Source: Trueperaceae bacterium
GTDB lineage: Bacteria; Deinococcota; Deinococci; Deinococcales; Trueperaceae
Reading direction: 5' to 3'
Assembly: GCA_040905465.1 (NCBI GenBank)
Contig: JBBDRK010000026.1
Coordinates: forward strand, 1 to 45,290
DNA: 45,290 nucleotides
The notes under the pieces are model-generated. The model ran no database searches, had not been told where the DNA came from, and was given only the letters and a program-made list of their open reading frames with translations. The position numbers and the translations under genes are program-made. Numbering within the stretch: the first letter of the stretch is position 1; every line of letters begins with the position of its first letter. Shown here piece by piece: positions 1-45,290 of this stretch.

Positions 1-561
1 GCCATGGGCCTGAAGTTCGGGCAGGCGCTCGAACAGTTCGGCCTGTATTTCTTCGAGGAGCCCTGCTGGCCCGAAAGCCTCGACGGCCTGGCGATGATCA
101 ACGGCGCCCTGACCACCCCTGTTGCGACCGGCGAGCGGTTGACCAGTCTGGCGGCGTTTCGCGATCTGTTCGCGGCACGAGGCTGTGAGGTGTGCCAACT
201 CGACATCACCCACTGCGGTGGCTTGACCGAAGCACGACGAATAGCAAGTTTGGCGGAGGCCTATCGTATCGCGCTCGCTCCTCACAACCCGCAGGGTCCC
301 GTAAGCACCGCAGCCTCGCTGGAGTTCGGCTTCTCGCAGCCCAGTTACATCATCTGTGAAACCGTTCACGAGGATGTTCCCTGGCGCAGCGACGTGGTGA
401 GCGAGGGGTTCACCGTCGAGACCGAAGGTCGGCTGATAAGACCCAGCCGCCGGCCTGGGCTGGGGATCGAGATCGACGAGAAGGAGGTCGCCAAGCACCC
501 CTTCGAGCAGGAGTTGCCGCAGCGCAGCTTCTATGCCGATGGCGCCGTTGGCGACTGGTAA
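1..561 (+). CDS. dgoD: Enolase-superfamily (mandelate racemase subgroup) acid-sugar dehydratase, galactonate dehydratase-like; 5'-truncated by the window edge
   Basis: The frame is open from base 1. Motifs [20 protein letters not shown] and LAPHNPQGP match the DgoD/MR-MLE C-terminal barrel. The substrate is not provable from motifs. Confidence 0.8.
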
Positions 562-604
562 GCGCCGGATGGACGGCATAGCGGCAGACGACAAGGAGCA
601 CAAC

Positions 605-2020
605 ATGGATCAGACGTCCGGCGTTCGGACGCTTTCGACACCGTTCGGTGGTGCCACTCCGGCATTCAAGGGCAGGCTCGGCGTCGCCAAGGTCGATATT
701 TCGCCGCCGGTGGGTATCTATTCGCGAACCTGGGGCGCGTCCGAGCACGATGTGTCGACGGGCTTGCACCGGCCGTTCTTCGTAACCGCCCTGACGCTTC
801 AGTCGACCGACAACGAACCCCCGTTGGTGTTGGTGGCGTTGGACGGTTCGTGGTGGCAGGACCAGGACGATGAGGCGGCGTTCCGTGGCCGTCTGCTCGA
901 GCGCTTCGGTTTTCCCGCAAGCCATCTCATGGTCAACCTCTCCCATACGCACGCCGGGCCGCCGCTGGTCATGGATAACCAGAACAAGCCCGGAGGCGAG
1001 TATGTCCTCCAATATTTCGAGACGCTCCATCAGGCCACCGCCGAGGCGATAGACCGGGCGTTGGCCGGGGCCCGCGAAGCGGTGCTGTCTTGGACCGAAG
1101 GAAGCTGCGATCTGGCCCGCAACCGGGATCTGGCGGATACCCAGAACAGCCGGTACGTCACCGGTTTCAACCCGTCCGCCGGCGCTGACGCCACCGTTCT
1201 GATTGGGCGGGTTGCCTTGGAATCGGGTGAGACGTTGGCGACGCTGGTGAACTATGCCTGTCATCCCACCACTCTCGCCTGGGAGAACCGACTGTTGTCG
1301 CCCGACTACGTCGGCGCGATGAGAGAGACCGTGGAGTCGCACACGGGCGGAGCCCCTTGCCTCTTCCTTCTCGGTGCCTGCGGAGAACTGGCGCCGGCAC
1401 ACCAATATGTGGGCGACGTAGAGGTGGCGGATGGCCATGGCCGGAGACTCGGTCACAGCGTCTGCGCTGCACTGGAAGGCATGCTCCCGCCACAGCAGGA
1501 GTTGGCGTACCAGGGCGTAGTGGAGTCGGGAGCTCCACTGGGCATCTGGCGGCCCGAAAGAGTCGAGCCGGCTCACGCGAGTATCGAGCCGGTTATGAGT
1601 GAGGTTCCGATCGGGATAAAGAACGATCTGCCCAGTGTGCAGGAACTGTCTGCTGAGCTTGCGGCTTGTGAGGACCCGGTCTTGCGCGAAAGGCTTCAGC
1701 GCAAGCTCAGGCTGAGGAGGTCGATAGGGGAGGAGCAGATCTACAGGTTGCCGGTCTGGTTATGCCGCGCAGGCCAAACACTTTTCGTCGGCGCGCCCGT
1801 GGAGGCGTACTCAGCCTGGCAGATTGCGCTGCGCGAGGCCTTCCCTTCCCACGCGGTCGTGGTAATGAACCTGGTCAATGGGGCGCTCGGCTACCTGCCC
1901 CCCAGCCACCTCTATCAACACGATATCTACAGCGTGTGGCAGACGCCTTTCGACCAAGGCGGCCTCGAGTCGCTCCTGGAGCGAACCGTTAGCGAAGCTC
2001 GCAGACTCATCGAACCGTAG
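605..2020 (+). CDS. Neutral/alkaline ceramidase N-terminal-domain family protein (putative Zn amidohydrolase)
   Basis: Motifs GVAKVDISPP, SHTHAGP, NYACHP, SPDYVG and FLLGACGE. ATG 605 follows the RBS AAGGAG (593-598); the ORF-track start at 533 overlaps the upstream gene. Confidence 0.8.
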   Translation: MDQTSGVRTLSTPFGGATPAFKGRLGVAKVDISPPVGIYSRTWGASEHDVSTGLHRPFFVTALTLQSTDNEPPLVLVALDGSWWQDQDDEAAFRGRLLERFGFPASHLMVNLSHTHAGPPLVMDNQNKPGGEYVLQYFETLHQATAEAIDRALAGAREAVLSWTEGSCDLARNRDLADTQNSRYVTGFNPSAGADATVLIGRVALESGETLATLVNYACHPTTLAWENRLLSPDYVGAMRETVESHTGGAPCLFLLGACGELAPAHQYVGDVEVADGHGRRLGHSVCAALEGMLPPQQELAYQGVVESGAPLGIWRPERVEPAHASIEPVMSEVPIGIKNDLPSVQELSAELAACEDPVLRERLQRKLRLRRSIGEEQIYRLPVWLCRAGQTLFVGAPVEAYSAWQIALREAFPSHAVVVMNLVNGALGYLPPSHLYQHDIYSVWQTPFDQGGLESLLERTVSEARRLIEP

Positions 2021-2061
2021 CAACGCGACCTAGCCATCCAACCTAAGGAGGGTGTGAACCA

Positions 2062-2874
2062 ATGAAGATCATCCGGGGTATCACCGAGCAGGGAGACATC
2101 GTGCAGGCGGAGCTGAGGGAGGACGGTCGGGCGTTCGAGCTGCAAGGCGATATCTTCTCCGACTACCGCGTGACCGAGCGGACGGTAAATATCCGTAAAC
2201 TGCTTGCCCCTGTCGTTCCCGCGCAGATCCTGGGCATCGGGTTGAACTACCGAAGGCACGCTGCGGAGTCGGGGGCGCCTGTACCTGAGTTCCCGGTGCT
2301 CTTCATAAAGGGGCCGAACACGCTTCAGGACCCGGAAGAACCGATACTGATTCCCACGCATCTGCAGACCAGCGAGGTCGACTACGAGGCCGAACTCGCC
2401 GTGGTGATCGGGAGGGACTGCAAGAACGTCTCGCGCGACGAAGCGCTCGACTTCGTGCTCGGCTACACCTGCGCAAACGATGTGAGTGCCCGTGACTGGC
2501 AACTGAAACGGGGCGGCGGCCAGTGGAGTCGCGGAAAATACTTCGACACATTCTGCCCCTTCGGACCCAGCTTGGTGGTCGATGAGATCGACGACCCGAA
2601 CTCGCTTGGGATCCGAACGATCCTCAACGACGAGGTCGTCCAGGACTGGAACACCAACGACATGATCTTCGATGTTCCCGCGCTGATCGCGTTCCTGTCC
2701 GCTAGCACTACCCTTCCTGCCGGCACTGCGATACTGACCGGTACACCTCACGGGGTGGGCATGGCGGCTGACCCACAACGCTGGTTGCGAAGCGGCGACG
2801 TCGTCCAGATAGAGATTGAGCGGATCGGGGTGCTCACTAATCCTGTGCTGGACGAGCCCAACTCGTCTGCATAG
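2062..2874 (+). CDS. Fumarylacetoacetate (FAH) hydrolase family protein
   Basis: Motifs IGLNYRRH, DYEAELAVVIG, NDVSARDWQ, RGKYFDTF and ILTGTP; strong RBS AAGGAGG upstream. Confidence 0.92.
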   Translation: MKIIRGITEQGDIVQAELREDGRAFELQGDIFSDYRVTERTVNIRKLLAPVVPAQILGIGLNYRRHAAESGAPVPEFPVLFIKGPNTLQDPEEPILIPTHLQTSEVDYEAELAVVIGRDCKNVSRDEALDFVLGYTCANDVSARDWQLKRGGGQWSRGKYFDTFCPFGPSLVVDEIDDPNSLGIRTILNDEVVQDWNTNDMIFDVPALIAFLSASTTLPAGTAILTGTPHGVGMAADPQRWLRSGDVVQIEIERIGVLTNPVLDEPNSSA

Positions 2875-3343
2875 AAGAGGCGCACCAACGATGCACGACG
2901 TTGATACGCCCAATGGAGCCCACGGCGAGACGTTTCACGCCGGCATCGGATGTTCGGGCGGCCTGCTGGCAGAGAGAAGCCAGTCTATTCGTGGCGTACG
3001 CAGCGGAGGCGTTCGTCTGCGAGCACGGCAGGTCGTCGAACGAGATCGTCAATTCGTTCGATCTCGATACCGACCATGACCTGGAGGAACCGTACTTTCT
3101 GCGTGTGATCCAGCCAGCTTCGGCCGTTGTCCGACCACGTTTCCCGACCCGGAAAATCAGGCCGTAGGTTACGGCGAAGAGTGCCAGCAGGACGGCGAGA
3201 TCGCGGGGCTTGTGGCCGAGGCGTAGCAACGGCGTAACCCGGTCGTTCCCGACCAACGTGCCCGATAGGGCACCTGGCGTGCCCCGTTCCGGCCAAGTCT
3301 CAGGTTCAGCAGCAGTACCAGAAGCCCTAACGCGGGGCCCCGC

Positions 3344-3372
3344 TTGACAGGCGGGGCAGCTTACTGTATTAA
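3344..3372 (+). promoter_or_regulatory. Sigma70-type promoter of the ROK/GH31 operon
   Basis: Perfect TTGACA (3344-3349), a 17-nt spacer, then TATTAA (3367-3372), in an AT-rich patch upstream of 3421. Confidence 0.65.
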
Positions 3373-3394
3373 TTGATTAACAAAACGAACGAAT
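3372..3394. promoter_or_regulatory. Putative ROK-family operator
   Basis: ATTGATT-N9-AACGAAT is a 23-bp quasi-palindrome with the TT-N9-AA core of NagC/Mlc/XylR operators. It overlaps the predicted +1 of the ROK gene. Confidence 0.55.
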
Positions 3395-3420
3395 AGGCGC
3401 GCCGAAAGGAAGTCACCGTT

Positions 3421-4644
3421 TTGGCTCCATCTGCATCCAATGCCCTTGGCCGTGAACAGATTCGCTCGCTCAACCAGAGCGCAGTCCTGAACGCGATTCA
3501 CCGCCATGGCCGCATCTCGCGCACCGACCTGGCAGCCGAGCTTCGTCTCAGTCCGGCCGCGGTTTCCGCCATAACCGCCACCTTCATCGAGGCGGGACTG
3601 GTGATCGAAGCCGAAGTGGGAACCTCTTCATCCGTCGGTCGCAAGCCGATCCTGCTCGAAATCGATTACGAGCACGCATATGTATTCGGCGTAAAGGTAG
3701 CCAGTCACTCGCTGACCACCGCAATCACCAACCTCAGGGCGGAGCCGGTGGAGGTGCGGACGGACATGCTCGACAGCCTCGATGCGAACGGCGTGATATC
3801 CGCGATAGCGACATCAGTGGAGCGGCTGATCGCCTCCACCGGCGTCTCGACCGATCGGGCGATCGGTCTGGGAGTGAGCCTGCCCGGCATAGTCGAGCAG
3901 AAGACCGGCAGAGTCCGCTATTCCCCGCTTCTCGACTGGTACCAGGTTCCGTTCGCCGAAAGGCTGGGCGAGCGGCTCGCCCTGCCGGTTCTGATCGAGA
4001 ACGACGTCAATGCGCTTGCTGCCGCCCAGGCCTGGTTCGGCCACGGACAGCAGCACGACTCGTTCCTGGTGTTGACACTCGGCCGCGGCGTGGGGTTGGG
4101 CATCGTCGTGGGCGGCCAGGTCTATCGCGGACCCCGCGGCGGCGCCGGGGAGGTGGGACATATCTCGGTAACCCCCGCCAACCCGCGGGTAATGACGGCC
4201 GGCCGGGGCACGCTGGAAGGTTTCCTCAGCGACGCCAGGCTTGCCGAGCAGGCCCGCGCCGCGGGCGTGGATTTGCTCCCGAGTGCCGCTCCGGAGCGCT
4301 TGACCGAACTGGCTAGCGAGGGCGACCCTCTCGCCTTGGCACTGTTCCAGGACGCCGGCGATCTTCTGGGCTCGGCGCTCGCCAACCTCGTCAACATCTT
4401 CGCTCCCAGCCTGGTCGTGTTGAGCGGTGAGGGGACACGGAACGCCCGGTTCTTCATGCCGGCGCTGGAGGAGGCTTTGCAGGCGTATAGCTTCGGCGAC
4501 GTCGCCGAGGGCCTGGAGCTGGTAGTCGACGACTGGGGTGACGACGCCTGGGCACGCGGCGCCGCCGGTCTGGCCGCGGCCCGCTTCCTCGCCGAAGCCG
4601 CCGTTTCGCACGATTCCACTTCCGCCCCGCGCATCGGGTCTTGA
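3421..4644 (+). CDS. ROK-family transcriptional repressor
   Basis: N-terminal wHTH (ISRTDLAAELRLSPAAVS, GRKP) and ROK motifs GVSLPG, IENDVNA and GEVGH; TTG start. Confidence 0.92.
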   Translation: MAPSASNALGREQIRSLNQSAVLNAIHRHGRISRTDLAAELRLSPAAVSAITATFIEAGLVIEAEVGTSSSVGRKPILLEIDYEHAYVFGVKVASHSLTTAITNLRAEPVEVRTDMLDSLDANGVISAIATSVERLIASTGVSTDRAIGLGVSLPGIVEQKTGRVRYSPLLDWYQVPFAERLGERLALPVLIENDVNALAAAQAWFGHGQQHDSFLVLTLGRGVGLGIVVGGQVYRGPRGGAGEVGHISVTPANPRVMTAGRGTLEGFLSDARLAEQARAAGVDLLPSAAPERLTELASEGDPLALALFQDAGDLLGSALANLVNIFAPSLVVLSGEGTRNARFFMPALEEALQAYSFGDVAEGLELVVDDWGDDAWARGAAGLAAARFLAEAAVSHDSTSAPRIGS

Positions 4645-4748
4645 ACCGTTCGACGCCGCGCCGCGGCAGCATCGGAAGGAGGTTGGCGACCACCCAGCCT
4701 TACCGTCCCTGACGGCCGAATCTCTCTGCACTCCTCGAGGAGGATGCC

Positions 4749-6002
4749 ATGAATACCCTGAAATCGCACGCCGGCAAAGTCGTCACCACCCTGTTGCTCG
4801 TACTCGGCCTGACGGGCGGCACAGCCCTGGGCCAGACGATCGACTACTTCTCGTTCACCGCCGGGGCAGACCAGATCGATGCGCTCGAGCACCTCATCGA
4901 GACCTTCGAGGCCGAGAACCCTGGCATCACCATCAACTACAACACTGCCGACTTCGGCTCCTACTTCACCAAGCTGCAAACCGACTTCGCAGCCGGTAAC
5001 GCCCCGGATGTCTTCGAGCTCAACTACGAGAACTTCGTGACCTTCGCATCGCGCGACACACTGCTGCCGCTCGGCGATCACATCTCGGCCAGCCAGAGCA
5101 TCAGCGAAGGCACCTTCTACCCGGCCGCCCTCGAAGCGTTCAGCCGCGACGGCGTCCAGTACGGCCTGCCCATCACATTCTCGACGGTGCTGCTCTTCTA
5201 CAACCAGGACATGTTCGATGCTGCCGGCGTGAGCTATCCGGATGCCAGTTGGACCTGGGATGACGTCATCGCAGCCGCAGAGCAGCTCACCGATTCCGAC
5301 AACCGCGTATGGGGCATCCATCAGCCGGTCCAGTTCTGGGAGTTCTACAAGGCGGCCGCCCAGGCAGGCGGCGGCCTCACCGTCAGCCCCGAAGTGCAGA
5401 TCGACTCACCCGAAAACCGCGAAGCGCTCCACTACCTGGTCGACAAGCTTGCCGTCCACGGAGTCATGCCCTCGGCCGCCGAGATGAGCGGCGCCGGCGA
5501 CACCGACCTCTTCGCCAACCAGCAGATCGGCATGATCCTCACCGGCATCTGGATGTTCGACTTCTTCATCCAGAACGCCGACTTCAACTGGGACGTGGCC
5601 ATCGAGCCGGGCGGCGCCCAGAAGGCAACGCACTTCTTCTCCAACGCCGCGGTGGTATCGAGGACCAGCGACAATGCCGACGCCGCCTTCAAATGGGTGG
5701 AGTTCCTGGCCGCTCACCCCGAGACCGTGGCGACTCGCATAGAAGAGTCGTGGGAGCTCTCGGCCCTCTCGCTCGAACACGGTGAAGCCGCCGAAGCGTA
5801 CCTGTCGCAACCGGTGCCTGCCAATCGCGAGGCCGTCTTCGAGTCGCTGCGGTATGCGGTGACCCCGCCGGTCCTGGAGAACCAGCAGCAGCTAACCGAC
5901 ATCGTCAACCAGGAGCTCGAATCCGCGCTGTTGGGCCAGAAGACCGTCGAGGAAGCACTCGCCAGCGCGCAGGAGCGCGTCGAAGACCTCGTCAACGAGT
6001 AA
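4749..6002 (+). CDS. Carbohydrate ABC transporter substrate-binding protein (CUT1)
   Basis: Signal peptide; motifs AAGNAPDVF, YGLP, LFYNQDMFDAAG and WTWDD; RBS GAGGAGG. Confidence 0.92.
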   Translation: MNTLKSHAGKVVTTLLLVLGLTGGTALGQTIDYFSFTAGADQIDALEHLIETFEAENPGITINYNTADFGSYFTKLQTDFAAGNAPDVFELNYENFVTFASRDTLLPLGDHISASQSISEGTFYPAALEAFSRDGVQYGLPITFSTVLLFYNQDMFDAAGVSYPDASWTWDDVIAAAEQLTDSDNRVWGIHQPVQFWEFYKAAAQAGGGLTVSPEVQIDSPENREALHYLVDKLAVHGVMPSAAEMSGAGDTDLFANQQIGMILTGIWMFDFFIQNADFNWDVAIEPGGAQKATHFFSNAAVVSRTSDNADAAFKWVEFLAAHPETVATRIEESWELSALSLEHGEAAEAYLSQPVPANREAVFESLRYAVTPPVLENQQQLTDIVNQELESALLGQKTVEEALASAQERVEDLVNE

Positions 6003-6035
6003 ACACTCGCGGAACCCAGCAAGAGGAGTTGCGGC

Positions 6036-8486
6036 ATGATCATCCACCGGCCCTACGGCATCGACGACCCTTACAAGCGGCTTCCGACCGAGCGGTTCCC
6101 CCGTGATCCGCTCCCCGGAGAGGCCGTAACGGTGGGCTTCGAAACGGCCGAGCGGGCATCGCGAGCCTGGCTGATCGTTACCGGCGGTTCCGAGGACCAG
6201 CGAGAGGGCCACTGCTTGCCGGCCCTCTCGCTCGGTCGGGGCCGCTGGATAGCCGAGCTCGGCGCCGTCGATACGGGAAGCTACGGCTACCGTATCCGTG
6301 CCGAGATCGACGGAAAGGAGGAGACCAGCGAGGAGTACTCCTTCGATGTAGGCCGCTGGATAGAGGTGACCGGCGTGGAGGTCGCCACCGTGGACAGCGT
6401 CGACGGCGAAGGGGTCGAACTGGAAGACGGCGTCAGCCTGACTCTTCAGACCACCGGTCGACCCGCACTACTGTCGCTTTCCTTCCCTATCGCCGGCGTG
6501 TGCCGCTCCGAGTACCTGATCGGCGGGGCGGCCCCAGACCGCCAGCACGGATTGCCCTGTGCCGTCAGCCGCCAGGGTCCGCTGACGATCGTCTCCGCCT
6601 CGGGCATCGTGCTCACCATCGACAGCCAGAGCCTGGCGATCTCGGCGTCCACGCCCGGCGCATCGCAACCGTCCTTTCGTGGCAACCTTCGCGCACGCTG
6701 GCTGATCGATTCCTTTGAACGCATCTCCAGAGTGGAAGCGTCGTTCGATTCCCAGCCCGACGAGTGGCTCTACGGCCTGGGCGAGCGCTTCACCGATGCC
6801 GACCGCCGCGGCCAGGAGTGGGACGTTCGCGTATACGAGGAGTATCAGGAACAAGGGAAGAGGACCTACCTGCCGGTACCGTTCCTCGTTTCCAACCGCA
6901 ACTACGGCCTCTGGCTCGACTCCCAGGAGCCCAGCCATTTCGACCTTCGTGCTTCAGGGGACAGCTGCCGCAAGTGCACCATCACCCGCGAGCTCCTCCC
7001 CACCGCCTCTGCCTCGCTCCCACTTCATATCTTCGTAGGCGAAGCGGCTTACGGCATCACCTCCAGCTTCACGAAGCTAACCGGGGAAATCCGGGTGCCG
7101 CCCAAGTGGGCGTTCGGACCGTGGATGTCGGCGAATACCTGGAACAGCCAGGCCAAGGCCGAGGAGGTGGTAAGGCGCACCGTCGAGGAGGGCGTGCCGG
7201 CTTCGGTGATAGTCCTCGAGGCCTGGAGCGACGAGTCCACCTTCTATATCTGGAACGACGCGCAATATCAGCCGAAGCCGAACGGCGAGCCCCTGACGCT
7301 GGGCGATTTCGAGTTCGGAGGGCGCTGGCCCGATCCGAAACGGCTGATCGACTACTGTCACGAGCACGAGATCAGAGTGGTGCTCTGGCAGATCCCGGTT
7401 CAGAAAAAGCTGCTGGAGTCTCACGAGCAGCACGACCTCGATGAGGCGCACATGCTCGCCAACGACTACTTCATCCGCAACGAGGACGGCACTCCTTACC
7501 GAAACAAGGGCTGGTGGTTCACCGACGCGCTGGTCGTCGATTTCACCAACCCCGAGGCAGGCGAGTGGTGGTTCGGCAAGCGCCGCTATCTTTTCGACCA
7601 GTTGGGTATCGACGGCATGAAGACCGACGGCGGAGAGCACCTGTGGGGTCGCGACCTCCGGTCGTTCGACGGCCGCCGCGGCCTGGAACTGTTCAACAGC
7701 TACGCGAATATCTACGTGGAGGCCTATCACGAGTTCATCCGGAAGGTCACCGGCGATGACGGCGTCACCTTCTCCCGCGCCGGGTACACCGGCGCCCAGC
7801 GCTGGCCCTGCCACTGGGCCGGTGACGAGGGCAGCACCTGGAAGGCCTATCGGGCGTCGATCCAGGCCGGACTGTCGGCCGGCCTCAGCGGCATCAGCAT
7901 GTGGGCCTGGGACATCGCCGGATTCAGCGGCGAGATCCCCTCGCCCGAGCTTTACCTGCGCGCCACGGCCATGGCTGCCTTCTGCCCGCTCATGCAGTAC
8001 CACTCAGAGCCGCACGGTGCCAGCGAGTGCCGTGATCGCACGCCCTGGAACGTCGCCGAGCGCCACAACGATCCGACAGTACTCGACATCTACCGTCGCT
8101 ACGCCCGGCTCCGCATGTGCTTGCTGGATTACATCCACTCCGAGGCGCAAACACTCAGGTCCCAGGGCGTGCCGCTGATGCGCTACCCGGCACTCGAGTT
8201 CCAGCAGCAGCACGACTTTCTCGCCGGGGACCCGTTCGCATACCTGTTGGGCCGCGACCTGCTGGTAGCGCCCGTGGTGGAAAAGGGTGTGTCGACGCGC
8301 GAGGTGCGCCTGCCGAACGGTGACTGGCGCGATCTCTGGTCGGGAACGCGACTGCGAGGCGGGCGAGTCGTCACGGTACCGGCCCCCATCGACCGCATTC
8401 CGGCCTTCGTTCGCGCCGACAGTCCGCGAGCCTCTGATCTCCTGAGCGCCGCTGAGTCGTTCTACGGTCAAGCGGTCGTGAAGTAG
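6036..8486 (+). CDS. GH31 glycoside hydrolase, 1,3-alpha-isomaltosidase (cycloalternan/CNN-degrading)-like
   Basis: Motifs YGLGE, YLPVPF, WMSANTWN and LEAWSDE, nucleophile motif MKTDGGE, acid/base motif HWAGD, MQYHSE. The N-terminus HRPYGIDDPY..ERFPRDP is typical of this subfamily. No signal peptide. Confidence 0.88.
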   Translation: MIIHRPYGIDDPYKRLPTERFPRDPLPGEAVTVGFETAERASRAWLIVTGGSEDQREGHCLPALSLGRGRWIAELGAVDTGSYGYRIRAEIDGKEETSEEYSFDVGRWIEVTGVEVATVDSVDGEGVELEDGVSLTLQTTGRPALLSLSFPIAGVCRSEYLIGGAAPDRQHGLPCAVSRQGPLTIVSASGIVLTIDSQSLAISASTPGASQPSFRGNLRARWLIDSFERISRVEASFDSQPDEWLYGLGERFTDADRRGQEWDVRVYEEYQEQGKRTYLPVPFLVSNRNYGLWLDSQEPSHFDLRASGDSCRKCTITRELLPTASASLPLHIFVGEAAYGITSSFTKLTGEIRVPPKWAFGPWMSANTWNSQAKAEEVVRRTVEEGVPASVIVLEAWSDESTFYIWNDAQYQPKPNGEPLTLGDFEFGGRWPDPKRLIDYCHEHEIRVVLWQIPVQKKLLESHEQHDLDEAHMLANDYFIRNEDGTPYRNKGWWFTDALVVDFTNPEAGEWWFGKRRYLFDQLGIDGMKTDGGEHLWGRDLRSFDGRRGLELFNSYANIYVEAYHEFIRKVTGDDGVTFSRAGYTGAQRWPCHWAGDEGSTWKAYRASIQAGLSAGLSGISMWAWDIAGFSGEIPSPELYLRATAMAAFCPLMQYHSEPHGASECRDRTPWNVAERHNDPTVLDIYRRYARLRMCLLDYIHSEAQTLRSQGVPLMRYPALEFQQQHDFLAGDPFAYLLGRDLLVAPVVEKGVSTREVRLPNGDWRDLWSGTRLRGGRVVTVPAPIDRIPAFVRADSPRASDLLSAAESFYGQAVVK

Positions 8487-8495
8487 GGGAGGCCG

Positions 8496-9365
8496 ATGTA
8501 CGAGCGCGGCTGGAAAAGGTATGCGATTCTGGCGCTCTTCCTGGGGCCCAGCCTGGTGGGAACAATGATCTTCTCGCTCGGTCCGATATTCGCGGCGCTA
8601 GGCCTGTCGTTCACCAACTGGGACATGCTGACACCGGCTGAATTCGTGGGCCTTGCGAATTTCCGCCGCATGTTCGGAGATGCCGAGTTCTGGGCCACGC
8701 TGCGCCACACCATCACCTTCCTCGTCGGCTACGTGCCGCTGGTACTGGTGGCCGGTCTGGCTGTGGCAGTGCTGATGAACCGGCAACTTCCGGCGCGCAG
8801 CATCTTCCGGGCCATGTACTTCCTGCCGGTGGTCACCTCCTGGGTGGCGGTGGCACTGGTTTGGAAATGGCTGTTCAACCCGACCTTCGGGCTCGTCAAC
8901 ACGCTGCTGGGTTTCATCGGCATCTCCGGTCCCTCCTGGCTCTTCGACCCGAACTGGGCGATGCCTGCGGTGATCCTCACCAGCGTCTGGAAGGACACCG
9001 GGTTCGTTATGATCATCCTTCTCGCCGCCCTGCAGGGCATCCCTCGCGAGTACGAGGAGGCGGCGAGCATCGACGGGGCGACCGCTTTCCAGCGGCTCGT
9101 GCACGTGAAGCTGCCGCTCCTGAGCCCGGCGATCTTCTTCGCTCTCAGTATCAGCCTGATCAACTCGTTCCAGGTGTTCGACCAGGTCTACGTCATGACC
9201 CAGGGCGGCCCCGCTGGCGCCACCACGGTGTTGGTCGAGCGGATCGTCGCCAACGCATTTTCCTACAGCCGAATGGGCCATGCCTCGGCGATGTCGATGG
9301 TGCTGTTCGTGATGATCTTCTGCACCACCTTCCTCTTCTATCGACTGCGGAGGTGGCAGGTGTGA
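8496..9365 (+). CDS. Carbohydrate ABC transporter permease (MalF/UgpA-like)
   Basis: Hydrophobic helices, FVGLANF, EAA loop EEAASIDGA, FQVFDQVYVMTQGGP. Confidence 0.93.
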   Translation: MYERGWKRYAILALFLGPSLVGTMIFSLGPIFAALGLSFTNWDMLTPAEFVGLANFRRMFGDAEFWATLRHTITFLVGYVPLVLVAGLAVAVLMNRQLPARSIFRAMYFLPVVTSWVAVALVWKWLFNPTFGLVNTLLGFIGISGPSWLFDPNWAMPAVILTSVWKDTGFVMIILLAALQGIPREYEEAASIDGATAFQRLVHVKLPLLSPAIFFALSISLINSFQVFDQVYVMTQGGPAGATTVLVERIVANAFSYSRMGHASAMSMVLFVMIFCTTFLFYRLRRWQV

Positions 9366-9429
9366 TTGGCGTCTACTCGAGCTCGTACCTGGGTCCTGAC
9401 GAGAAGGGCACCGAGTCTACCGCCGCCGC

Positions 9430-10341
9430 GTGGGGCGCCGACGCTCGGCGTGTCGAATCGTGAGGGAAGCCGTGCGTTCTCCCCGAAGGAGCTTCGTAGT
9501 CGGGCGTGTCCGCGTGCGGCTGGACTGGCGTCTCGCTGTCGTCACGATCCTGGTACTCATCGGAGCGGTGGCGATGGTCACGCCGTTCGTCTGGGCCGTC
9601 ACCACCTCGCTGAAGGCTCGGGGCGCGATGCTGATCGTTCCGCCGCAGTTCCTGCCCAGCGAGCCGTCGCTCGACGCCTACTCCACGGTCGTCAACCGTT
9701 TCCCATTCATACGGGTGTTCGGCAACTCGGTGCTGGTTGCCGTCGCGACCACGTTGGGACAGCTGGTGCTGTGCTCGATGGCGGGCTACGCCTTCGCGCG
9801 TTTGAAGTTCTTCGGCCGAGACACCCTCTTCCTGCTCTACCTGGCCACGCTCATGGTCCCGTTCGCGGTGATCGTCACGCCGCTGTTCATAATCGTCACC
9901 AAGCTGGGCTGGACCAACAGCTACATCGGTCTGGTAATCCCGGTGATGTTCAGCGCTTTCGGCACCTTCTTCATGCGGCAGTTCTTCCAGTCGATCCCGC
10001 GGGAGCTCGAGGAGGCGGCTACCATCGACGGCGCCGGCACACTCACCACCTTCTGGCGGATCATCATGCCGATGACCATGCCGGCGCTGGCTACATTGGG
10101 CGTTCTCAGCTTCATGGGCTCCTGGAACAGCTTCCTGTGGCCGCTTCTCATCGTCAATGATCGCGAGCTGATGACGCTTCCAGTGGCGCTCTCTGCTTTG
10201 CAGGGCATCTACCCGGGTCAGACGCAGTGGAACATCGTCATGGCCGGGACAGTGCTCGCCACCATTCCCACGATCGCCGTCTTTCTGTTCGCTCAACGCT
10301 GGGTGATCGAGGGCGTGGCGGGGTCGGGCGTGAAGGGATAG
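9430..10341 (+). CDS. Carbohydrate ABC transporter permease (MalG/UgpE-like); the true start may be GTG 9472
   Basis: Motifs AGYAFAR, EAA loop EEAATIDGA, WNSFLWPL. Confidence 0.92.
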   Translation: MGRRRSACRIVREAVRSPRRSFVVGRVRVRLDWRLAVVTILVLIGAVAMVTPFVWAVTTSLKARGAMLIVPPQFLPSEPSLDAYSTVVNRFPFIRVFGNSVLVAVATTLGQLVLCSMAGYAFARLKFFGRDTLFLLYLATLMVPFAVIVTPLFIIVTKLGWTNSYIGLVIPVMFSAFGTFFMRQFFQSIPRELEEAATIDGAGTLTTFWRIIMPMTMPALATLGVLSFMGSWNSFLWPLLIVNDRELMTLPVALSALQGIYPGQTQWNIVMAGTVLATIPTIAVFLFAQRWVIEGVAGSGVKG

Positions 10342-10344
10342 CCG

Positions 10345-11466
10345 GTGGGATCGACCGGATCATCGCCAGCGCACGATTCGCATATCAGTATCGACGGCAG
10401 GAGCACCGAGATAGACACTCGATTGATAATTGCCAACCAACACGCGTCCGGCGCCTACCCGGCATCGCCCAGTTTCTCGCAGTACCCGCACTCCTGGCTG
10501 CGGGACGGTTCGTTCATCGCCTACTCGATGGATCGCTGTGGCGAACACGCAAGTGCGGCGGCCTTCCATCGTTGGGCGGCGGCAACGGTCCTGTCCAACT
10601 CCGCGGCTACGCGAGATCTCATGGAACGTGCCGCACGGGGCCAGCCCATTCTCGAGCACGAGTTCCTTCCCGCCCGGTTCACCGTAAACGGCGAATGGCA
10701 GCAGGACGGCTGGCCCAACTTCCAGCTCGATGGTTACGGCCACTGGCTGTGGAGCCTGGGCGAGCACCTGCGTTCGAGTGAGGCGGCAAACGCTTCACAG
10801 GAGGTGGGCGAGGCCGCGCGCCTGGTCGGTGAATACCTGACTACTTTCTGGCAGGAGCCGTGCTACGACGCCTGGGAGGAGTACCGCAGCCAACTGCACA
10901 CCTCGACGCTGGCGTCGATCTACGGCGGCCTCGCTTCGATCGGCGAGACGTTGCTGCCCGACCTGCGAGTCGTGTCCGAGCGGGTAAGAGAGGTGATCCT
11001 GGACGAGTGCGTTGCCAACGGCCGTTTCGTCAAGCACATCGGGAACGAAACCGTGGACGCGTCGCTGCTGTGGGTGAGCACACCCTTCGCGGTCGTGCCC
11101 GAGGATCATTCCCTGATGACGGCCACCGTAAAAGAGATCGAGCGGACACTCAGCGTCAGCGGGGGTCTGCGACGCTACGCGGCCGACACTTTCTATGGCG
11201 GTGGCGAGTGGCTGCTGCTCACGGCCTGGTTGGGGTGGCATTACTCGCGTCTCGGCAACCGAGAGCGGGCCAGAGAGTGCCTCGCCTGGGTCGAGTCGCA
11301 CCGTGATCCGGAGGGCTCGCTTCCGGAGCAGGTCAGTGGCGAGGCAAGCAACCAGCGCTTCCTCAACTACTGGACGAAGCGCTGGGGCAGATCGGCCAAG
11401 CCGCTGCTGTGGTCGCACGCCATGGCGCTGGTATTGCTGCTCGAGCTGCAGGCGGATGGCGGTTGA
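10345..11466 (+). CDS. GH15 glycoside hydrolase, isomaltose glucohydrolase-like
   Basis: Motifs SGAYPASP, WLRDG, FQLDGYG, YDAWEE (general acid), DASLLW, RRYAAD and LPEQV (general base); short single-domain GH15. Confidence 0.88.
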   Translation: MGSTGSSPAHDSHISIDGRSTEIDTRLIIANQHASGAYPASPSFSQYPHSWLRDGSFIAYSMDRCGEHASAAAFHRWAAATVLSNSAATRDLMERAARGQPILEHEFLPARFTVNGEWQQDGWPNFQLDGYGHWLWSLGEHLRSSEAANASQEVGEAARLVGEYLTTFWQEPCYDAWEEYRSQLHTSTLASIYGGLASIGETLLPDLRVVSERVREVILDECVANGRFVKHIGNETVDASLLWVSTPFAVVPEDHSLMTATVKEIERTLSVSGGLRRYAADTFYGGGEWLLLTAWLGWHYSRLGNRERARECLAWVESHRDPEGSLPEQVSGEASNQRFLNYWTKRWGRSAKPLLWSHAMALVLLLELQADGG

Positions 11467-11526
11467 GCGGATCTGGCCGAAGCAACCTCCGATGCGAAAG
11501 CCTTGGCCACGTCGGAGGATCACGGT

Positions 11527-13110
11527 TCAGCTCTTCTTGAACTCCCCGTCGACCAGGCGCCAGATCTCGCGGGGATTATCGTCCTTCAGTTCGAGGGGCA
11601 GGGCGGCCTGCGGAAAGTCCTGGTAACAGATCGGGCGAGCGAAGCGGTATACCGCGGCGGTACCGACCGATGTAGATCTCGAATCGGTGGTGGCCGGGTA
11701 GGGCCCGCCGTGTTGAACTGCAGGGCCGACCTCGATTCCGGTCGGGAATCCGTTCAGAAGCAAGCGGCCCACCGTCAGCTCAAGGGCCCGTAACAGTGCT
11801 CGCTGGCTTTCCAGCTCGTCCTCTTCCGCGTGCACTGTCGCCGTGAGGTGGCCGTCGAGCCGTCGCGCGAGCTCGACCATCTGTTCGGAGGAACTACAGG
11901 CAATCATGACGGTGACGGGACCGAATACCTCTTCGGCGAGTTCTCGGCGTTCGAAGAAAGTCGAAGCTTCTGCCTTGAGTATCACCGGCCTGGCTTGGGT
12001 AGCCGACAGGGCACCGGGATCCGATGGGGGCGTCAGTACCTCGACACCGGTCACCGCCTGGAGACGCTCAATACCGCTCCAGAATGACCTGGCAATTCCT
12101 TCGTGAAGCATGACCATGGGTTTGGGATCTTGCGGCTGGTGCTCGAGGTCGGCCGCGAGAAGCTCGATGGTTTCGGTCAGGCCGATAACCAGACCGGGCT
12201 TTGTACAAAACTGTCCTACGCCCAGGGTGAAGGACTCCTGGAGTCCTTTGGCGATCGCTTTTCCTCGCTCGGCTGCGGCCCTCGGAAGGACGAAGACCGG
12301 GTTGACGCTGCCCATCTCTGCGTAGACGGGGATGGGCTCCGGTCGTGCCGCTGCGGCATCGAATAGCGCCCTGCCACCCCCTAGCGAGCCGGTGAACGCG
12401 ACTGCTTTGCTGCCAGGATGGCGCACGAGTCCGAGGCCCGTCTCATTACTGGGGCCGTGGAGCAGGGAAAAGACCCCGTCTGGCATCCCTGTTTCCCTGG
12501 CTGCGTCGACGATCGCCCGGCCCACCATCTCCGAAGTGCCCGGGTGCGCCGGATGAGCCTTGACGATTACCGGGCAGCCGGCCGCGAGTGCGGAGGCGGT
12601 ATCGCCTCCCGCTACCGAGAAGGCCAAGGGGAAATTGCTGGCACCGAAAACAACTACGGGGCCGATCGGAATCAGCATCCTTCGCAGGTCGGGTTTCGGT
12701 GCCGGCGTCCGATCAGGGTTCCCGCGATCGATCCGTGCTTCGACCCAGGAGCCCTCGACTACGAGGTCGGCGAACATTCGTATCTGGTTGGAAGTCCGAG
12801 CTCGCTCGCCCCGAAGTCGATTCGCGCCAAGTCCTGTTTCCAGCGAACCCCTCTCGATCAGCGCCTCACCGAGACCGTCGATGTTTGCGGCGATCGTGTT
12901 CAGGAACGCGGCGCGCTGATCCGCGGCGAGTTCCCGGTACTCGTGGAAGGCGGCGCCGGCGAGCGTTACGGTTCGGTCGATCTCGGCTGGCGTCGCTTCG
13001 TGAAAGCCGGGTTCGAGTGGTCGACTCTCTATCGGGTTCTGAGCTGTGTAGATGTTGGCGCCTTCGGCGCTTCGGCTATAACCGACGAAATTCGAGCCGC
13101 TTAGCTCCAT
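11527..13110 (-). CDS. NADP-dependent aldehyde dehydrogenase, alpha-ketoglutarate semialdehyde dehydrogenase (KGSADH)-like
   Basis: Motifs FGASNFPLAFSVAGGDTASA, VKAHPAHP, FTGS, YAEMGSVNP, GQFCTKPG, EEVFGP and HGGPYPAT. Confidence 0.9.
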   Translation of the reverse strand: MELSGSNFVGYSRSAEGANIYTAQNPIESRPLEPGFHEATPAEIDRTVTLAGAAFHEYRELAADQRAAFLNTIAANIDGLGEALIERGSLETGLGANRLRGERARTSNQIRMFADLVVEGSWVEARIDRGNPDRTPAPKPDLRRMLIPIGPVVVFGASNFPLAFSVAGGDTASALAAGCPVIVKAHPAHPGTSEMVGRAIVDAARETGMPDGVFSLLHGPSNETGLGLVRHPGSKAVAFTGSLGGGRALFDAAAARPEPIPVYAEMGSVNPVFVLPRAAAERGKAIAKGLQESFTLGVGQFCTKPGLVIGLTETIELLAADLEHQPQDPKPMVMLHEGIARSFWSGIERLQAVTGVEVLTPPSDPGALSATQARPVILKAEASTFFERRELAEEVFGPVTVMIACSSSEQMVELARRLDGHLTATVHAEEDELESQRALLRALELTVGRLLLNGFPTGIEVGPAVQHGGPYPATTDSRSTSVGTAAVYRFARPICYQDFPQAALPLELKDDNPREIWRLVDGEFKKS

Positions 13111-13211
13111 ATCGGATCCTTTCTACTGCGTGGACGTGATCGGATGGGTAACCACCTGCCCATCCGCTAGGAGTCTCGATCCACGAAGCGAACCGGGGCC
13201 ACTTCGACACC

Positions 13212-13853
13212 TCAGGCTCGCGATTCCTGAACGGCTCGAACCACCGAACCGGCCACCTCGGTAACGCGGTCGAGCTCATCGCGGAAGCGAGTCAGTTCCC
13301 CCCCCAATCCCAGAGCGGCAGCGCCGGCCTTCAGGAACTCCGAAGCGGTATCGGGTGATACGCCGCCGGTCGGGATGAAGAGCGCATCGCTCAACGGGCC
13401 ACGAAGTGCCTTCAGGTGGGCTGGACCGACGATGTCGCAGGGAAAGAGCTTCAGCAGGCGACAACCGGCGTTCAATGCCGCCTGTGCCTCAGTCGGGGTG
13501 AACACGCCGGGCAGATGCAGGATGTCCGCCTCCTGCGCCAAGCGTACGGTGTCGAGATCGAGGTTGGGAGATACGAGGAACTCCGAGCCGGCCGCCAGTG
13601 CGTTGCTGGCATCTGTCCTGTTGCGTACAGTCCCGGCTCCGACTAGCACATCGCTGCCGAGGTGGGAGCGGAGTGCGGTGATGCCGTCGAGTGCGTCTCG
13701 GGAGTTCAGTGTGAGCTCGAGAGCTCGAATTCCGCCGTTGATGATCGCCTCGGTCAGCTCCAACAGCTCGGATCTCTCGAAGTCACCCCGCAATATCGCG
13801 ATGACACCTGAATCCTGGATCCTGAGGCTTGTCGCTTCACTTCGGCTGGTCAT
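13212..13853 (-). CDS. eda: KDPG/KHG (2-keto-3-deoxy-6-phospho-aldonate) aldolase
   Basis: Motifs IAILRG, LELT, VGAGTV, FLVSP, PGVFTPTE, LKLFP (Schiff-base Lys) and PTGGV. Its start overlaps the sulfatase stop (ATGA). Confidence 0.9.
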   Translation of the reverse strand: MTSRSEATSLRIQDSGVIAILRGDFERSELLELTEAIINGGIRALELTLNSRDALDGITALRSHLGSDVLVGAGTVRNRTDASNALAAGSEFLVSPNLDLDTVRLAQEADILHLPGVFTPTEAQAALNAGCRLLKLFPCDIVGPAHLKALRGPLSDALFIPTGGVSPDTASEFLKAGAAALGLGGELTRFRDELDRVTEVAGSVVRAVQESRA

Positions 13854-15121
13854 GACTCGGCCAAAGCCGGTGAGCCGCCATCGGCGCCTTTTGCCCGAAT
13901 AGCCTCATCCGCCAGGTCCTTACCGACGGGGTCGTTCATCTGCACAGCGAGCGACTTCAATCGCTGGCTCATTTGCAATACGCGGTCATCGTGGCTGGGC
14001 AGATGCGCAAACTGATTATGGACGTCGTTTCTCGGTGTGGTGTACAGGTTCAACTCCTCTTCCGGATCTGAGGTCAGGTCGTATAGTTCGCCGTCTCCAT
14101 CGCTGCTCAAGATCAACTTCCAGTCCTCGGTTCGCAGGCAGCGCTGCTCCTTGTTGGTTATGTTGGTAGCGTTCTCGACGTAATAGTCGTCCCGGCGGTC
14201 GGCAGCTTCGCCAGTCAGGAGAGGAACGAGGCTTCTGCCGTGCAGATAGTCTGGTAAGGGGGTACCGGCCCACTCGAGAAGCGTCGGCATCAGGTCCTCG
14301 AGGCCGACGAGAGCATTCTCGACGTTTGCCGAATTCTGCAGTTCCGGCCAGTTCACGATCAACGGTACTCGAATCGCCTCCTCGTGACAGACGAACTTAT
14401 GAACGCTGTCCCGTCGATAGTTGAACGTCTCCCCGTGGTCCGCGAAGTAAACCACTATCGTATTCTCGCGCATCCCCAGTTCCTCGAGGCCGTCGACTAT
14501 CCGCCCAGTGTAGGCGTCCAATGCGCTTACCGCTCCGTAGTAGCCGGGAAACGGGATAGAGCGTTCCCGGTAGTAATCCATGAACGGCTTGGGCGCCGAA
14601 AATGGGTTGTGTGGAGGGTAATAGCTCTGGACCATCAGGAACGGCTTTTCACTATCGCGCCCGCGCAACCACTCGATACTGGCGTCGGTTTGAGCCTCTG
14701 GGCGGTACACGCCGTCCTGCACGCCTCCTTGCCAATGACCTCCCTGCGAATTGAACCCATCGTAGTGATCGAAGAAGCCGGGATCGGCCTCGCCCAGGTG
14801 CCACTTGCCGAAGTACGAACACTCGTACCCAGCATCACGCAGCAGGTCAAAAACGGTCGTTGTCACCGTAGACTGCTCTAACAAGGCGTTATCGACACCG
14901 TATATGTTTTCGATTACTCCGTGTTGATGGGGAAGCACCCCCGTCCACATCGTTGCCCGTGCGGGCGTGCAAACCGGGTACGGGGTAAACGCTCTGCTGA
15001 AGCGTGTGCCCGAACGGGCCAGTTCGTCCACGTTTGGTGTGGAGGCGAAGGAGCTTCCATAACAGCCGAGGGAATCCCAGCGTTGTTGGTCGGTGAGGAT
15101 CATGACGATATTGGGAGGCAT
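13850..15121 (-). CDS. Cys-type (formylglycine) sulfatase-family hydrolase, cytoplasmic
   Basis: Motifs PNIVMILTDQQR, CTPARA..WTG, FGKWHL, PPHNP, ADHG and IRVPLI; no signal peptide. Confidence 0.9.
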   Translation of the reverse strand: MPPNIVMILTDQQRWDSLGCYGSSFASTPNVDELARSGTRFSRAFTPYPVCTPARATMWTGVLPHQHGVIENIYGVDNALLEQSTVTTTVFDLLRDAGYECSYFGKWHLGEADPGFFDHYDGFNSQGGHWQGGVQDGVYRPEAQTDASIEWLRGRDSEKPFLMVQSYYPPHNPFSAPKPFMDYYRERSIPFPGYYGAVSALDAYTGRIVDGLEELGMRENTIVVYFADHGETFNYRRDSVHKFVCHEEAIRVPLIVNWPELQNSANVENALVGLEDLMPTLLEWAGTPLPDYLHGRSLVPLLTGEAADRRDDYYVENATNITNKEQRCLRTEDWKLILSSDGDGELYDLTSDPEEELNLYTTPRNDVHNQFAHLPSHDDRVLQMSQRLKSLAVQMNDPVGKDLADEAIRAKGADGGSPALAES

Positions 15122-15131
15122 GGTTTCCTTT

Positions 15132-16079
15132 CTACTTGCCGCGCAGCCGGATTCTGGGATCGATCACGCCATAGAGCATGTCGGTGAGGAGATTGGTGAA
15201 AATGACGATGAACATGAAGAGAGCGAGCGTGCCCTGGATAACCGGGAAATCACGGCTGCGAATTGCGGTGAGCATCAACGAACCGATTCCTGGCCACGTA
15301 AAGATGCTCTCTATGATTATGCTTCCCGCGAGCAGCCTGCCGAACTGGACTCCCAATACGGTGAGCATGGGGATCAGCGAGTTTCTGAGGGCATGACGGA
15401 AGATCACTACGCGGGGACGAAGGCCCTTGCTTCGGGCCGTTCGCACAAAATCCTGAGGCAATACTTCGAGCATGCTCGCCCGTACGAAGCGAATGAGATT
15501 GGCTGACAGGGCGATTGCCAGGGTCAAGGACGGAAGGATCAGAAACCTCACTGCTTGGAACGGGTCTTCCTGGAAGGACACCCTGCCGCCCGCGGGCAAC
15601 AGGTGGAACAAGAGTCCGAACAGGAGTACCAGGAGAATACCGATCCAGAAGTTCGGAACGGCGATTCCGAAGGTGGTTCCGACAGTAATCAACTTGTCGA
15701 CAAGTTTCCCGCGGTGGATTGCCGCCAGGGCGCCGAGGGGTATGGCTATCAGTACTGACAGAGTCATGGCGGTGAGTGCCAGCTCGATCGTCGCCGGAAG
15801 GCGCTGAGAGATCAGGAGAGATACCGGAGCACCGGAAAGGAAGGACTTCCCCATGTCGCCGCGGACGAGGTCGCCCAGCCAGGTCACGTATTGAATGACG
15901 AGCGGTTGGTCGAGCCGGAGTTCACGCTTTATGGCGGCAACGACGCTGTCCGGTGCGTCCTCACCGGCAAGCATCAGCGCAGGGTCGCCGGGCGCCGCGT
16001 GGAGGATCAGGAAGATAGGGATGGACGCCAATATGATGACCGGAATCGCCTGTACCAGCCTTCGGAGAATGAAAGTCAT
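15132..16079 (-). CDS. Dpp/Opp-family ABC permease (DppB-like)
   Basis: MTFILRRL N-terminus, PGDPA, EAA loop DFVRTARSKGL, RDFPVIQG, DPRIR. Start refined to ATG 16079. Confidence 0.92.
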   Translation of the reverse strand: MTFILRRLVQAIPVIILASIPIFLILHAAPGDPALMLAGEDAPDSVVAAIKRELRLDQPLVIQYVTWLGDLVRGDMGKSFLSGAPVSLLISQRLPATIELALTAMTLSVLIAIPLGALAAIHRGKLVDKLITVGTTFGIAVPNFWIGILLVLLFGLLFHLLPAGGRVSFQEDPFQAVRFLILPSLTLAIALSANLIRFVRASMLEVLPQDFVRTARSKGLRPRVVIFRHALRNSLIPMLTVLGVQFGRLLAGSIIIESIFTWPGIGSLMLTAIRSRDFPVIQGTLALFMFIVIFTNLLTDMLYGVIDPRIRLRGK

Positions 16080-16086
16080 CGGCTCG

Positions 16087-16977
16087 TTACCCGCGCTTTC
16101 TTGGATCGGTGGCGTCACGCAATGCGTCGGCGAAGAAGCTTATCGCCAGGAGCAGAAGGGACAGCGACGCTCCAGGAACAACGGCAAGCCAGGGAGCGTC
16201 CCGCATATAAGAGCGCGCGTTCTGGAGCATCACGCCCAGGGATGGTTCGGGCGGTTGTGCGCCGAGGCCAAGGAAGCTCAGTCCCGCCTCCAAGATCATC
16301 GAGTGGGCGATCGTCAGCGTGAGCTGGACCAGAATTGCGGGCGTAATGTTCGGCAGGAGGTGCTTGAGCAGGACCCGACCGTCGCCTGCGCCAAGAGCTA
16401 CGGCGGCCTGCGAATATTCGCGGTCCTTCTCGCCGATAATTCCGGCTCTGGTGATTCGAGCTATTATTGGGATGTTGATGATAGCGGCGGCTATGGCCGC
16501 GTTCAGGGCACTAGGGCCGAGAATTACGGCGACGGTAAGTCCCACGATAAGTGCAGGAAAAGCCAGGAGGGTGTCGAGAAGCCGACCTAAGATGTCGTCG
16601 AGCCAGCCCTCGTAGTATCCGGCCGCCAGCCCGATGCTCAGTCCCAATATGCCGCCGATCGTCGCTGCGACCAGCCCGATGGTAAGAGAAAGGCGCATGC
16701 CGAACAGGGTGCGACTCAAGAGATCTCTGCCGAGCGCGTCGGTGCCGAGCCAGTGCTGGAAAGAGGGCCCCAGGAGCTCGTCACCGTAGACTTGCTTGGT
16801 TGGATCGTATGGAGTGAGCAACGGTGCGAGGAAGGCAACGAGAATCAGGATAAGCAGAGTGATCCCCGGCAGCAGAAAATCCCTGTTTCGGATCAGGAGT
16901 CGTCTGAGTCGTTGGCTCCCGCTGCGCCGGGTACCCTCGGCCTTCTTCTCGGTCTTCACGCTGAGGATCTTCATCAC
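16087..16977 (-). CDS. Dpp/Opp-family ABC permease (DppC-like)
   Basis: Motifs HWLGTDALGRD, AVALGA, HLLPN, EAGLSFLGLG and DALRDATDP. Confidence 0.92.
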   Translation of the reverse strand: MMKILSVKTEKKAEGTRRSGSQRLRRLLIRNRDFLLPGITLLILILVAFLAPLLTPYDPTKQVYGDELLGPSFQHWLGTDALGRDLLSRTLFGMRLSLTIGLVAATIGGILGLSIGLAAGYYEGWLDDILGRLLDTLLAFPALIVGLTVAVILGPSALNAAIAAAIINIPIIARITRAGIIGEKDREYSQAAVALGAGDGRVLLKHLLPNITPAILVQLTLTIAHSMILEAGLSFLGLGAQPPEPSLGVMLQNARSYMRDAPWLAVVPGASLSLLLLAISFFADALRDATDPRKRG

Positions 16978-16993
16978 TCCCTAAAGGTGAGGT

Positions 16994-17020
16994 TGTGCGG
17001 GGGCAAGGAGCCCCCGCACA
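16994..17020. terminator. GC-rich stem-loop just 3' of the binding-protein gene (attenuating or mRNA-stabilising hairpin)
   Basis: TGTGCGGGGGC-aagga-GCCCCCGCACA, a perfect 11-bp stem. Confidence 0.6.
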
Positions 17021-17029
17021 CGGAGATCT

Positions 17030-18559
17030 CTACTGCTCGAGCCACGTCCGCTCGAGCAGCGGACTTCCCTCACCGCTGAACTTCAGATCATGGAGGTCGG
17101 CGCGCGCCGCCCAGGCGTGGTCACGGCTGGCTATGTTGAGGACGAAGGCATCCTCCACGATAATCCGTGCGAGTTCCTGGTACGCCTTCTTGCGCTCAGA
17201 AGCGTCCAGAGTGGTGGCGCCGATTTCGATCAGCTCGGCGTACCGTTCGCTTTCGTACTGTGACGGGTTTTTCAGCTTGTAGTTGCTCACGGTGCCGAAC
17301 AGGGAAGCGGGATCCTTGTTGGCACGCCCGAAGTTGTGTATCTGCATCTGGAAGTCGCTTTCACGCCGCCGCTGAACGTACGCCGCGGACTCCAGATCCT
17401 GGATGGTTGCCCTGATGCCGATATTTGCGAGATCGCTCTGGAGAAGCTCGGCGAACCTGGTCCAGTCGCCGGAACGCTGGCTGGAGGTCAGTACCGTAAG
17501 TTCGAAGCCATCCTCATATCCCGCCTCTGCCAACATCTGTTGGGCGAGCTCCGGATCGTAGTCGCAGTCATCCGCGAGCTCCGGTACGAAACCGATGGAG
17601 CTTTGGCCCCAGGGCTGGCAGCGGGGAGTGCTGCCTTCCAGGATGAGCCGTACCAGGCGGTCTCTATTTATCGCCTTGTTGATGGCCTGTCTCACCTTCG
17701 GATCCTGGAGGGGTTCACGCTGAGTGTTCATGACTACCGCAAGGATCACAGCTCCGTCGGTAGTGTGTCCGGTTTCGATGTTTCGCTGCCGATCCAGTCT
17801 GTCCAACTCACGAGCGGGGAAATTGATGATCAGGTCCAGGGCTCCCGTTTCCAGATTGAGTGCCATTGCCTGGGAATCGCTCACCACCGTCATCGTGATG
17901 CGGTCGAGATAGGGGAGGCCATCGGCCCAGTAATCGTCGAATCTCTCGAACGTGTAGCGGGAGCCTGCAAGGGCGTCGCTGAGACGAAATGGCCCGGTTC
18001 CCGCTGGAGTGTTCCGGATATCCTCCCACTGCTCGCGGTCCACTATGTAAAGCAGGTCGAGGAGATCGAACACGGCTGGATTCGGTTCACTGAACTCGAG
18101 GCGGACGGTGTATTGATCGACGGTGACAGCCTGCTGGATCGACGCCGCAAGTGGTTTGAGGTTCGCATAAACGTCAGGATCGAGGGCAGTCTCGAGGCTG
18201 AACACCACATCCTCGGCAGTCATTTCTCGTCCCGAGTGAAATTTCACGCCTTGGCGAAGCTTCAGTTCGATCGAAAGCCCGTCTTCACTCAGTGTCCATG
18301 ATTCAGCGAGTTCAGGCTGTGGCTCCAGGTCAGCGTCGTAACGGACGAGTACGTTGTAAAGAAGGCCGGTTACTCGCAATGGCGGTCCTAAGTCCCAGGG
18401 GTTGTACGAGGTGGGAGCTTCCGTTATGCCTACACGAATGCTCCCGCCTTCCTGCGGTTGTCCCTGTGCACCGGATAGGCCGAAGATCAGAGCGATGAAC
18501 GCCGTAACTGCCAAAGTGCGGAATCGTGTCGTCGGTTCGATCAAGTCGGTCACTTGCAT
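17030..18559 (-). CDS. ABC transporter substrate-binding protein, family 5 (DppA/OppA-like)
   Basis: Signal peptide; motifs PELAESW, LRQGVKFHSG, GTGPF, VRQAINKAINR and YDPELAQQML; RBS AGGAGG. Confidence 0.92.
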   Translation of the reverse strand: MQVTDLIEPTTRFRTLAVTAFIALIFGLSGAQGQPQEGGSIRVGITEAPTSYNPWDLGPPLRVTGLLYNVLVRYDADLEPQPELAESWTLSEDGLSIELKLRQGVKFHSGREMTAEDVVFSLETALDPDVYANLKPLAASIQQAVTVDQYTVRLEFSEPNPAVFDLLDLLYIVDREQWEDIRNTPAGTGPFRLSDALAGSRYTFERFDDYWADGLPYLDRITMTVVSDSQAMALNLETGALDLIINFPARELDRLDRQRNIETGHTTDGAVILAVVMNTQREPLQDPKVRQAINKAINRDRLVRLILEGSTPRCQPWGQSSIGFVPELADDCDYDPELAQQMLAEAGYEDGFELTVLTSSQRSGDWTRFAELLQSDLANIGIRATIQDLESAAYVQRRRESDFQMQIHNFGRANKDPASLFGTVSNYKLKNPSQYESERYAELIEIGATTLDASERKKAYQELARIIVEDAFVLNIASRDHAWAARADLHDLKFSGEGSPLLERTWLEQ

Positions 18560-18637
18560 GTAGTCCTCCTGAAATGAGACTCGCGGTGTCGGACTAACTG
18601 CCCAATTTCAACGTCGCATCGTTACCTCCAGGCTCCG

Positions 18638-19789
18638 TTACCAGATGTCGATTCCTGATGCTTGATTCGGCGGAACCACGCGATCATAGGGGTGAGCCTC
18701 CACCAGGGCTTCTTCGATTTGCGCTCCTACGCCAGGTTTTCGTGGGAGGACGAGATTGCCATGATCGATGACTTCCGAGCCGGAGACAAGCTCGGATCGC
18801 CATGAGCACTCCGCAAAGGGAAACTCCAGGAACAGGAGGTCGGGAACAGCAGCGCAAACGTGAGCGCTTGCCAGTGTTCCAATCGGACCTCTCGGGTTAT
18901 GGGGAGCAAACGCAGCTCCCAATGCGCTGATGAGGTGAGCGGCGTGCCAGAGAGGCGCCACGCCGCCGATGATGCGTACATCCGGACAGCAGATCTGGTA
19001 TTGGCCGACGGCGAGGGCTCGGGCAAGTTGGTCGAGTGAGGTAGCCCTCTCTCCACCAGCAAGGGGAATGTCGGTGTCTCGCTGCAGCGACAACCATTCC
19101 TCGGTCTCGCTTTCCGGAAAGGGATCTTCCAGCCACGTCAGCTGCAGGGGCTCGAGTTCGGCGACGAAACGTCTGGCCAGCACCGGCGTAAGGTGCCAAT
19201 GGCAATCGACCATGAGACGAGCTTGCGGACCGATGGCTTGGCGGATGGCCTGCACACGCTCGAGCGCCGTGGCAAGCGCTTTATCTTCGGCGCGACCGAC
19301 CGGAGTTCGCCTGGTCAGTCCGTCGAGGGGAGCACACTTCACCCCGTGGAAGCCGAGCGCGATTGCTTGTCGAGCGAGTCGAGCCATCGCATCGGGCGAC
19401 CTGTCGAGCGCCGCCCGATTGATGTTGGCATAGAGGGGAACCGCGCGAGAGCCTTGTCCGCCGAGCAGCTGCCATAGAGGAACCTCCAGGAGCCGACTCT
19501 TGATGTCCCACAGAGCTTGATCGACTGCCGAGCGGACGGTCGCAGTCAAGGCTTCTGGGTGCGCAGCCGGGAAAGACAACCCCTGCGGTTGAAGATCCAG
19601 TACATTCTTGCCCATGAGCATTGCGCGCAGGTCAGGCAGAACCTCTGCGATCTTGCTCTCAGAGCCGCTCAGGCTCGCCTCGCCGGTACCCGTGACGCCG
19701 TGTTCTGTCTGAAGCTCGATGAATATCCAGTTCGTGTTTTTGGCCGCTTTTACCATCACAGTCGCTACATCGGTGATATTCGCGTTCAT
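18638..19789 (-). CDS. Enolase-superfamily (MR subgroup) acid-sugar dehydratase
   Basis: Motifs GTGEA, DQALWDI, VPLYAN, metal ligands MVDCH / WLEDP / GGER, and APHN. ATG 19789 is coupled to the LacI stop (ATGA). Confidence 0.87.
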   Translation of the reverse strand: MNANITDVATVMVKAAKNTNWIFIELQTEHGVTGTGEASLSGSESKIAEVLPDLRAMLMGKNVLDLQPQGLSFPAAHPEALTATVRSAVDQALWDIKSRLLEVPLWQLLGGQGSRAVPLYANINRAALDRSPDAMARLARQAIALGFHGVKCAPLDGLTRRTPVGRAEDKALATALERVQAIRQAIGPQARLMVDCHWHLTPVLARRFVAELEPLQLTWLEDPFPESETEEWLSLQRDTDIPLAGGERATSLDQLARALAVGQYQICCPDVRIIGGVAPLWHAAHLISALGAAFAPHNPRGPIGTLASAHVCAAVPDLLFLEFPFAECSWRSELVSGSEVIDHGNLVLPRKPGVGAQIEEALVEAHPYDRVVPPNQASGIDIW

Positions 19790-20781
19790 GATGGAACCTC
19801 CCGCCCTTCGGGCGTTAGCAGCTCTACCGGAAGCACGATGTCGTCGTTCATCTGCTCGAAGGCCGGAGAGTCGATTTGTGTCATCAGCTGCGTCACTGCT
19901 GCGCGTCCTAACGCCTTGGAGTGTTGGCGAACTATCGTCAGCTCCGGGAAGATCTGGAGCCACTCTTCGTCGCCGGTCCCGACGAACTCGACTCGACAGC
20001 GTGCTTCGCTAATGGCGCGTATGCAGCCGAGAGTGATTGCCAGGGTGGAGCCGATCATTGCTGTTGGTGGCGTCGGGAGGGTCAGTAACTGGCGCGCCGC
20101 TTGATAAGCCCCGTCGATCCCGAGGCGAGCAAACGCTTCCAGCTCCTGGCTGACAGCTACACCAGCGCTCGCCAGCGCCGCATGCAGTGCCTTCTGCTGT
20201 TCCATTCCGGGAGCGGCGTAAGGGGGACCGAAGACAGTTCCGATTCGGGTGTGACCCTGTTCCAAGAGATATTCGGCAGCCCTGCGCGTTCCTCCTGAGT
20301 AGTCGTGTTTTACCAACACCCCTCGCACGCCGGGCGGGCGTTGATTTATGAACACGATCGGAATCCTTGCACTCCAGATCGTCTCATAGAGGCGCGGGGT
20401 TTCCAGGACGGGTGCGGTGATGATGCCGGCTACCTGTTGGCTCAGATATTCAACCAGGTAATCGCGCTCTGTCTCAGGCGTTCCGTCCGAGTTGCCGAGT
20501 ATCACCTGATATCCGCGCTCACGGGCTACGGCTTCTACTCCTTGGACGATGGTGCTGAAGGTCGGATTGCTGATGTCGCGAAGGCAGAGTCCAAGCACGC
20601 TTCGCTTGCCGAGTCGCAAGGCTTGAGCAAGTGTGTTCTTGTGATAACCGACGCGCTCCGCCGCATCCAGTACCCGCGCCTTGGTGCGCTCGGCAACATG
20701 TGGTCTCTGATTGAACACGTTGGAAACGGTTCCTTCTGAGACTCCGGCTTCCCGGGCAACGTCTCGGATAGTCGGCATCAC
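19786..20781 (-). CDS. LacI-family transcriptional regulator
   Basis: HTH TIRDVAREAGVSEGTVSNVFN, hinge AQALR, periplasmic-binding-like core. Confidence 0.93.
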   Translation of the reverse strand: MMPTIRDVAREAGVSEGTVSNVFNQRPHVAERTKARVLDAAERVGYHKNTLAQALRLGKRSVLGLCLRDISNPTFSTIVQGVEAVARERGYQVILGNSDGTPETERDYLVEYLSQQVAGIITAPVLETPRLYETIWSARIPIVFINQRPPGVRGVLVKHDYSGGTRRAAEYLLEQGHTRIGTVFGPPYAAPGMEQQKALHAALASAGVAVSQELEAFARLGIDGAYQAARQLLTLPTPPTAMIGSTLAITLGCIRAISEARCRVEFVGTGDEEWLQIFPELTIVRQHSKALGRAAVTQLMTQIDSPAFEQMNDDIVLPVELLTPEGREVPS

Positions 20782-20791
20782 TCACTTCTCC

Positions 20792-20850
20792 TGTGACGTC
20801 ATAAACCGCGTCGAAGAAACTCGGATCGGCCCGTCTTAAGACGTCATAAA
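20792..20850. promoter_or_regulatory. Two putative LacI operators upstream of lacI
   Basis: GACGTCATAAA occurs at 20795-20805 and 20840-20850. The first lies in the CG-centred quasi-palindrome TGTGACGTCATA. A minus-strand TTGAAA-18-TAAAGT promoter candidate spans 20894-20865. Confidence 0.55.
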
Positions 20851-20934
20851 TTGGCGATGGATGGACTTTACCGTATGGCGAGGTGCATTTTCAAGGGCAG
20901 ACAGATTTTTCGGTACAGACTGTCTCTGCGGTGT

Positions 20935-22614
20935 CTACTCCAGGCTTTCAACCGGTACTGGTCGAGTCGGCCAGGCGGATAGCCTCTCATCCCCCAAGTG
21001 CACCTCTATGAGCGAAGGTCCGTTTCGTGAAAGAGCTTCACCGAATGCTGAGTGGAAATCAGCGTTCTCGGCAACGCGGGTGCTCGGAATACCGTAGGCG
21101 TTGGCGATCCCAGTGAATGAAGGGTTGCAAAGATCGGTTCCGATCCGTCGGCCCGGGTACCGTTTTTCCTGGTGCACCCGAATGGTCCCGTGGAGATCGT
21201 TGACGAAGACGATAGTCACTATTTTCATGTCGTGCTTCCGGACAGTGGACAACTCGTTCATGGTCATCGCGAAGCCGCCGTCGCCAGCAAAGGCGAAGAC
21301 GGCGCGGAGCGGCTCTGCGCAACTGACGCCGATCGCGGCAGGAAGCGCATACCCCATGGCTCCCGATATCGGTCCAAAATGCGTCAGGGGAGAGGTAAAC
21401 GGGTAGTACCTGGAGATCCAGCCGGAGAAGTTTCCGGCGTCGCTTACGATAGCCGAGTCTTCAGGAGCAATCTCCTTCACCGACGCCAAGAGTGCCGAGA
21501 TACTCATCCTGCCGGGCCCGCTGGCCGGTCGGCTCTCGAAAGTAGTCAGCTTTCGGTAGAAAGCCCGGTACTCCTTCACTCTTGCTTGCCGCCTGGACTG
21601 GCTGCGGGGCACGGTTTGCGAATTCTTGAGCTCCGCAAGGCAATCCTGGAGGAAGGATCTGGTGTCCGCGACTATGGCAAGGCTGGGGCTTCCCCATGAG
21701 CCCGACGATTCCTGAGAGGCCGTAACGTGAATGAGCTGAGTGTTCGGTTTCGGATACCGGTATTGCGAGGTCGTCATCTGCGTGAACTGCGCCCCCAGGC
21801 CCAAAACCAGATCCGCGTCGGCGAGGGGCGCCAATGCTTCCTCGGGGGCGGCCAGGCCGAGATTCCCGACATAGTTGCCGTGATCGTTCGGAAAAGCGTC
21901 GAAGCGCCTGAAGGCGGTCATTACCGGGATAGCCAGCGCCTCTGCGAACTCTGTCAGGAGGGGGGTAGCGCCACTTGTCAGGACTTCCCGGCCGGCGATG
22001 AGCACCGGCGCCTTTGCTGTCAGCAGGAGCCGCAGCGCATCTCCGACGGACCGGGCATCGGGTCTGGGACTCCGCAGTCGAACACTGGCTAGAGCGTTTG
22101 CTGGCGTGGTCTCGGTCAGTATGTCCTCTGGCAGGCTTACAACTACCGGCCCTGGCCTCTCACTGGTGGCGACGCGGAACGCTTGCTGCAGCAACTCCGG
22201 AATGCGAGCTGTCTGGGGTATCTCGATCGCCCACTTCACGAGAGGGGAGAAGAAGGAAACGAAATCCACCTCCTGAAAGGCTCGGCGATGTCGGAACCCG
22301 GTCGGAACCTGGCCAACCAGGGCGACGAGAGGGGTCGAGTCCTGCTGTGCGGTATGCAGGGCTATGGACAGGTTGGTTGCTCCGGGACCTCGAGTAACTA
22401 TGCAGACTCCCGGTTCCCCGGATGCCTTGGCGTATCCTTCGGCAGCAAATCCCGCTCCTTCTTCGTGGCGCGTCGATATCAACTCGATACGCTCAGGAAC
22501 GTCATACAAAGCATCCAGAACGGGGAGGAAGCTCTCGCCCGGAACCGTGAAGAGCTTGGAGACCCCTTCGGCGAGAAGTGAGTCGACTACTAGCTGGCCA
22601 CCATGTTTGCGCAC
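20935..22614 (-). CDS. Thiamine pyrophosphate-dependent enzyme (acetolactate synthase large subunit-like)
   Basis: Motifs VPGESFL, RHEEGA, TRGPGATN, FQEVD, GAMGY and the TPP motif GDGGF...N. Confidence 0.9.
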   Translation of the reverse strand: MRKHGGQLVVDSLLAEGVSKLFTVPGESFLPVLDALYDVPERIELISTRHEEGAGFAAEGYAKASGEPGVCIVTRGPGATNLSIALHTAQQDSTPLVALVGQVPTGFRHRRAFQEVDFVSFFSPLVKWAIEIPQTARIPELLQQAFRVATSERPGPVVVSLPEDILTETTPANALASVRLRSPRPDARSVGDALRLLLTAKAPVLIAGREVLTSGATPLLTEFAEALAIPVMTAFRRFDAFPNDHGNYVGNLGLAAPEEALAPLADADLVLGLGAQFTQMTTSQYRYPKPNTQLIHVTASQESSGSWGSPSLAIVADTRSFLQDCLAELKNSQTVPRSQSRRQARVKEYRAFYRKLTTFESRPASGPGRMSISALLASVKEIAPEDSAIVSDAGNFSGWISRYYPFTSPLTHFGPISGAMGYALPAAIGVSCAEPLRAVFAFAGDGGFAMTMNELSTVRKHDMKIVTIVFVNDLHGTIRVHQEKRYPGRRIGTDLCNPSFTGIANAYGIPSTRVAENADFHSAFGEALSRNGPSLIEVHLGDERLSAWPTRPVPVESLE

Positions 22615-22934
22615 GTAACAGTCCCTTGCAGCAGGAGGTGAGTACCGTTGGCTCGTTGTCCTATCCTAAACGGCCGGGAATTCCGCGTGAGAGATCGATC
22701 TCCGACAGGACTATTGTTCGGGTGAACGGACGAGCGGCCGGACCAGGGCCTGCCCGACCGGTACTATGTGACACCCAAGGAAGCCTTTGCAAGCCCGTCC
22801 CTATCGACCTGACGCAAGCGGGGGAGCCGGATCGAGCGGAAGGCGGGTTGATCGACGACGTACTCGTGGTATCCAAGGACAAAGCACGAGTATCTGCGAC
22901 GCAGCGAACCAGCAGAAGGAAGCAGAGGTAGTAA

Positions 22935-23948
22935 ATGGAGTACCGATCACTGGGACGGACCGGCGTAAAGGTAAGCGAGCTCTGCCTGGGGGCGATGAAT
23001 TTTGGAGATAGGACCGGTCCTGAGGAAGCCCAAGCGATCATGGATCGTGCGCTGGCGGCCGGGATCAATTTCGTGGATACGGCCAACATGTACAGCCGTG
23101 GCCGAAGTGAGGAGATCGTTGGCGAGGCCCTAAAGCAGAGCGGTCAGCGAGACCGGGTGGTACTGGCCACCAAGGTCTACAACCCGATGTCCGAGGATGT
23201 GAACGATCGCGGCAACAGCCGGCGCCACATCATCCAACAGTGCGAGGCGAGCCTGAAGCGGCTTCAGACCGACTACATCGACCTCTATCAGATCCACCGG
23301 CCCCAGAGTGATATTCCCATAGATGAGACCCTGCGAGCACTCGACGATCTGGTAAGAGCCGGCATGGTCCGCTACATCGGCACCAGCACCTTCGCCGCCT
23401 GGCAACTGGTGGAAGCCCTGTGGGCCTCGAGGGAACTCAACCTGAACCGGTTCGTGAGCGAGCAGCCGCCGTACAATCTCGTAGACAGGCGCATCGAGCG
23501 GGAGTTGCTGCCTATGGCGCAGACGTACGGTCTCGGGCTGATCGTATGGAGCCCACTGGCCATGGGGCTCCTCACCGGTAAGTACGACTTTCGAGAAGTT
23601 CCGGCTGGGGATACACGCTTTGGCCAGCAAAAGGCGCGCGTCAATCCGGTTCAACAGGCACGCTGGACCGAAGGCGCGTTCGAAGTCGTGTCGGTCCTGA
23701 AGGCCATAGCCTCGGAGAAGGGCTGTACTCCCGCGCAGCTGGCGCTGGCTTGGTGCGTTCGCAAACCGGGCATCACCAGCGCCATCATCGGGCCCCGTAC
23801 TACGGACCAACTCGAGGACAACCTGGCGGCACTGAACGTCGAGATAACTGAGGACGACCACCGTAGGCTCGACCAGGCCGCCGAGCCCGGCGGCAGCGTC
23901 TCGCCCTTCTACCAGGCCGACTTCGGGCCGCACCCGCACCGAATCTGA
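22935..23948 (+). CDS. Aldo/keto reductase
   Basis: Motifs LGRTGVKVSELCLG, DTANMY, LATK, DYIDLYQIH, WSPL and AIIGP. Confidence 0.93.
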   Translation: MEYRSLGRTGVKVSELCLGAMNFGDRTGPEEAQAIMDRALAAGINFVDTANMYSRGRSEEIVGEALKQSGQRDRVVLATKVYNPMSEDVNDRGNSRRHIIQQCEASLKRLQTDYIDLYQIHRPQSDIPIDETLRALDDLVRAGMVRYIGTSTFAAWQLVEALWASRELNLNRFVSEQPPYNLVDRRIERELLPMAQTYGLGLIVWSPLAMGLLTGKYDFREVPAGDTRFGQQKARVNPVQQARWTEGAFEVVSVLKAIASEKGCTPAQLALAWCVRKPGITSAIIGPRTTDQLEDNLAALNVEITEDDHRRLDQAAEPGGSVSPFYQADFGPHPHRI

Positions 23949-24038
23949 CTAGTGTTTCGGCTTAGGATCATCGGTCCAGTAGATGTGAGGCCATTCGGCA
24001 GACCATGGTGTAGGCCGGATCGAACATAGTGGCCAGTC

Positions 24039-24839
24039 TTACACGCTGTCGTCGCTTCGCGCGCGCTGCTGAAAGTGTCGGTAACGGCGTACCGGCTGGG
24101 CCCGGTAGGCTGCCGTGAGTTCGACGAGGCGCTCAACGGCTTTGTCGAAGATCTGGCTGCCTTTCTCGGCGCTGGCGACCATGGCATTTCCCATGACCCC
24201 ATGCGGTGTCTCACGTTGACGCTCCGGAAACCTCACCATGGCCTCGAACGCCGCGCCGACGGAGGACTCCCACTCCTCAGAAACCGCTTTCTCGAAGTCC
24301 ACGAGTTCGGGCCTGAGGTGGAGCTGGTACGACGTCTCCCATTCGCCCGCATGGCCTATCGAGGTGTCCGCCGCCCCCAAGTCTCGCAGCTCGTTGGCAA
24401 CAAGGTCCCAGTGGCTGAGCGCCAGTACGTAGATATCGTGCTCCGCCAGGGCGGCGGCGGCAGATTTGAGGGGGTTGTGATTGCCGCCGTGCCCGTTCAG
24501 GAGGACTATGCGCTCGAAGCCGTTATCGTGAACCGAACGAGCAACGTCGCGCACGAGGGCCAGGAAGGTGTCGAGCTGCAGGGTGATCGTGCCGACGAAT
24601 CCCCGGTTGTAGTGAGTGAAGCCGAACGGAATCGGCTGCCCCACTACTATGGCCCCCTCTGCGCGCAAGGCGCTCTCCTGTGCGATGGCGGTGGGTATGC
24701 TTAGGTCGACATCCACGGGACAGTGTGGTCCGTGCTGTTCGATGCTGCCCACGGGAACGACGACCACGCTTTCACGGTCGCGCGCCTCCTCCAGATCTTG
24801 TCGGCGCATCTCCGGCCAGTAGTGGCGGTTACGGATCAT
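24039..24839 (-). CDS. Creatininase-family amidohydrolase
   Basis: Motifs PVGSIEQHGPH, NGHGGN and HAGEWETS. ATG 24839 follows GGAGG. Confidence 0.9.
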   Translation of the reverse strand: MIRNRHYWPEMRRQDLEEARDRESVVVVPVGSIEQHGPHCPVDVDLSIPTAIAQESALRAEGAIVVGQPIPFGFTHYNRGFVGTITLQLDTFLALVRDVARSVHDNGFERIVLLNGHGGNHNPLKSAAAALAEHDIYVLALSHWDLVANELRDLGAADTSIGHAGEWETSYQLHLRPELVDFEKAVSEEWESSVGAAFEAMVRFPERQRETPHGVMGNAMVASAEKGSQIFDKAVERLVELTAAYRAQPVRRYRHFQQRARSDDSV

Positions 24840-25054
24840 TTGACCTCCAAGAAATGCCACCATACCGGATTCCTGGACTGCAGCCAGAGCGCGGTGACTA
24901 CTGCCGCGGCGACCGATGCGGCGAGGAGTCAATTTAGAGTGTCACGGCCCAGACAACGATCCGGGTCGATCGGCACGGCTGTGCGATGATGGGGTATCGG
25001 AACCGGTAACGTGCGCGGCAACGCCACACTTCATTCAGATGAACAGGAAAATCG

Positions 25055-26275
25055 ATGACGATATACGACCGCTTCGGCATCAAGACGCTCATCAACGCAG
25101 CCGGCCCCAAGACGCGTCTCGGCGGCATACGCATGGCGCCGGAGGTGCTTCGGGCGATGGAGGAGGCTGCGGACTCCTCGGTTGACATGGCGTATCTGCA
25201 AGCTGCCGCTGGCCGGGTCATCGCAGCCCATACGGGGGCAGAAGCGGGTTACGTGACGAGCGGGGCGGCGGCTGGGCTAACGCTGGGGGCGGCGGCCTGC
25301 ATAACCGGCCTGGACGCAGCTATTATCGACCGCTTGCCGTTCACCGACGGAGTGCCGAACGAGATCGTCATACCTCGGTCGCATCGCAACTCATACGACC
25401 ACGCCTGGCGAGCAGCGGGGGCTCGGCTGGTGGAGGTCGGGCTCGACGATCGCACGGCAGGAAGCGGCGTAAGGTCGCTGGATCCGTGGGAGCTGGAGGC
25501 CGCCATCAGCGAGCGTACGGTGGCGGTAGCGTACGTGGCCAATCGCCGCGACGGCCCGCCGCTGCGAGAGATCGCGGCAGTTGCGCATAACTACGGCCTT
25601 CCGGTACTAGTGGATGCGGCCGCGCAACTGCCGCCGGTGGAGAACCTCCGGGCGTTCATCGATGCCGGTGCTGATCTGGTGTCCTTCAGCGGCGGAAAAG
25701 CCATCGGGGGGCCTCAGGGCACCGGTGTCCTGTGCGGGCGCCGCGACCTCATCCAGGCGGCACTGCTCAATCACCTCGATATGGACATGTACGCAGCGCA
25801 CTGGTCCCCTCCTCCCGACCTGTTTCCCGGTGTCAAGACGCTCCACCTGCCCCGTCACGGCATCGGCCGTGGTTTCAAGGTCAGCAAGGAGAACGTGATC
25901 GGGCTGTTGGTGGCTCTGCAGCGCTTCGTCGATGGCGCCTGGCGTGAGGATCTCAACGCCAGGCAGGAGATGGTGCGCGAACTGCTGGAGGCAGCCTCCG
26001 GTCACGGTTTGGTGGCTCCGGAACTGAACACGGTAAACGGGGAACCGCGACTCGCATTGCGTTTCGAACCCACCGAGTTGGCCGCCCAGGTCCTGCACCG
26101 GCTGGAGGAGGGTGAGCCGGCCATCGCCGTCGATCCAAACGATCTCGCCGGCGGCTGCCTCGTGGTGAACCCTGTCGGACTCGACAGGGAGGAAGGGCGG
26201 ATCGTTGCAGCTCGGCTCAGCGACGTCTTAACGTCACTGTCGGAAGGCATGCCCGCGAAACGTGCGATGCTCTGA
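25055..26275 (+). CDS. SelA-like PLP-dependent enzyme (DgaE / D-glucosaminate-6-phosphate ammonia-lyase-like)
   Basis: Motifs LINAAG..TRLGG, VTSGAAAG, VDAAAQ, FSGGKAIGGPQ (PLP Lys) and IGRGFKVSKE; lacks the N-terminal tRNA-binding domain of true SelA. Confidence 0.85.
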   Translation: MTIYDRFGIKTLINAAGPKTRLGGIRMAPEVLRAMEEAADSSVDMAYLQAAAGRVIAAHTGAEAGYVTSGAAAGLTLGAAACITGLDAAIIDRLPFTDGVPNEIVIPRSHRNSYDHAWRAAGARLVEVGLDDRTAGSGVRSLDPWELEAAISERTVAVAYVANRRDGPPLREIAAVAHNYGLPVLVDAAAQLPPVENLRAFIDAGADLVSFSGGKAIGGPQGTGVLCGRRDLIQAALLNHLDMDMYAAHWSPPPDLFPGVKTLHLPRHGIGRGFKVSKENVIGLLVALQRFVDGAWREDLNARQEMVRELLEAASGHGLVAPELNTVNGEPRLALRFEPTELAAQVLHRLEEGEPAIAVDPNDLAGGCLVVNPVGLDREEGRIVAARLSDVLTSLSEGMPAKRAML

Positions 26276-26288
26276 GATGGAGGATCCT

Positions 26289-26657
26289 ATGGAGAAGAAG
26301 GCATTCGGCAAGGCAACGGCACCTCTGGCGCCAGCGCTCAAGGTAGGGAAGACGATCTTCATATCCGGCCAGGTGCCGCGGACCCCGGAGGGCAAGGTCG
26401 TCGAGGGTGACGTGCGGGCCCAGACTGAACAGGTCCTTGACAACATCGAGACACTGCTGAAGGAAGCGGGCGCGTCGATGGCCGACGTCGTCAAAACTAC
26501 GGTGATCCTGCCACAGGTAAAGCGGGACTTCGCCGCGATGAACGAAGTCTACGGGAGCCGCTTCCCGGATCCCAAGCCTTCCCGAACGACCTTGGGAGCA
26601 GAGCTGGCGATCGATATCCTGGTCGAGATTGAAGCCGTCGCGATGGTGGACGGCTGA
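26289..26657 (+). CDS. ridA: RidA/YjgF family imine/enamine deaminase
   Basis: Motifs ISGQVP, MNEVY, PSRT (catalytic Arg) and VEIEAVA. ATG 26289 follows GGAGG. Confidence 0.9.
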   Translation: MEKKAFGKATAPLAPALKVGKTIFISGQVPRTPEGKVVEGDVRAQTEQVLDNIETLLKEAGASMADVVKTTVILPQVKRDFAAMNEVYGSRFPDPKPSRTTLGAELAIDILVEIEAVAMVDG

Positions 26658-26672
26658 CGAAGTCGAAAACGC

Positions 26673-26714
26673 GTCGCCAGGTCTGGCACCGTTTACGGTG
26701 GAAGACCTGGCGAC
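26673..26714. terminator. Long hairpin between convergent genes (putative bidirectional terminator)
   Basis: GTCGCCAGGTCT-gg-CACCG-ttta-CGGTG-ga-AGACCTGGCGAC. Confidence 0.6.
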
Positions 26715-26764
26715 CTATCACGACCATGGCAGATCGTGCCCGGAATCCGGACCCTGTCCGAGCG

Positions 26765-27886
26765 CTAGCGGGTCTTGCCTCGCGCGGCCACGGGAATGGC
26801 CGCCTCGAATATCCCGCCGCGGTGCGCATAAACCTCGTCGTGCAGGTTGGTTACCGGACAAACGTGATTCGGCAGGACCCTGACACGCTCACCGATAGCG
26901 GGTCTGCGCTCGCAAGCTGAGAAGTCCACTAAGCCGTGTTCTTCCGACAGTTCCGTGATTACCGCCTCCGGGTACTCGAGGATGAGGCCGTAGCCACGCC
27001 CGAACTCGTCGGAGATCGCGTCGCTCGTCAGCGTCTTGGAGCCGGCGTCGATCACTCCGCGCCGGCTCGTCGGCATGCTGACTACGGTGGCATGCACGTG
27101 TAGCGCGCACTCGTCCAGGGTCGCGACTCCGACCCCCACGCTCTTCCGGTCGTGATAGATGTAGGTTCCTGCCCGGTACTCGGTCAGTCCTTCTATCTCA
27201 TGACTCCGCCACGCGTTGGGCGTTCCTCCGCCTGATACTACTGTCACGGCCAGGTCGTTCGCACTGAAGAGAGCCCGGGCTCGCGCGATCCACTCGGCCG
27301 ATGCCGGCGTACTGGGATACGTGAGGAGCCCGAGAAACTCGATGTTGTCGGCCTCGTCGGCCTTTCTCGCCAGCGTCAGGGCGGCTTGCGGCTCGAGTAC
27401 CCCTTGCCGTTGCTTGCCGGACTCGAACTCTACGAGTACGCCGATGGGCGAAACGGCATGTGCGCCTGCCTCGATGATCGTGTCCAGGGCCACCTCGTTG
27501 TCCACCGCCACCCGGATTTTCGCCAGTCTCGTCAGCGCGGCAAGCCGTTCAGCCTTCGCGCTGCCGATCAGGTTGTAGGTGATCAGGATGTCGTCGATGC
27601 CCGCCTCGGCCATCACCTCGGCCTCGCCGATCTTTTGGGTGGTGATGCCCACGGCTCCCGCCTCGACCTGCTTGTGCGCGAGAACGGGCAGTTTGTGCGT
27701 CTTGATATGGGGGCGGCATTGCAGCCCGTGGCTATCGCAATACGCTTGCAGCTTCGCGATATTGTGCTCTACCACATCCAGGTCGATGACGACGGCCGGC
27801 GTGTCGAGGTCTTCGATCCGGCCGCCCCGTGCAGGCGCAGGGTCGTGAGCGGACCTCATGACGAAGCCTTCTGTTTGATATGCCAT
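26765..27886 (-). CDS. D-threonine aldolase / D-serine dehydratase (D-TA, fold-type III PLP) family enzyme
   Basis: Motifs RPHIKTHK (PLP Lys), SGGGTP, RAGTYIY, DAGSKTL, SEEHG and PNHVCP. ATG 27886 follows AGGAGGAGG. Confidence 0.9.
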   Translation of the reverse strand: MAYQTEGFVMRSAHDPAPARGGRIEDLDTPAVVIDLDVVEHNIAKLQAYCDSHGLQCRPHIKTHKLPVLAHKQVEAGAVGITTQKIGEAEVMAEAGIDDILITYNLIGSAKAERLAALTRLAKIRVAVDNEVALDTIIEAGAHAVSPIGVLVEFESGKQRQGVLEPQAALTLARKADEADNIEFLGLLTYPSTPASAEWIARARALFSANDLAVTVVSGGGTPNAWRSHEIEGLTEYRAGTYIYHDRKSVGVGVATLDECALHVHATVVSMPTSRRGVIDAGSKTLTSDAISDEFGRGYGLILEYPEAVITELSEEHGLVDFSACERRPAIGERVRVLPNHVCPVTNLHDEVYAHRGGIFEAAIPVAARGKTR

Positions 27887-27934
27887 TTTCCTCCTCCTAT
27901 CCGGTCGGCCGTTTCGCAATTCCATGCGGACCGC

Positions 27935-29071
27935 CTAGCGCCGGTGGTCGACAACCATTTTGCCACCCTTGATGACAGCGGCGGCGCTCAGGTTCTGTTC
28001 GGCGTCCCAAGTCCTGCCCATGCTATCGCTATACCTGAAGTTGCCACTCTCCAGGGAGAGGAGCGCGATATCCGCATGCGCCCCGGCCCGAAGGTGGCCG
28101 ATATCCCGGGGAAGGTTCAGGCTCCGGACGCAGGCGATGGTAGAACGCTCGATAACCTCCGACACTGGCATGCCGAGCGAGAGGAACTTGGCGAGGGTAG
28201 TCACCTGATCGAATACCGGTCCGTCTATGTTGAGTGCATGTACGTCGCTGCTGACGGTATGGGGCTTGAGTCCCTCGCGCAGGGCCTTCTCCGCCACCTC
28301 CAGCGAGAAGCTGCCCATGCCATGCCCCACGTCCAGCAGCACACCCCGATCCAAGGCGTCGAGCATCGCCCTGCTCACCTCGCCTTTCTCGTCGAGCACA
28401 CTCCTGGTCTGCTCTTCGAAGCAGTGGGTCAGGATGTCTCCGGGGCGCAAGACGGCCAACAACTCCTCCACCGGCATGGCCAGGTCGCTGATGTGAATCA
28501 TCAAAGGCAGCGCCGTGGCCTCCGCAGCCTCGAGGGCGAGCCGCAACGCCTCGGTCGCGTGGTCTCCCACCTGTTTTTTCCCCAGGCGTATCTTCATTCC
28601 CACTATGGTGTCTCGGTTGGCGTTTACCACCGAAACTGCGTTCTCGACGTCGGCGTGGCGCAGGTCGAGGAGTTCACCGTTCCTGCCGAGTATGCCGTGG
28701 TCGGCTATGTGTAGGAGGGCGAATATCCGGGTCGTCACGGAATCGATGACGTAGCGGCGAAAGCCTGGGAACGTCAGGGCTCCGGCTGAACCGGTGTCGA
28801 CCGCGGTCGTCACACCCCGGTCCAGGCAGTAGCTGTCGGCGTTCACCCCGTACACCCCAACCCCCTCGTACACGTGAACGTGCAGGTCGATCAGGCCGGG
28901 CGTGACCAGGAACCCTGACGCCTCGACCACCCGCCGGGATTCGGAACGGTCGATGTCGCGCTCAACAGCGACTACGCGCCCCTCTCGCACCCCCACGTCG
29001 CGCTCGTCGCCTGCCAGACCTTGGGTGCTGTCGTATACCTGGCCCCCCTTTATCAGCATGTCGTATTTCAT
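27935..29071 (-). CDS. Amidohydrolase/deacetylase (dihydroorotase-like, EF_0837/AHA_3915-type)
   Basis: Motifs PGLIDLHVH, DTGSAG, GMKIR, MIHI, THCF, DVGHG and SSDVH. ATG 29071 follows GAGGAG. Confidence 0.88.
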   Translation of the reverse strand: MKYDMLIKGGQVYDSTQGLAGDERDVGVREGRVVAVERDIDRSESRRVVEASGFLVTPGLIDLHVHVYEGVGVYGVNADSYCLDRGVTTAVDTGSAGALTFPGFRRYVIDSVTTRIFALLHIADHGILGRNGELLDLRHADVENAVSVVNANRDTIVGMKIRLGKKQVGDHATEALRLALEAAEATALPLMIHISDLAMPVEELLAVLRPGDILTHCFEEQTRSVLDEKGEVSRAMLDALDRGVLLDVGHGMGSFSLEVAEKALREGLKPHTVSSDVHALNIDGPVFDQVTTLAKFLSLGMPVSEVIERSTIACVRSLNLPRDIGHLRAGAHADIALLSLESGNFRYSDSMGRTWDAEQNLSAAAVIKGGKMVVDHRR

Positions 29072-29185
29072 GGAATCAGCTCCTCGTTGCCCAGGGAAGT
29101 ACACTCGCAGCCCGCCATCGCCGTACGCCGGCGCAGCAGAAACTGTAGCGGTGGGTAGGTGGCGCGGGCTTGCTGGCCCGCCAGC

Positions 29186-30100
29186 TCAGAGATCACTGAA
29201 TCGCGGGTCCAAAAAGTCTCGCAAGCCGTCGCCGATCGAGTTCAAAGCCAGCACAGTTACCGCGATGGCGAGCCCGGGGGGAATCATCATCCACGGTGCC
29301 TGCGTCATGTAGAGCCGCGCTTCGCTGAGCATGCTCCCCCAGGAAGGCACCGAGGGGGGCACACCGACCCCGAGGAAGCTCAACGCTGCTTCCGCTTGAA
29401 CCGCATAGGCGAAGATAAAAGTGGCCTGTACGATGATCGGGGACAGGCAGTTCGGCAGGATGTGCCGCCCGATAATCCGAGCATTCCTGCTTCCCAGGGC
29501 GCCCGCTGCCTCTACGTAGGGCGTCTGCTTCACTCCCAGGACCGCACTGCGGACGATGCGGGCCGTGCGCGGAGCGTAGACGGCGCTGAGCGCGATAATG
29601 ACGTTGATCAGCGTCGGTCCGAGCGCCGCCATCAGCGCGACGGCCAACAAGATGACTGGAAACGCCATCAGTCCGTCCATGATTCTCATCAGGAGCGTGT
29701 CTGCCCGAGGATAGTAACCGGCGAGGGTACCGATTATGACTCCCGCGACCGTCGACACCACCACGGACGCAAATCCCGCGATCAAGGAGATTCGGGCACC
29801 GTGTATCAGTCGGCTCAGAACGTCCCGGCCGAGATTGTCGGTGCCGAGCCAGAACTCGCTGGAAGGGGAGTGGAGCCGCGAACGGACGTTCATTCCGGTA
29901 GGACTGAACGGAGCGAGGACATCCGCGAACACGGCTACCAGGACCAGAATGAGGAACACTACGGCCCCATAGAGCACGATGCGTCGGCGGAAAAGCCTCT
30001 TCACGCTGGCGAGGACTCGAAATACTTCGTTGCGCCTGCCTGGGGGAGCCGGCTTCAGCCGATCACCCTGGGACGATCCGCCGTGTGTTGCCTGCCTCAC
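29186..30100 (-). CDS. Dpp/Opp-family ABC permease (DppC-like)
   Basis: Motifs WLGTDNLGRD, YVEAAGALG, HILPN, EAALSFLG and GDGLRDFLDP. Confidence 0.92.
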   Translation of the reverse strand: MRQATHGGSSQGDRLKPAPPGRRNEVFRVLASVKRLFRRRIVLYGAVVFLILVLVAVFADVLAPFSPTGMNVRSRLHSPSSEFWLGTDNLGRDVLSRLIHGARISLIAGFASVVVSTVAGVIIGTLAGYYPRADTLLMRIMDGLMAFPVILLAVALMAALGPTLINVIIALSAVYAPRTARIVRSAVLGVKQTPYVEAAGALGSRNARIIGRHILPNCLSPIIVQATFIFAYAVQAEAALSFLGVGVPPSVPSWGSMLSEARLYMTQAPWMMIPPGLAIAVTVLALNSIGDGLRDFLDPRFSDL

Positions 30101-30185
30101 TCGAGGACGCTCCTGCCTGGGGAGCGAGACGCTGCCGGTCGGTATTCGCGAGCCGAGAAAAAAGTCTTGATCTCCATTCCTCGCC

Positions 30186-31133
30186 TCAGTACCTGATCCT
30201 GGGGTCGGCCACGGTGTACAGCAGGTCGACGAGCAGGTTGACGACTACGTAGACCAGGGCGGTCAGTAGAACGATGCCTTGAATGACGGGATAGTCCCTT
30301 CGCGATATCGAAGAGATCACCAGGCGACCCAGGCCGGGAATTGCGAACACGGTTTCCACGACTACAGCCCCGCTGAGGAGTGCGGCGAGAACCAGGCCGA
30401 TAACCGTCAGTACCGGAACCAGCGCGTTCGTAAGCACGTGGCGCACGACGACGATCTGGCGGCTTGCCCCCTTCGCGACGGCGGTCCTGACGAAGTCCTG
30501 TTGAAAGACGTCGAGCATGGTCGAGCGAGTGATACGACTGATAATGGCTGCCTGTGACAAGCCCAGCGCAACCGCCGGCAGGACAAGATGCCACAGGCTG
30601 CGCCACACTCCCTTTTCAGCGATAGGCGGATAACCGGTTGCCGGGAACCAGCCGAACTCGACTGCGAAAACCAGAATGAAGATGAGTCCCAGCCAGAAAT
30701 TGGGAATGGAGACGCCTACCAGCGCAAGCGTAGAAATGAACTGATCCGCCCATCGGTTGTGATGCATGGCCGAGAGGATTCCGGTGACGACCCCGAACAC
30801 GACGGCGATAATAAGAGAAAACAGGGTCAGGACGATGGTCGGCTCGACCCGTTCCAGGAGTGCTGTCAGCACGGAACGGTCCAGTGCGAGCGATTCACCC
30901 AAATCACCCCGCAGCAGGCCACCGACAAAACTGAGATATTGGATGTAGATGGGCCGCTCGAGCCCCAGTGACTGGCGGAGCCGAGTGACGTCTTCTTCGG
31001 AAGCGATGTCGCCGAGCATCAGTCGCGCCGGATCTCCGGGGGTCAAGTGGAGAATGCCGAAGACCACGACGGTCACGACCAAGAGAACGGGAACGATCTC
31101 GATAACGCGTCTAAGTAAATATGCCGCCGTCAT
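30186..31133 (-). CDS. Dpp/Opp-family ABC permease (DppB-like)
   Basis: Motifs PGDPA, GDLGES, DFVRTAVAKG, RDYPVIQG and DPRIRY. Confidence 0.92.
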   Translation of the reverse strand: MTAAYLLRRVIEIVPVLLVVTVVVFGILHLTPGDPARLMLGDIASEEDVTRLRQSLGLERPIYIQYLSFVGGLLRGDLGESLALDRSVLTALLERVEPTIVLTLFSLIIAVVFGVVTGILSAMHHNRWADQFISTLALVGVSIPNFWLGLIFILVFAVEFGWFPATGYPPIAEKGVWRSLWHLVLPAVALGLSQAAIISRITRSTMLDVFQQDFVRTAVAKGASRQIVVVRHVLTNALVPVLTVIGLVLAALLSGAVVVETVFAIPGLGRLVISSISRRDYPVIQGIVLLTALVYVVVNLLVDLLYTVADPRIRY

Positions 31134-31188
31134 CTATGCTCCTCGACAGGTCGCCCAGAGGGCGCTGCGCTTCTCCACGAACGCAGAA

Positions 31189-31229
31189 TCGAGCATGCCC
31201 GGCGCCCAGGTGGGCGCCGGGTTACTCGA
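31189..31229. terminator. Stem-loop 3' of the binding-protein gene
   Basis: TCGAG-catg-CCCGGCGCCC-aggt-GGGCGCCGGG-tta-CTCGA. Confidence 0.55.
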
Positions 31230-31264
31230 CAAATCAGCCGTTCACCATACGCGTCCCGTCACGC

Positions 31265-32839
31265 CTACTGTTCCTTCCAGCTGTTCCAGTAGGACGGCAT
31301 TCCCTGGGTGGCAGCCTCGCCCGGCTGAAAGTCGGGGCTCTTGATGTCCAACCCGTACAACTCTCCCAGCATCATGGACGGCAGATACTCGTAGTTGTAC
31401 GCCAACAGGTCGTCCCAGGCCGCCTGCCTCTCTTCGAGGCTGGTAGCGGTATGCACTCGGTCCACCAGTTCGCTGCGGCGCTCTTCGTCCCACCAACCGG
31501 GATAGGTCGAGGAGAGCGTATTGACCAACACGGGATCGGGAGCGAAGCCGTGGTGAGTAACGAATACGTCCCAGGCACCCTCCTGCGAGCGGATGTCGAG
31601 GAGCGTTCCCCACTCGACGGCCATGAGCTCGATATTGAACCCGGCCGCTTCCAGTTGCTGCTCGGCCGCGAGGCTCATCAGGTAGTGCTGGTTGTAGTCG
31701 GGACTGACGAGCCAACGGATCGGCTGCCCGTCATAGCCCGCTTCCTCTGCCAACTGGCGGGCCCGCTCAGGGTCGGCCTGGTTGTATTGATCTGCTCCGG
31801 CCTCCGTCTTGAACGGCGTGTCTCCTACCATGTAGTTGTGTTCGAGATTCCAGAACTCCTCGGGGCCTGCGGCGGCGATGAGCAACTCCTCCATGTCGAG
31901 CGCCGCGTTGACCGCCTGACGCAACTTCTGATTCGTCATGAGCCCTTGGCGCTTGTTGAAGAACGCCACTCCCCATATGAAGGGCTTTCGAATCACGGTA
32001 TCGACACTGGTATCAGCTTCCAGGGCGGCGTAGGCGTCGGGAGCTATCTGCCAGCCGTAGTCGTAGTCGCCGGTCTGGGTTCCAGCGATCCTGGTGGCCG
32101 TTTCCGGCACAACGGCGAACCGTATGGTGTCGAGGTACGCCACGCGTTCCCCGGAGTACCCGTCACTGGCGGTATCCAACGCCTGATAGCCGTCGAATCT
32201 CTTGACTTCGACGTGACGATCGGGAAGCCATTGGACGAACTCGTAAGGTCCGGTGCCGATGTGGTCTCTGATCGGATCGGACCCGTACTTTTCGATGATC
32301 TCGCTCGGATAGATTCCAGCACCGCCGCTATGGTGCGCAAGAAGCGAAAGGAGCGGCGCGAACGGAGCGTTAAGGCTCAGTTCCACCGTATGATCGTCGA
32401 CCGCCTCGAGACTGGTGATGTAGTCTCTGACGTTGCTCCCCCGCGGTGAGACCTCGGTCCAACGGCGGAGTGAAGCGACGACATCGTCAGCCGTCAAATC
32501 GGTGCCGTCATGGAACTTCACTCCCTCGCGGAGCACGAAGGTATAGTTCATCCCGTCTTCGCTGGTCTTTATATCCTTGGCGAGGTGCGGCTGAGGGCTC
32601 CAATTGCTGTCGAAAGCGACTAGTGTCTCCAACCAATGCGAGGAGATCGAGCCTGCAACCTCGGCCGTCGTTATATGCATGTCCAACGTTTGCGCTTCAC
32701 CAGGCAAGGCGATGGTGGCTACCCCGCCATGTTGAGCCGAATCGCTCTGCTGCGCTAGGGCGCAGCCGAGAAGCAGGTACCCGGCGACGAGTATCAGGCT
32801 GAGGAGACGTGTGCTACACCGGTTCAGTTGTAGGAACAT
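31265..32839 (-). CDS. ABC transporter substrate-binding protein, family 5
   Basis: Signal peptide (ALA-QQ); motifs LREGVKFHDG, IGTGPY, LRQAVNAALD and DPERARQL. Start refined to ATG 32839. Confidence 0.92.
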   Translation of the reverse strand: MFLQLNRCSTRLLSLILVAGYLLLGCALAQQSDSAQHGGVATIALPGEAQTLDMHITTAEVAGSISSHWLETLVAFDSNWSPQPHLAKDIKTSEDGMNYTFVLREGVKFHDGTDLTADDVVASLRRWTEVSPRGSNVRDYITSLEAVDDHTVELSLNAPFAPLLSLLAHHSGGAGIYPSEIIEKYGSDPIRDHIGTGPYEFVQWLPDRHVEVKRFDGYQALDTASDGYSGERVAYLDTIRFAVVPETATRIAGTQTGDYDYGWQIAPDAYAALEADTSVDTVIRKPFIWGVAFFNKRQGLMTNQKLRQAVNAALDMEELLIAAAGPEEFWNLEHNYMVGDTPFKTEAGADQYNQADPERARQLAEEAGYDGQPIRWLVSPDYNQHYLMSLAAEQQLEAAGFNIELMAVEWGTLLDIRSQEGAWDVFVTHHGFAPDPVLVNTLSSTYPGWWDEERRSELVDRVHTATSLEERQAAWDDLLAYNYEYLPSMMLGELYGLDIKSPDFQPGEAATQGMPSYWNSWKEQ

Positions 32840-33066
32840 AGTACGACCTTTCTCTTCTGGACATTCGTCATGCAATCAGTCGTTGTCGGACGGGCATCTC
32901 CAGTCGAACTCCACAGTCTCGGCGCCGAAACATCACCTCCCTATAGGCCATCGGCGGAACCGCAAATGGCTACATCGGGGATTCGAAGAGTTGGGATCAT
33001 GGGTTCGGAATACCGTCCCAAGAGCTGTCGGGCGCAAAAGAGTCACGCGCAGTCGTGTCCTTAAAG

Positions 33067-34167
33067 TTATCCACGGGGAAGGTGGCTGCACAGGAAGGTA
33101 AGCCAGTTCCCGTGCATGACCGCGGCTATGTCGCCTTCGCCGAAACCGCGGCTCGAGAGCATCTTCGGGATCTTTTGCAGATCGGCAATCGTATCCAAGT
33201 CTCGAGGGGTCTGCTCGGTGCCGAAACCGCCATCGAGGTCGGTGCCGATGGCTGCGTGCCGAGTGTCGCCGCTGAGTTCGCAGATGTGGGCGATGTGGTC
33301 GACAAGAGCATCGAGGCTCACCACATTCGGCGACGTTTCCCCTCGTACCCAGCCGGGGTAGAGCATCCAGGCGTCGAGAGCGCATCCAACGACTCCGCCT
33401 CGCTCGATTATCGCTTTCAGTTGTTCGTCGGAAAATTGGCGCTGGCCCGGGACCAGTTCTCGGCAGTTGTTGTGGCTCGCCAAGACCGGACCATCCCATT
33501 GATCCATCGCCTGCCAGAAGCTCTCATCGGCCAGATGAGTTACGTCGAGGATCATGCCGAGCCGCCTCATTTCGCGGAGGAGAGGTTTGGCTGCTTCCTT
33601 GAGTCCTCCTTCGCTTCCGGTGCCGTGGGCGTAGAGGCTCTCCTGATAGTGAGTCATGCCGATTACTCGAAGACCCTCGTTCCACCAGGATTGCACCTGT
33701 TCTGGCGATGAAATCGAGTCCGCTCCTTCCATGGTCACGATCAGCCCGGGCGGAGGAACGCGATCGGTAGCTGCCGTCGGAACTTGCGCTTGGCGACTCT
33801 CCCACTCGCCCCACTGTTGCCAGTGCGTGTCGAGTTCTTGCCGGTTTCCGATCAGCCTCAACAGGCCTTGGGACTGCAGAAAGCGGTAGTAGGCGAGCTG
33901 CCCCTGGGCCATCCCGTAGGCAATCCCTGCGCTTTCGTATCTCGGCAGGTTCGGGGAGGGGGAGCCGCCGGTGCGTGCAAGCACGGTGCCGAGGGCCAAG
34001 GCTATCCGGCCGCGTTGAAGCTCCGGGACCGAAACGGTATTTGCTCCGCGACCCTTGCCCGCCATCCCCTTCTCGCGCCGGCGGATTTCGGCCACCGGGA
34101 GGGTTAGATCGCGGTTCCACATGAGCGCGTTCATGCCAAGGTCCAGGTGAGAATCGATTATGAGCAC
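33067..34167 (-). CDS. Membrane/renal dipeptidase family (peptidase M19)
   Basis: Motifs IIDSHLD, TMEGAD, DVTHL, ASHNN and IGTDLDGG. Confidence 0.9.
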   Translation of the reverse strand: MLIIDSHLDLGMNALMWNRDLTLPVAEIRRREKGMAGKGRGANTVSVPELQRGRIALALGTVLARTGGSPSPNLPRYESAGIAYGMAQGQLAYYRFLQSQGLLRLIGNRQELDTHWQQWGEWESRQAQVPTAATDRVPPPGLIVTMEGADSISSPEQVQSWWNEGLRVIGMTHYQESLYAHGTGSEGGLKEAAKPLLREMRRLGMILDVTHLADESFWQAMDQWDGPVLASHNNCRELVPGQRQFSDEQLKAIIERGGVVGCALDAWMLYPGWVRGETSPNVVSLDALVDHIAHICELSGDTRHAAIGTDLDGGFGTEQTPRDLDTIADLQKIPKMLSSRGFGEGDIAAVMHGNWLTFLCSHLPRG

Positions 34168-34199
34168 GGATGATCCAATCTGCTCACCAGGATCGGCGT

Positions 34200-35123
34200 T
34201 TACGCTACCGCTCGCTCGCGCTCGGCCAGGTCGGTGGCAGCTGCCGCAACGCGATCTCGGTCGGTTTCATCCAGGTTGCTCGACAGCGGAAGGATCGGGC
34301 CCATATCGGCAATATCTGCCAGCGATACCGCATCGTGCAGAACACGGATCGGGTTGATGGAATCCCGGAGGTCCTCGAGAGGAAGGAATCTTCCACGAAG
34401 AGACGTGGCTTCTTCGTAGTCCTGGCGTTTGAGTGCGCGGAGAAGCTGCGTGGATTGACGCGGCGCCACGCAAACGGATCCGGATGTGAAAGAGCTGAGC
34501 CCGAAATCGCGCAAATGCACTATTGCCGGCCGCTCTCCGATCCCGCTTATGAGATAACGGCGGTCGACCGTGTCGCAGAGCTCGCGGAGGTAGTCGTCTA
34601 TCAAAGGGTCCTCCCGCACCACGGCGTACTTCACTGCGCACACCAGGCCGTCATCGACCAAGCGCCGGACACCCTCGGCCGTCAGGTAACCTTCGAACTT
34701 CAGATATATGATGATCGGCTTACCGAACCTTTCGGCGAAGCGGCGCAGGCCCGTTTCCACTCCGGCGGGGGTGGCGGCTGTGCTCATCGGCAGCACCATG
34801 GCGGTTGGAAAGTCGAAGTCCGTCAGCACCTCCGCCTGATCCATGAACATTCCGTAGGAGGGGCCCACCGCCGGGATCATCCAGGAATCCTTGGCGGCGA
34901 TTTCAGTCAGGGACTGCAAAATTGCGGCGTACTCGTTGAGGCCGATGTTGTAGAAGTTGGCGTTGCCGCCGTAGAGGATGGTCGAAACGCCGCCTGTCTC
35001 CAGGTAATGGACCAACGCCCGGTTGGCCTCCGTGTTCAGGCTGTAGTCGTCGCGTCTTGCCAAGGGCGGGACGGCAATTACCGAGGCATCGAGGTCTTCA
35101 AAAGTCACCGCTGTCGTTTTCAT
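34200..35123 (-). CDS. Dihydrodipicolinate synthase / N-acetylneuraminate lyase (class I aldolase) family protein
   Basis: Motifs AVPPL, YGGNANFY, IIIYLK, AVKYA (Schiff-base Lys) and SGIGE. ATG 35123 follows AAGGGG. Confidence 0.82.
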   Translation of the reverse strand: MKTTAVTFEDLDASVIAVPPLARRDDYSLNTEANRALVHYLETGGVSTILYGGNANFYNIGLNEYAAILQSLTEIAAKDSWMIPAVGPSYGMFMDQAEVLTDFDFPTAMVLPMSTAATPAGVETGLRRFAERFGKPIIIYLKFEGYLTAEGVRRLVDDGLVCAVKYAVVREDPLIDDYLRELCDTVDRRYLISGIGERPAIVHLRDFGLSSFTSGSVCVAPRQSTQLLRALKRQDYEEATSLRGRFLPLEDLRDSINPIRVLHDAVSLADIADMGPILPLSSNLDETDRDRVAAAATDLAERERAVA

Positions 35124-35191
35124 ATTGAGCCCCTTCAATTCGATCCTGGCTCCGCGTCGGTCGAAGCCTCGAAGCGTGCATCCGTTTATTT

Positions 35192-35212
35192 TTGTATACT
35201 GATGGTATACCA
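35192..35212. promoter_or_regulatory. Tandem GntR/FadR-type operator
   Basis: TTGTATACTG followed by the perfect palindrome TGGTATACCA (35203-35212), in the divergent region between the DHDPS-family gene and gntR. Confidence 0.7.
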
Positions 35213-35298
35213 CATTATCGATTCGGCGGTCAACGACGGTTCGAGGCCGGAAGCCGGCCGGCTGCAGGAGACGATTTCGGGTTGAAGGGACGAGTCAA

Positions 35299-35961
35299 CT
35301 GAACAAGGAAGAAGCATTCAGCGCGATAGTCGATGACATCCTCTCGAACAGACTGCGGCCGGGTCAACCGCTGATCGAGCGTGTGCTTGCCGAGAGGTTT
35401 CGATTGAGTCGTACGCCGATCCGGGAGATTCTGCGTCGCCTCGAGCGGGATCGCCTCGTCGACGTTTATCCCAACAAGGGCGTGTTCGTGCGCCGGCAAT
35501 CACCGAAGGACATTCAAGACCTGTTCCAGTTGCGTATTGCCCTGGAGCCGGTAGCCGCCTCGCTGGCAGCGAGGAATCGTCCCGATAACGAGTTGGCAGA
35601 ACTGCAGGAGCGCTTCTCCGTTCAGACAAAACTGGTCGCGGATGATGCCAAGGGACTGGTCCTTCTCGGTGAATCGCTTCACGACTCGATAGTGCGCTGG
35701 ACGGGTAACACCTTGCTTATCGAGGTTTACCAGTTACTGAGACAGCAGACGAAGCTGGTCCGGAGCATGTTGCAGAAGCGGGTGGATCTGGAGTCTCAAT
35801 CTTTTCAGGAGCATGTTTCCGTACTCGGCGCCATACATGCGAAAGACGCCCGTGCGGCCGATGCCCTGATGCGCGAGCACCTGCAGCGCGCCAACCGGGA
35901 TATCGCCGAGTGGCTGAGCTCGGGGGATGCCTGGTACGGACAGAACGAGAAAGCGGAGTAG
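35299..35961 (+). CDS. GntR-family (FadR/FCD) transcriptional regulator; start codon uncertain
   Basis: wHTH EEAFSAIVDDILSNRLRPGQPLIERVLAERFRLSRTPIRE..PNKGVFV and FCD motifs LFQLRIALE, LHDSI and EHVSVL. Homology extends upstream of the ORF-track start at 35383. CTG 35299 is my proposed start. Confidence 0.85.
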   Translation: MNKEEAFSAIVDDILSNRLRPGQPLIERVLAERFRLSRTPIREILRRLERDRLVDVYPNKGVFVRRQSPKDIQDLFQLRIALEPVAASLAARNRPDNELAELQERFSVQTKLVADDAKGLVLLGESLHDSIVRWTGNTLLIEVYQLLRQQTKLVRSMLQKRVDLESQSFQEHVSVLGAIHAKDARAADALMREHLQRANRDIAEWLSSGDAWYGQNEKAE

Positions 35962-36099
35962 CCGAACTCAACTGGGCGAGAAGGCGCGCGGCTGCTAGCC
36001 GGCTCTGTACCGGGCTTGCGATTGAAGGTAGCTCCCACGGCGATGCAAACGCCCGACCCTGGAACCTCCAGCGCGCCCGGTCCGCCGAACGAATCCATG

Positions 36100-36129
36100 T
36101 TGAAAACGCCATCCTGCGCACGGTACCTT
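36100..36129 (+). promoter_or_regulatory. Putative sigma70 promoter of the NitT/TauT ABC operon
   Basis: TTGAAA (36100-36105), 18 nt, TACCTT (36124-36129). Confidence 0.45.
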
Positions 36130-36148
36130 TATCCATCCCGTCACTGCA

Positions 36149-36221
36149 CCGGGTCGCTCAGCCAGATGGATACATCGACGTAGGTACAATTGCAGAGGAT
36201 CGAAGGGCTGAGCGTGCCCGG
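36149..36221 (+). promoter_or_regulatory. Structured 5' leader, candidate cis-regulatory RNA
   Basis: CCGGGTCGCTCAGCC (36149-36163) pairs with GGCTGAGCGTGCCCGG (36206-36221) and closes a purine-rich core with small hairpins. It lies between the promoter and the RBS of the binding-protein gene. Confidence 0.4.
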
Positions 36222-36255
36222 AGACAAAGTCGCCGAGTAGACCAAAGGAGCACAT

Positions 36256-37284
36256 ATGACCCTCGTTCGCATACTCGCAATAGCCCTGCTGTTGCCGATG
36301 ACCATCGGTTTTGGCCAGGACGCGCCTGACGTCGAGCCGCTCGAGCCCGCCGAGCGAGTCACGGTCGCTTACGTACCGATCATGAAGTTCGCGACAATGT
36401 ATGTGGCTGCCGATCGTGGACTCTTCGAGAAGTACGGTCTCGAAGTGGAGATCAACCGGGTCGCCTCCGGCACCGAAGCTATCGCCTTCCTGACCGAGGG
36501 CCGTATCGACGTCGGCGGGATCGCCATCGTCACCTCGTTGTGGAACGGCTGGAGCCAGGGGCTCGACATCCAGATCTTCGCCCCGGGTGCGCTCGAGCCG
36601 CTCGAGAACAGCCCGACTAAGTTCATGGTGCGCAGCGACCTGCTGGAGGGCGGCACGATCGGCGAGATGGCGGACCTGCGCGGACGCAACGTCGCCGTCG
36701 CCGGCGGACCCGGCAGCGGCGGCGAGTATCTGGTGACCAAGGCGCTCGAGCTCGGCGGCCTGACCATTCGCGATGTGAACCTGCTCAACATCAGCAACGC
36801 CGACATGCCGGCGGCCTTCGAGAACGGCTCCATCGACGCCGGACTGCTCGGATCGCCCTACGCCGACCAGGTCGAAGACGACGGCTTCGCAACCGCAATG
36901 GCCGAGGACCTCACGCCCGGCCTGATGACGGTGGCGTTCGTGGGCTCGGACCGCTTCATAACCGAACGGCCCGAAGTTGCCCGGCGCTTCACCCTGGCGC
37001 TGATGGAAGCCGCCCGGCTGATGCAGGGCGACGACTACCTGTCCCAGGAGAATATCGACGCCTACCTGAGCTACGTCAACTCGACCGAGCAGGCGCTTCG
37101 CAGTGGCCTGCCGGTGGTCTACGACCCGAACCAGAAGATCTCCCTGGACGGGTTGGCCGACGTCGAGCGGGTGCACCGCGAGAACGGCCGCACGCAGTAC
37201 GACGAGCCGATCGACCTCGACACCGTGGTGGAGACGGCCTACCTGGAGTGGGCGCGCGACGTCCTCGGTGAGTACTCGCAATAG
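36256..37284 (+). CDS. NitT/TauT (NMT1/THI5/SsuA-like) ABC substrate-binding protein
   Basis: Signal peptide; motifs MYVAADRGLFEKYGLEVE, DLRGRNVAV, GSIDA and FITERPE; RBS AAAGGAG. Confidence 0.9.
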   Translation: MTLVRILAIALLLPMTIGFGQDAPDVEPLEPAERVTVAYVPIMKFATMYVAADRGLFEKYGLEVEINRVASGTEAIAFLTEGRIDVGGIAIVTSLWNGWSQGLDIQIFAPGALEPLENSPTKFMVRSDLLEGGTIGEMADLRGRNVAVAGGPGSGGEYLVTKALELGGLTIRDVNLLNISNADMPAAFENGSIDAGLLGSPYADQVEDDGFATAMAEDLTPGLMTVAFVGSDRFITERPEVARRFTLALMEAARLMQGDDYLSQENIDAYLSYVNSTEQALRSGLPVVYDPNQKISLDGLADVERVHRENGRTQYDEPIDLDTVVETAYLEWARDVLGEYSQ

Positions 37285-37303
37285 CGCTGAGACAGCGCCG
37301 AAC

Positions 37304-37341
37304 GAGCCGCGCCCCTCCGGAAGCGGAGCGGCGCGGCTTTT
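37304..37341 (+). terminator. Intrinsic terminator-like hairpin between the binding-protein and ATPase genes
   Basis: AGCCGCGCC-cCTCCG-gaag-CGGAGc-GGCGCGGCT followed by TTT. Confidence 0.65.
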
Positions 37342-37466
37342 CAGAGGAACCCTATCTTGCTTGAAGTCGATATCAGTGACATGAATCCGAACGCCAACCG
37401 CCCGATTGGCGACCATCGGCGGCCCAGTCGCTTCAACCGCGACCCGGCTGTCGGTGCTATCCCTGT

Positions 37467-38276
37467 TTGGCGAAGCGAAGGGGCGATGCCGAGTTGACCG
37501 GCAAGATCCATGCCAGCGAAGTTACGATGTCGTTCGCGACCGCGAAGGGGCGGGTAACGGCGATCGAACGCTTCGACCTCGATGTCGCCGATGGCGAGTT
37601 CGTCTGCATCGTCGGCCCGTCCGGTTGTGGCAAGTCGACGTTCCTGCGGATCCTCGCCGGCCTGCTGGACGCCAGCTCGGGCCGCATCGAAATCACCCCC
37701 GGCGACGACCCTGCAAAGCCGCTGAACAATGTGGTCTTCCAGGAGTACGCCATCTTCCCCTGGAAGACGGTCCTCGACAACGTCGCCTTCGGCCTGCAGA
37801 TGCGTGGCGTGGCGCGCCGCGAGCGGGAGGAGATCGCCCGCGCCTGGCTGGCCAAGGTCGGCCTCACCAAGTTCGTCGACTACTATCCGGCTCAACTGTC
37901 CGGCGGAATGAAGCAGCGGGTGAGTATCGCCCGCGCGCTGGCGAACGATCCCGAAGTCCTGCTCATGGACGAGCCGTTGGGAGCCCTCGACGCCCAGACC
38001 CGGCTGGTGCTGCAGGAGGAGTTGCTGCGCATCTGGGAGGAGCACCGCAAGACCGTGGTCTATGTCACGCACAGCATCGAAGAAGCCGTGCTGCTGGGTG
38101 ACCGCGTGGTGATCATGACCGCCCACCCGGGACGGAAGAAGACAGAGTTCATGGTAGACATTCCCCGCCCTCGTACCATCCGCACCACCTCGACCCCGGA
38201 GTTCGCGGCCCTCAACGGCGCCATCTGGGAGGCGCTGCAGGACGAGGTGCGTGAGGCGATGAGGAATCAAACGTGA
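37467..38276 (+). CDS. NitT/TauT ABC transporter ATP-binding protein
   Basis: Walker A GPSGCGKST, signature LSGGMKQR, Walker B LLMDEP, VTHS. The start could be TTG 37494. Confidence 0.94.
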   Translation: MAKRRGDAELTGKIHASEVTMSFATAKGRVTAIERFDLDVADGEFVCIVGPSGCGKSTFLRILAGLLDASSGRIEITPGDDPAKPLNNVVFQEYAIFPWKTVLDNVAFGLQMRGVARREREEIARAWLAKVGLTKFVDYYPAQLSGGMKQRVSIARALANDPEVLLMDEPLGALDAQTRLVLQEELLRIWEEHRKTVVYVTHSIEEAVLLGDRVVIMTAHPGRKKTEFMVDIPRPRTIRTTSTPEFAALNGAIWEALQDEVREAMRNQT

Positions 38277-39322
38277 GCGCCGTGCGCAACCTGTACAAGC
38301 GAGGTTCGTTCCCCGGGGGTGGCCTGCCCTGGCTCTTCGCCGGGTTCGTCGTGGTCAACCTGGCGGCAACATTGCTGGGGCTATGGCAGCCGCTGTGGTG
38401 GGCGATCCTGGCGATCGACACGGTCCTGGTGGTGATGCTGGCGGAGGCGGTGGGGGAGCGAGTACCGGTCTCCCGGCAGGAGGCCTACAAGAGTGTGCTG
38501 GCTCTCGGATTTCCGCTCCTGCTGCTGCTCACCTGGGAGTTGATCGTCGGCGCCGGCATCCTGAACCCGCGCTGGTTTCCGGCGCCAACGAGCATCGCCG
38601 CTGCCCTCTGGGACCTGACGGTGAACTTCGACCGATTCGGCGAGACCAGCCTGCTTGGCCGTCCCTGGCTCATTCCCGCTCGTTATGCCGAGGAAGGCTG
38701 GGGCGGAGTGGCCGCCCTTTTCCGGGAGAGTCACGTGAACGCGACGCTGCTGAGAGTGCTGGCCGGCTTCGCAGTCGGGGCGCTCCCGGGGCTGCTGATC
38801 GGGATGATCATGGGTCTCAACCGCACGGTGAAGTCGATGCTCGACTCGACCATGTCGGCGTTTTACGTCCTGCCCAAGATCGCCATCTTCCCGTTGATGA
38901 TGCTGATCTTTCCCAACCCGTTCGGCGAGGGCCCCAAGATCGCCGTAGTTGCGATAAGCGCCTTCTTCCTGGTGGCCATAAGCACCATGGCCGGGGTGGA
39001 GGGGATCGACCGGGTGTATCTCGAGGCGGGCCGAAACTACGGTGCCAATCGCCTGCAGATGCTGCGCCACGTGATCGTGCCAGGAGCGTTGCCGATCATC
39101 TTCTCGGGCCTGCGCCTGGCGATGGGTACCGCGTTGATCGTCATCGTGGCGGTGGAGTTCATCCGGGCACAGACCGGCGTGGGCTTCATCATCTACTACT
39201 ACTGGCAGATCCTGGTTACCGAGAAGATGTACGCCGGGTTGGCGGTGGTGATGACTCTGGGTGTGCTCCTGACCCATCTGCTGCAATGGCTCGAGCGGCG
39301 GGTGATGCCGTGGCGGAAGTAG
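38273..39322 (+). CDS. NitT/TauT ABC transporter permease
   Basis: Motifs FPAPT, TLLRV, LPKIAIFP, EAA loop YLEAGRNYGA, PGALP and IVAVE. Confidence 0.9.
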   Translation: MSAVRNLYKRGSFPGGGLPWLFAGFVVVNLAATLLGLWQPLWWAILAIDTVLVVMLAEAVGERVPVSRQEAYKSVLALGFPLLLLLTWELIVGAGILNPRWFPAPTSIAAALWDLTVNFDRFGETSLLGRPWLIPARYAEEGWGGVAALFRESHVNATLLRVLAGFAVGALPGLLIGMIMGLNRTVKSMLDSTMSAFYVLPKIAIFPLMMLIFPNPFGEGPKIAVVAISAFFLVAISTMAGVEGIDRVYLEAGRNYGANRLQMLRHVIVPGALPIIFSGLRLAMGTALIVIVAVEFIRAQTGVGFIIYYYWQILVTEKMYAGLAVVMTLGVLLTHLLQWLERRVMPWRK

Positions 39323-40910
39323 GCTGATCGGCCGCATCCGCCGTGGCCGCCTCCTCTACCTCGTCGGCTCCTCGCAACTCCTGCTGCGGCAGCCACAGGC
39401 TTATCGCCAGGGCGACCAGTGTCAGCGCCAGGCTAACCAGGAACACCTGGCTCAACCCGCTGCCGAGCGCCGAGCGGAGGCTTTCGATGAAGGCGTCGAA
39501 CACTCCCGGCCCGGCGAGACCGGCGACGGTCGAGCGTGCCTGCTCCAGTGCCACGGGATTGGTGAGCAGGTTGGGGTCGGCGAGTTCCGTGCCGACATCG
39601 GCCGGCAGGTTGCTGAACTGCGGCGGCAGGTTGGCCGCCAAGCCGCCCCGCACGTTGGCGGTCACCAGCGTGCCGAAAAGGGTCACGCCGATGGTCCCGC
39701 CGATCTGCCTGAAGAACTGGTTGGCGCTGGTCACCGTGCCGAGGAGCGCCGGTGGCAGCGAGTTCTGCACGGCCAGCACGAACAGTGAGTTGGTCGGCCC
39801 GATTCCCAGCCCCAGGATCACCATGTAAATGACGGTAACGGCGGTGGGCGTGTCCGGACCCATGGTGCTGGCCAGGTAGAAACCCAGGAGCATCACCACC
39901 AGGCCGGCGAGCACGAACGGCTTGTAGCGGCCGGTACGCGTGACCAGAATGCCCGATACGGTGCCGCTGATGATCATCCCGAACATCAGCGGCGCCAGGG
40001 CGAACCCGCTGGCCGCCGCGCTTCCACCCTGCACCCCCTGAACGAAAAGCGGCAGGTAGATGACGGCGCCGAACAGGCCGATGCCGGTGAGGAATCCGGC
40101 CGCGTTGGCGACGTTGAAGGTGCGGTCGCCAAACAGGGCGGGGGCGAGGATGGGCGAGGGCGTTCGCGTCTGCCACCAGCCGAACAGCGCCAGGAGGAGG
40201 ACGGACGCCGCCAGCAGTACGACTATCGGCGGCGACGTCCACGAGTACTCGACCCCTGCCCAGGTGAGTGCCAGCAGCAGCGGGACGAGGCCACACACCA
40301 GCAGCACGCTCCCGGCGACGTCCAGGCGATGGCCTCGTTGCCGCTCACCCGCCGGCAGATATCGCTGGATGACCGCGTAGGCGACCACGGCTACCGGGAT
40401 ATTGACGAAGAACACCCAGCGCCAGCCGAGAGTATCGGTTATGAGGCCGCCGACGATGGGTCCGACGACCGAGCTAAGGCCGAACACCGCTCCGCTGAAC
40501 CCCTGGTACTGACCGCGCTCGCGCGGGTTGAAGATGTCGGCGATGGCGGCCCAGGACATTGCCATCAGGGCACCCCCACCGATTCCCTGCAAGACCCGCG
40601 ATGCGATCAGCTGCGGCATGTCCTGCGCGAAGCCGGATAGGACGCTGCTCAGCGAAAACAGGACGATCCCGAACTGGAGGATCCCTTTGCGTCCGTATAT
40701 GTCGCTGAGACGGCCATAGATCGGCAGTGAAGCGGTCGAAGCCAACGAGAAGCTGGTGAACGCCCAGGCGTAGAGATGGAAACCTTCGAGCTCGGCGATG
40801 ATCCGCGGCAGGGCGGTGCCGACCACGGTGAGGTTGAGGGAGGCGAGGAAGAGGACGGTGAGCACCCCGGCGAACGCCAGGTGCTTCTCACGGCGGCTCA
40901 GCTCAGGCAC
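39216..40910 (-). CDS. DHA2/MDR-family MFS efflux transporter (14 TMS)
   Basis: Motifs VGTALPRI, motif [36 protein letters not shown] and RQIGGTIG. Confidence 0.92.
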
Positions 40911-40954
40911 CGGCCGACCTGTCGACCTTCGTTCTCTCAGTGTCCAGGATCAAT

Positions 40955-40984
40955 TTTCGGTCTGCTTTCGGTCTGCTTTCGGTC
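40955..40984. repeat. 11-bp tandem direct repeat (TTTCGGTCTGC, about 2.7 copies) upstream of the MFS gene
   Basis: tttcggtctgc-tttcggtctgc-tttcggtc, read directly from the sequence. Confidence 0.85.
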
Positions 40985-41199
40985 ATGGGCCACTACCGGC
41001 ACCAACGTACCAGGAGGCTGCGCCTGCTCCTGTCGGCCGGCGAAGCGGATTGAACCGGCGGCCGAAGCTGCCGGAAATGTGTTGTGATACATGGCGGTCG
41101 GGCTGCGGACCTTACGAGCAAGGGTGGCAGGCGCTATCGTCAGGCCGGTCGCTGGCGAAATGTCGGCCATCGGCGGCGCTCGGACCGAGAGGAGTTCTA

Positions 41200-42042
41200 A
41201 TGGCTAACCCGCACAATCACAGCGACACCTTCCTGCTTGGAGGGGAACTCGAGGTACACCGGCTCGGCTTCGGCGCCATGCGGATAACCGGTGTGGGGAT
41301 CTGGGGCCCGCCTGCTGACGGAGACGAAGCCAGACGCGTCCTGCGTAGGGCCGTCGAGCTCGGAATCGACCTGATCGATACCGCCGACTCCTACGGCCCC
41401 AATGTGAGCGAGGAGCTGATCGCCGAGGCGTTGCATCCCTATCCGGACGGCTTGGTGATCGCCACCAAGGGTGGTCAGTTGAGGCCGGGACCGGACGTCT
41501 GGAAACCCGATGGCCGGCCGGAGCACCTGCGGGCCGTGCTGGAGGGGAGTCTGCAGCGGTTGCGGCTGGAGCGGATAGATCTCTATCAGCTCCACAGGCC
41601 CGACCCGAAGGTGCCGTTGAAGGAGTCCGTGGGCGCGCTGGCCGAGTGGCAGCGCGAGGGACTCATCCGATTCATCGGTCTCTCGAACGTGAGCGTCGAG
41701 CAGCTCGATGAGGCGAGGGCGGTCGCCGAGATCGTGACGGTCCAGAACCGCTACAACGTGTCTTACCGCACGTCTCAGCCGGTCTTGGAGCGCTGTCAGG
41801 AGCTGGGAATCGGCTTCATCCCGTGGCAGCCGATCGGCGCCGGTGATTTGGGCGAGGCGGTGGAACGAGTGGCGGCCCGCCATGGCGCCACGCCCGCTCA
41901 AGTGGCGCTCGCCTGGCTGTTGCAGAGTTCACCGGTACAGTTGCCGATCCCGGGCACTTCGAGTGTCCGGCATCTGGAGGAGAACGTGGCGGCAACCGAG
42001 CTGCAGCTCGACGATGACGACATGGAAGCGCTCGGCGCTTAA
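41200..42042 (+). CDS. Aldo/keto reductase (YdbC/pyridoxine 4-dehydrogenase-like)
   Basis: Motifs [37 protein letters not shown] and PIPGTSS. ATG 41200 follows GAGGAG; the ORF-track start at 40798 is over-extended. Confidence 0.92.
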
Positions 42043-42160
42043 GCGCGGTTGCCGGCCGTGGCGGCTGCCCATCACATCCCCCGCCGCCGTGAAGTGACTC
42101 CAGGTGCAATCGCCGAACAAGAGCCGCAAACGCATTCTGGAGTGACGGGAGCAGGATGAG

Positions 42161-44413
42161 GTGGGCGTGCTGAGACTGGGAGTTCTCGTATTCGTAGCTG
42201 TGGTTCTCGCCGGCTGTGACCAGCAGCCGGCGTCGCCTTTGGCGCAGCCGACCGAGGCCGAGGTGACTCAGCAGAGAGTATCCACTTCCCCCACCGGCGC
42301 GGAACTCCATTACGCGATCTACGAAGTGCAGGGCAGCGGGAGTTCCAGCCCGCTGAAAGGCTCGATCCTCACGATCCGCGGGGTGGTGACGGCCGACTTC
42401 CAGGAGGAGGCCGAGCTGAGCGGTTTCTTCGTGCAGGAGTTGATCGGGGACGAAAACCCTGAGACGTCCGACGGAATATTCGTGTTTCACTTCAGCACGC
42501 CCGTCGAAGTGGGTGACGTGGTCGAGGTAACCGGTCAGGTCAAGGAGCACTTCGAGCTTACCGAACTGACCAACGTGACCGAAGTGGCCGTCGTGGACCA
42601 GGCGGATTTGCCGCAGCCGGCCGATGTCCGACTGCCACTCGTCAGCGCCGACTACTGGGAGCGCTACGAGGGAATGCTGGTAACCGTTGCCCGGGACGGA
42701 GGCCCTCTCACCGTGAGCGAGACCTTCCACCTCGGCCGTGGCGGTCTGGTGATGATTGCCGATAGTCGACTCGTGCAGTACACGCAGACGAATACGGCCA
42801 GCCCGAGCGGATATGCGGCACATGTCCTGGATGCGGTGCGCCGCAGCATCCTTCTTGATGACGGCAGCCTCGAGCAGAACCCCGATCCGATCCGCTACTC
42901 GGCGACCGGAGGCGAGCTGACCGCAGACGACACGTTGCGGGTTGGCGACACCCTCGCCAGCGTAACGGGAGTCGTAACCTACAGTTTCAACGGCTGGAGC
43001 GGCACCAACTCCTACCGAATCCATCCTACCGAGAGCGTGCAGTTCGGCGCCGGCAACCCGCCGCCGGCCGCGGCGCCGAGCGTCGGCGGCGGGGTGCGAG
43101 TCGGCAGCTTCAACGTTCTGAACTTCTTCAACGGCAACGGTCGTGGGGGCGGATTCCCGACCGACCGCGGCGCTGAAAGTCCCGTGGAGCTGCAACGTCA
43201 ACTGGACAAGCTCGTCTCGGCTATAACCTTGCTGGACGCGCACGTACTTGGCCTGATCGAGATCGAAAACGATGTCGCCGGTGCCGACAGTGCGGTGGCC
43301 GACCTGGTCGAGGCACTCAATGCCGAGGCGGGCTCCGGCACCTACGATTACATCGAGACGGGCAGGATCGGCGACGACGCGATAAAGGTAGGTCTCATCT
43401 ACCAGGGATCGGCGGTGACGCCGGTTGGCGACTTCCTGATCCTCGACAGCAGCGTCGACCCGGCTTTCGACGACACGCTCAATCGCCCTGCCCTGGCACA
43501 GACGTTCGCTCAGTCCGGCTCCGGCGGCGAGTTCACGGTAGTGGTCAACCACCTCAAGAGCAAAGGCAGTTCGTGCAGCGAGTTCGGTGACGTCGACCGG
43601 AACGATGGTCAGGGGAACTGCAATCTGACACGCACCAGCGCGGCGCGGGCTGTGGCCGACTGGGCCGAAGACCTGGCGAGAGCTTCAGGAGATCCGGACG
43701 TGCTCGTTCTCGGTGACCTGAACGCCTATGCGCAGGAGGATCCGATCCAGGCTCTGCTGTCAGGCGGGTTCGTCAACCTGCTCGAGCCCGACGAGTACTC
43801 CTATGTCTTCCAGGGACTCAGCGGCACACTCGACCACGCCCTGTCCACTGCCAGCCTGAACGATCAGGTGATCGGAGCTTCGGTCTGGAACATCAACGCC
43901 CAGGAGCCGAGCGCGCTCGACTACAACGTCAACTTCAAGACGCCTCGCCAGGTGGATCTCCTCTACAGTGACTCGCCGTATCGGTCTTCCGACCACGATC
44001 CGGTGCTGGTGGGTCTCGAACTCAACCGGCCACCGGATTGCGGCTCGGCGAACGCCGATATCGAGCGGCTGTGGCCGGTCGACCACAAGATGGTGAGCGG
44101 CCGAGTCGTCGACGTCTTCGATCCCGAGGGCGACAACGTGACGATCACCATCGAGCGGATCTTCCAGGACGAGCCCGTTCTGGGGTCGAACGACGGAGCT
44201 ACCTCGCCCGATGCTGCCATCGGCTTTGGCAACCACTTCGAATTGCGTGCCGAGCGCGACGGCGAAGGTAACGGCCGTGTCTACGTGGTCGCCTTCACAG
44301 CCAACGACCGCTACGGTTCGTGTTCCGGCCAAGTGCTGGTGGGTGCTCCCCTCAGTCTCGATGGCAGCTCGGCAGTGGACGACGGAGCGCTCTTCGATTC
44401 GACCGCTCGCTGA
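42161..44413 (+). CDS. ExeM/NucH-family extracellular endonuclease, lipoprotein
   Basis: Lipobox VLAGC, OB-fold (IYEVQG, GFFVQE, SDGIFV), ERYEGMLV, EEP domain (SFNVLNFFN, NHLKSKG, GDLNAY, LDH, SSDHDP). Confidence 0.92.
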   Translation: MGVLRLGVLVFVAVVLAGCDQQPASPLAQPTEAEVTQQRVSTSPTGAELHYAIYEVQGSGSSSPLKGSILTIRGVVTADFQEEAELSGFFVQELIGDENPETSDGIFVFHFSTPVEVGDVVEVTGQVKEHFELTELTNVTEVAVVDQADLPQPADVRLPLVSADYWERYEGMLVTVARDGGPLTVSETFHLGRGGLVMIADSRLVQYTQTNTASPSGYAAHVLDAVRRSILLDDGSLEQNPDPIRYSATGGELTADDTLRVGDTLASVTGVVTYSFNGWSGTNSYRIHPTESVQFGAGNPPPAAAPSVGGGVRVGSFNVLNFFNGNGRGGGFPTDRGAESPVELQRQLDKLVSAITLLDAHVLGLIEIENDVAGADSAVADLVEALNAEAGSGTYDYIETGRIGDDAIKVGLIYQGSAVTPVGDFLILDSSVDPAFDDTLNRPALAQTFAQSGSGGEFTVVVNHLKSKGSSCSEFGDVDRNDGQGNCNLTRTSAARAVADWAEDLARASGDPDVLVLGDLNAYAQEDPIQALLSGGFVNLLEPDEYSYVFQGLSGTLDHALSTASLNDQVIGASVWNINAQEPSALDYNVNFKTPRQVDLLYSDSPYRSSDHDPVLVGLELNRPPDCGSANADIERLWPVDHKMVSGRVVDVFDPEGDNVTITIERIFQDEPVLGSNDGATSPDAAIGFGNHFELRAERDGEGNGRVYVVAFTANDRYGSCSGQVLVGAPLSLDGSSAVDDGALFDSTAR

Positions 44414-44416
44414 CCT

Positions 44417-44459
44417 CGAGTGTGCCCGGTCCCGGTTGAATGGGTGCCGCGCACACTCG
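44417..44459. terminator. Hairpin downstream of the nuclease gene
   Basis: CGAGTGTGC...GCACACTCG outer stem extended by CGG/CCG and CCC/GGG pairs; no U-tract. Confidence 0.45.
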
Positions 44460-44493
44460 TACTCTTGACATCGATGAGTGACGGGAGGCTTTG

Positions 44494-44820
44494 ATGAGCG
44501 ATCTGGCAGCGAAACAGTGCGTTCCCTGCAAGGGCGGGGTGCCGCCGCTGGCCGGCGAGGAGCTGCGCGAGCTGAGCGAGCAGCTCGGAGGTGGTTGGAG
44601 CGTCGTCGACGAACATCACCTCGCGAAGGCCTACGAGTTCGAGGATTTCCGGCAGGCACTCGACTTCACCAATCGGCTGGGCGCCCTGGCCGAGGAGCAG
44701 GGGCACCACCCTGACATCCACCTGTCGTGGGGGAAGGTCGCCGTCGAGATCTGGACGCACAAGATCGACGGTCTCACCGAGAGCGACTTCGTGCTGGCGG
44801 CCAAGACCGACAGGCTCTAG
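44494..44820 (+). CDS. phhB: Pterin-4-alpha-carbinolamine dehydratase
   Basis: Motifs CVPCKGG, AEEQGHHPD, WTHKIDGL and DFVLAAK; RBS GGGAGG. Confidence 0.93.
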   Translation: MSDLAAKQCVPCKGGVPPLAGEELRELSEQLGGGWSVVDEHHLAKAYEFEDFRQALDFTNRLGALAEEQGHHPDIHLSWGKVAVEIWTHKIDGLTESDFVLAAKTDRL

Positions 44821-44837
44821 AGAATAAGCGTGCTGCC

Positions 44838-44869
44838 CGTGGGCTACGAATACGTATTCGTAGCCCACG
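44838..44869. repeat. Perfect 32-bp palindrome, REP-like
   Basis: CGTGGGCTACGAATACGTATTCGTAGCCCACG is identical to its reverse complement; it lies between convergent genes. Confidence 0.85.
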
Positions 44870-44912
44870 ACGAGGAGATATCGCTTCACCGGGCCGGCGG
44901 GCCGGCTGGCCG

Positions 44913-45290
44913 CTACGCCAGCGAGTCCGCCGTGAAGTGCACGGATTTCGTCTGCAGGTACGCCTCCAGCGCTTCCTGTCCGAGCTCGCGGCCGAAGCCG
45001 CTCATCTTGTACCCGCCCACCGGCATCTCGGCGTGCACCAGGCCGTAGTTGTTCACCCAGACCGTGCCTGCCCGGAGTCCGCGTGACACCTGCAGGGCGG
45101 TGCTGAGGTCTTTGGTCCAGACCGCCGAGGCGAGGCCGTAGATGGTGTCGTTGGCGAGCTCGATCGCCTCAGCCCTCGTTTCGAAGGTCATGACTGCTAC
45201 CACCGGCCCGAAGATCTCCTCGCGGGCGATGGCCATGTCGCGGTCGACGTCGGTGAAGATGGTCGGCGGGAAGTAGCTGCCCCGGTCGAA
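44913..45290 (-). CDS. Aldehyde dehydrogenase, C-terminal part (5'-truncated by the window edge)
   Basis: Motifs YFPPTIF, IAREEIFGPV, ANDTIYGL, AGTVWVN and GGYKMSGFGRELG. Confidence 0.92.
   Translation of the reverse strand, partial: FDRGSYFPPTIFTDVDRDMAIAREEIFGPVVAVMTFETRAEAIELANDTIYGLASAVWTKDLSTALQVSRGLRAGTVWVNNYGLVHAEMPVGGYKMSGFGRELGQEALEAYLQTKSVHFTADSLA

Follow-up and report, generated by a model that had tools for sequence, protein, structure and literature searches.

The window analysed here, a stretch of 45,290 nucleotides from a Trueperaceae bacterium, carries two operons that converge across a 107-nt spacer. The plus-strand operon encodes a DgaE/SelA-like PLP enzyme and a RidA-family protein; the minus-strand operon encodes an ABC importer, a cog3964-type amidohydrolase and a fold-type-III PLP enzyme. 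Pfam and NCBIfam profile searches bore out the coordinates and family of each of the nine genes named in an earlier note on this DNA, including a creatininase-family gene that is divergent from the DgaE-like gene. The note had described the region as free of PTS and kinase genes, and this was confirmed: profile matches of the genes at 24039-32839 include no PTS, kinase or aldolase gene, and a search of the entire genome (95% complete) turned up neither PTS enzyme I (PF05524) nor EIID (PF03613). Although the genes described are real, the unit is larger than first drawn: M19 and DHDPS-family genes lie upstream on the same strand as the importer, next to a divergent GntR/FCD regulator, and of these the M19 gene and the regulator had been overlooked, as had the extended gene set. 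Folding of the convergent spacer revealed a strong hairpin (26673-26714; 12+5 base pairs, -49.1 kcal/mol, z -4.56, with an equally good fold in 0 of 200 shuffles), which a consensus scan had missed because it has no T run. It is probably a two-way terminator.

The importer consists of a family-5 solute-binding lipoprotein (SBP_bac_5; 31265-32839, minus strand; PF00496, 236 bits), with a signal peptide and LLLGC lipobox following the ATG at 32839, and of DppB-like (30186-31133) and DppC-like (29186-30100) permeases, both on the minus strand and matching PF00528, with OppC_N / BPD_transp_1_N found across the pair. The claim of a family-5 ABC system thus holds for the binding protein and the permeases, but the operon contains no ATPase gene; four DppD/F-type ATPase pairs are encoded elsewhere in the genome. 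Among solved proteins, the binding protein comes nearest to 8vdx, for which no ligand is named, to GsiB/YliB and to the opine binders AgaA and AccA.

Downstream lies the amidohydrolase gene (cog3964 / PRK09237 type; 27935-29104, minus strand, likely start at ATG 29071). Its product scores 399 bits against NF006689 (cut-off 371) and falls below the TIGR03583 EF_0837 cut-off (285 vs 432); its sequence shows HxH, K, H, H and D motifs, and it matches the PDB entries 8wzy, 8je0 ('Amidase'), 2ics and 2ogj at E 1e-56 to 1e-60. We presume that it is an N-deacylase; against this, the only cog3964 member known to be characterised reportedly hydrolyses an ester (acetyl-mandelate). The last gene of the operon (26765-27925, minus strand) encodes a fold-type-III PLP enzyme of the D-TA/DSD1 family (PF01168, Ala_racemase_N; PF14031, D-ser_dehydrat), which among PDB entries comes closest to D-threonine aldolases (E 5e-46) and to D-threo-3-hydroxyaspartate dehydratase. 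The PLP-lysine motif RPHIKTHK is present, and an NHVC motif aligns with the NHAC of the dehydratase and not with the SHVD/GHCD of the aldolases. Judged by this alignment, the metal site is of the dehydratase type (His-x-Cys), as expected for an OngC-like deaminase, rather than the His-x-Asp site of an aldolase.

The DgaE-like protein (25055-26275, plus strand) is SelA/Aminotran_5-like by Pfam and NCBIfam, a PLP enzyme of fold type I that belongs to the 'type B' form of ~400 aa; it has no signal peptide. K215, its PLP lysine, is conserved in every one of the 22 relatives. The protein is not DgaE itself: every DgaE-specific test made was negative. The best NCBIfam matches miss both curated cut-offs (DgaE NF047797, 184 bits against 600; TIGR01437, 171 against 385), and the His-His proton-donor loop of DGL is missing from the protein and occurs in none of the 22 relatives. 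The authors of the DGL study place three arginines at the 6-phosphate (PMC9529869); two of the three are missing from the window protein, and none of the 22 relatives has arginine where DGL has R332 and R346. The absence of these two arginines, together with a genome in which no PTS was found, fits an unphosphorylated substrate.

The DgaE-like stop codon is followed after one base by ATG 26277, the likely start of the RidA gene (26262-26657, plus strand; PF01042, Ribonuc_L-PSP, 104 bits; TIGR00004, 100.6 bits, below its cut-off of 106.25), from which we infer that the two genes are translationally coupled. The RidA protein is 75-81% identical to RidA of the related clusters L129 and G236 described below, and inspection of its sequence reveals a PSR motif where the catalytic arginine, which we take this motif to supply, is expected.

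In its AF2 model (pLDDT 89.7) the DgaE-like protein resembles the structure of the oxygen-dependent Cap15 as closely as that of DgaE: TM-scores are 0.79/0.87 against 8t7j (Cap15, 30% identity) and 0.77/0.85 against 7lc0 (DGL), and phmmer gives 133 bits for Cap15 against 140 for DGL. Given that Cap15 is, as we take its PDB title to mean, an oxidase-decarboxylase, the protein could be an O2- and PLP-dependent decarboxylating oxygenase instead of a lyase. It would then convert a beta-hydroxy-alpha-amino (sugar) acid to a primary amide one carbon shorter, to be hydrolysed by the creatininase-family, M19 or cog3964 enzyme; the missing His-His loop and the conservation of three amide hydrolases as neighbours agree with this. 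The tight coupling to RidA fits an enamine-releasing lyase better, as do the RidA/YjgF neighbours found at 8 of the 20 DgaE-like places in a survey of the host's bacterial family (places in 17 of 128 genomes), and the KDG-type kinases and aldolases adjoining DgaE-like genes (below) fit a 2-keto-3-deoxy product. We regard an oxygenase as highly improbable.

The creatininase-family metal hydrolase (24039-24932, minus strand; PF02633, 219 bits) probably starts at ATG 24863 or 24839. It scores under all NCBIfam equivalog cut-offs and matches PDB creatininases at E 3e-24; orthologs of 58-60% identity adjoin DgaE-like genes in G236, G021, L127 and L129. The M19 (renal-dipeptidase-like) metallohydrolase (33067-34167, minus strand; PF01244, 165 bits) matches PDB M19 dipeptidases at E 1e-16. 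Its homologs (511-567 bits) flank DgaE-like genes in L127 (66% identity, tblastn) and L128, and at 8 of 80 distant loci weaker ones (390-453 bits) are found at a distance of 4-5 kb from the DgaE-like gene. The first gene of the minus-strand row (34200-35108) encodes a DHDPS/NAL-family class I aldolase-like enzyme, which the earlier note had mentioned as a nearby gene. Its single-sequence Pfam match is weak (E 1e-4), but the family assignment is real: E<=1e-5 takes in 6717 relatives, a large and close-knit subfamily with identities of 58-74% in alignment A2, its members carry the source name 'DHDPS family', K160 and Y135 are invariant, and the profile matches PDB 3d0c and 3e96 (E 1e-17) and, weakly, YagE.

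The GntR/FCD-family regulator (35299-35961, plus strand) matches PF07729 and, when read from the GTG at 35383, only part of PF00392; the winged helix is complete only with the CTG start at 35299, the resulting 220-aa open reading frame restoring the N-terminus. Between its start and that of the DHDPS-like gene lies the perfect palindrome TGGTATACCA (35203-35212), the sole perfect copy in the window. On the FadR-type consensus, we take it to be a candidate GntR/FadR-type operator. A scan of the window found no copy before the DgaE-like/creatininase pair, leaving a single common regulon without support.

Three more distant genes, all on the minus strand, bear on the extent of the set. A TPP-dependent enzyme of the PRK08199 type (20935-22614; NF006052, 594 bits, over the cut-off of 539) has a homolog (57% identity) on contig L127 that adjoins creatininase, aldehyde dehydrogenase (ALDH), DHDPS-like, M19 and DgaE-like genes, and an atypical 527-aa ALDH (11527-13110; PF00171, no NCBIfam cut-off reached) has its best L127 match (48% identical) beside the DHDPS-like gene. 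Both possibly belong to the same functional set as the island. A KDPG/KDPGal-aldolase-family gene (Eda; 13212-13853; PF01081; TIGR01182, 163 bits, over the cut-off of 156) lies ~11 kb off in a separate operon; at just 38% identity, it is no ortholog of the aldolases in the clusters of G236 and L129.

A synteny survey, as suggested in the earlier note, showed that the genes recur together in other genomes. In G236 (L096), a member of another genus, the order is creatininase, Eda; DgaE-like, SBP5, DppB, DppC, cog3964, DSD1; RidA, DgoK. Nine proteins are shared with the window at 58-81% identity (Eda 38%), with 75-79% for the permeases and 78% for the binding protein. The metagenome contig L129 (binding protein 71%) carries GntR, ALDH, MR/MLE, DHDPS-like, YjgF, creatininase, Eda; DgaE-like, SBP5, DppB, DppC, cog3964, DSD1; RidA; PfkB. 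G021 (L097) has a looser version: M19, SBP5, DppBC, DHDPS-like, creatininase, DgaE-like, creatininase, cog3964, GntR. Across the family survey cog3964 lies within 5.1 kb of the DgaE-like gene at 15 of the 20 places and is adjacent at 9 of these 15. Among the 80 distant DgaE-like loci, where neighbours were counted with our own query sequences only, cog3964 occurs at 2, DSD1 at 4 and RidA/YjgF at 2; the DgaE-like family at large does not show this combination.

These data bear on the possibility that there is no single pathway here, and that small independent units (ABC/deacylase/dehydratase; DgaE-like/RidA; creatininase; M19/DHDPS-like) are neighbours by chance. The island's genes are split among at least three transcription units, and there is a single copy of the candidate operator. 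The genome holds over 20 SBP5 genes along with numerous paralogs of each hydrolase, and on L127, a contig of only 12.6 kb, M19, DHDPS-like, creatininase and DgaE-like genes stand together but the ABC/cog3964/DSD1 unit is missing. However, in G236 and L129 the DgaE-like gene itself heads the operon of SBP5, DppBC, cog3964 and DSD1, and cog3964 keeps close to it at most of the family places. Because the grouping recurs in other genomes it exceeds chance, and we consider coincidence improbable.

Related clusters also point to the product. A paralogous ong-like cluster in the same genome, C49, has an SBP1 ABC importer, Eda, PfkB and a DgaE-like gene in one row and, in a second, convergent row, YjgF, an SBP5 ABC importer, a D-aminoacylase-like gene, PALP, DSD1 and creatininase. 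For each PfkB kinase found next to a DgaE-like gene in C49, L129, G192 and G178, the best match is the KDG/KDGal-kinase model (207-271 bits, below the cut-off of 440), and sugar-type SBP1 importers share operons with cog3964 and DgaE-like genes in G003, G240, G192 and G307. The presence of a KDPG-type aldolase next to these genes, together with either DgoK or a KDG-kinase-like PfkB, suggests a 2-keto-3-deoxy-hexonate as product.

The island shares its logic with the ong pathway, the single pathway of this kind to have been proven, in which a deacetylase precedes a fold-III PLP deaminase (OngC, which also accepts D-Ser and D-Thr), joined by an essential RidA and by KdgK (PMC9537276). The enzymes are different ones: the window deacylase is not of the OngB family. 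The fold-III enzyme is likened to OngC by family. The D-aminoacylase-like paralog in C49 scores 225 bits against N-acyl-D-glutamate deacylase and 175 against PpOngB. No LPMO, GH18 or GH20 was found in the window's genome, so oxidised chitin would need to be scavenged as monomers. That the combination is not a described system holds for the literature searched.

We give about an even chance to the reading that the island serves the regulated catabolism of N-acylated 2-amino-2-deoxy-aldonic acids. The recurring set, the lack of a PTS, the His-x-Cys site and the aldolase and kinase neighbours agree with the pathway first proposed; the DgaE-like protein, by contrast, fails the DgaE-specific tests, and specificity for N-acyl-amino-sugar acids is not readable from sequence. 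Amino-sugar acids such as N-acetyl-glucosaminate and -galactosaminate are chemically beta-hydroxy-D-amino acids, and it counts against this reading that each enzyme family present also acts on ordinary D-amino acids or peptides, and that a kinase is absent from the window cluster itself, for which the closest Eda lies in another operon. The island might instead degrade D-amino-acid-containing dipeptides and N-acyl-D-amino acids: a Dpp-type system would take up L-Xaa-D-Xaa dipeptides or N-acyl-D-Ser, -D-Thr or -D-hydroxyaspartate, the M19, cog3964 and creatininase hydrolases would free the D-amino acid, and the fold-III and DgaE-like enzymes would deaminate beta-hydroxy amino acids to pyruvate, 2-oxobutanoate or oxaloacetate, RidA clearing the enamines. 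M19 enzymes, SBP_bac_5 proteins and Dpp-type permeases are classic peptide-handling families; D-Thr and D-hydroxyaspartate are substrates of the fold-III enzyme's nearest solved relatives, and OngC itself takes D-Ser and D-Thr. The genome's M19, creatininase and SBP5 paralogs are numerous, one group standing with MR/MLE enzymes (C31), and the C49 paralog is closest to an N-acyl-D-glutamate deacylase. A dipeptide or D-amino-acid diet would account about as well for the M19 gene, the regulator and the extended set. Left unexplained by it are the KDPG-type aldolase with DgoK or KDG-kinase-like PfkB in orthologous and paralogous clusters, the DHDPS-family enzyme, and the SBP1 importers with cog3964 and DgaE-like genes; we hold it to be rather unlikely.

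What is observed is which families the genes belong to, how they are ordered, that the set is conserved and which motifs the active sites carry; from this we infer a substrate, an order of steps, roles for the M19, creatininase and DHDPS-like enzymes, and regulation. For amino-sugar acids, the lipoprotein and the two Dpp-type permeases would import the substrate with ATPases encoded elsewhere, and the cog3964 amidohydrolase would remove the N-acyl group. The fold-III dehydratase, with its OngC-like His/Cys metal site, would then eliminate water and ammonia to give a 2-keto-3-deoxy-aldonate, RidA hydrolysing the released enamine/imine. The DgaE-like enzyme, coupled to RidA, may act as a further lyase on an unphosphorylated relative, either another stereoisomer or the free amino-aldonate. 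The keto-deoxy acid would be cleaved by the DHDPS-family enzyme heading the operon or, alternatively, phosphorylated by a DgoK or KdgK encoded elsewhere in the genome and then cleaved by Eda. The M19 and creatininase-family enzymes may hydrolyse further amides or rings and so allow a broader range of conjugates to be used, and the GntR/FCD protein may repress at least the DHDPS-M19 transcript through the palindrome, and perhaps the rest of the minus-strand row. Most likely, then, this is a conserved Trueperaceae-type island by which N-acylated amino-sugar acids, or very similar hydroxy-D-amino acids, are imported, stripped of acyl group and ammonia, and passed as keto-acids to central metabolism.

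The window is contig C26 of a 3.5 Mb genome assembled in 81 contigs (95% complete). Among named relatives, the best matches to its proteins come from Trueperaceae MAGs. The gene families and layout read at first from the sequence alone match those called by Pfam and NCBIfam profile matches, and that observation is therefore confirmed. A creatininase-family hydrolase gene (24039-24932, minus strand) is divergent from the gene for a SelA/DgaE-like PLP enzyme (25055-26275, plus strand; hereafter DgaE-like), which is followed by a RidA-family gene (26262-26657, plus strand), the likely start of which is an ATG at 26277, one base past the DgaE-like stop. On this pair converges a minus-strand row encoding a fold-type-III PLP enzyme of the D-TA/DSD1 family (26765-27925), a cog3964/PRK09237 amidohydrolase (27935-29104), DppB- and DppC-type permeases (between the amidohydrolase and SBP5 genes), a family-5 binding lipoprotein with signal peptide and LLLGC lipobox (SBP5; 31265-32839), an M19 dipeptidase-like protein (33067-34167) and a DHDPS-family protein (34200-35108); a GntR/FCD regulator (35299-35961, plus strand) is divergent from the last of these. 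The nine-gene layout described earlier thus stands, although the unit is larger than described and its ABC system is without ATPase genes of its own. DppD/F ATPase pairs number four genome-wide, compared to more than 20 family-5 binding proteins. The profile-based gene calls agree with the earlier claim that the cluster has no kinase, and megablast returned no plasmid matches to 24039-35300.

The winged helix of the GntR/FCD regulator is complete only from a CTG at 35299, which gives a protein of 220 aa and is preceded by a purine-rich stretch; no ATG, GTG or TTG start keeps the domain. The palindrome TGGTATACCA (35203-35212) has its sole perfect copy in the window within the 190 bp that separate the DHDPS-like gene from the regulator. 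A search for a shared operator found 14 copies with two mismatches (5.5 expected), none of them in the other promoter regions. The convergent spacer (107 nt) contains a strong hairpin. Scans with consensus promoter and terminator models gave nothing above shuffled sequence: one promoter-like site against a shuffle mean of 2.6, and seven terminator-like sites against 7.3.

Two further clusters lie in the window. The first (3421-11466), with a ROK-family regulator, an SBP1 ABC importer, GH31 and GH15, is an ordinary-looking alpha-glucoside utilisation cluster. The second (11527-20781, minus strand) is another SBP5-type ABC operon with no ATPase genes; it encodes an MR/MLE dehydratase, SBP5, DppC, DppB, a sulfatase, a KDPG/KDPGal-type aldolase and an atypical ALDH of 527 aa, and a LacI-family gene overlaps the start of the MR/MLE ORF. 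Its gene content suggests a pathway for a sulfated sugar or sugar acid.

If the island is a functional unit its genes should be found together elsewhere, as the earlier note had it. A search of 301 genomes of the phylum for the amidohydrolase (E<=1e-30) found it in 23, every one in the family of the window, the Trueperaceae; outside the window's own genome it occupies 27 places, of which 19 were inspected first and three later. The DgaE-like gene, sought in 128 genomes of the family, occurs at 20 distinct places in 17 of them. In 15 cases out of 20 the distance to a cog3964 gene is no more than 5.1 kb, and in nine the two genes are adjacent. The five places with no cog3964 gene within 5.1 kb are on contig C49 of the window's genome, at 2.84 Mb in the single-contig genome G201, on contig C70 of G249 (15.8 kb long), in G001, where the DgaE-like gene is in two pieces, and in G178. 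Within this bacterial family the grouping is more than chance.

The near-complete set recurs at two loci. In genome G236 (locus L096), a creatininase gene and a KDPG-type aldolase gene are divergent from a row encoding DgaE-like, SBP5, DppB, DppC, cog3964 and DSD1-like proteins, which is in turn convergent with RidA and a 2-keto-3-deoxy-galactonokinase (DgoK); nine proteins common to G236 and the window are 58-81% identical, the aldolase 38%. The metagenome contig L129 has one arm of GntR, ALDH, MR/MLE, DHDPS-like, YjgF, creatininase and Eda genes, and, divergent from it, a second arm of DgaE-like, SBP5, DppB, DppC, cog3964 and DSD1-like genes, then RidA and a PfkB kinase. The single-contig genome G021 (locus L097) carries M19, SBP5, DppBC, a DMFA2_C protein, DHDPS-like, creatininase, DgaE-like, a second creatininase, cog3964 and GntR. 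On the G236 locus the DHDPS-like gene is reduced to its last ~60 codons beside the creatininase gene (L096:1605-1868), a fragment that looks like the remnant of an arrangement such as those of G021 and L129.

A 12.6 kb metagenome contig, L127, encodes a creatininase, MR/MLE, a TPP enzyme, ALDH, DHDPS-like, M19, 2-HADH, DgaE-like and an RraA-like aldolase. For six of these genes (creatininase, TPP enzyme, ALDH, DHDPS-like, M19 and DgaE-like), the best or near-best match that the window's genome offers falls inside the window itself, where the six are spread over 24 kb. Because the best matches of the L127 TPP enzyme and ALDH are the window genes at 20935-22614 and 11527-13110, these two may be part of the same functional set. 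At four further loci the cog3964/DgaE-like pair is embedded in another recurring cluster (L098, L102, L105 and L120, from genomes G003, G240, G173 and G307). Its fullest form, L098, comprises DeoR, a BadF-type kinase, an SBP1 ABC system, a SIS_2 protein, a short NAD-epimerase-like protein, RidA, DSD1-like, a conserved protein of ~190 aa without Pfam match and a beta-lactamase-family protein; the other three hold subsets of these genes.

Outside the family the picture differs. We compared 80 loci (L016-L095) from many phyla, the DgaE-like proteins of which are 47-65% identical to that of the window. Neighbours were identified by phmmer with proteins of the window's genome as queries (E<=1e-5), a procedure that may miss distant family members; on this count cog3964 is present at two of the 80, a DSD1-like gene at four and RidA/YjgF at two, and an M19-like gene lies 4-5 kb from the DgaE-like gene at eight. 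At 17 loci an SHMT gene stands directly upstream on the same strand, and an FGGY-family kinase gene, also upstream, runs in the opposite direction; at others the neighbours are glucokinase, G6PD, Edd, ROK or sugar ABC genes. With cog3964 at just two of 80, and SHMT/FGGY or sugar genes in its stead, we reject the idea that the whole DgaE-like family shares one context. The grouping recurs within Trueperaceae, with the near-whole set at G236 and L129, and is rare among the 80 loci beyond it.

On the two DgaE models the DgaE-like enzyme scores far below the cut-offs (NF047797, 184 bits against 600; TIGR01437, 171 against 385), with good alignment over residues 2-237 only. [quoted passage not shown] An AlphaFold (AF2) model (pLDDT 89.7) has the fold of DGL (7lc0_A; TM 0.77/0.85, 30% identity). 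The best structural match is Cap15 (8t7j; TM 0.79/0.87), about equal to DGL, and the phmmer score to Cap15 is likewise near that to DGL. Cap15 is an oxygen- and PLP-dependent enzyme of nucleoside-antibiotic biosynthesis, whereas the window gene has catabolic surroundings and is coupled to RidA.

Several features set the window protein apart from DGL. Its C-terminal domain is longer and diverged. The loop bearing His-162 and His-163 of DGL is deleted in the window protein (pairwise alignment) and absent from all 22 relatives; in DGL these residues are described as strictly conserved, and as the C-3 proton donor, by Phillips and co-workers (PMC9529869). The same paper places Arg-301, Arg-332 and Arg-346 at the 6-phosphate by manual docking. 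By alignment alone, and in this diverged domain, the window protein has Asp and Val in place of R332 and R346, positions at which none of the 22 relatives has Arg, while the R301 position is Arg in eight. Judged by its sequence, the window protein is a DgaE relative and not DgaE itself. The substrate expected for both enzymes is a beta-hydroxy-alpha-amino sugar acid.

The setting differs too. The dga operon pairs a mannose-family PTS with the DgaF aldolase; the window has no PTS genes, its DgaE-like gene is coupled to RidA, and PTS enzyme I (PF05524) and EIID (PF03613) were not found in the genome, at 95% completeness. This agrees with the earlier reading of a PTS-independent locus: with neither component found in the genome, any DgaE-like chemistry here has to proceed without a PTS. 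A kinase-plus-DgaE route in haloarchaea is a prediction in one genome paper (PMC12343721).

Within Trueperaceae the DgaE-like proteins form three subtypes: one of ~400 aa (the window, C49, G236 and G021), one of ~365 aa that usually adjoins cog3964 directly, and a DGL-like one with an SHH loop (G192 and G178) found beside PfkB kinases. RidA was considered as a stand-in for the absent His-163 proton donor; this idea loses force, as RidA/YjgF neighbours also accompany the two homologs that keep the SHH loop, those of G192 and G178.

The second PLP enzyme is overall closest to D-threonine aldolases (E 5e-46, compared to 2e-36 on the dehydratase side), at low identity to solved members. It reaches 190 bits on the BhcC aldolase model NF045642, the cut-off of which is 690. 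The two-domain fold-III architecture, the PLP-lysine motif and the position of the His-x-Cys are those of D-serine dehydratase (DSD1, 3anu) and D-threo-3-hydroxyaspartate dehydratase (3wqc): NHVC in the window protein aligns with NHAC of the latter, where aldolases have SHVD or GHCD, and is kept in the five Trueperaceae homologs aligned. The His-x-Asp metal motif of aldolases is absent. His/Cys and His/Asp pairs, reported as metal ligands in structures of the family, mark dehydratases and aldolases respectively. The RidA-family protein clearly passes its Pfam model, lies just under the TIGR00004 cut-off (100.6 bits against 106.25) and has Arg at the expected place (PSR).

The amidohydrolase passes NF006689/PRK09237 (399 bits against 371) and falls below the cut-off of the EF_0837 model TIGR03583 (285 against 432). 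It contains HVHV, MKIRL, MIHISD, THCFE and SSDVH, presumably the metal ligands of the superfamily, and matches the cog3964 structures 2ogj (Atu3266) and 2ics (EF_0837) at E 1e-56; D-aminoacylases match over the first ~100 residues only (36 bits). The characterised cog3964 enzyme reportedly acts on acetyl-mandelate esters. The pairing of cog3964 with a SelA-related PLP protein, noted by TIGRFAM for the EF_0837/selA_rel neighbourhood, recurs here; the enterococcal neighbourhood is PTS/PRD-linked. Entry 2ogj is described as a deacetylase mislabelled dihydroorotase (PMC4987910, citing Ornelas 2013). A cog3964 paralog also occurs on contig C31 of the same genome (12000-40000; L014, L015), where it follows a GntR/FCD gene directly; amide hydrolases abound in this region, with four M19, four Amidohydro_2, two MR/MLE and one creatininase-family gene, and has an SBP5 ABC system. 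The nearby DHDPS-family gene invoked earlier is real: it belongs to a large and tight subfamily with Lys and Tyr invariant at places aligned with the catalytic pair of the family. Among solved structures the closest are two uncharacterised 'DHDPS' entries; YagE matches weakly.

For oxidised amino sugars we know of two proven routes only, one catabolic (ong) and one PTS-dependent (dga). As described for Pseudoalteromonas prydzensis ACAM 620, the ong pathway for N-acetyl-glucosaminate consists of OngB, OngC, OngD, KdgK, OngIT and OngR: a D-aminoacylase-like enzyme deacetylates the substrate, and a fold-type-III PLP enzyme, which has D-Ser deaminases and D-Thr aldolases as relatives and accepts D-Ser and D-Thr as well, converts glucosaminate to KDG, which is phosphorylated by a kinase and passed to an aldolase; a RidA-family protein is needed in vivo (PMC9537276). 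According to that paper the full pathway occurs almost exclusively in Gammaproteobacteria, and the terms 'Truepera', 'Deinococc' and 'ABC transporter' were not found in the supplements searched (PMC9537276).

The logic of the window cluster is the same, with N-deacylation followed by fold-type-III PLP deamination, a RidA-family gene in the cluster and a 2-keto-3-deoxy acid as predicted product; the fold-III enzyme has the family, the PLP lysine and the dehydratase-type His-x-Cys of a candidate OngC-type deaminase. The parts differ: the deacylase is of cog3964/PRK09237 type and not of the D-aminoacylase-like OngB family, the importer is an SBP5 ABC system in place of an SSS symporter, and the regulator is GntR/FCD in place of RpiR. 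DgaE-like, M19, creatininase-family and DHDPS-family genes are additional. A KDG kinase is lacking from the cluster, whereas kinases are present in orthologous clusters and elsewhere in the genome: PfkB and Eda occur on contigs C43 and C49, and C64 carries at its edge a DgoK fragment with an MR/MLE dehydratase. Four PfkB kinases encoded next to DgaE-like genes were scanned, and all match the KDG/KDGal-kinase model best, at scores below its cut-off. The island is real and conserved, and would be a variant of a known pathway type. The literature searched holds no account of this gene set, in line with the earlier remark that the combination is not known as a described system, and no description of a cog3964 deacylase or of a His-less DgaE relative in amino-sugar-acid catabolism.

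Contig C49 of the same genome carries a paralogous, more ong-like double operon (9000-28900; L013). One row, beside an IclR gene, comprises an SBP1 ABC system, Eda, PfkB and a DgaE-like protein 63% identical to that of the window; the convergent row comprises IclR, YjgF, an SBP5 ABC system, a D-aminoacylase-like protein, a threonine-synthase-like PALP protein, DSD1-like, 2-HADH and creatininase. That the D-aminoacylase-like protein is an OngB ortholog was considered and is not supported (175 bits to PpOngB, 9kb1, against 225 to N-acyl-D-glutamate deacylase).

Breakdown of D-amino acids or peptides has a substantial chance of being the true function; dipeptides ending in a D-residue at the C-terminus would suit both the M19 gene and the Dpp-type importer. 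What most favours sugar acids over ordinary D-amino acids is the gene content of related clusters: Eda with DgoK in G236, Eda with PfkB in L129, and Eda, PfkB and DgaE-like in one row with an SBP1 ABC system on C49. To catabolism of N-acylated amino-sugar acids, as predicted from sequence and context, we give about an even chance. Since amino-aldonates are formally D-amino acids, an aminoacyl-amino-aldonate is conceivable as substrate, which is pure speculation. Oxidised amino sugars arise from oxidative attack on chitin or amino-sugar polymers, or from periplasmic dehydrogenases. No AA10 LPMO (PF03067), GH18 (PF00704) or GH20 (PF00728) was found in the window's genome; if the cells use oxidised amino sugars, this would be scavenging rather than an attack on chitin.

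Two unrelated PLP enzymes may be kept for one of three reasons, each a guess. They might serve different epimers; they might serve free and N-acylated substrate streams, as the split into two operons on C49 suggests by analogy; or the DgaE-like enzyme might be retained for an oxidative reaction like that of Cap15. The ~400-aa DgaE clade without the His-His loop has more than 7000 relatives in many phyla. A broader proposal, which we regard as possible and on balance doubtful, is that this clade consists of ammonia-lyases for unphosphorylated amino-aldonates and that in Trueperaceae it is part of an undescribed, largely non-phosphorylative route. N-acyl- or aminoacyl-amino-sugar acids would enter through the peptide-type ABC importer; a cog3964 deacylase, M19-like and creatininase-family hydrolases and a special DHDPS-family aldolase would be the partners; and both proven ong steps would be replaced or doubled by unrelated enzymes.

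Should the island do the job of the ong pathway with a different deacylase, an ABC importer and an additional, uncharacterised PLP lyase, it would provide first functions for three large orphan groups – cog3964, the His-less DgaE-like clade and the tight DHDPS subfamily – and a clean case of non-orthologous replacement. It would also extend this carbon-and-nitrogen route to the Deinococcota and to non-chitinolytic scavengers.
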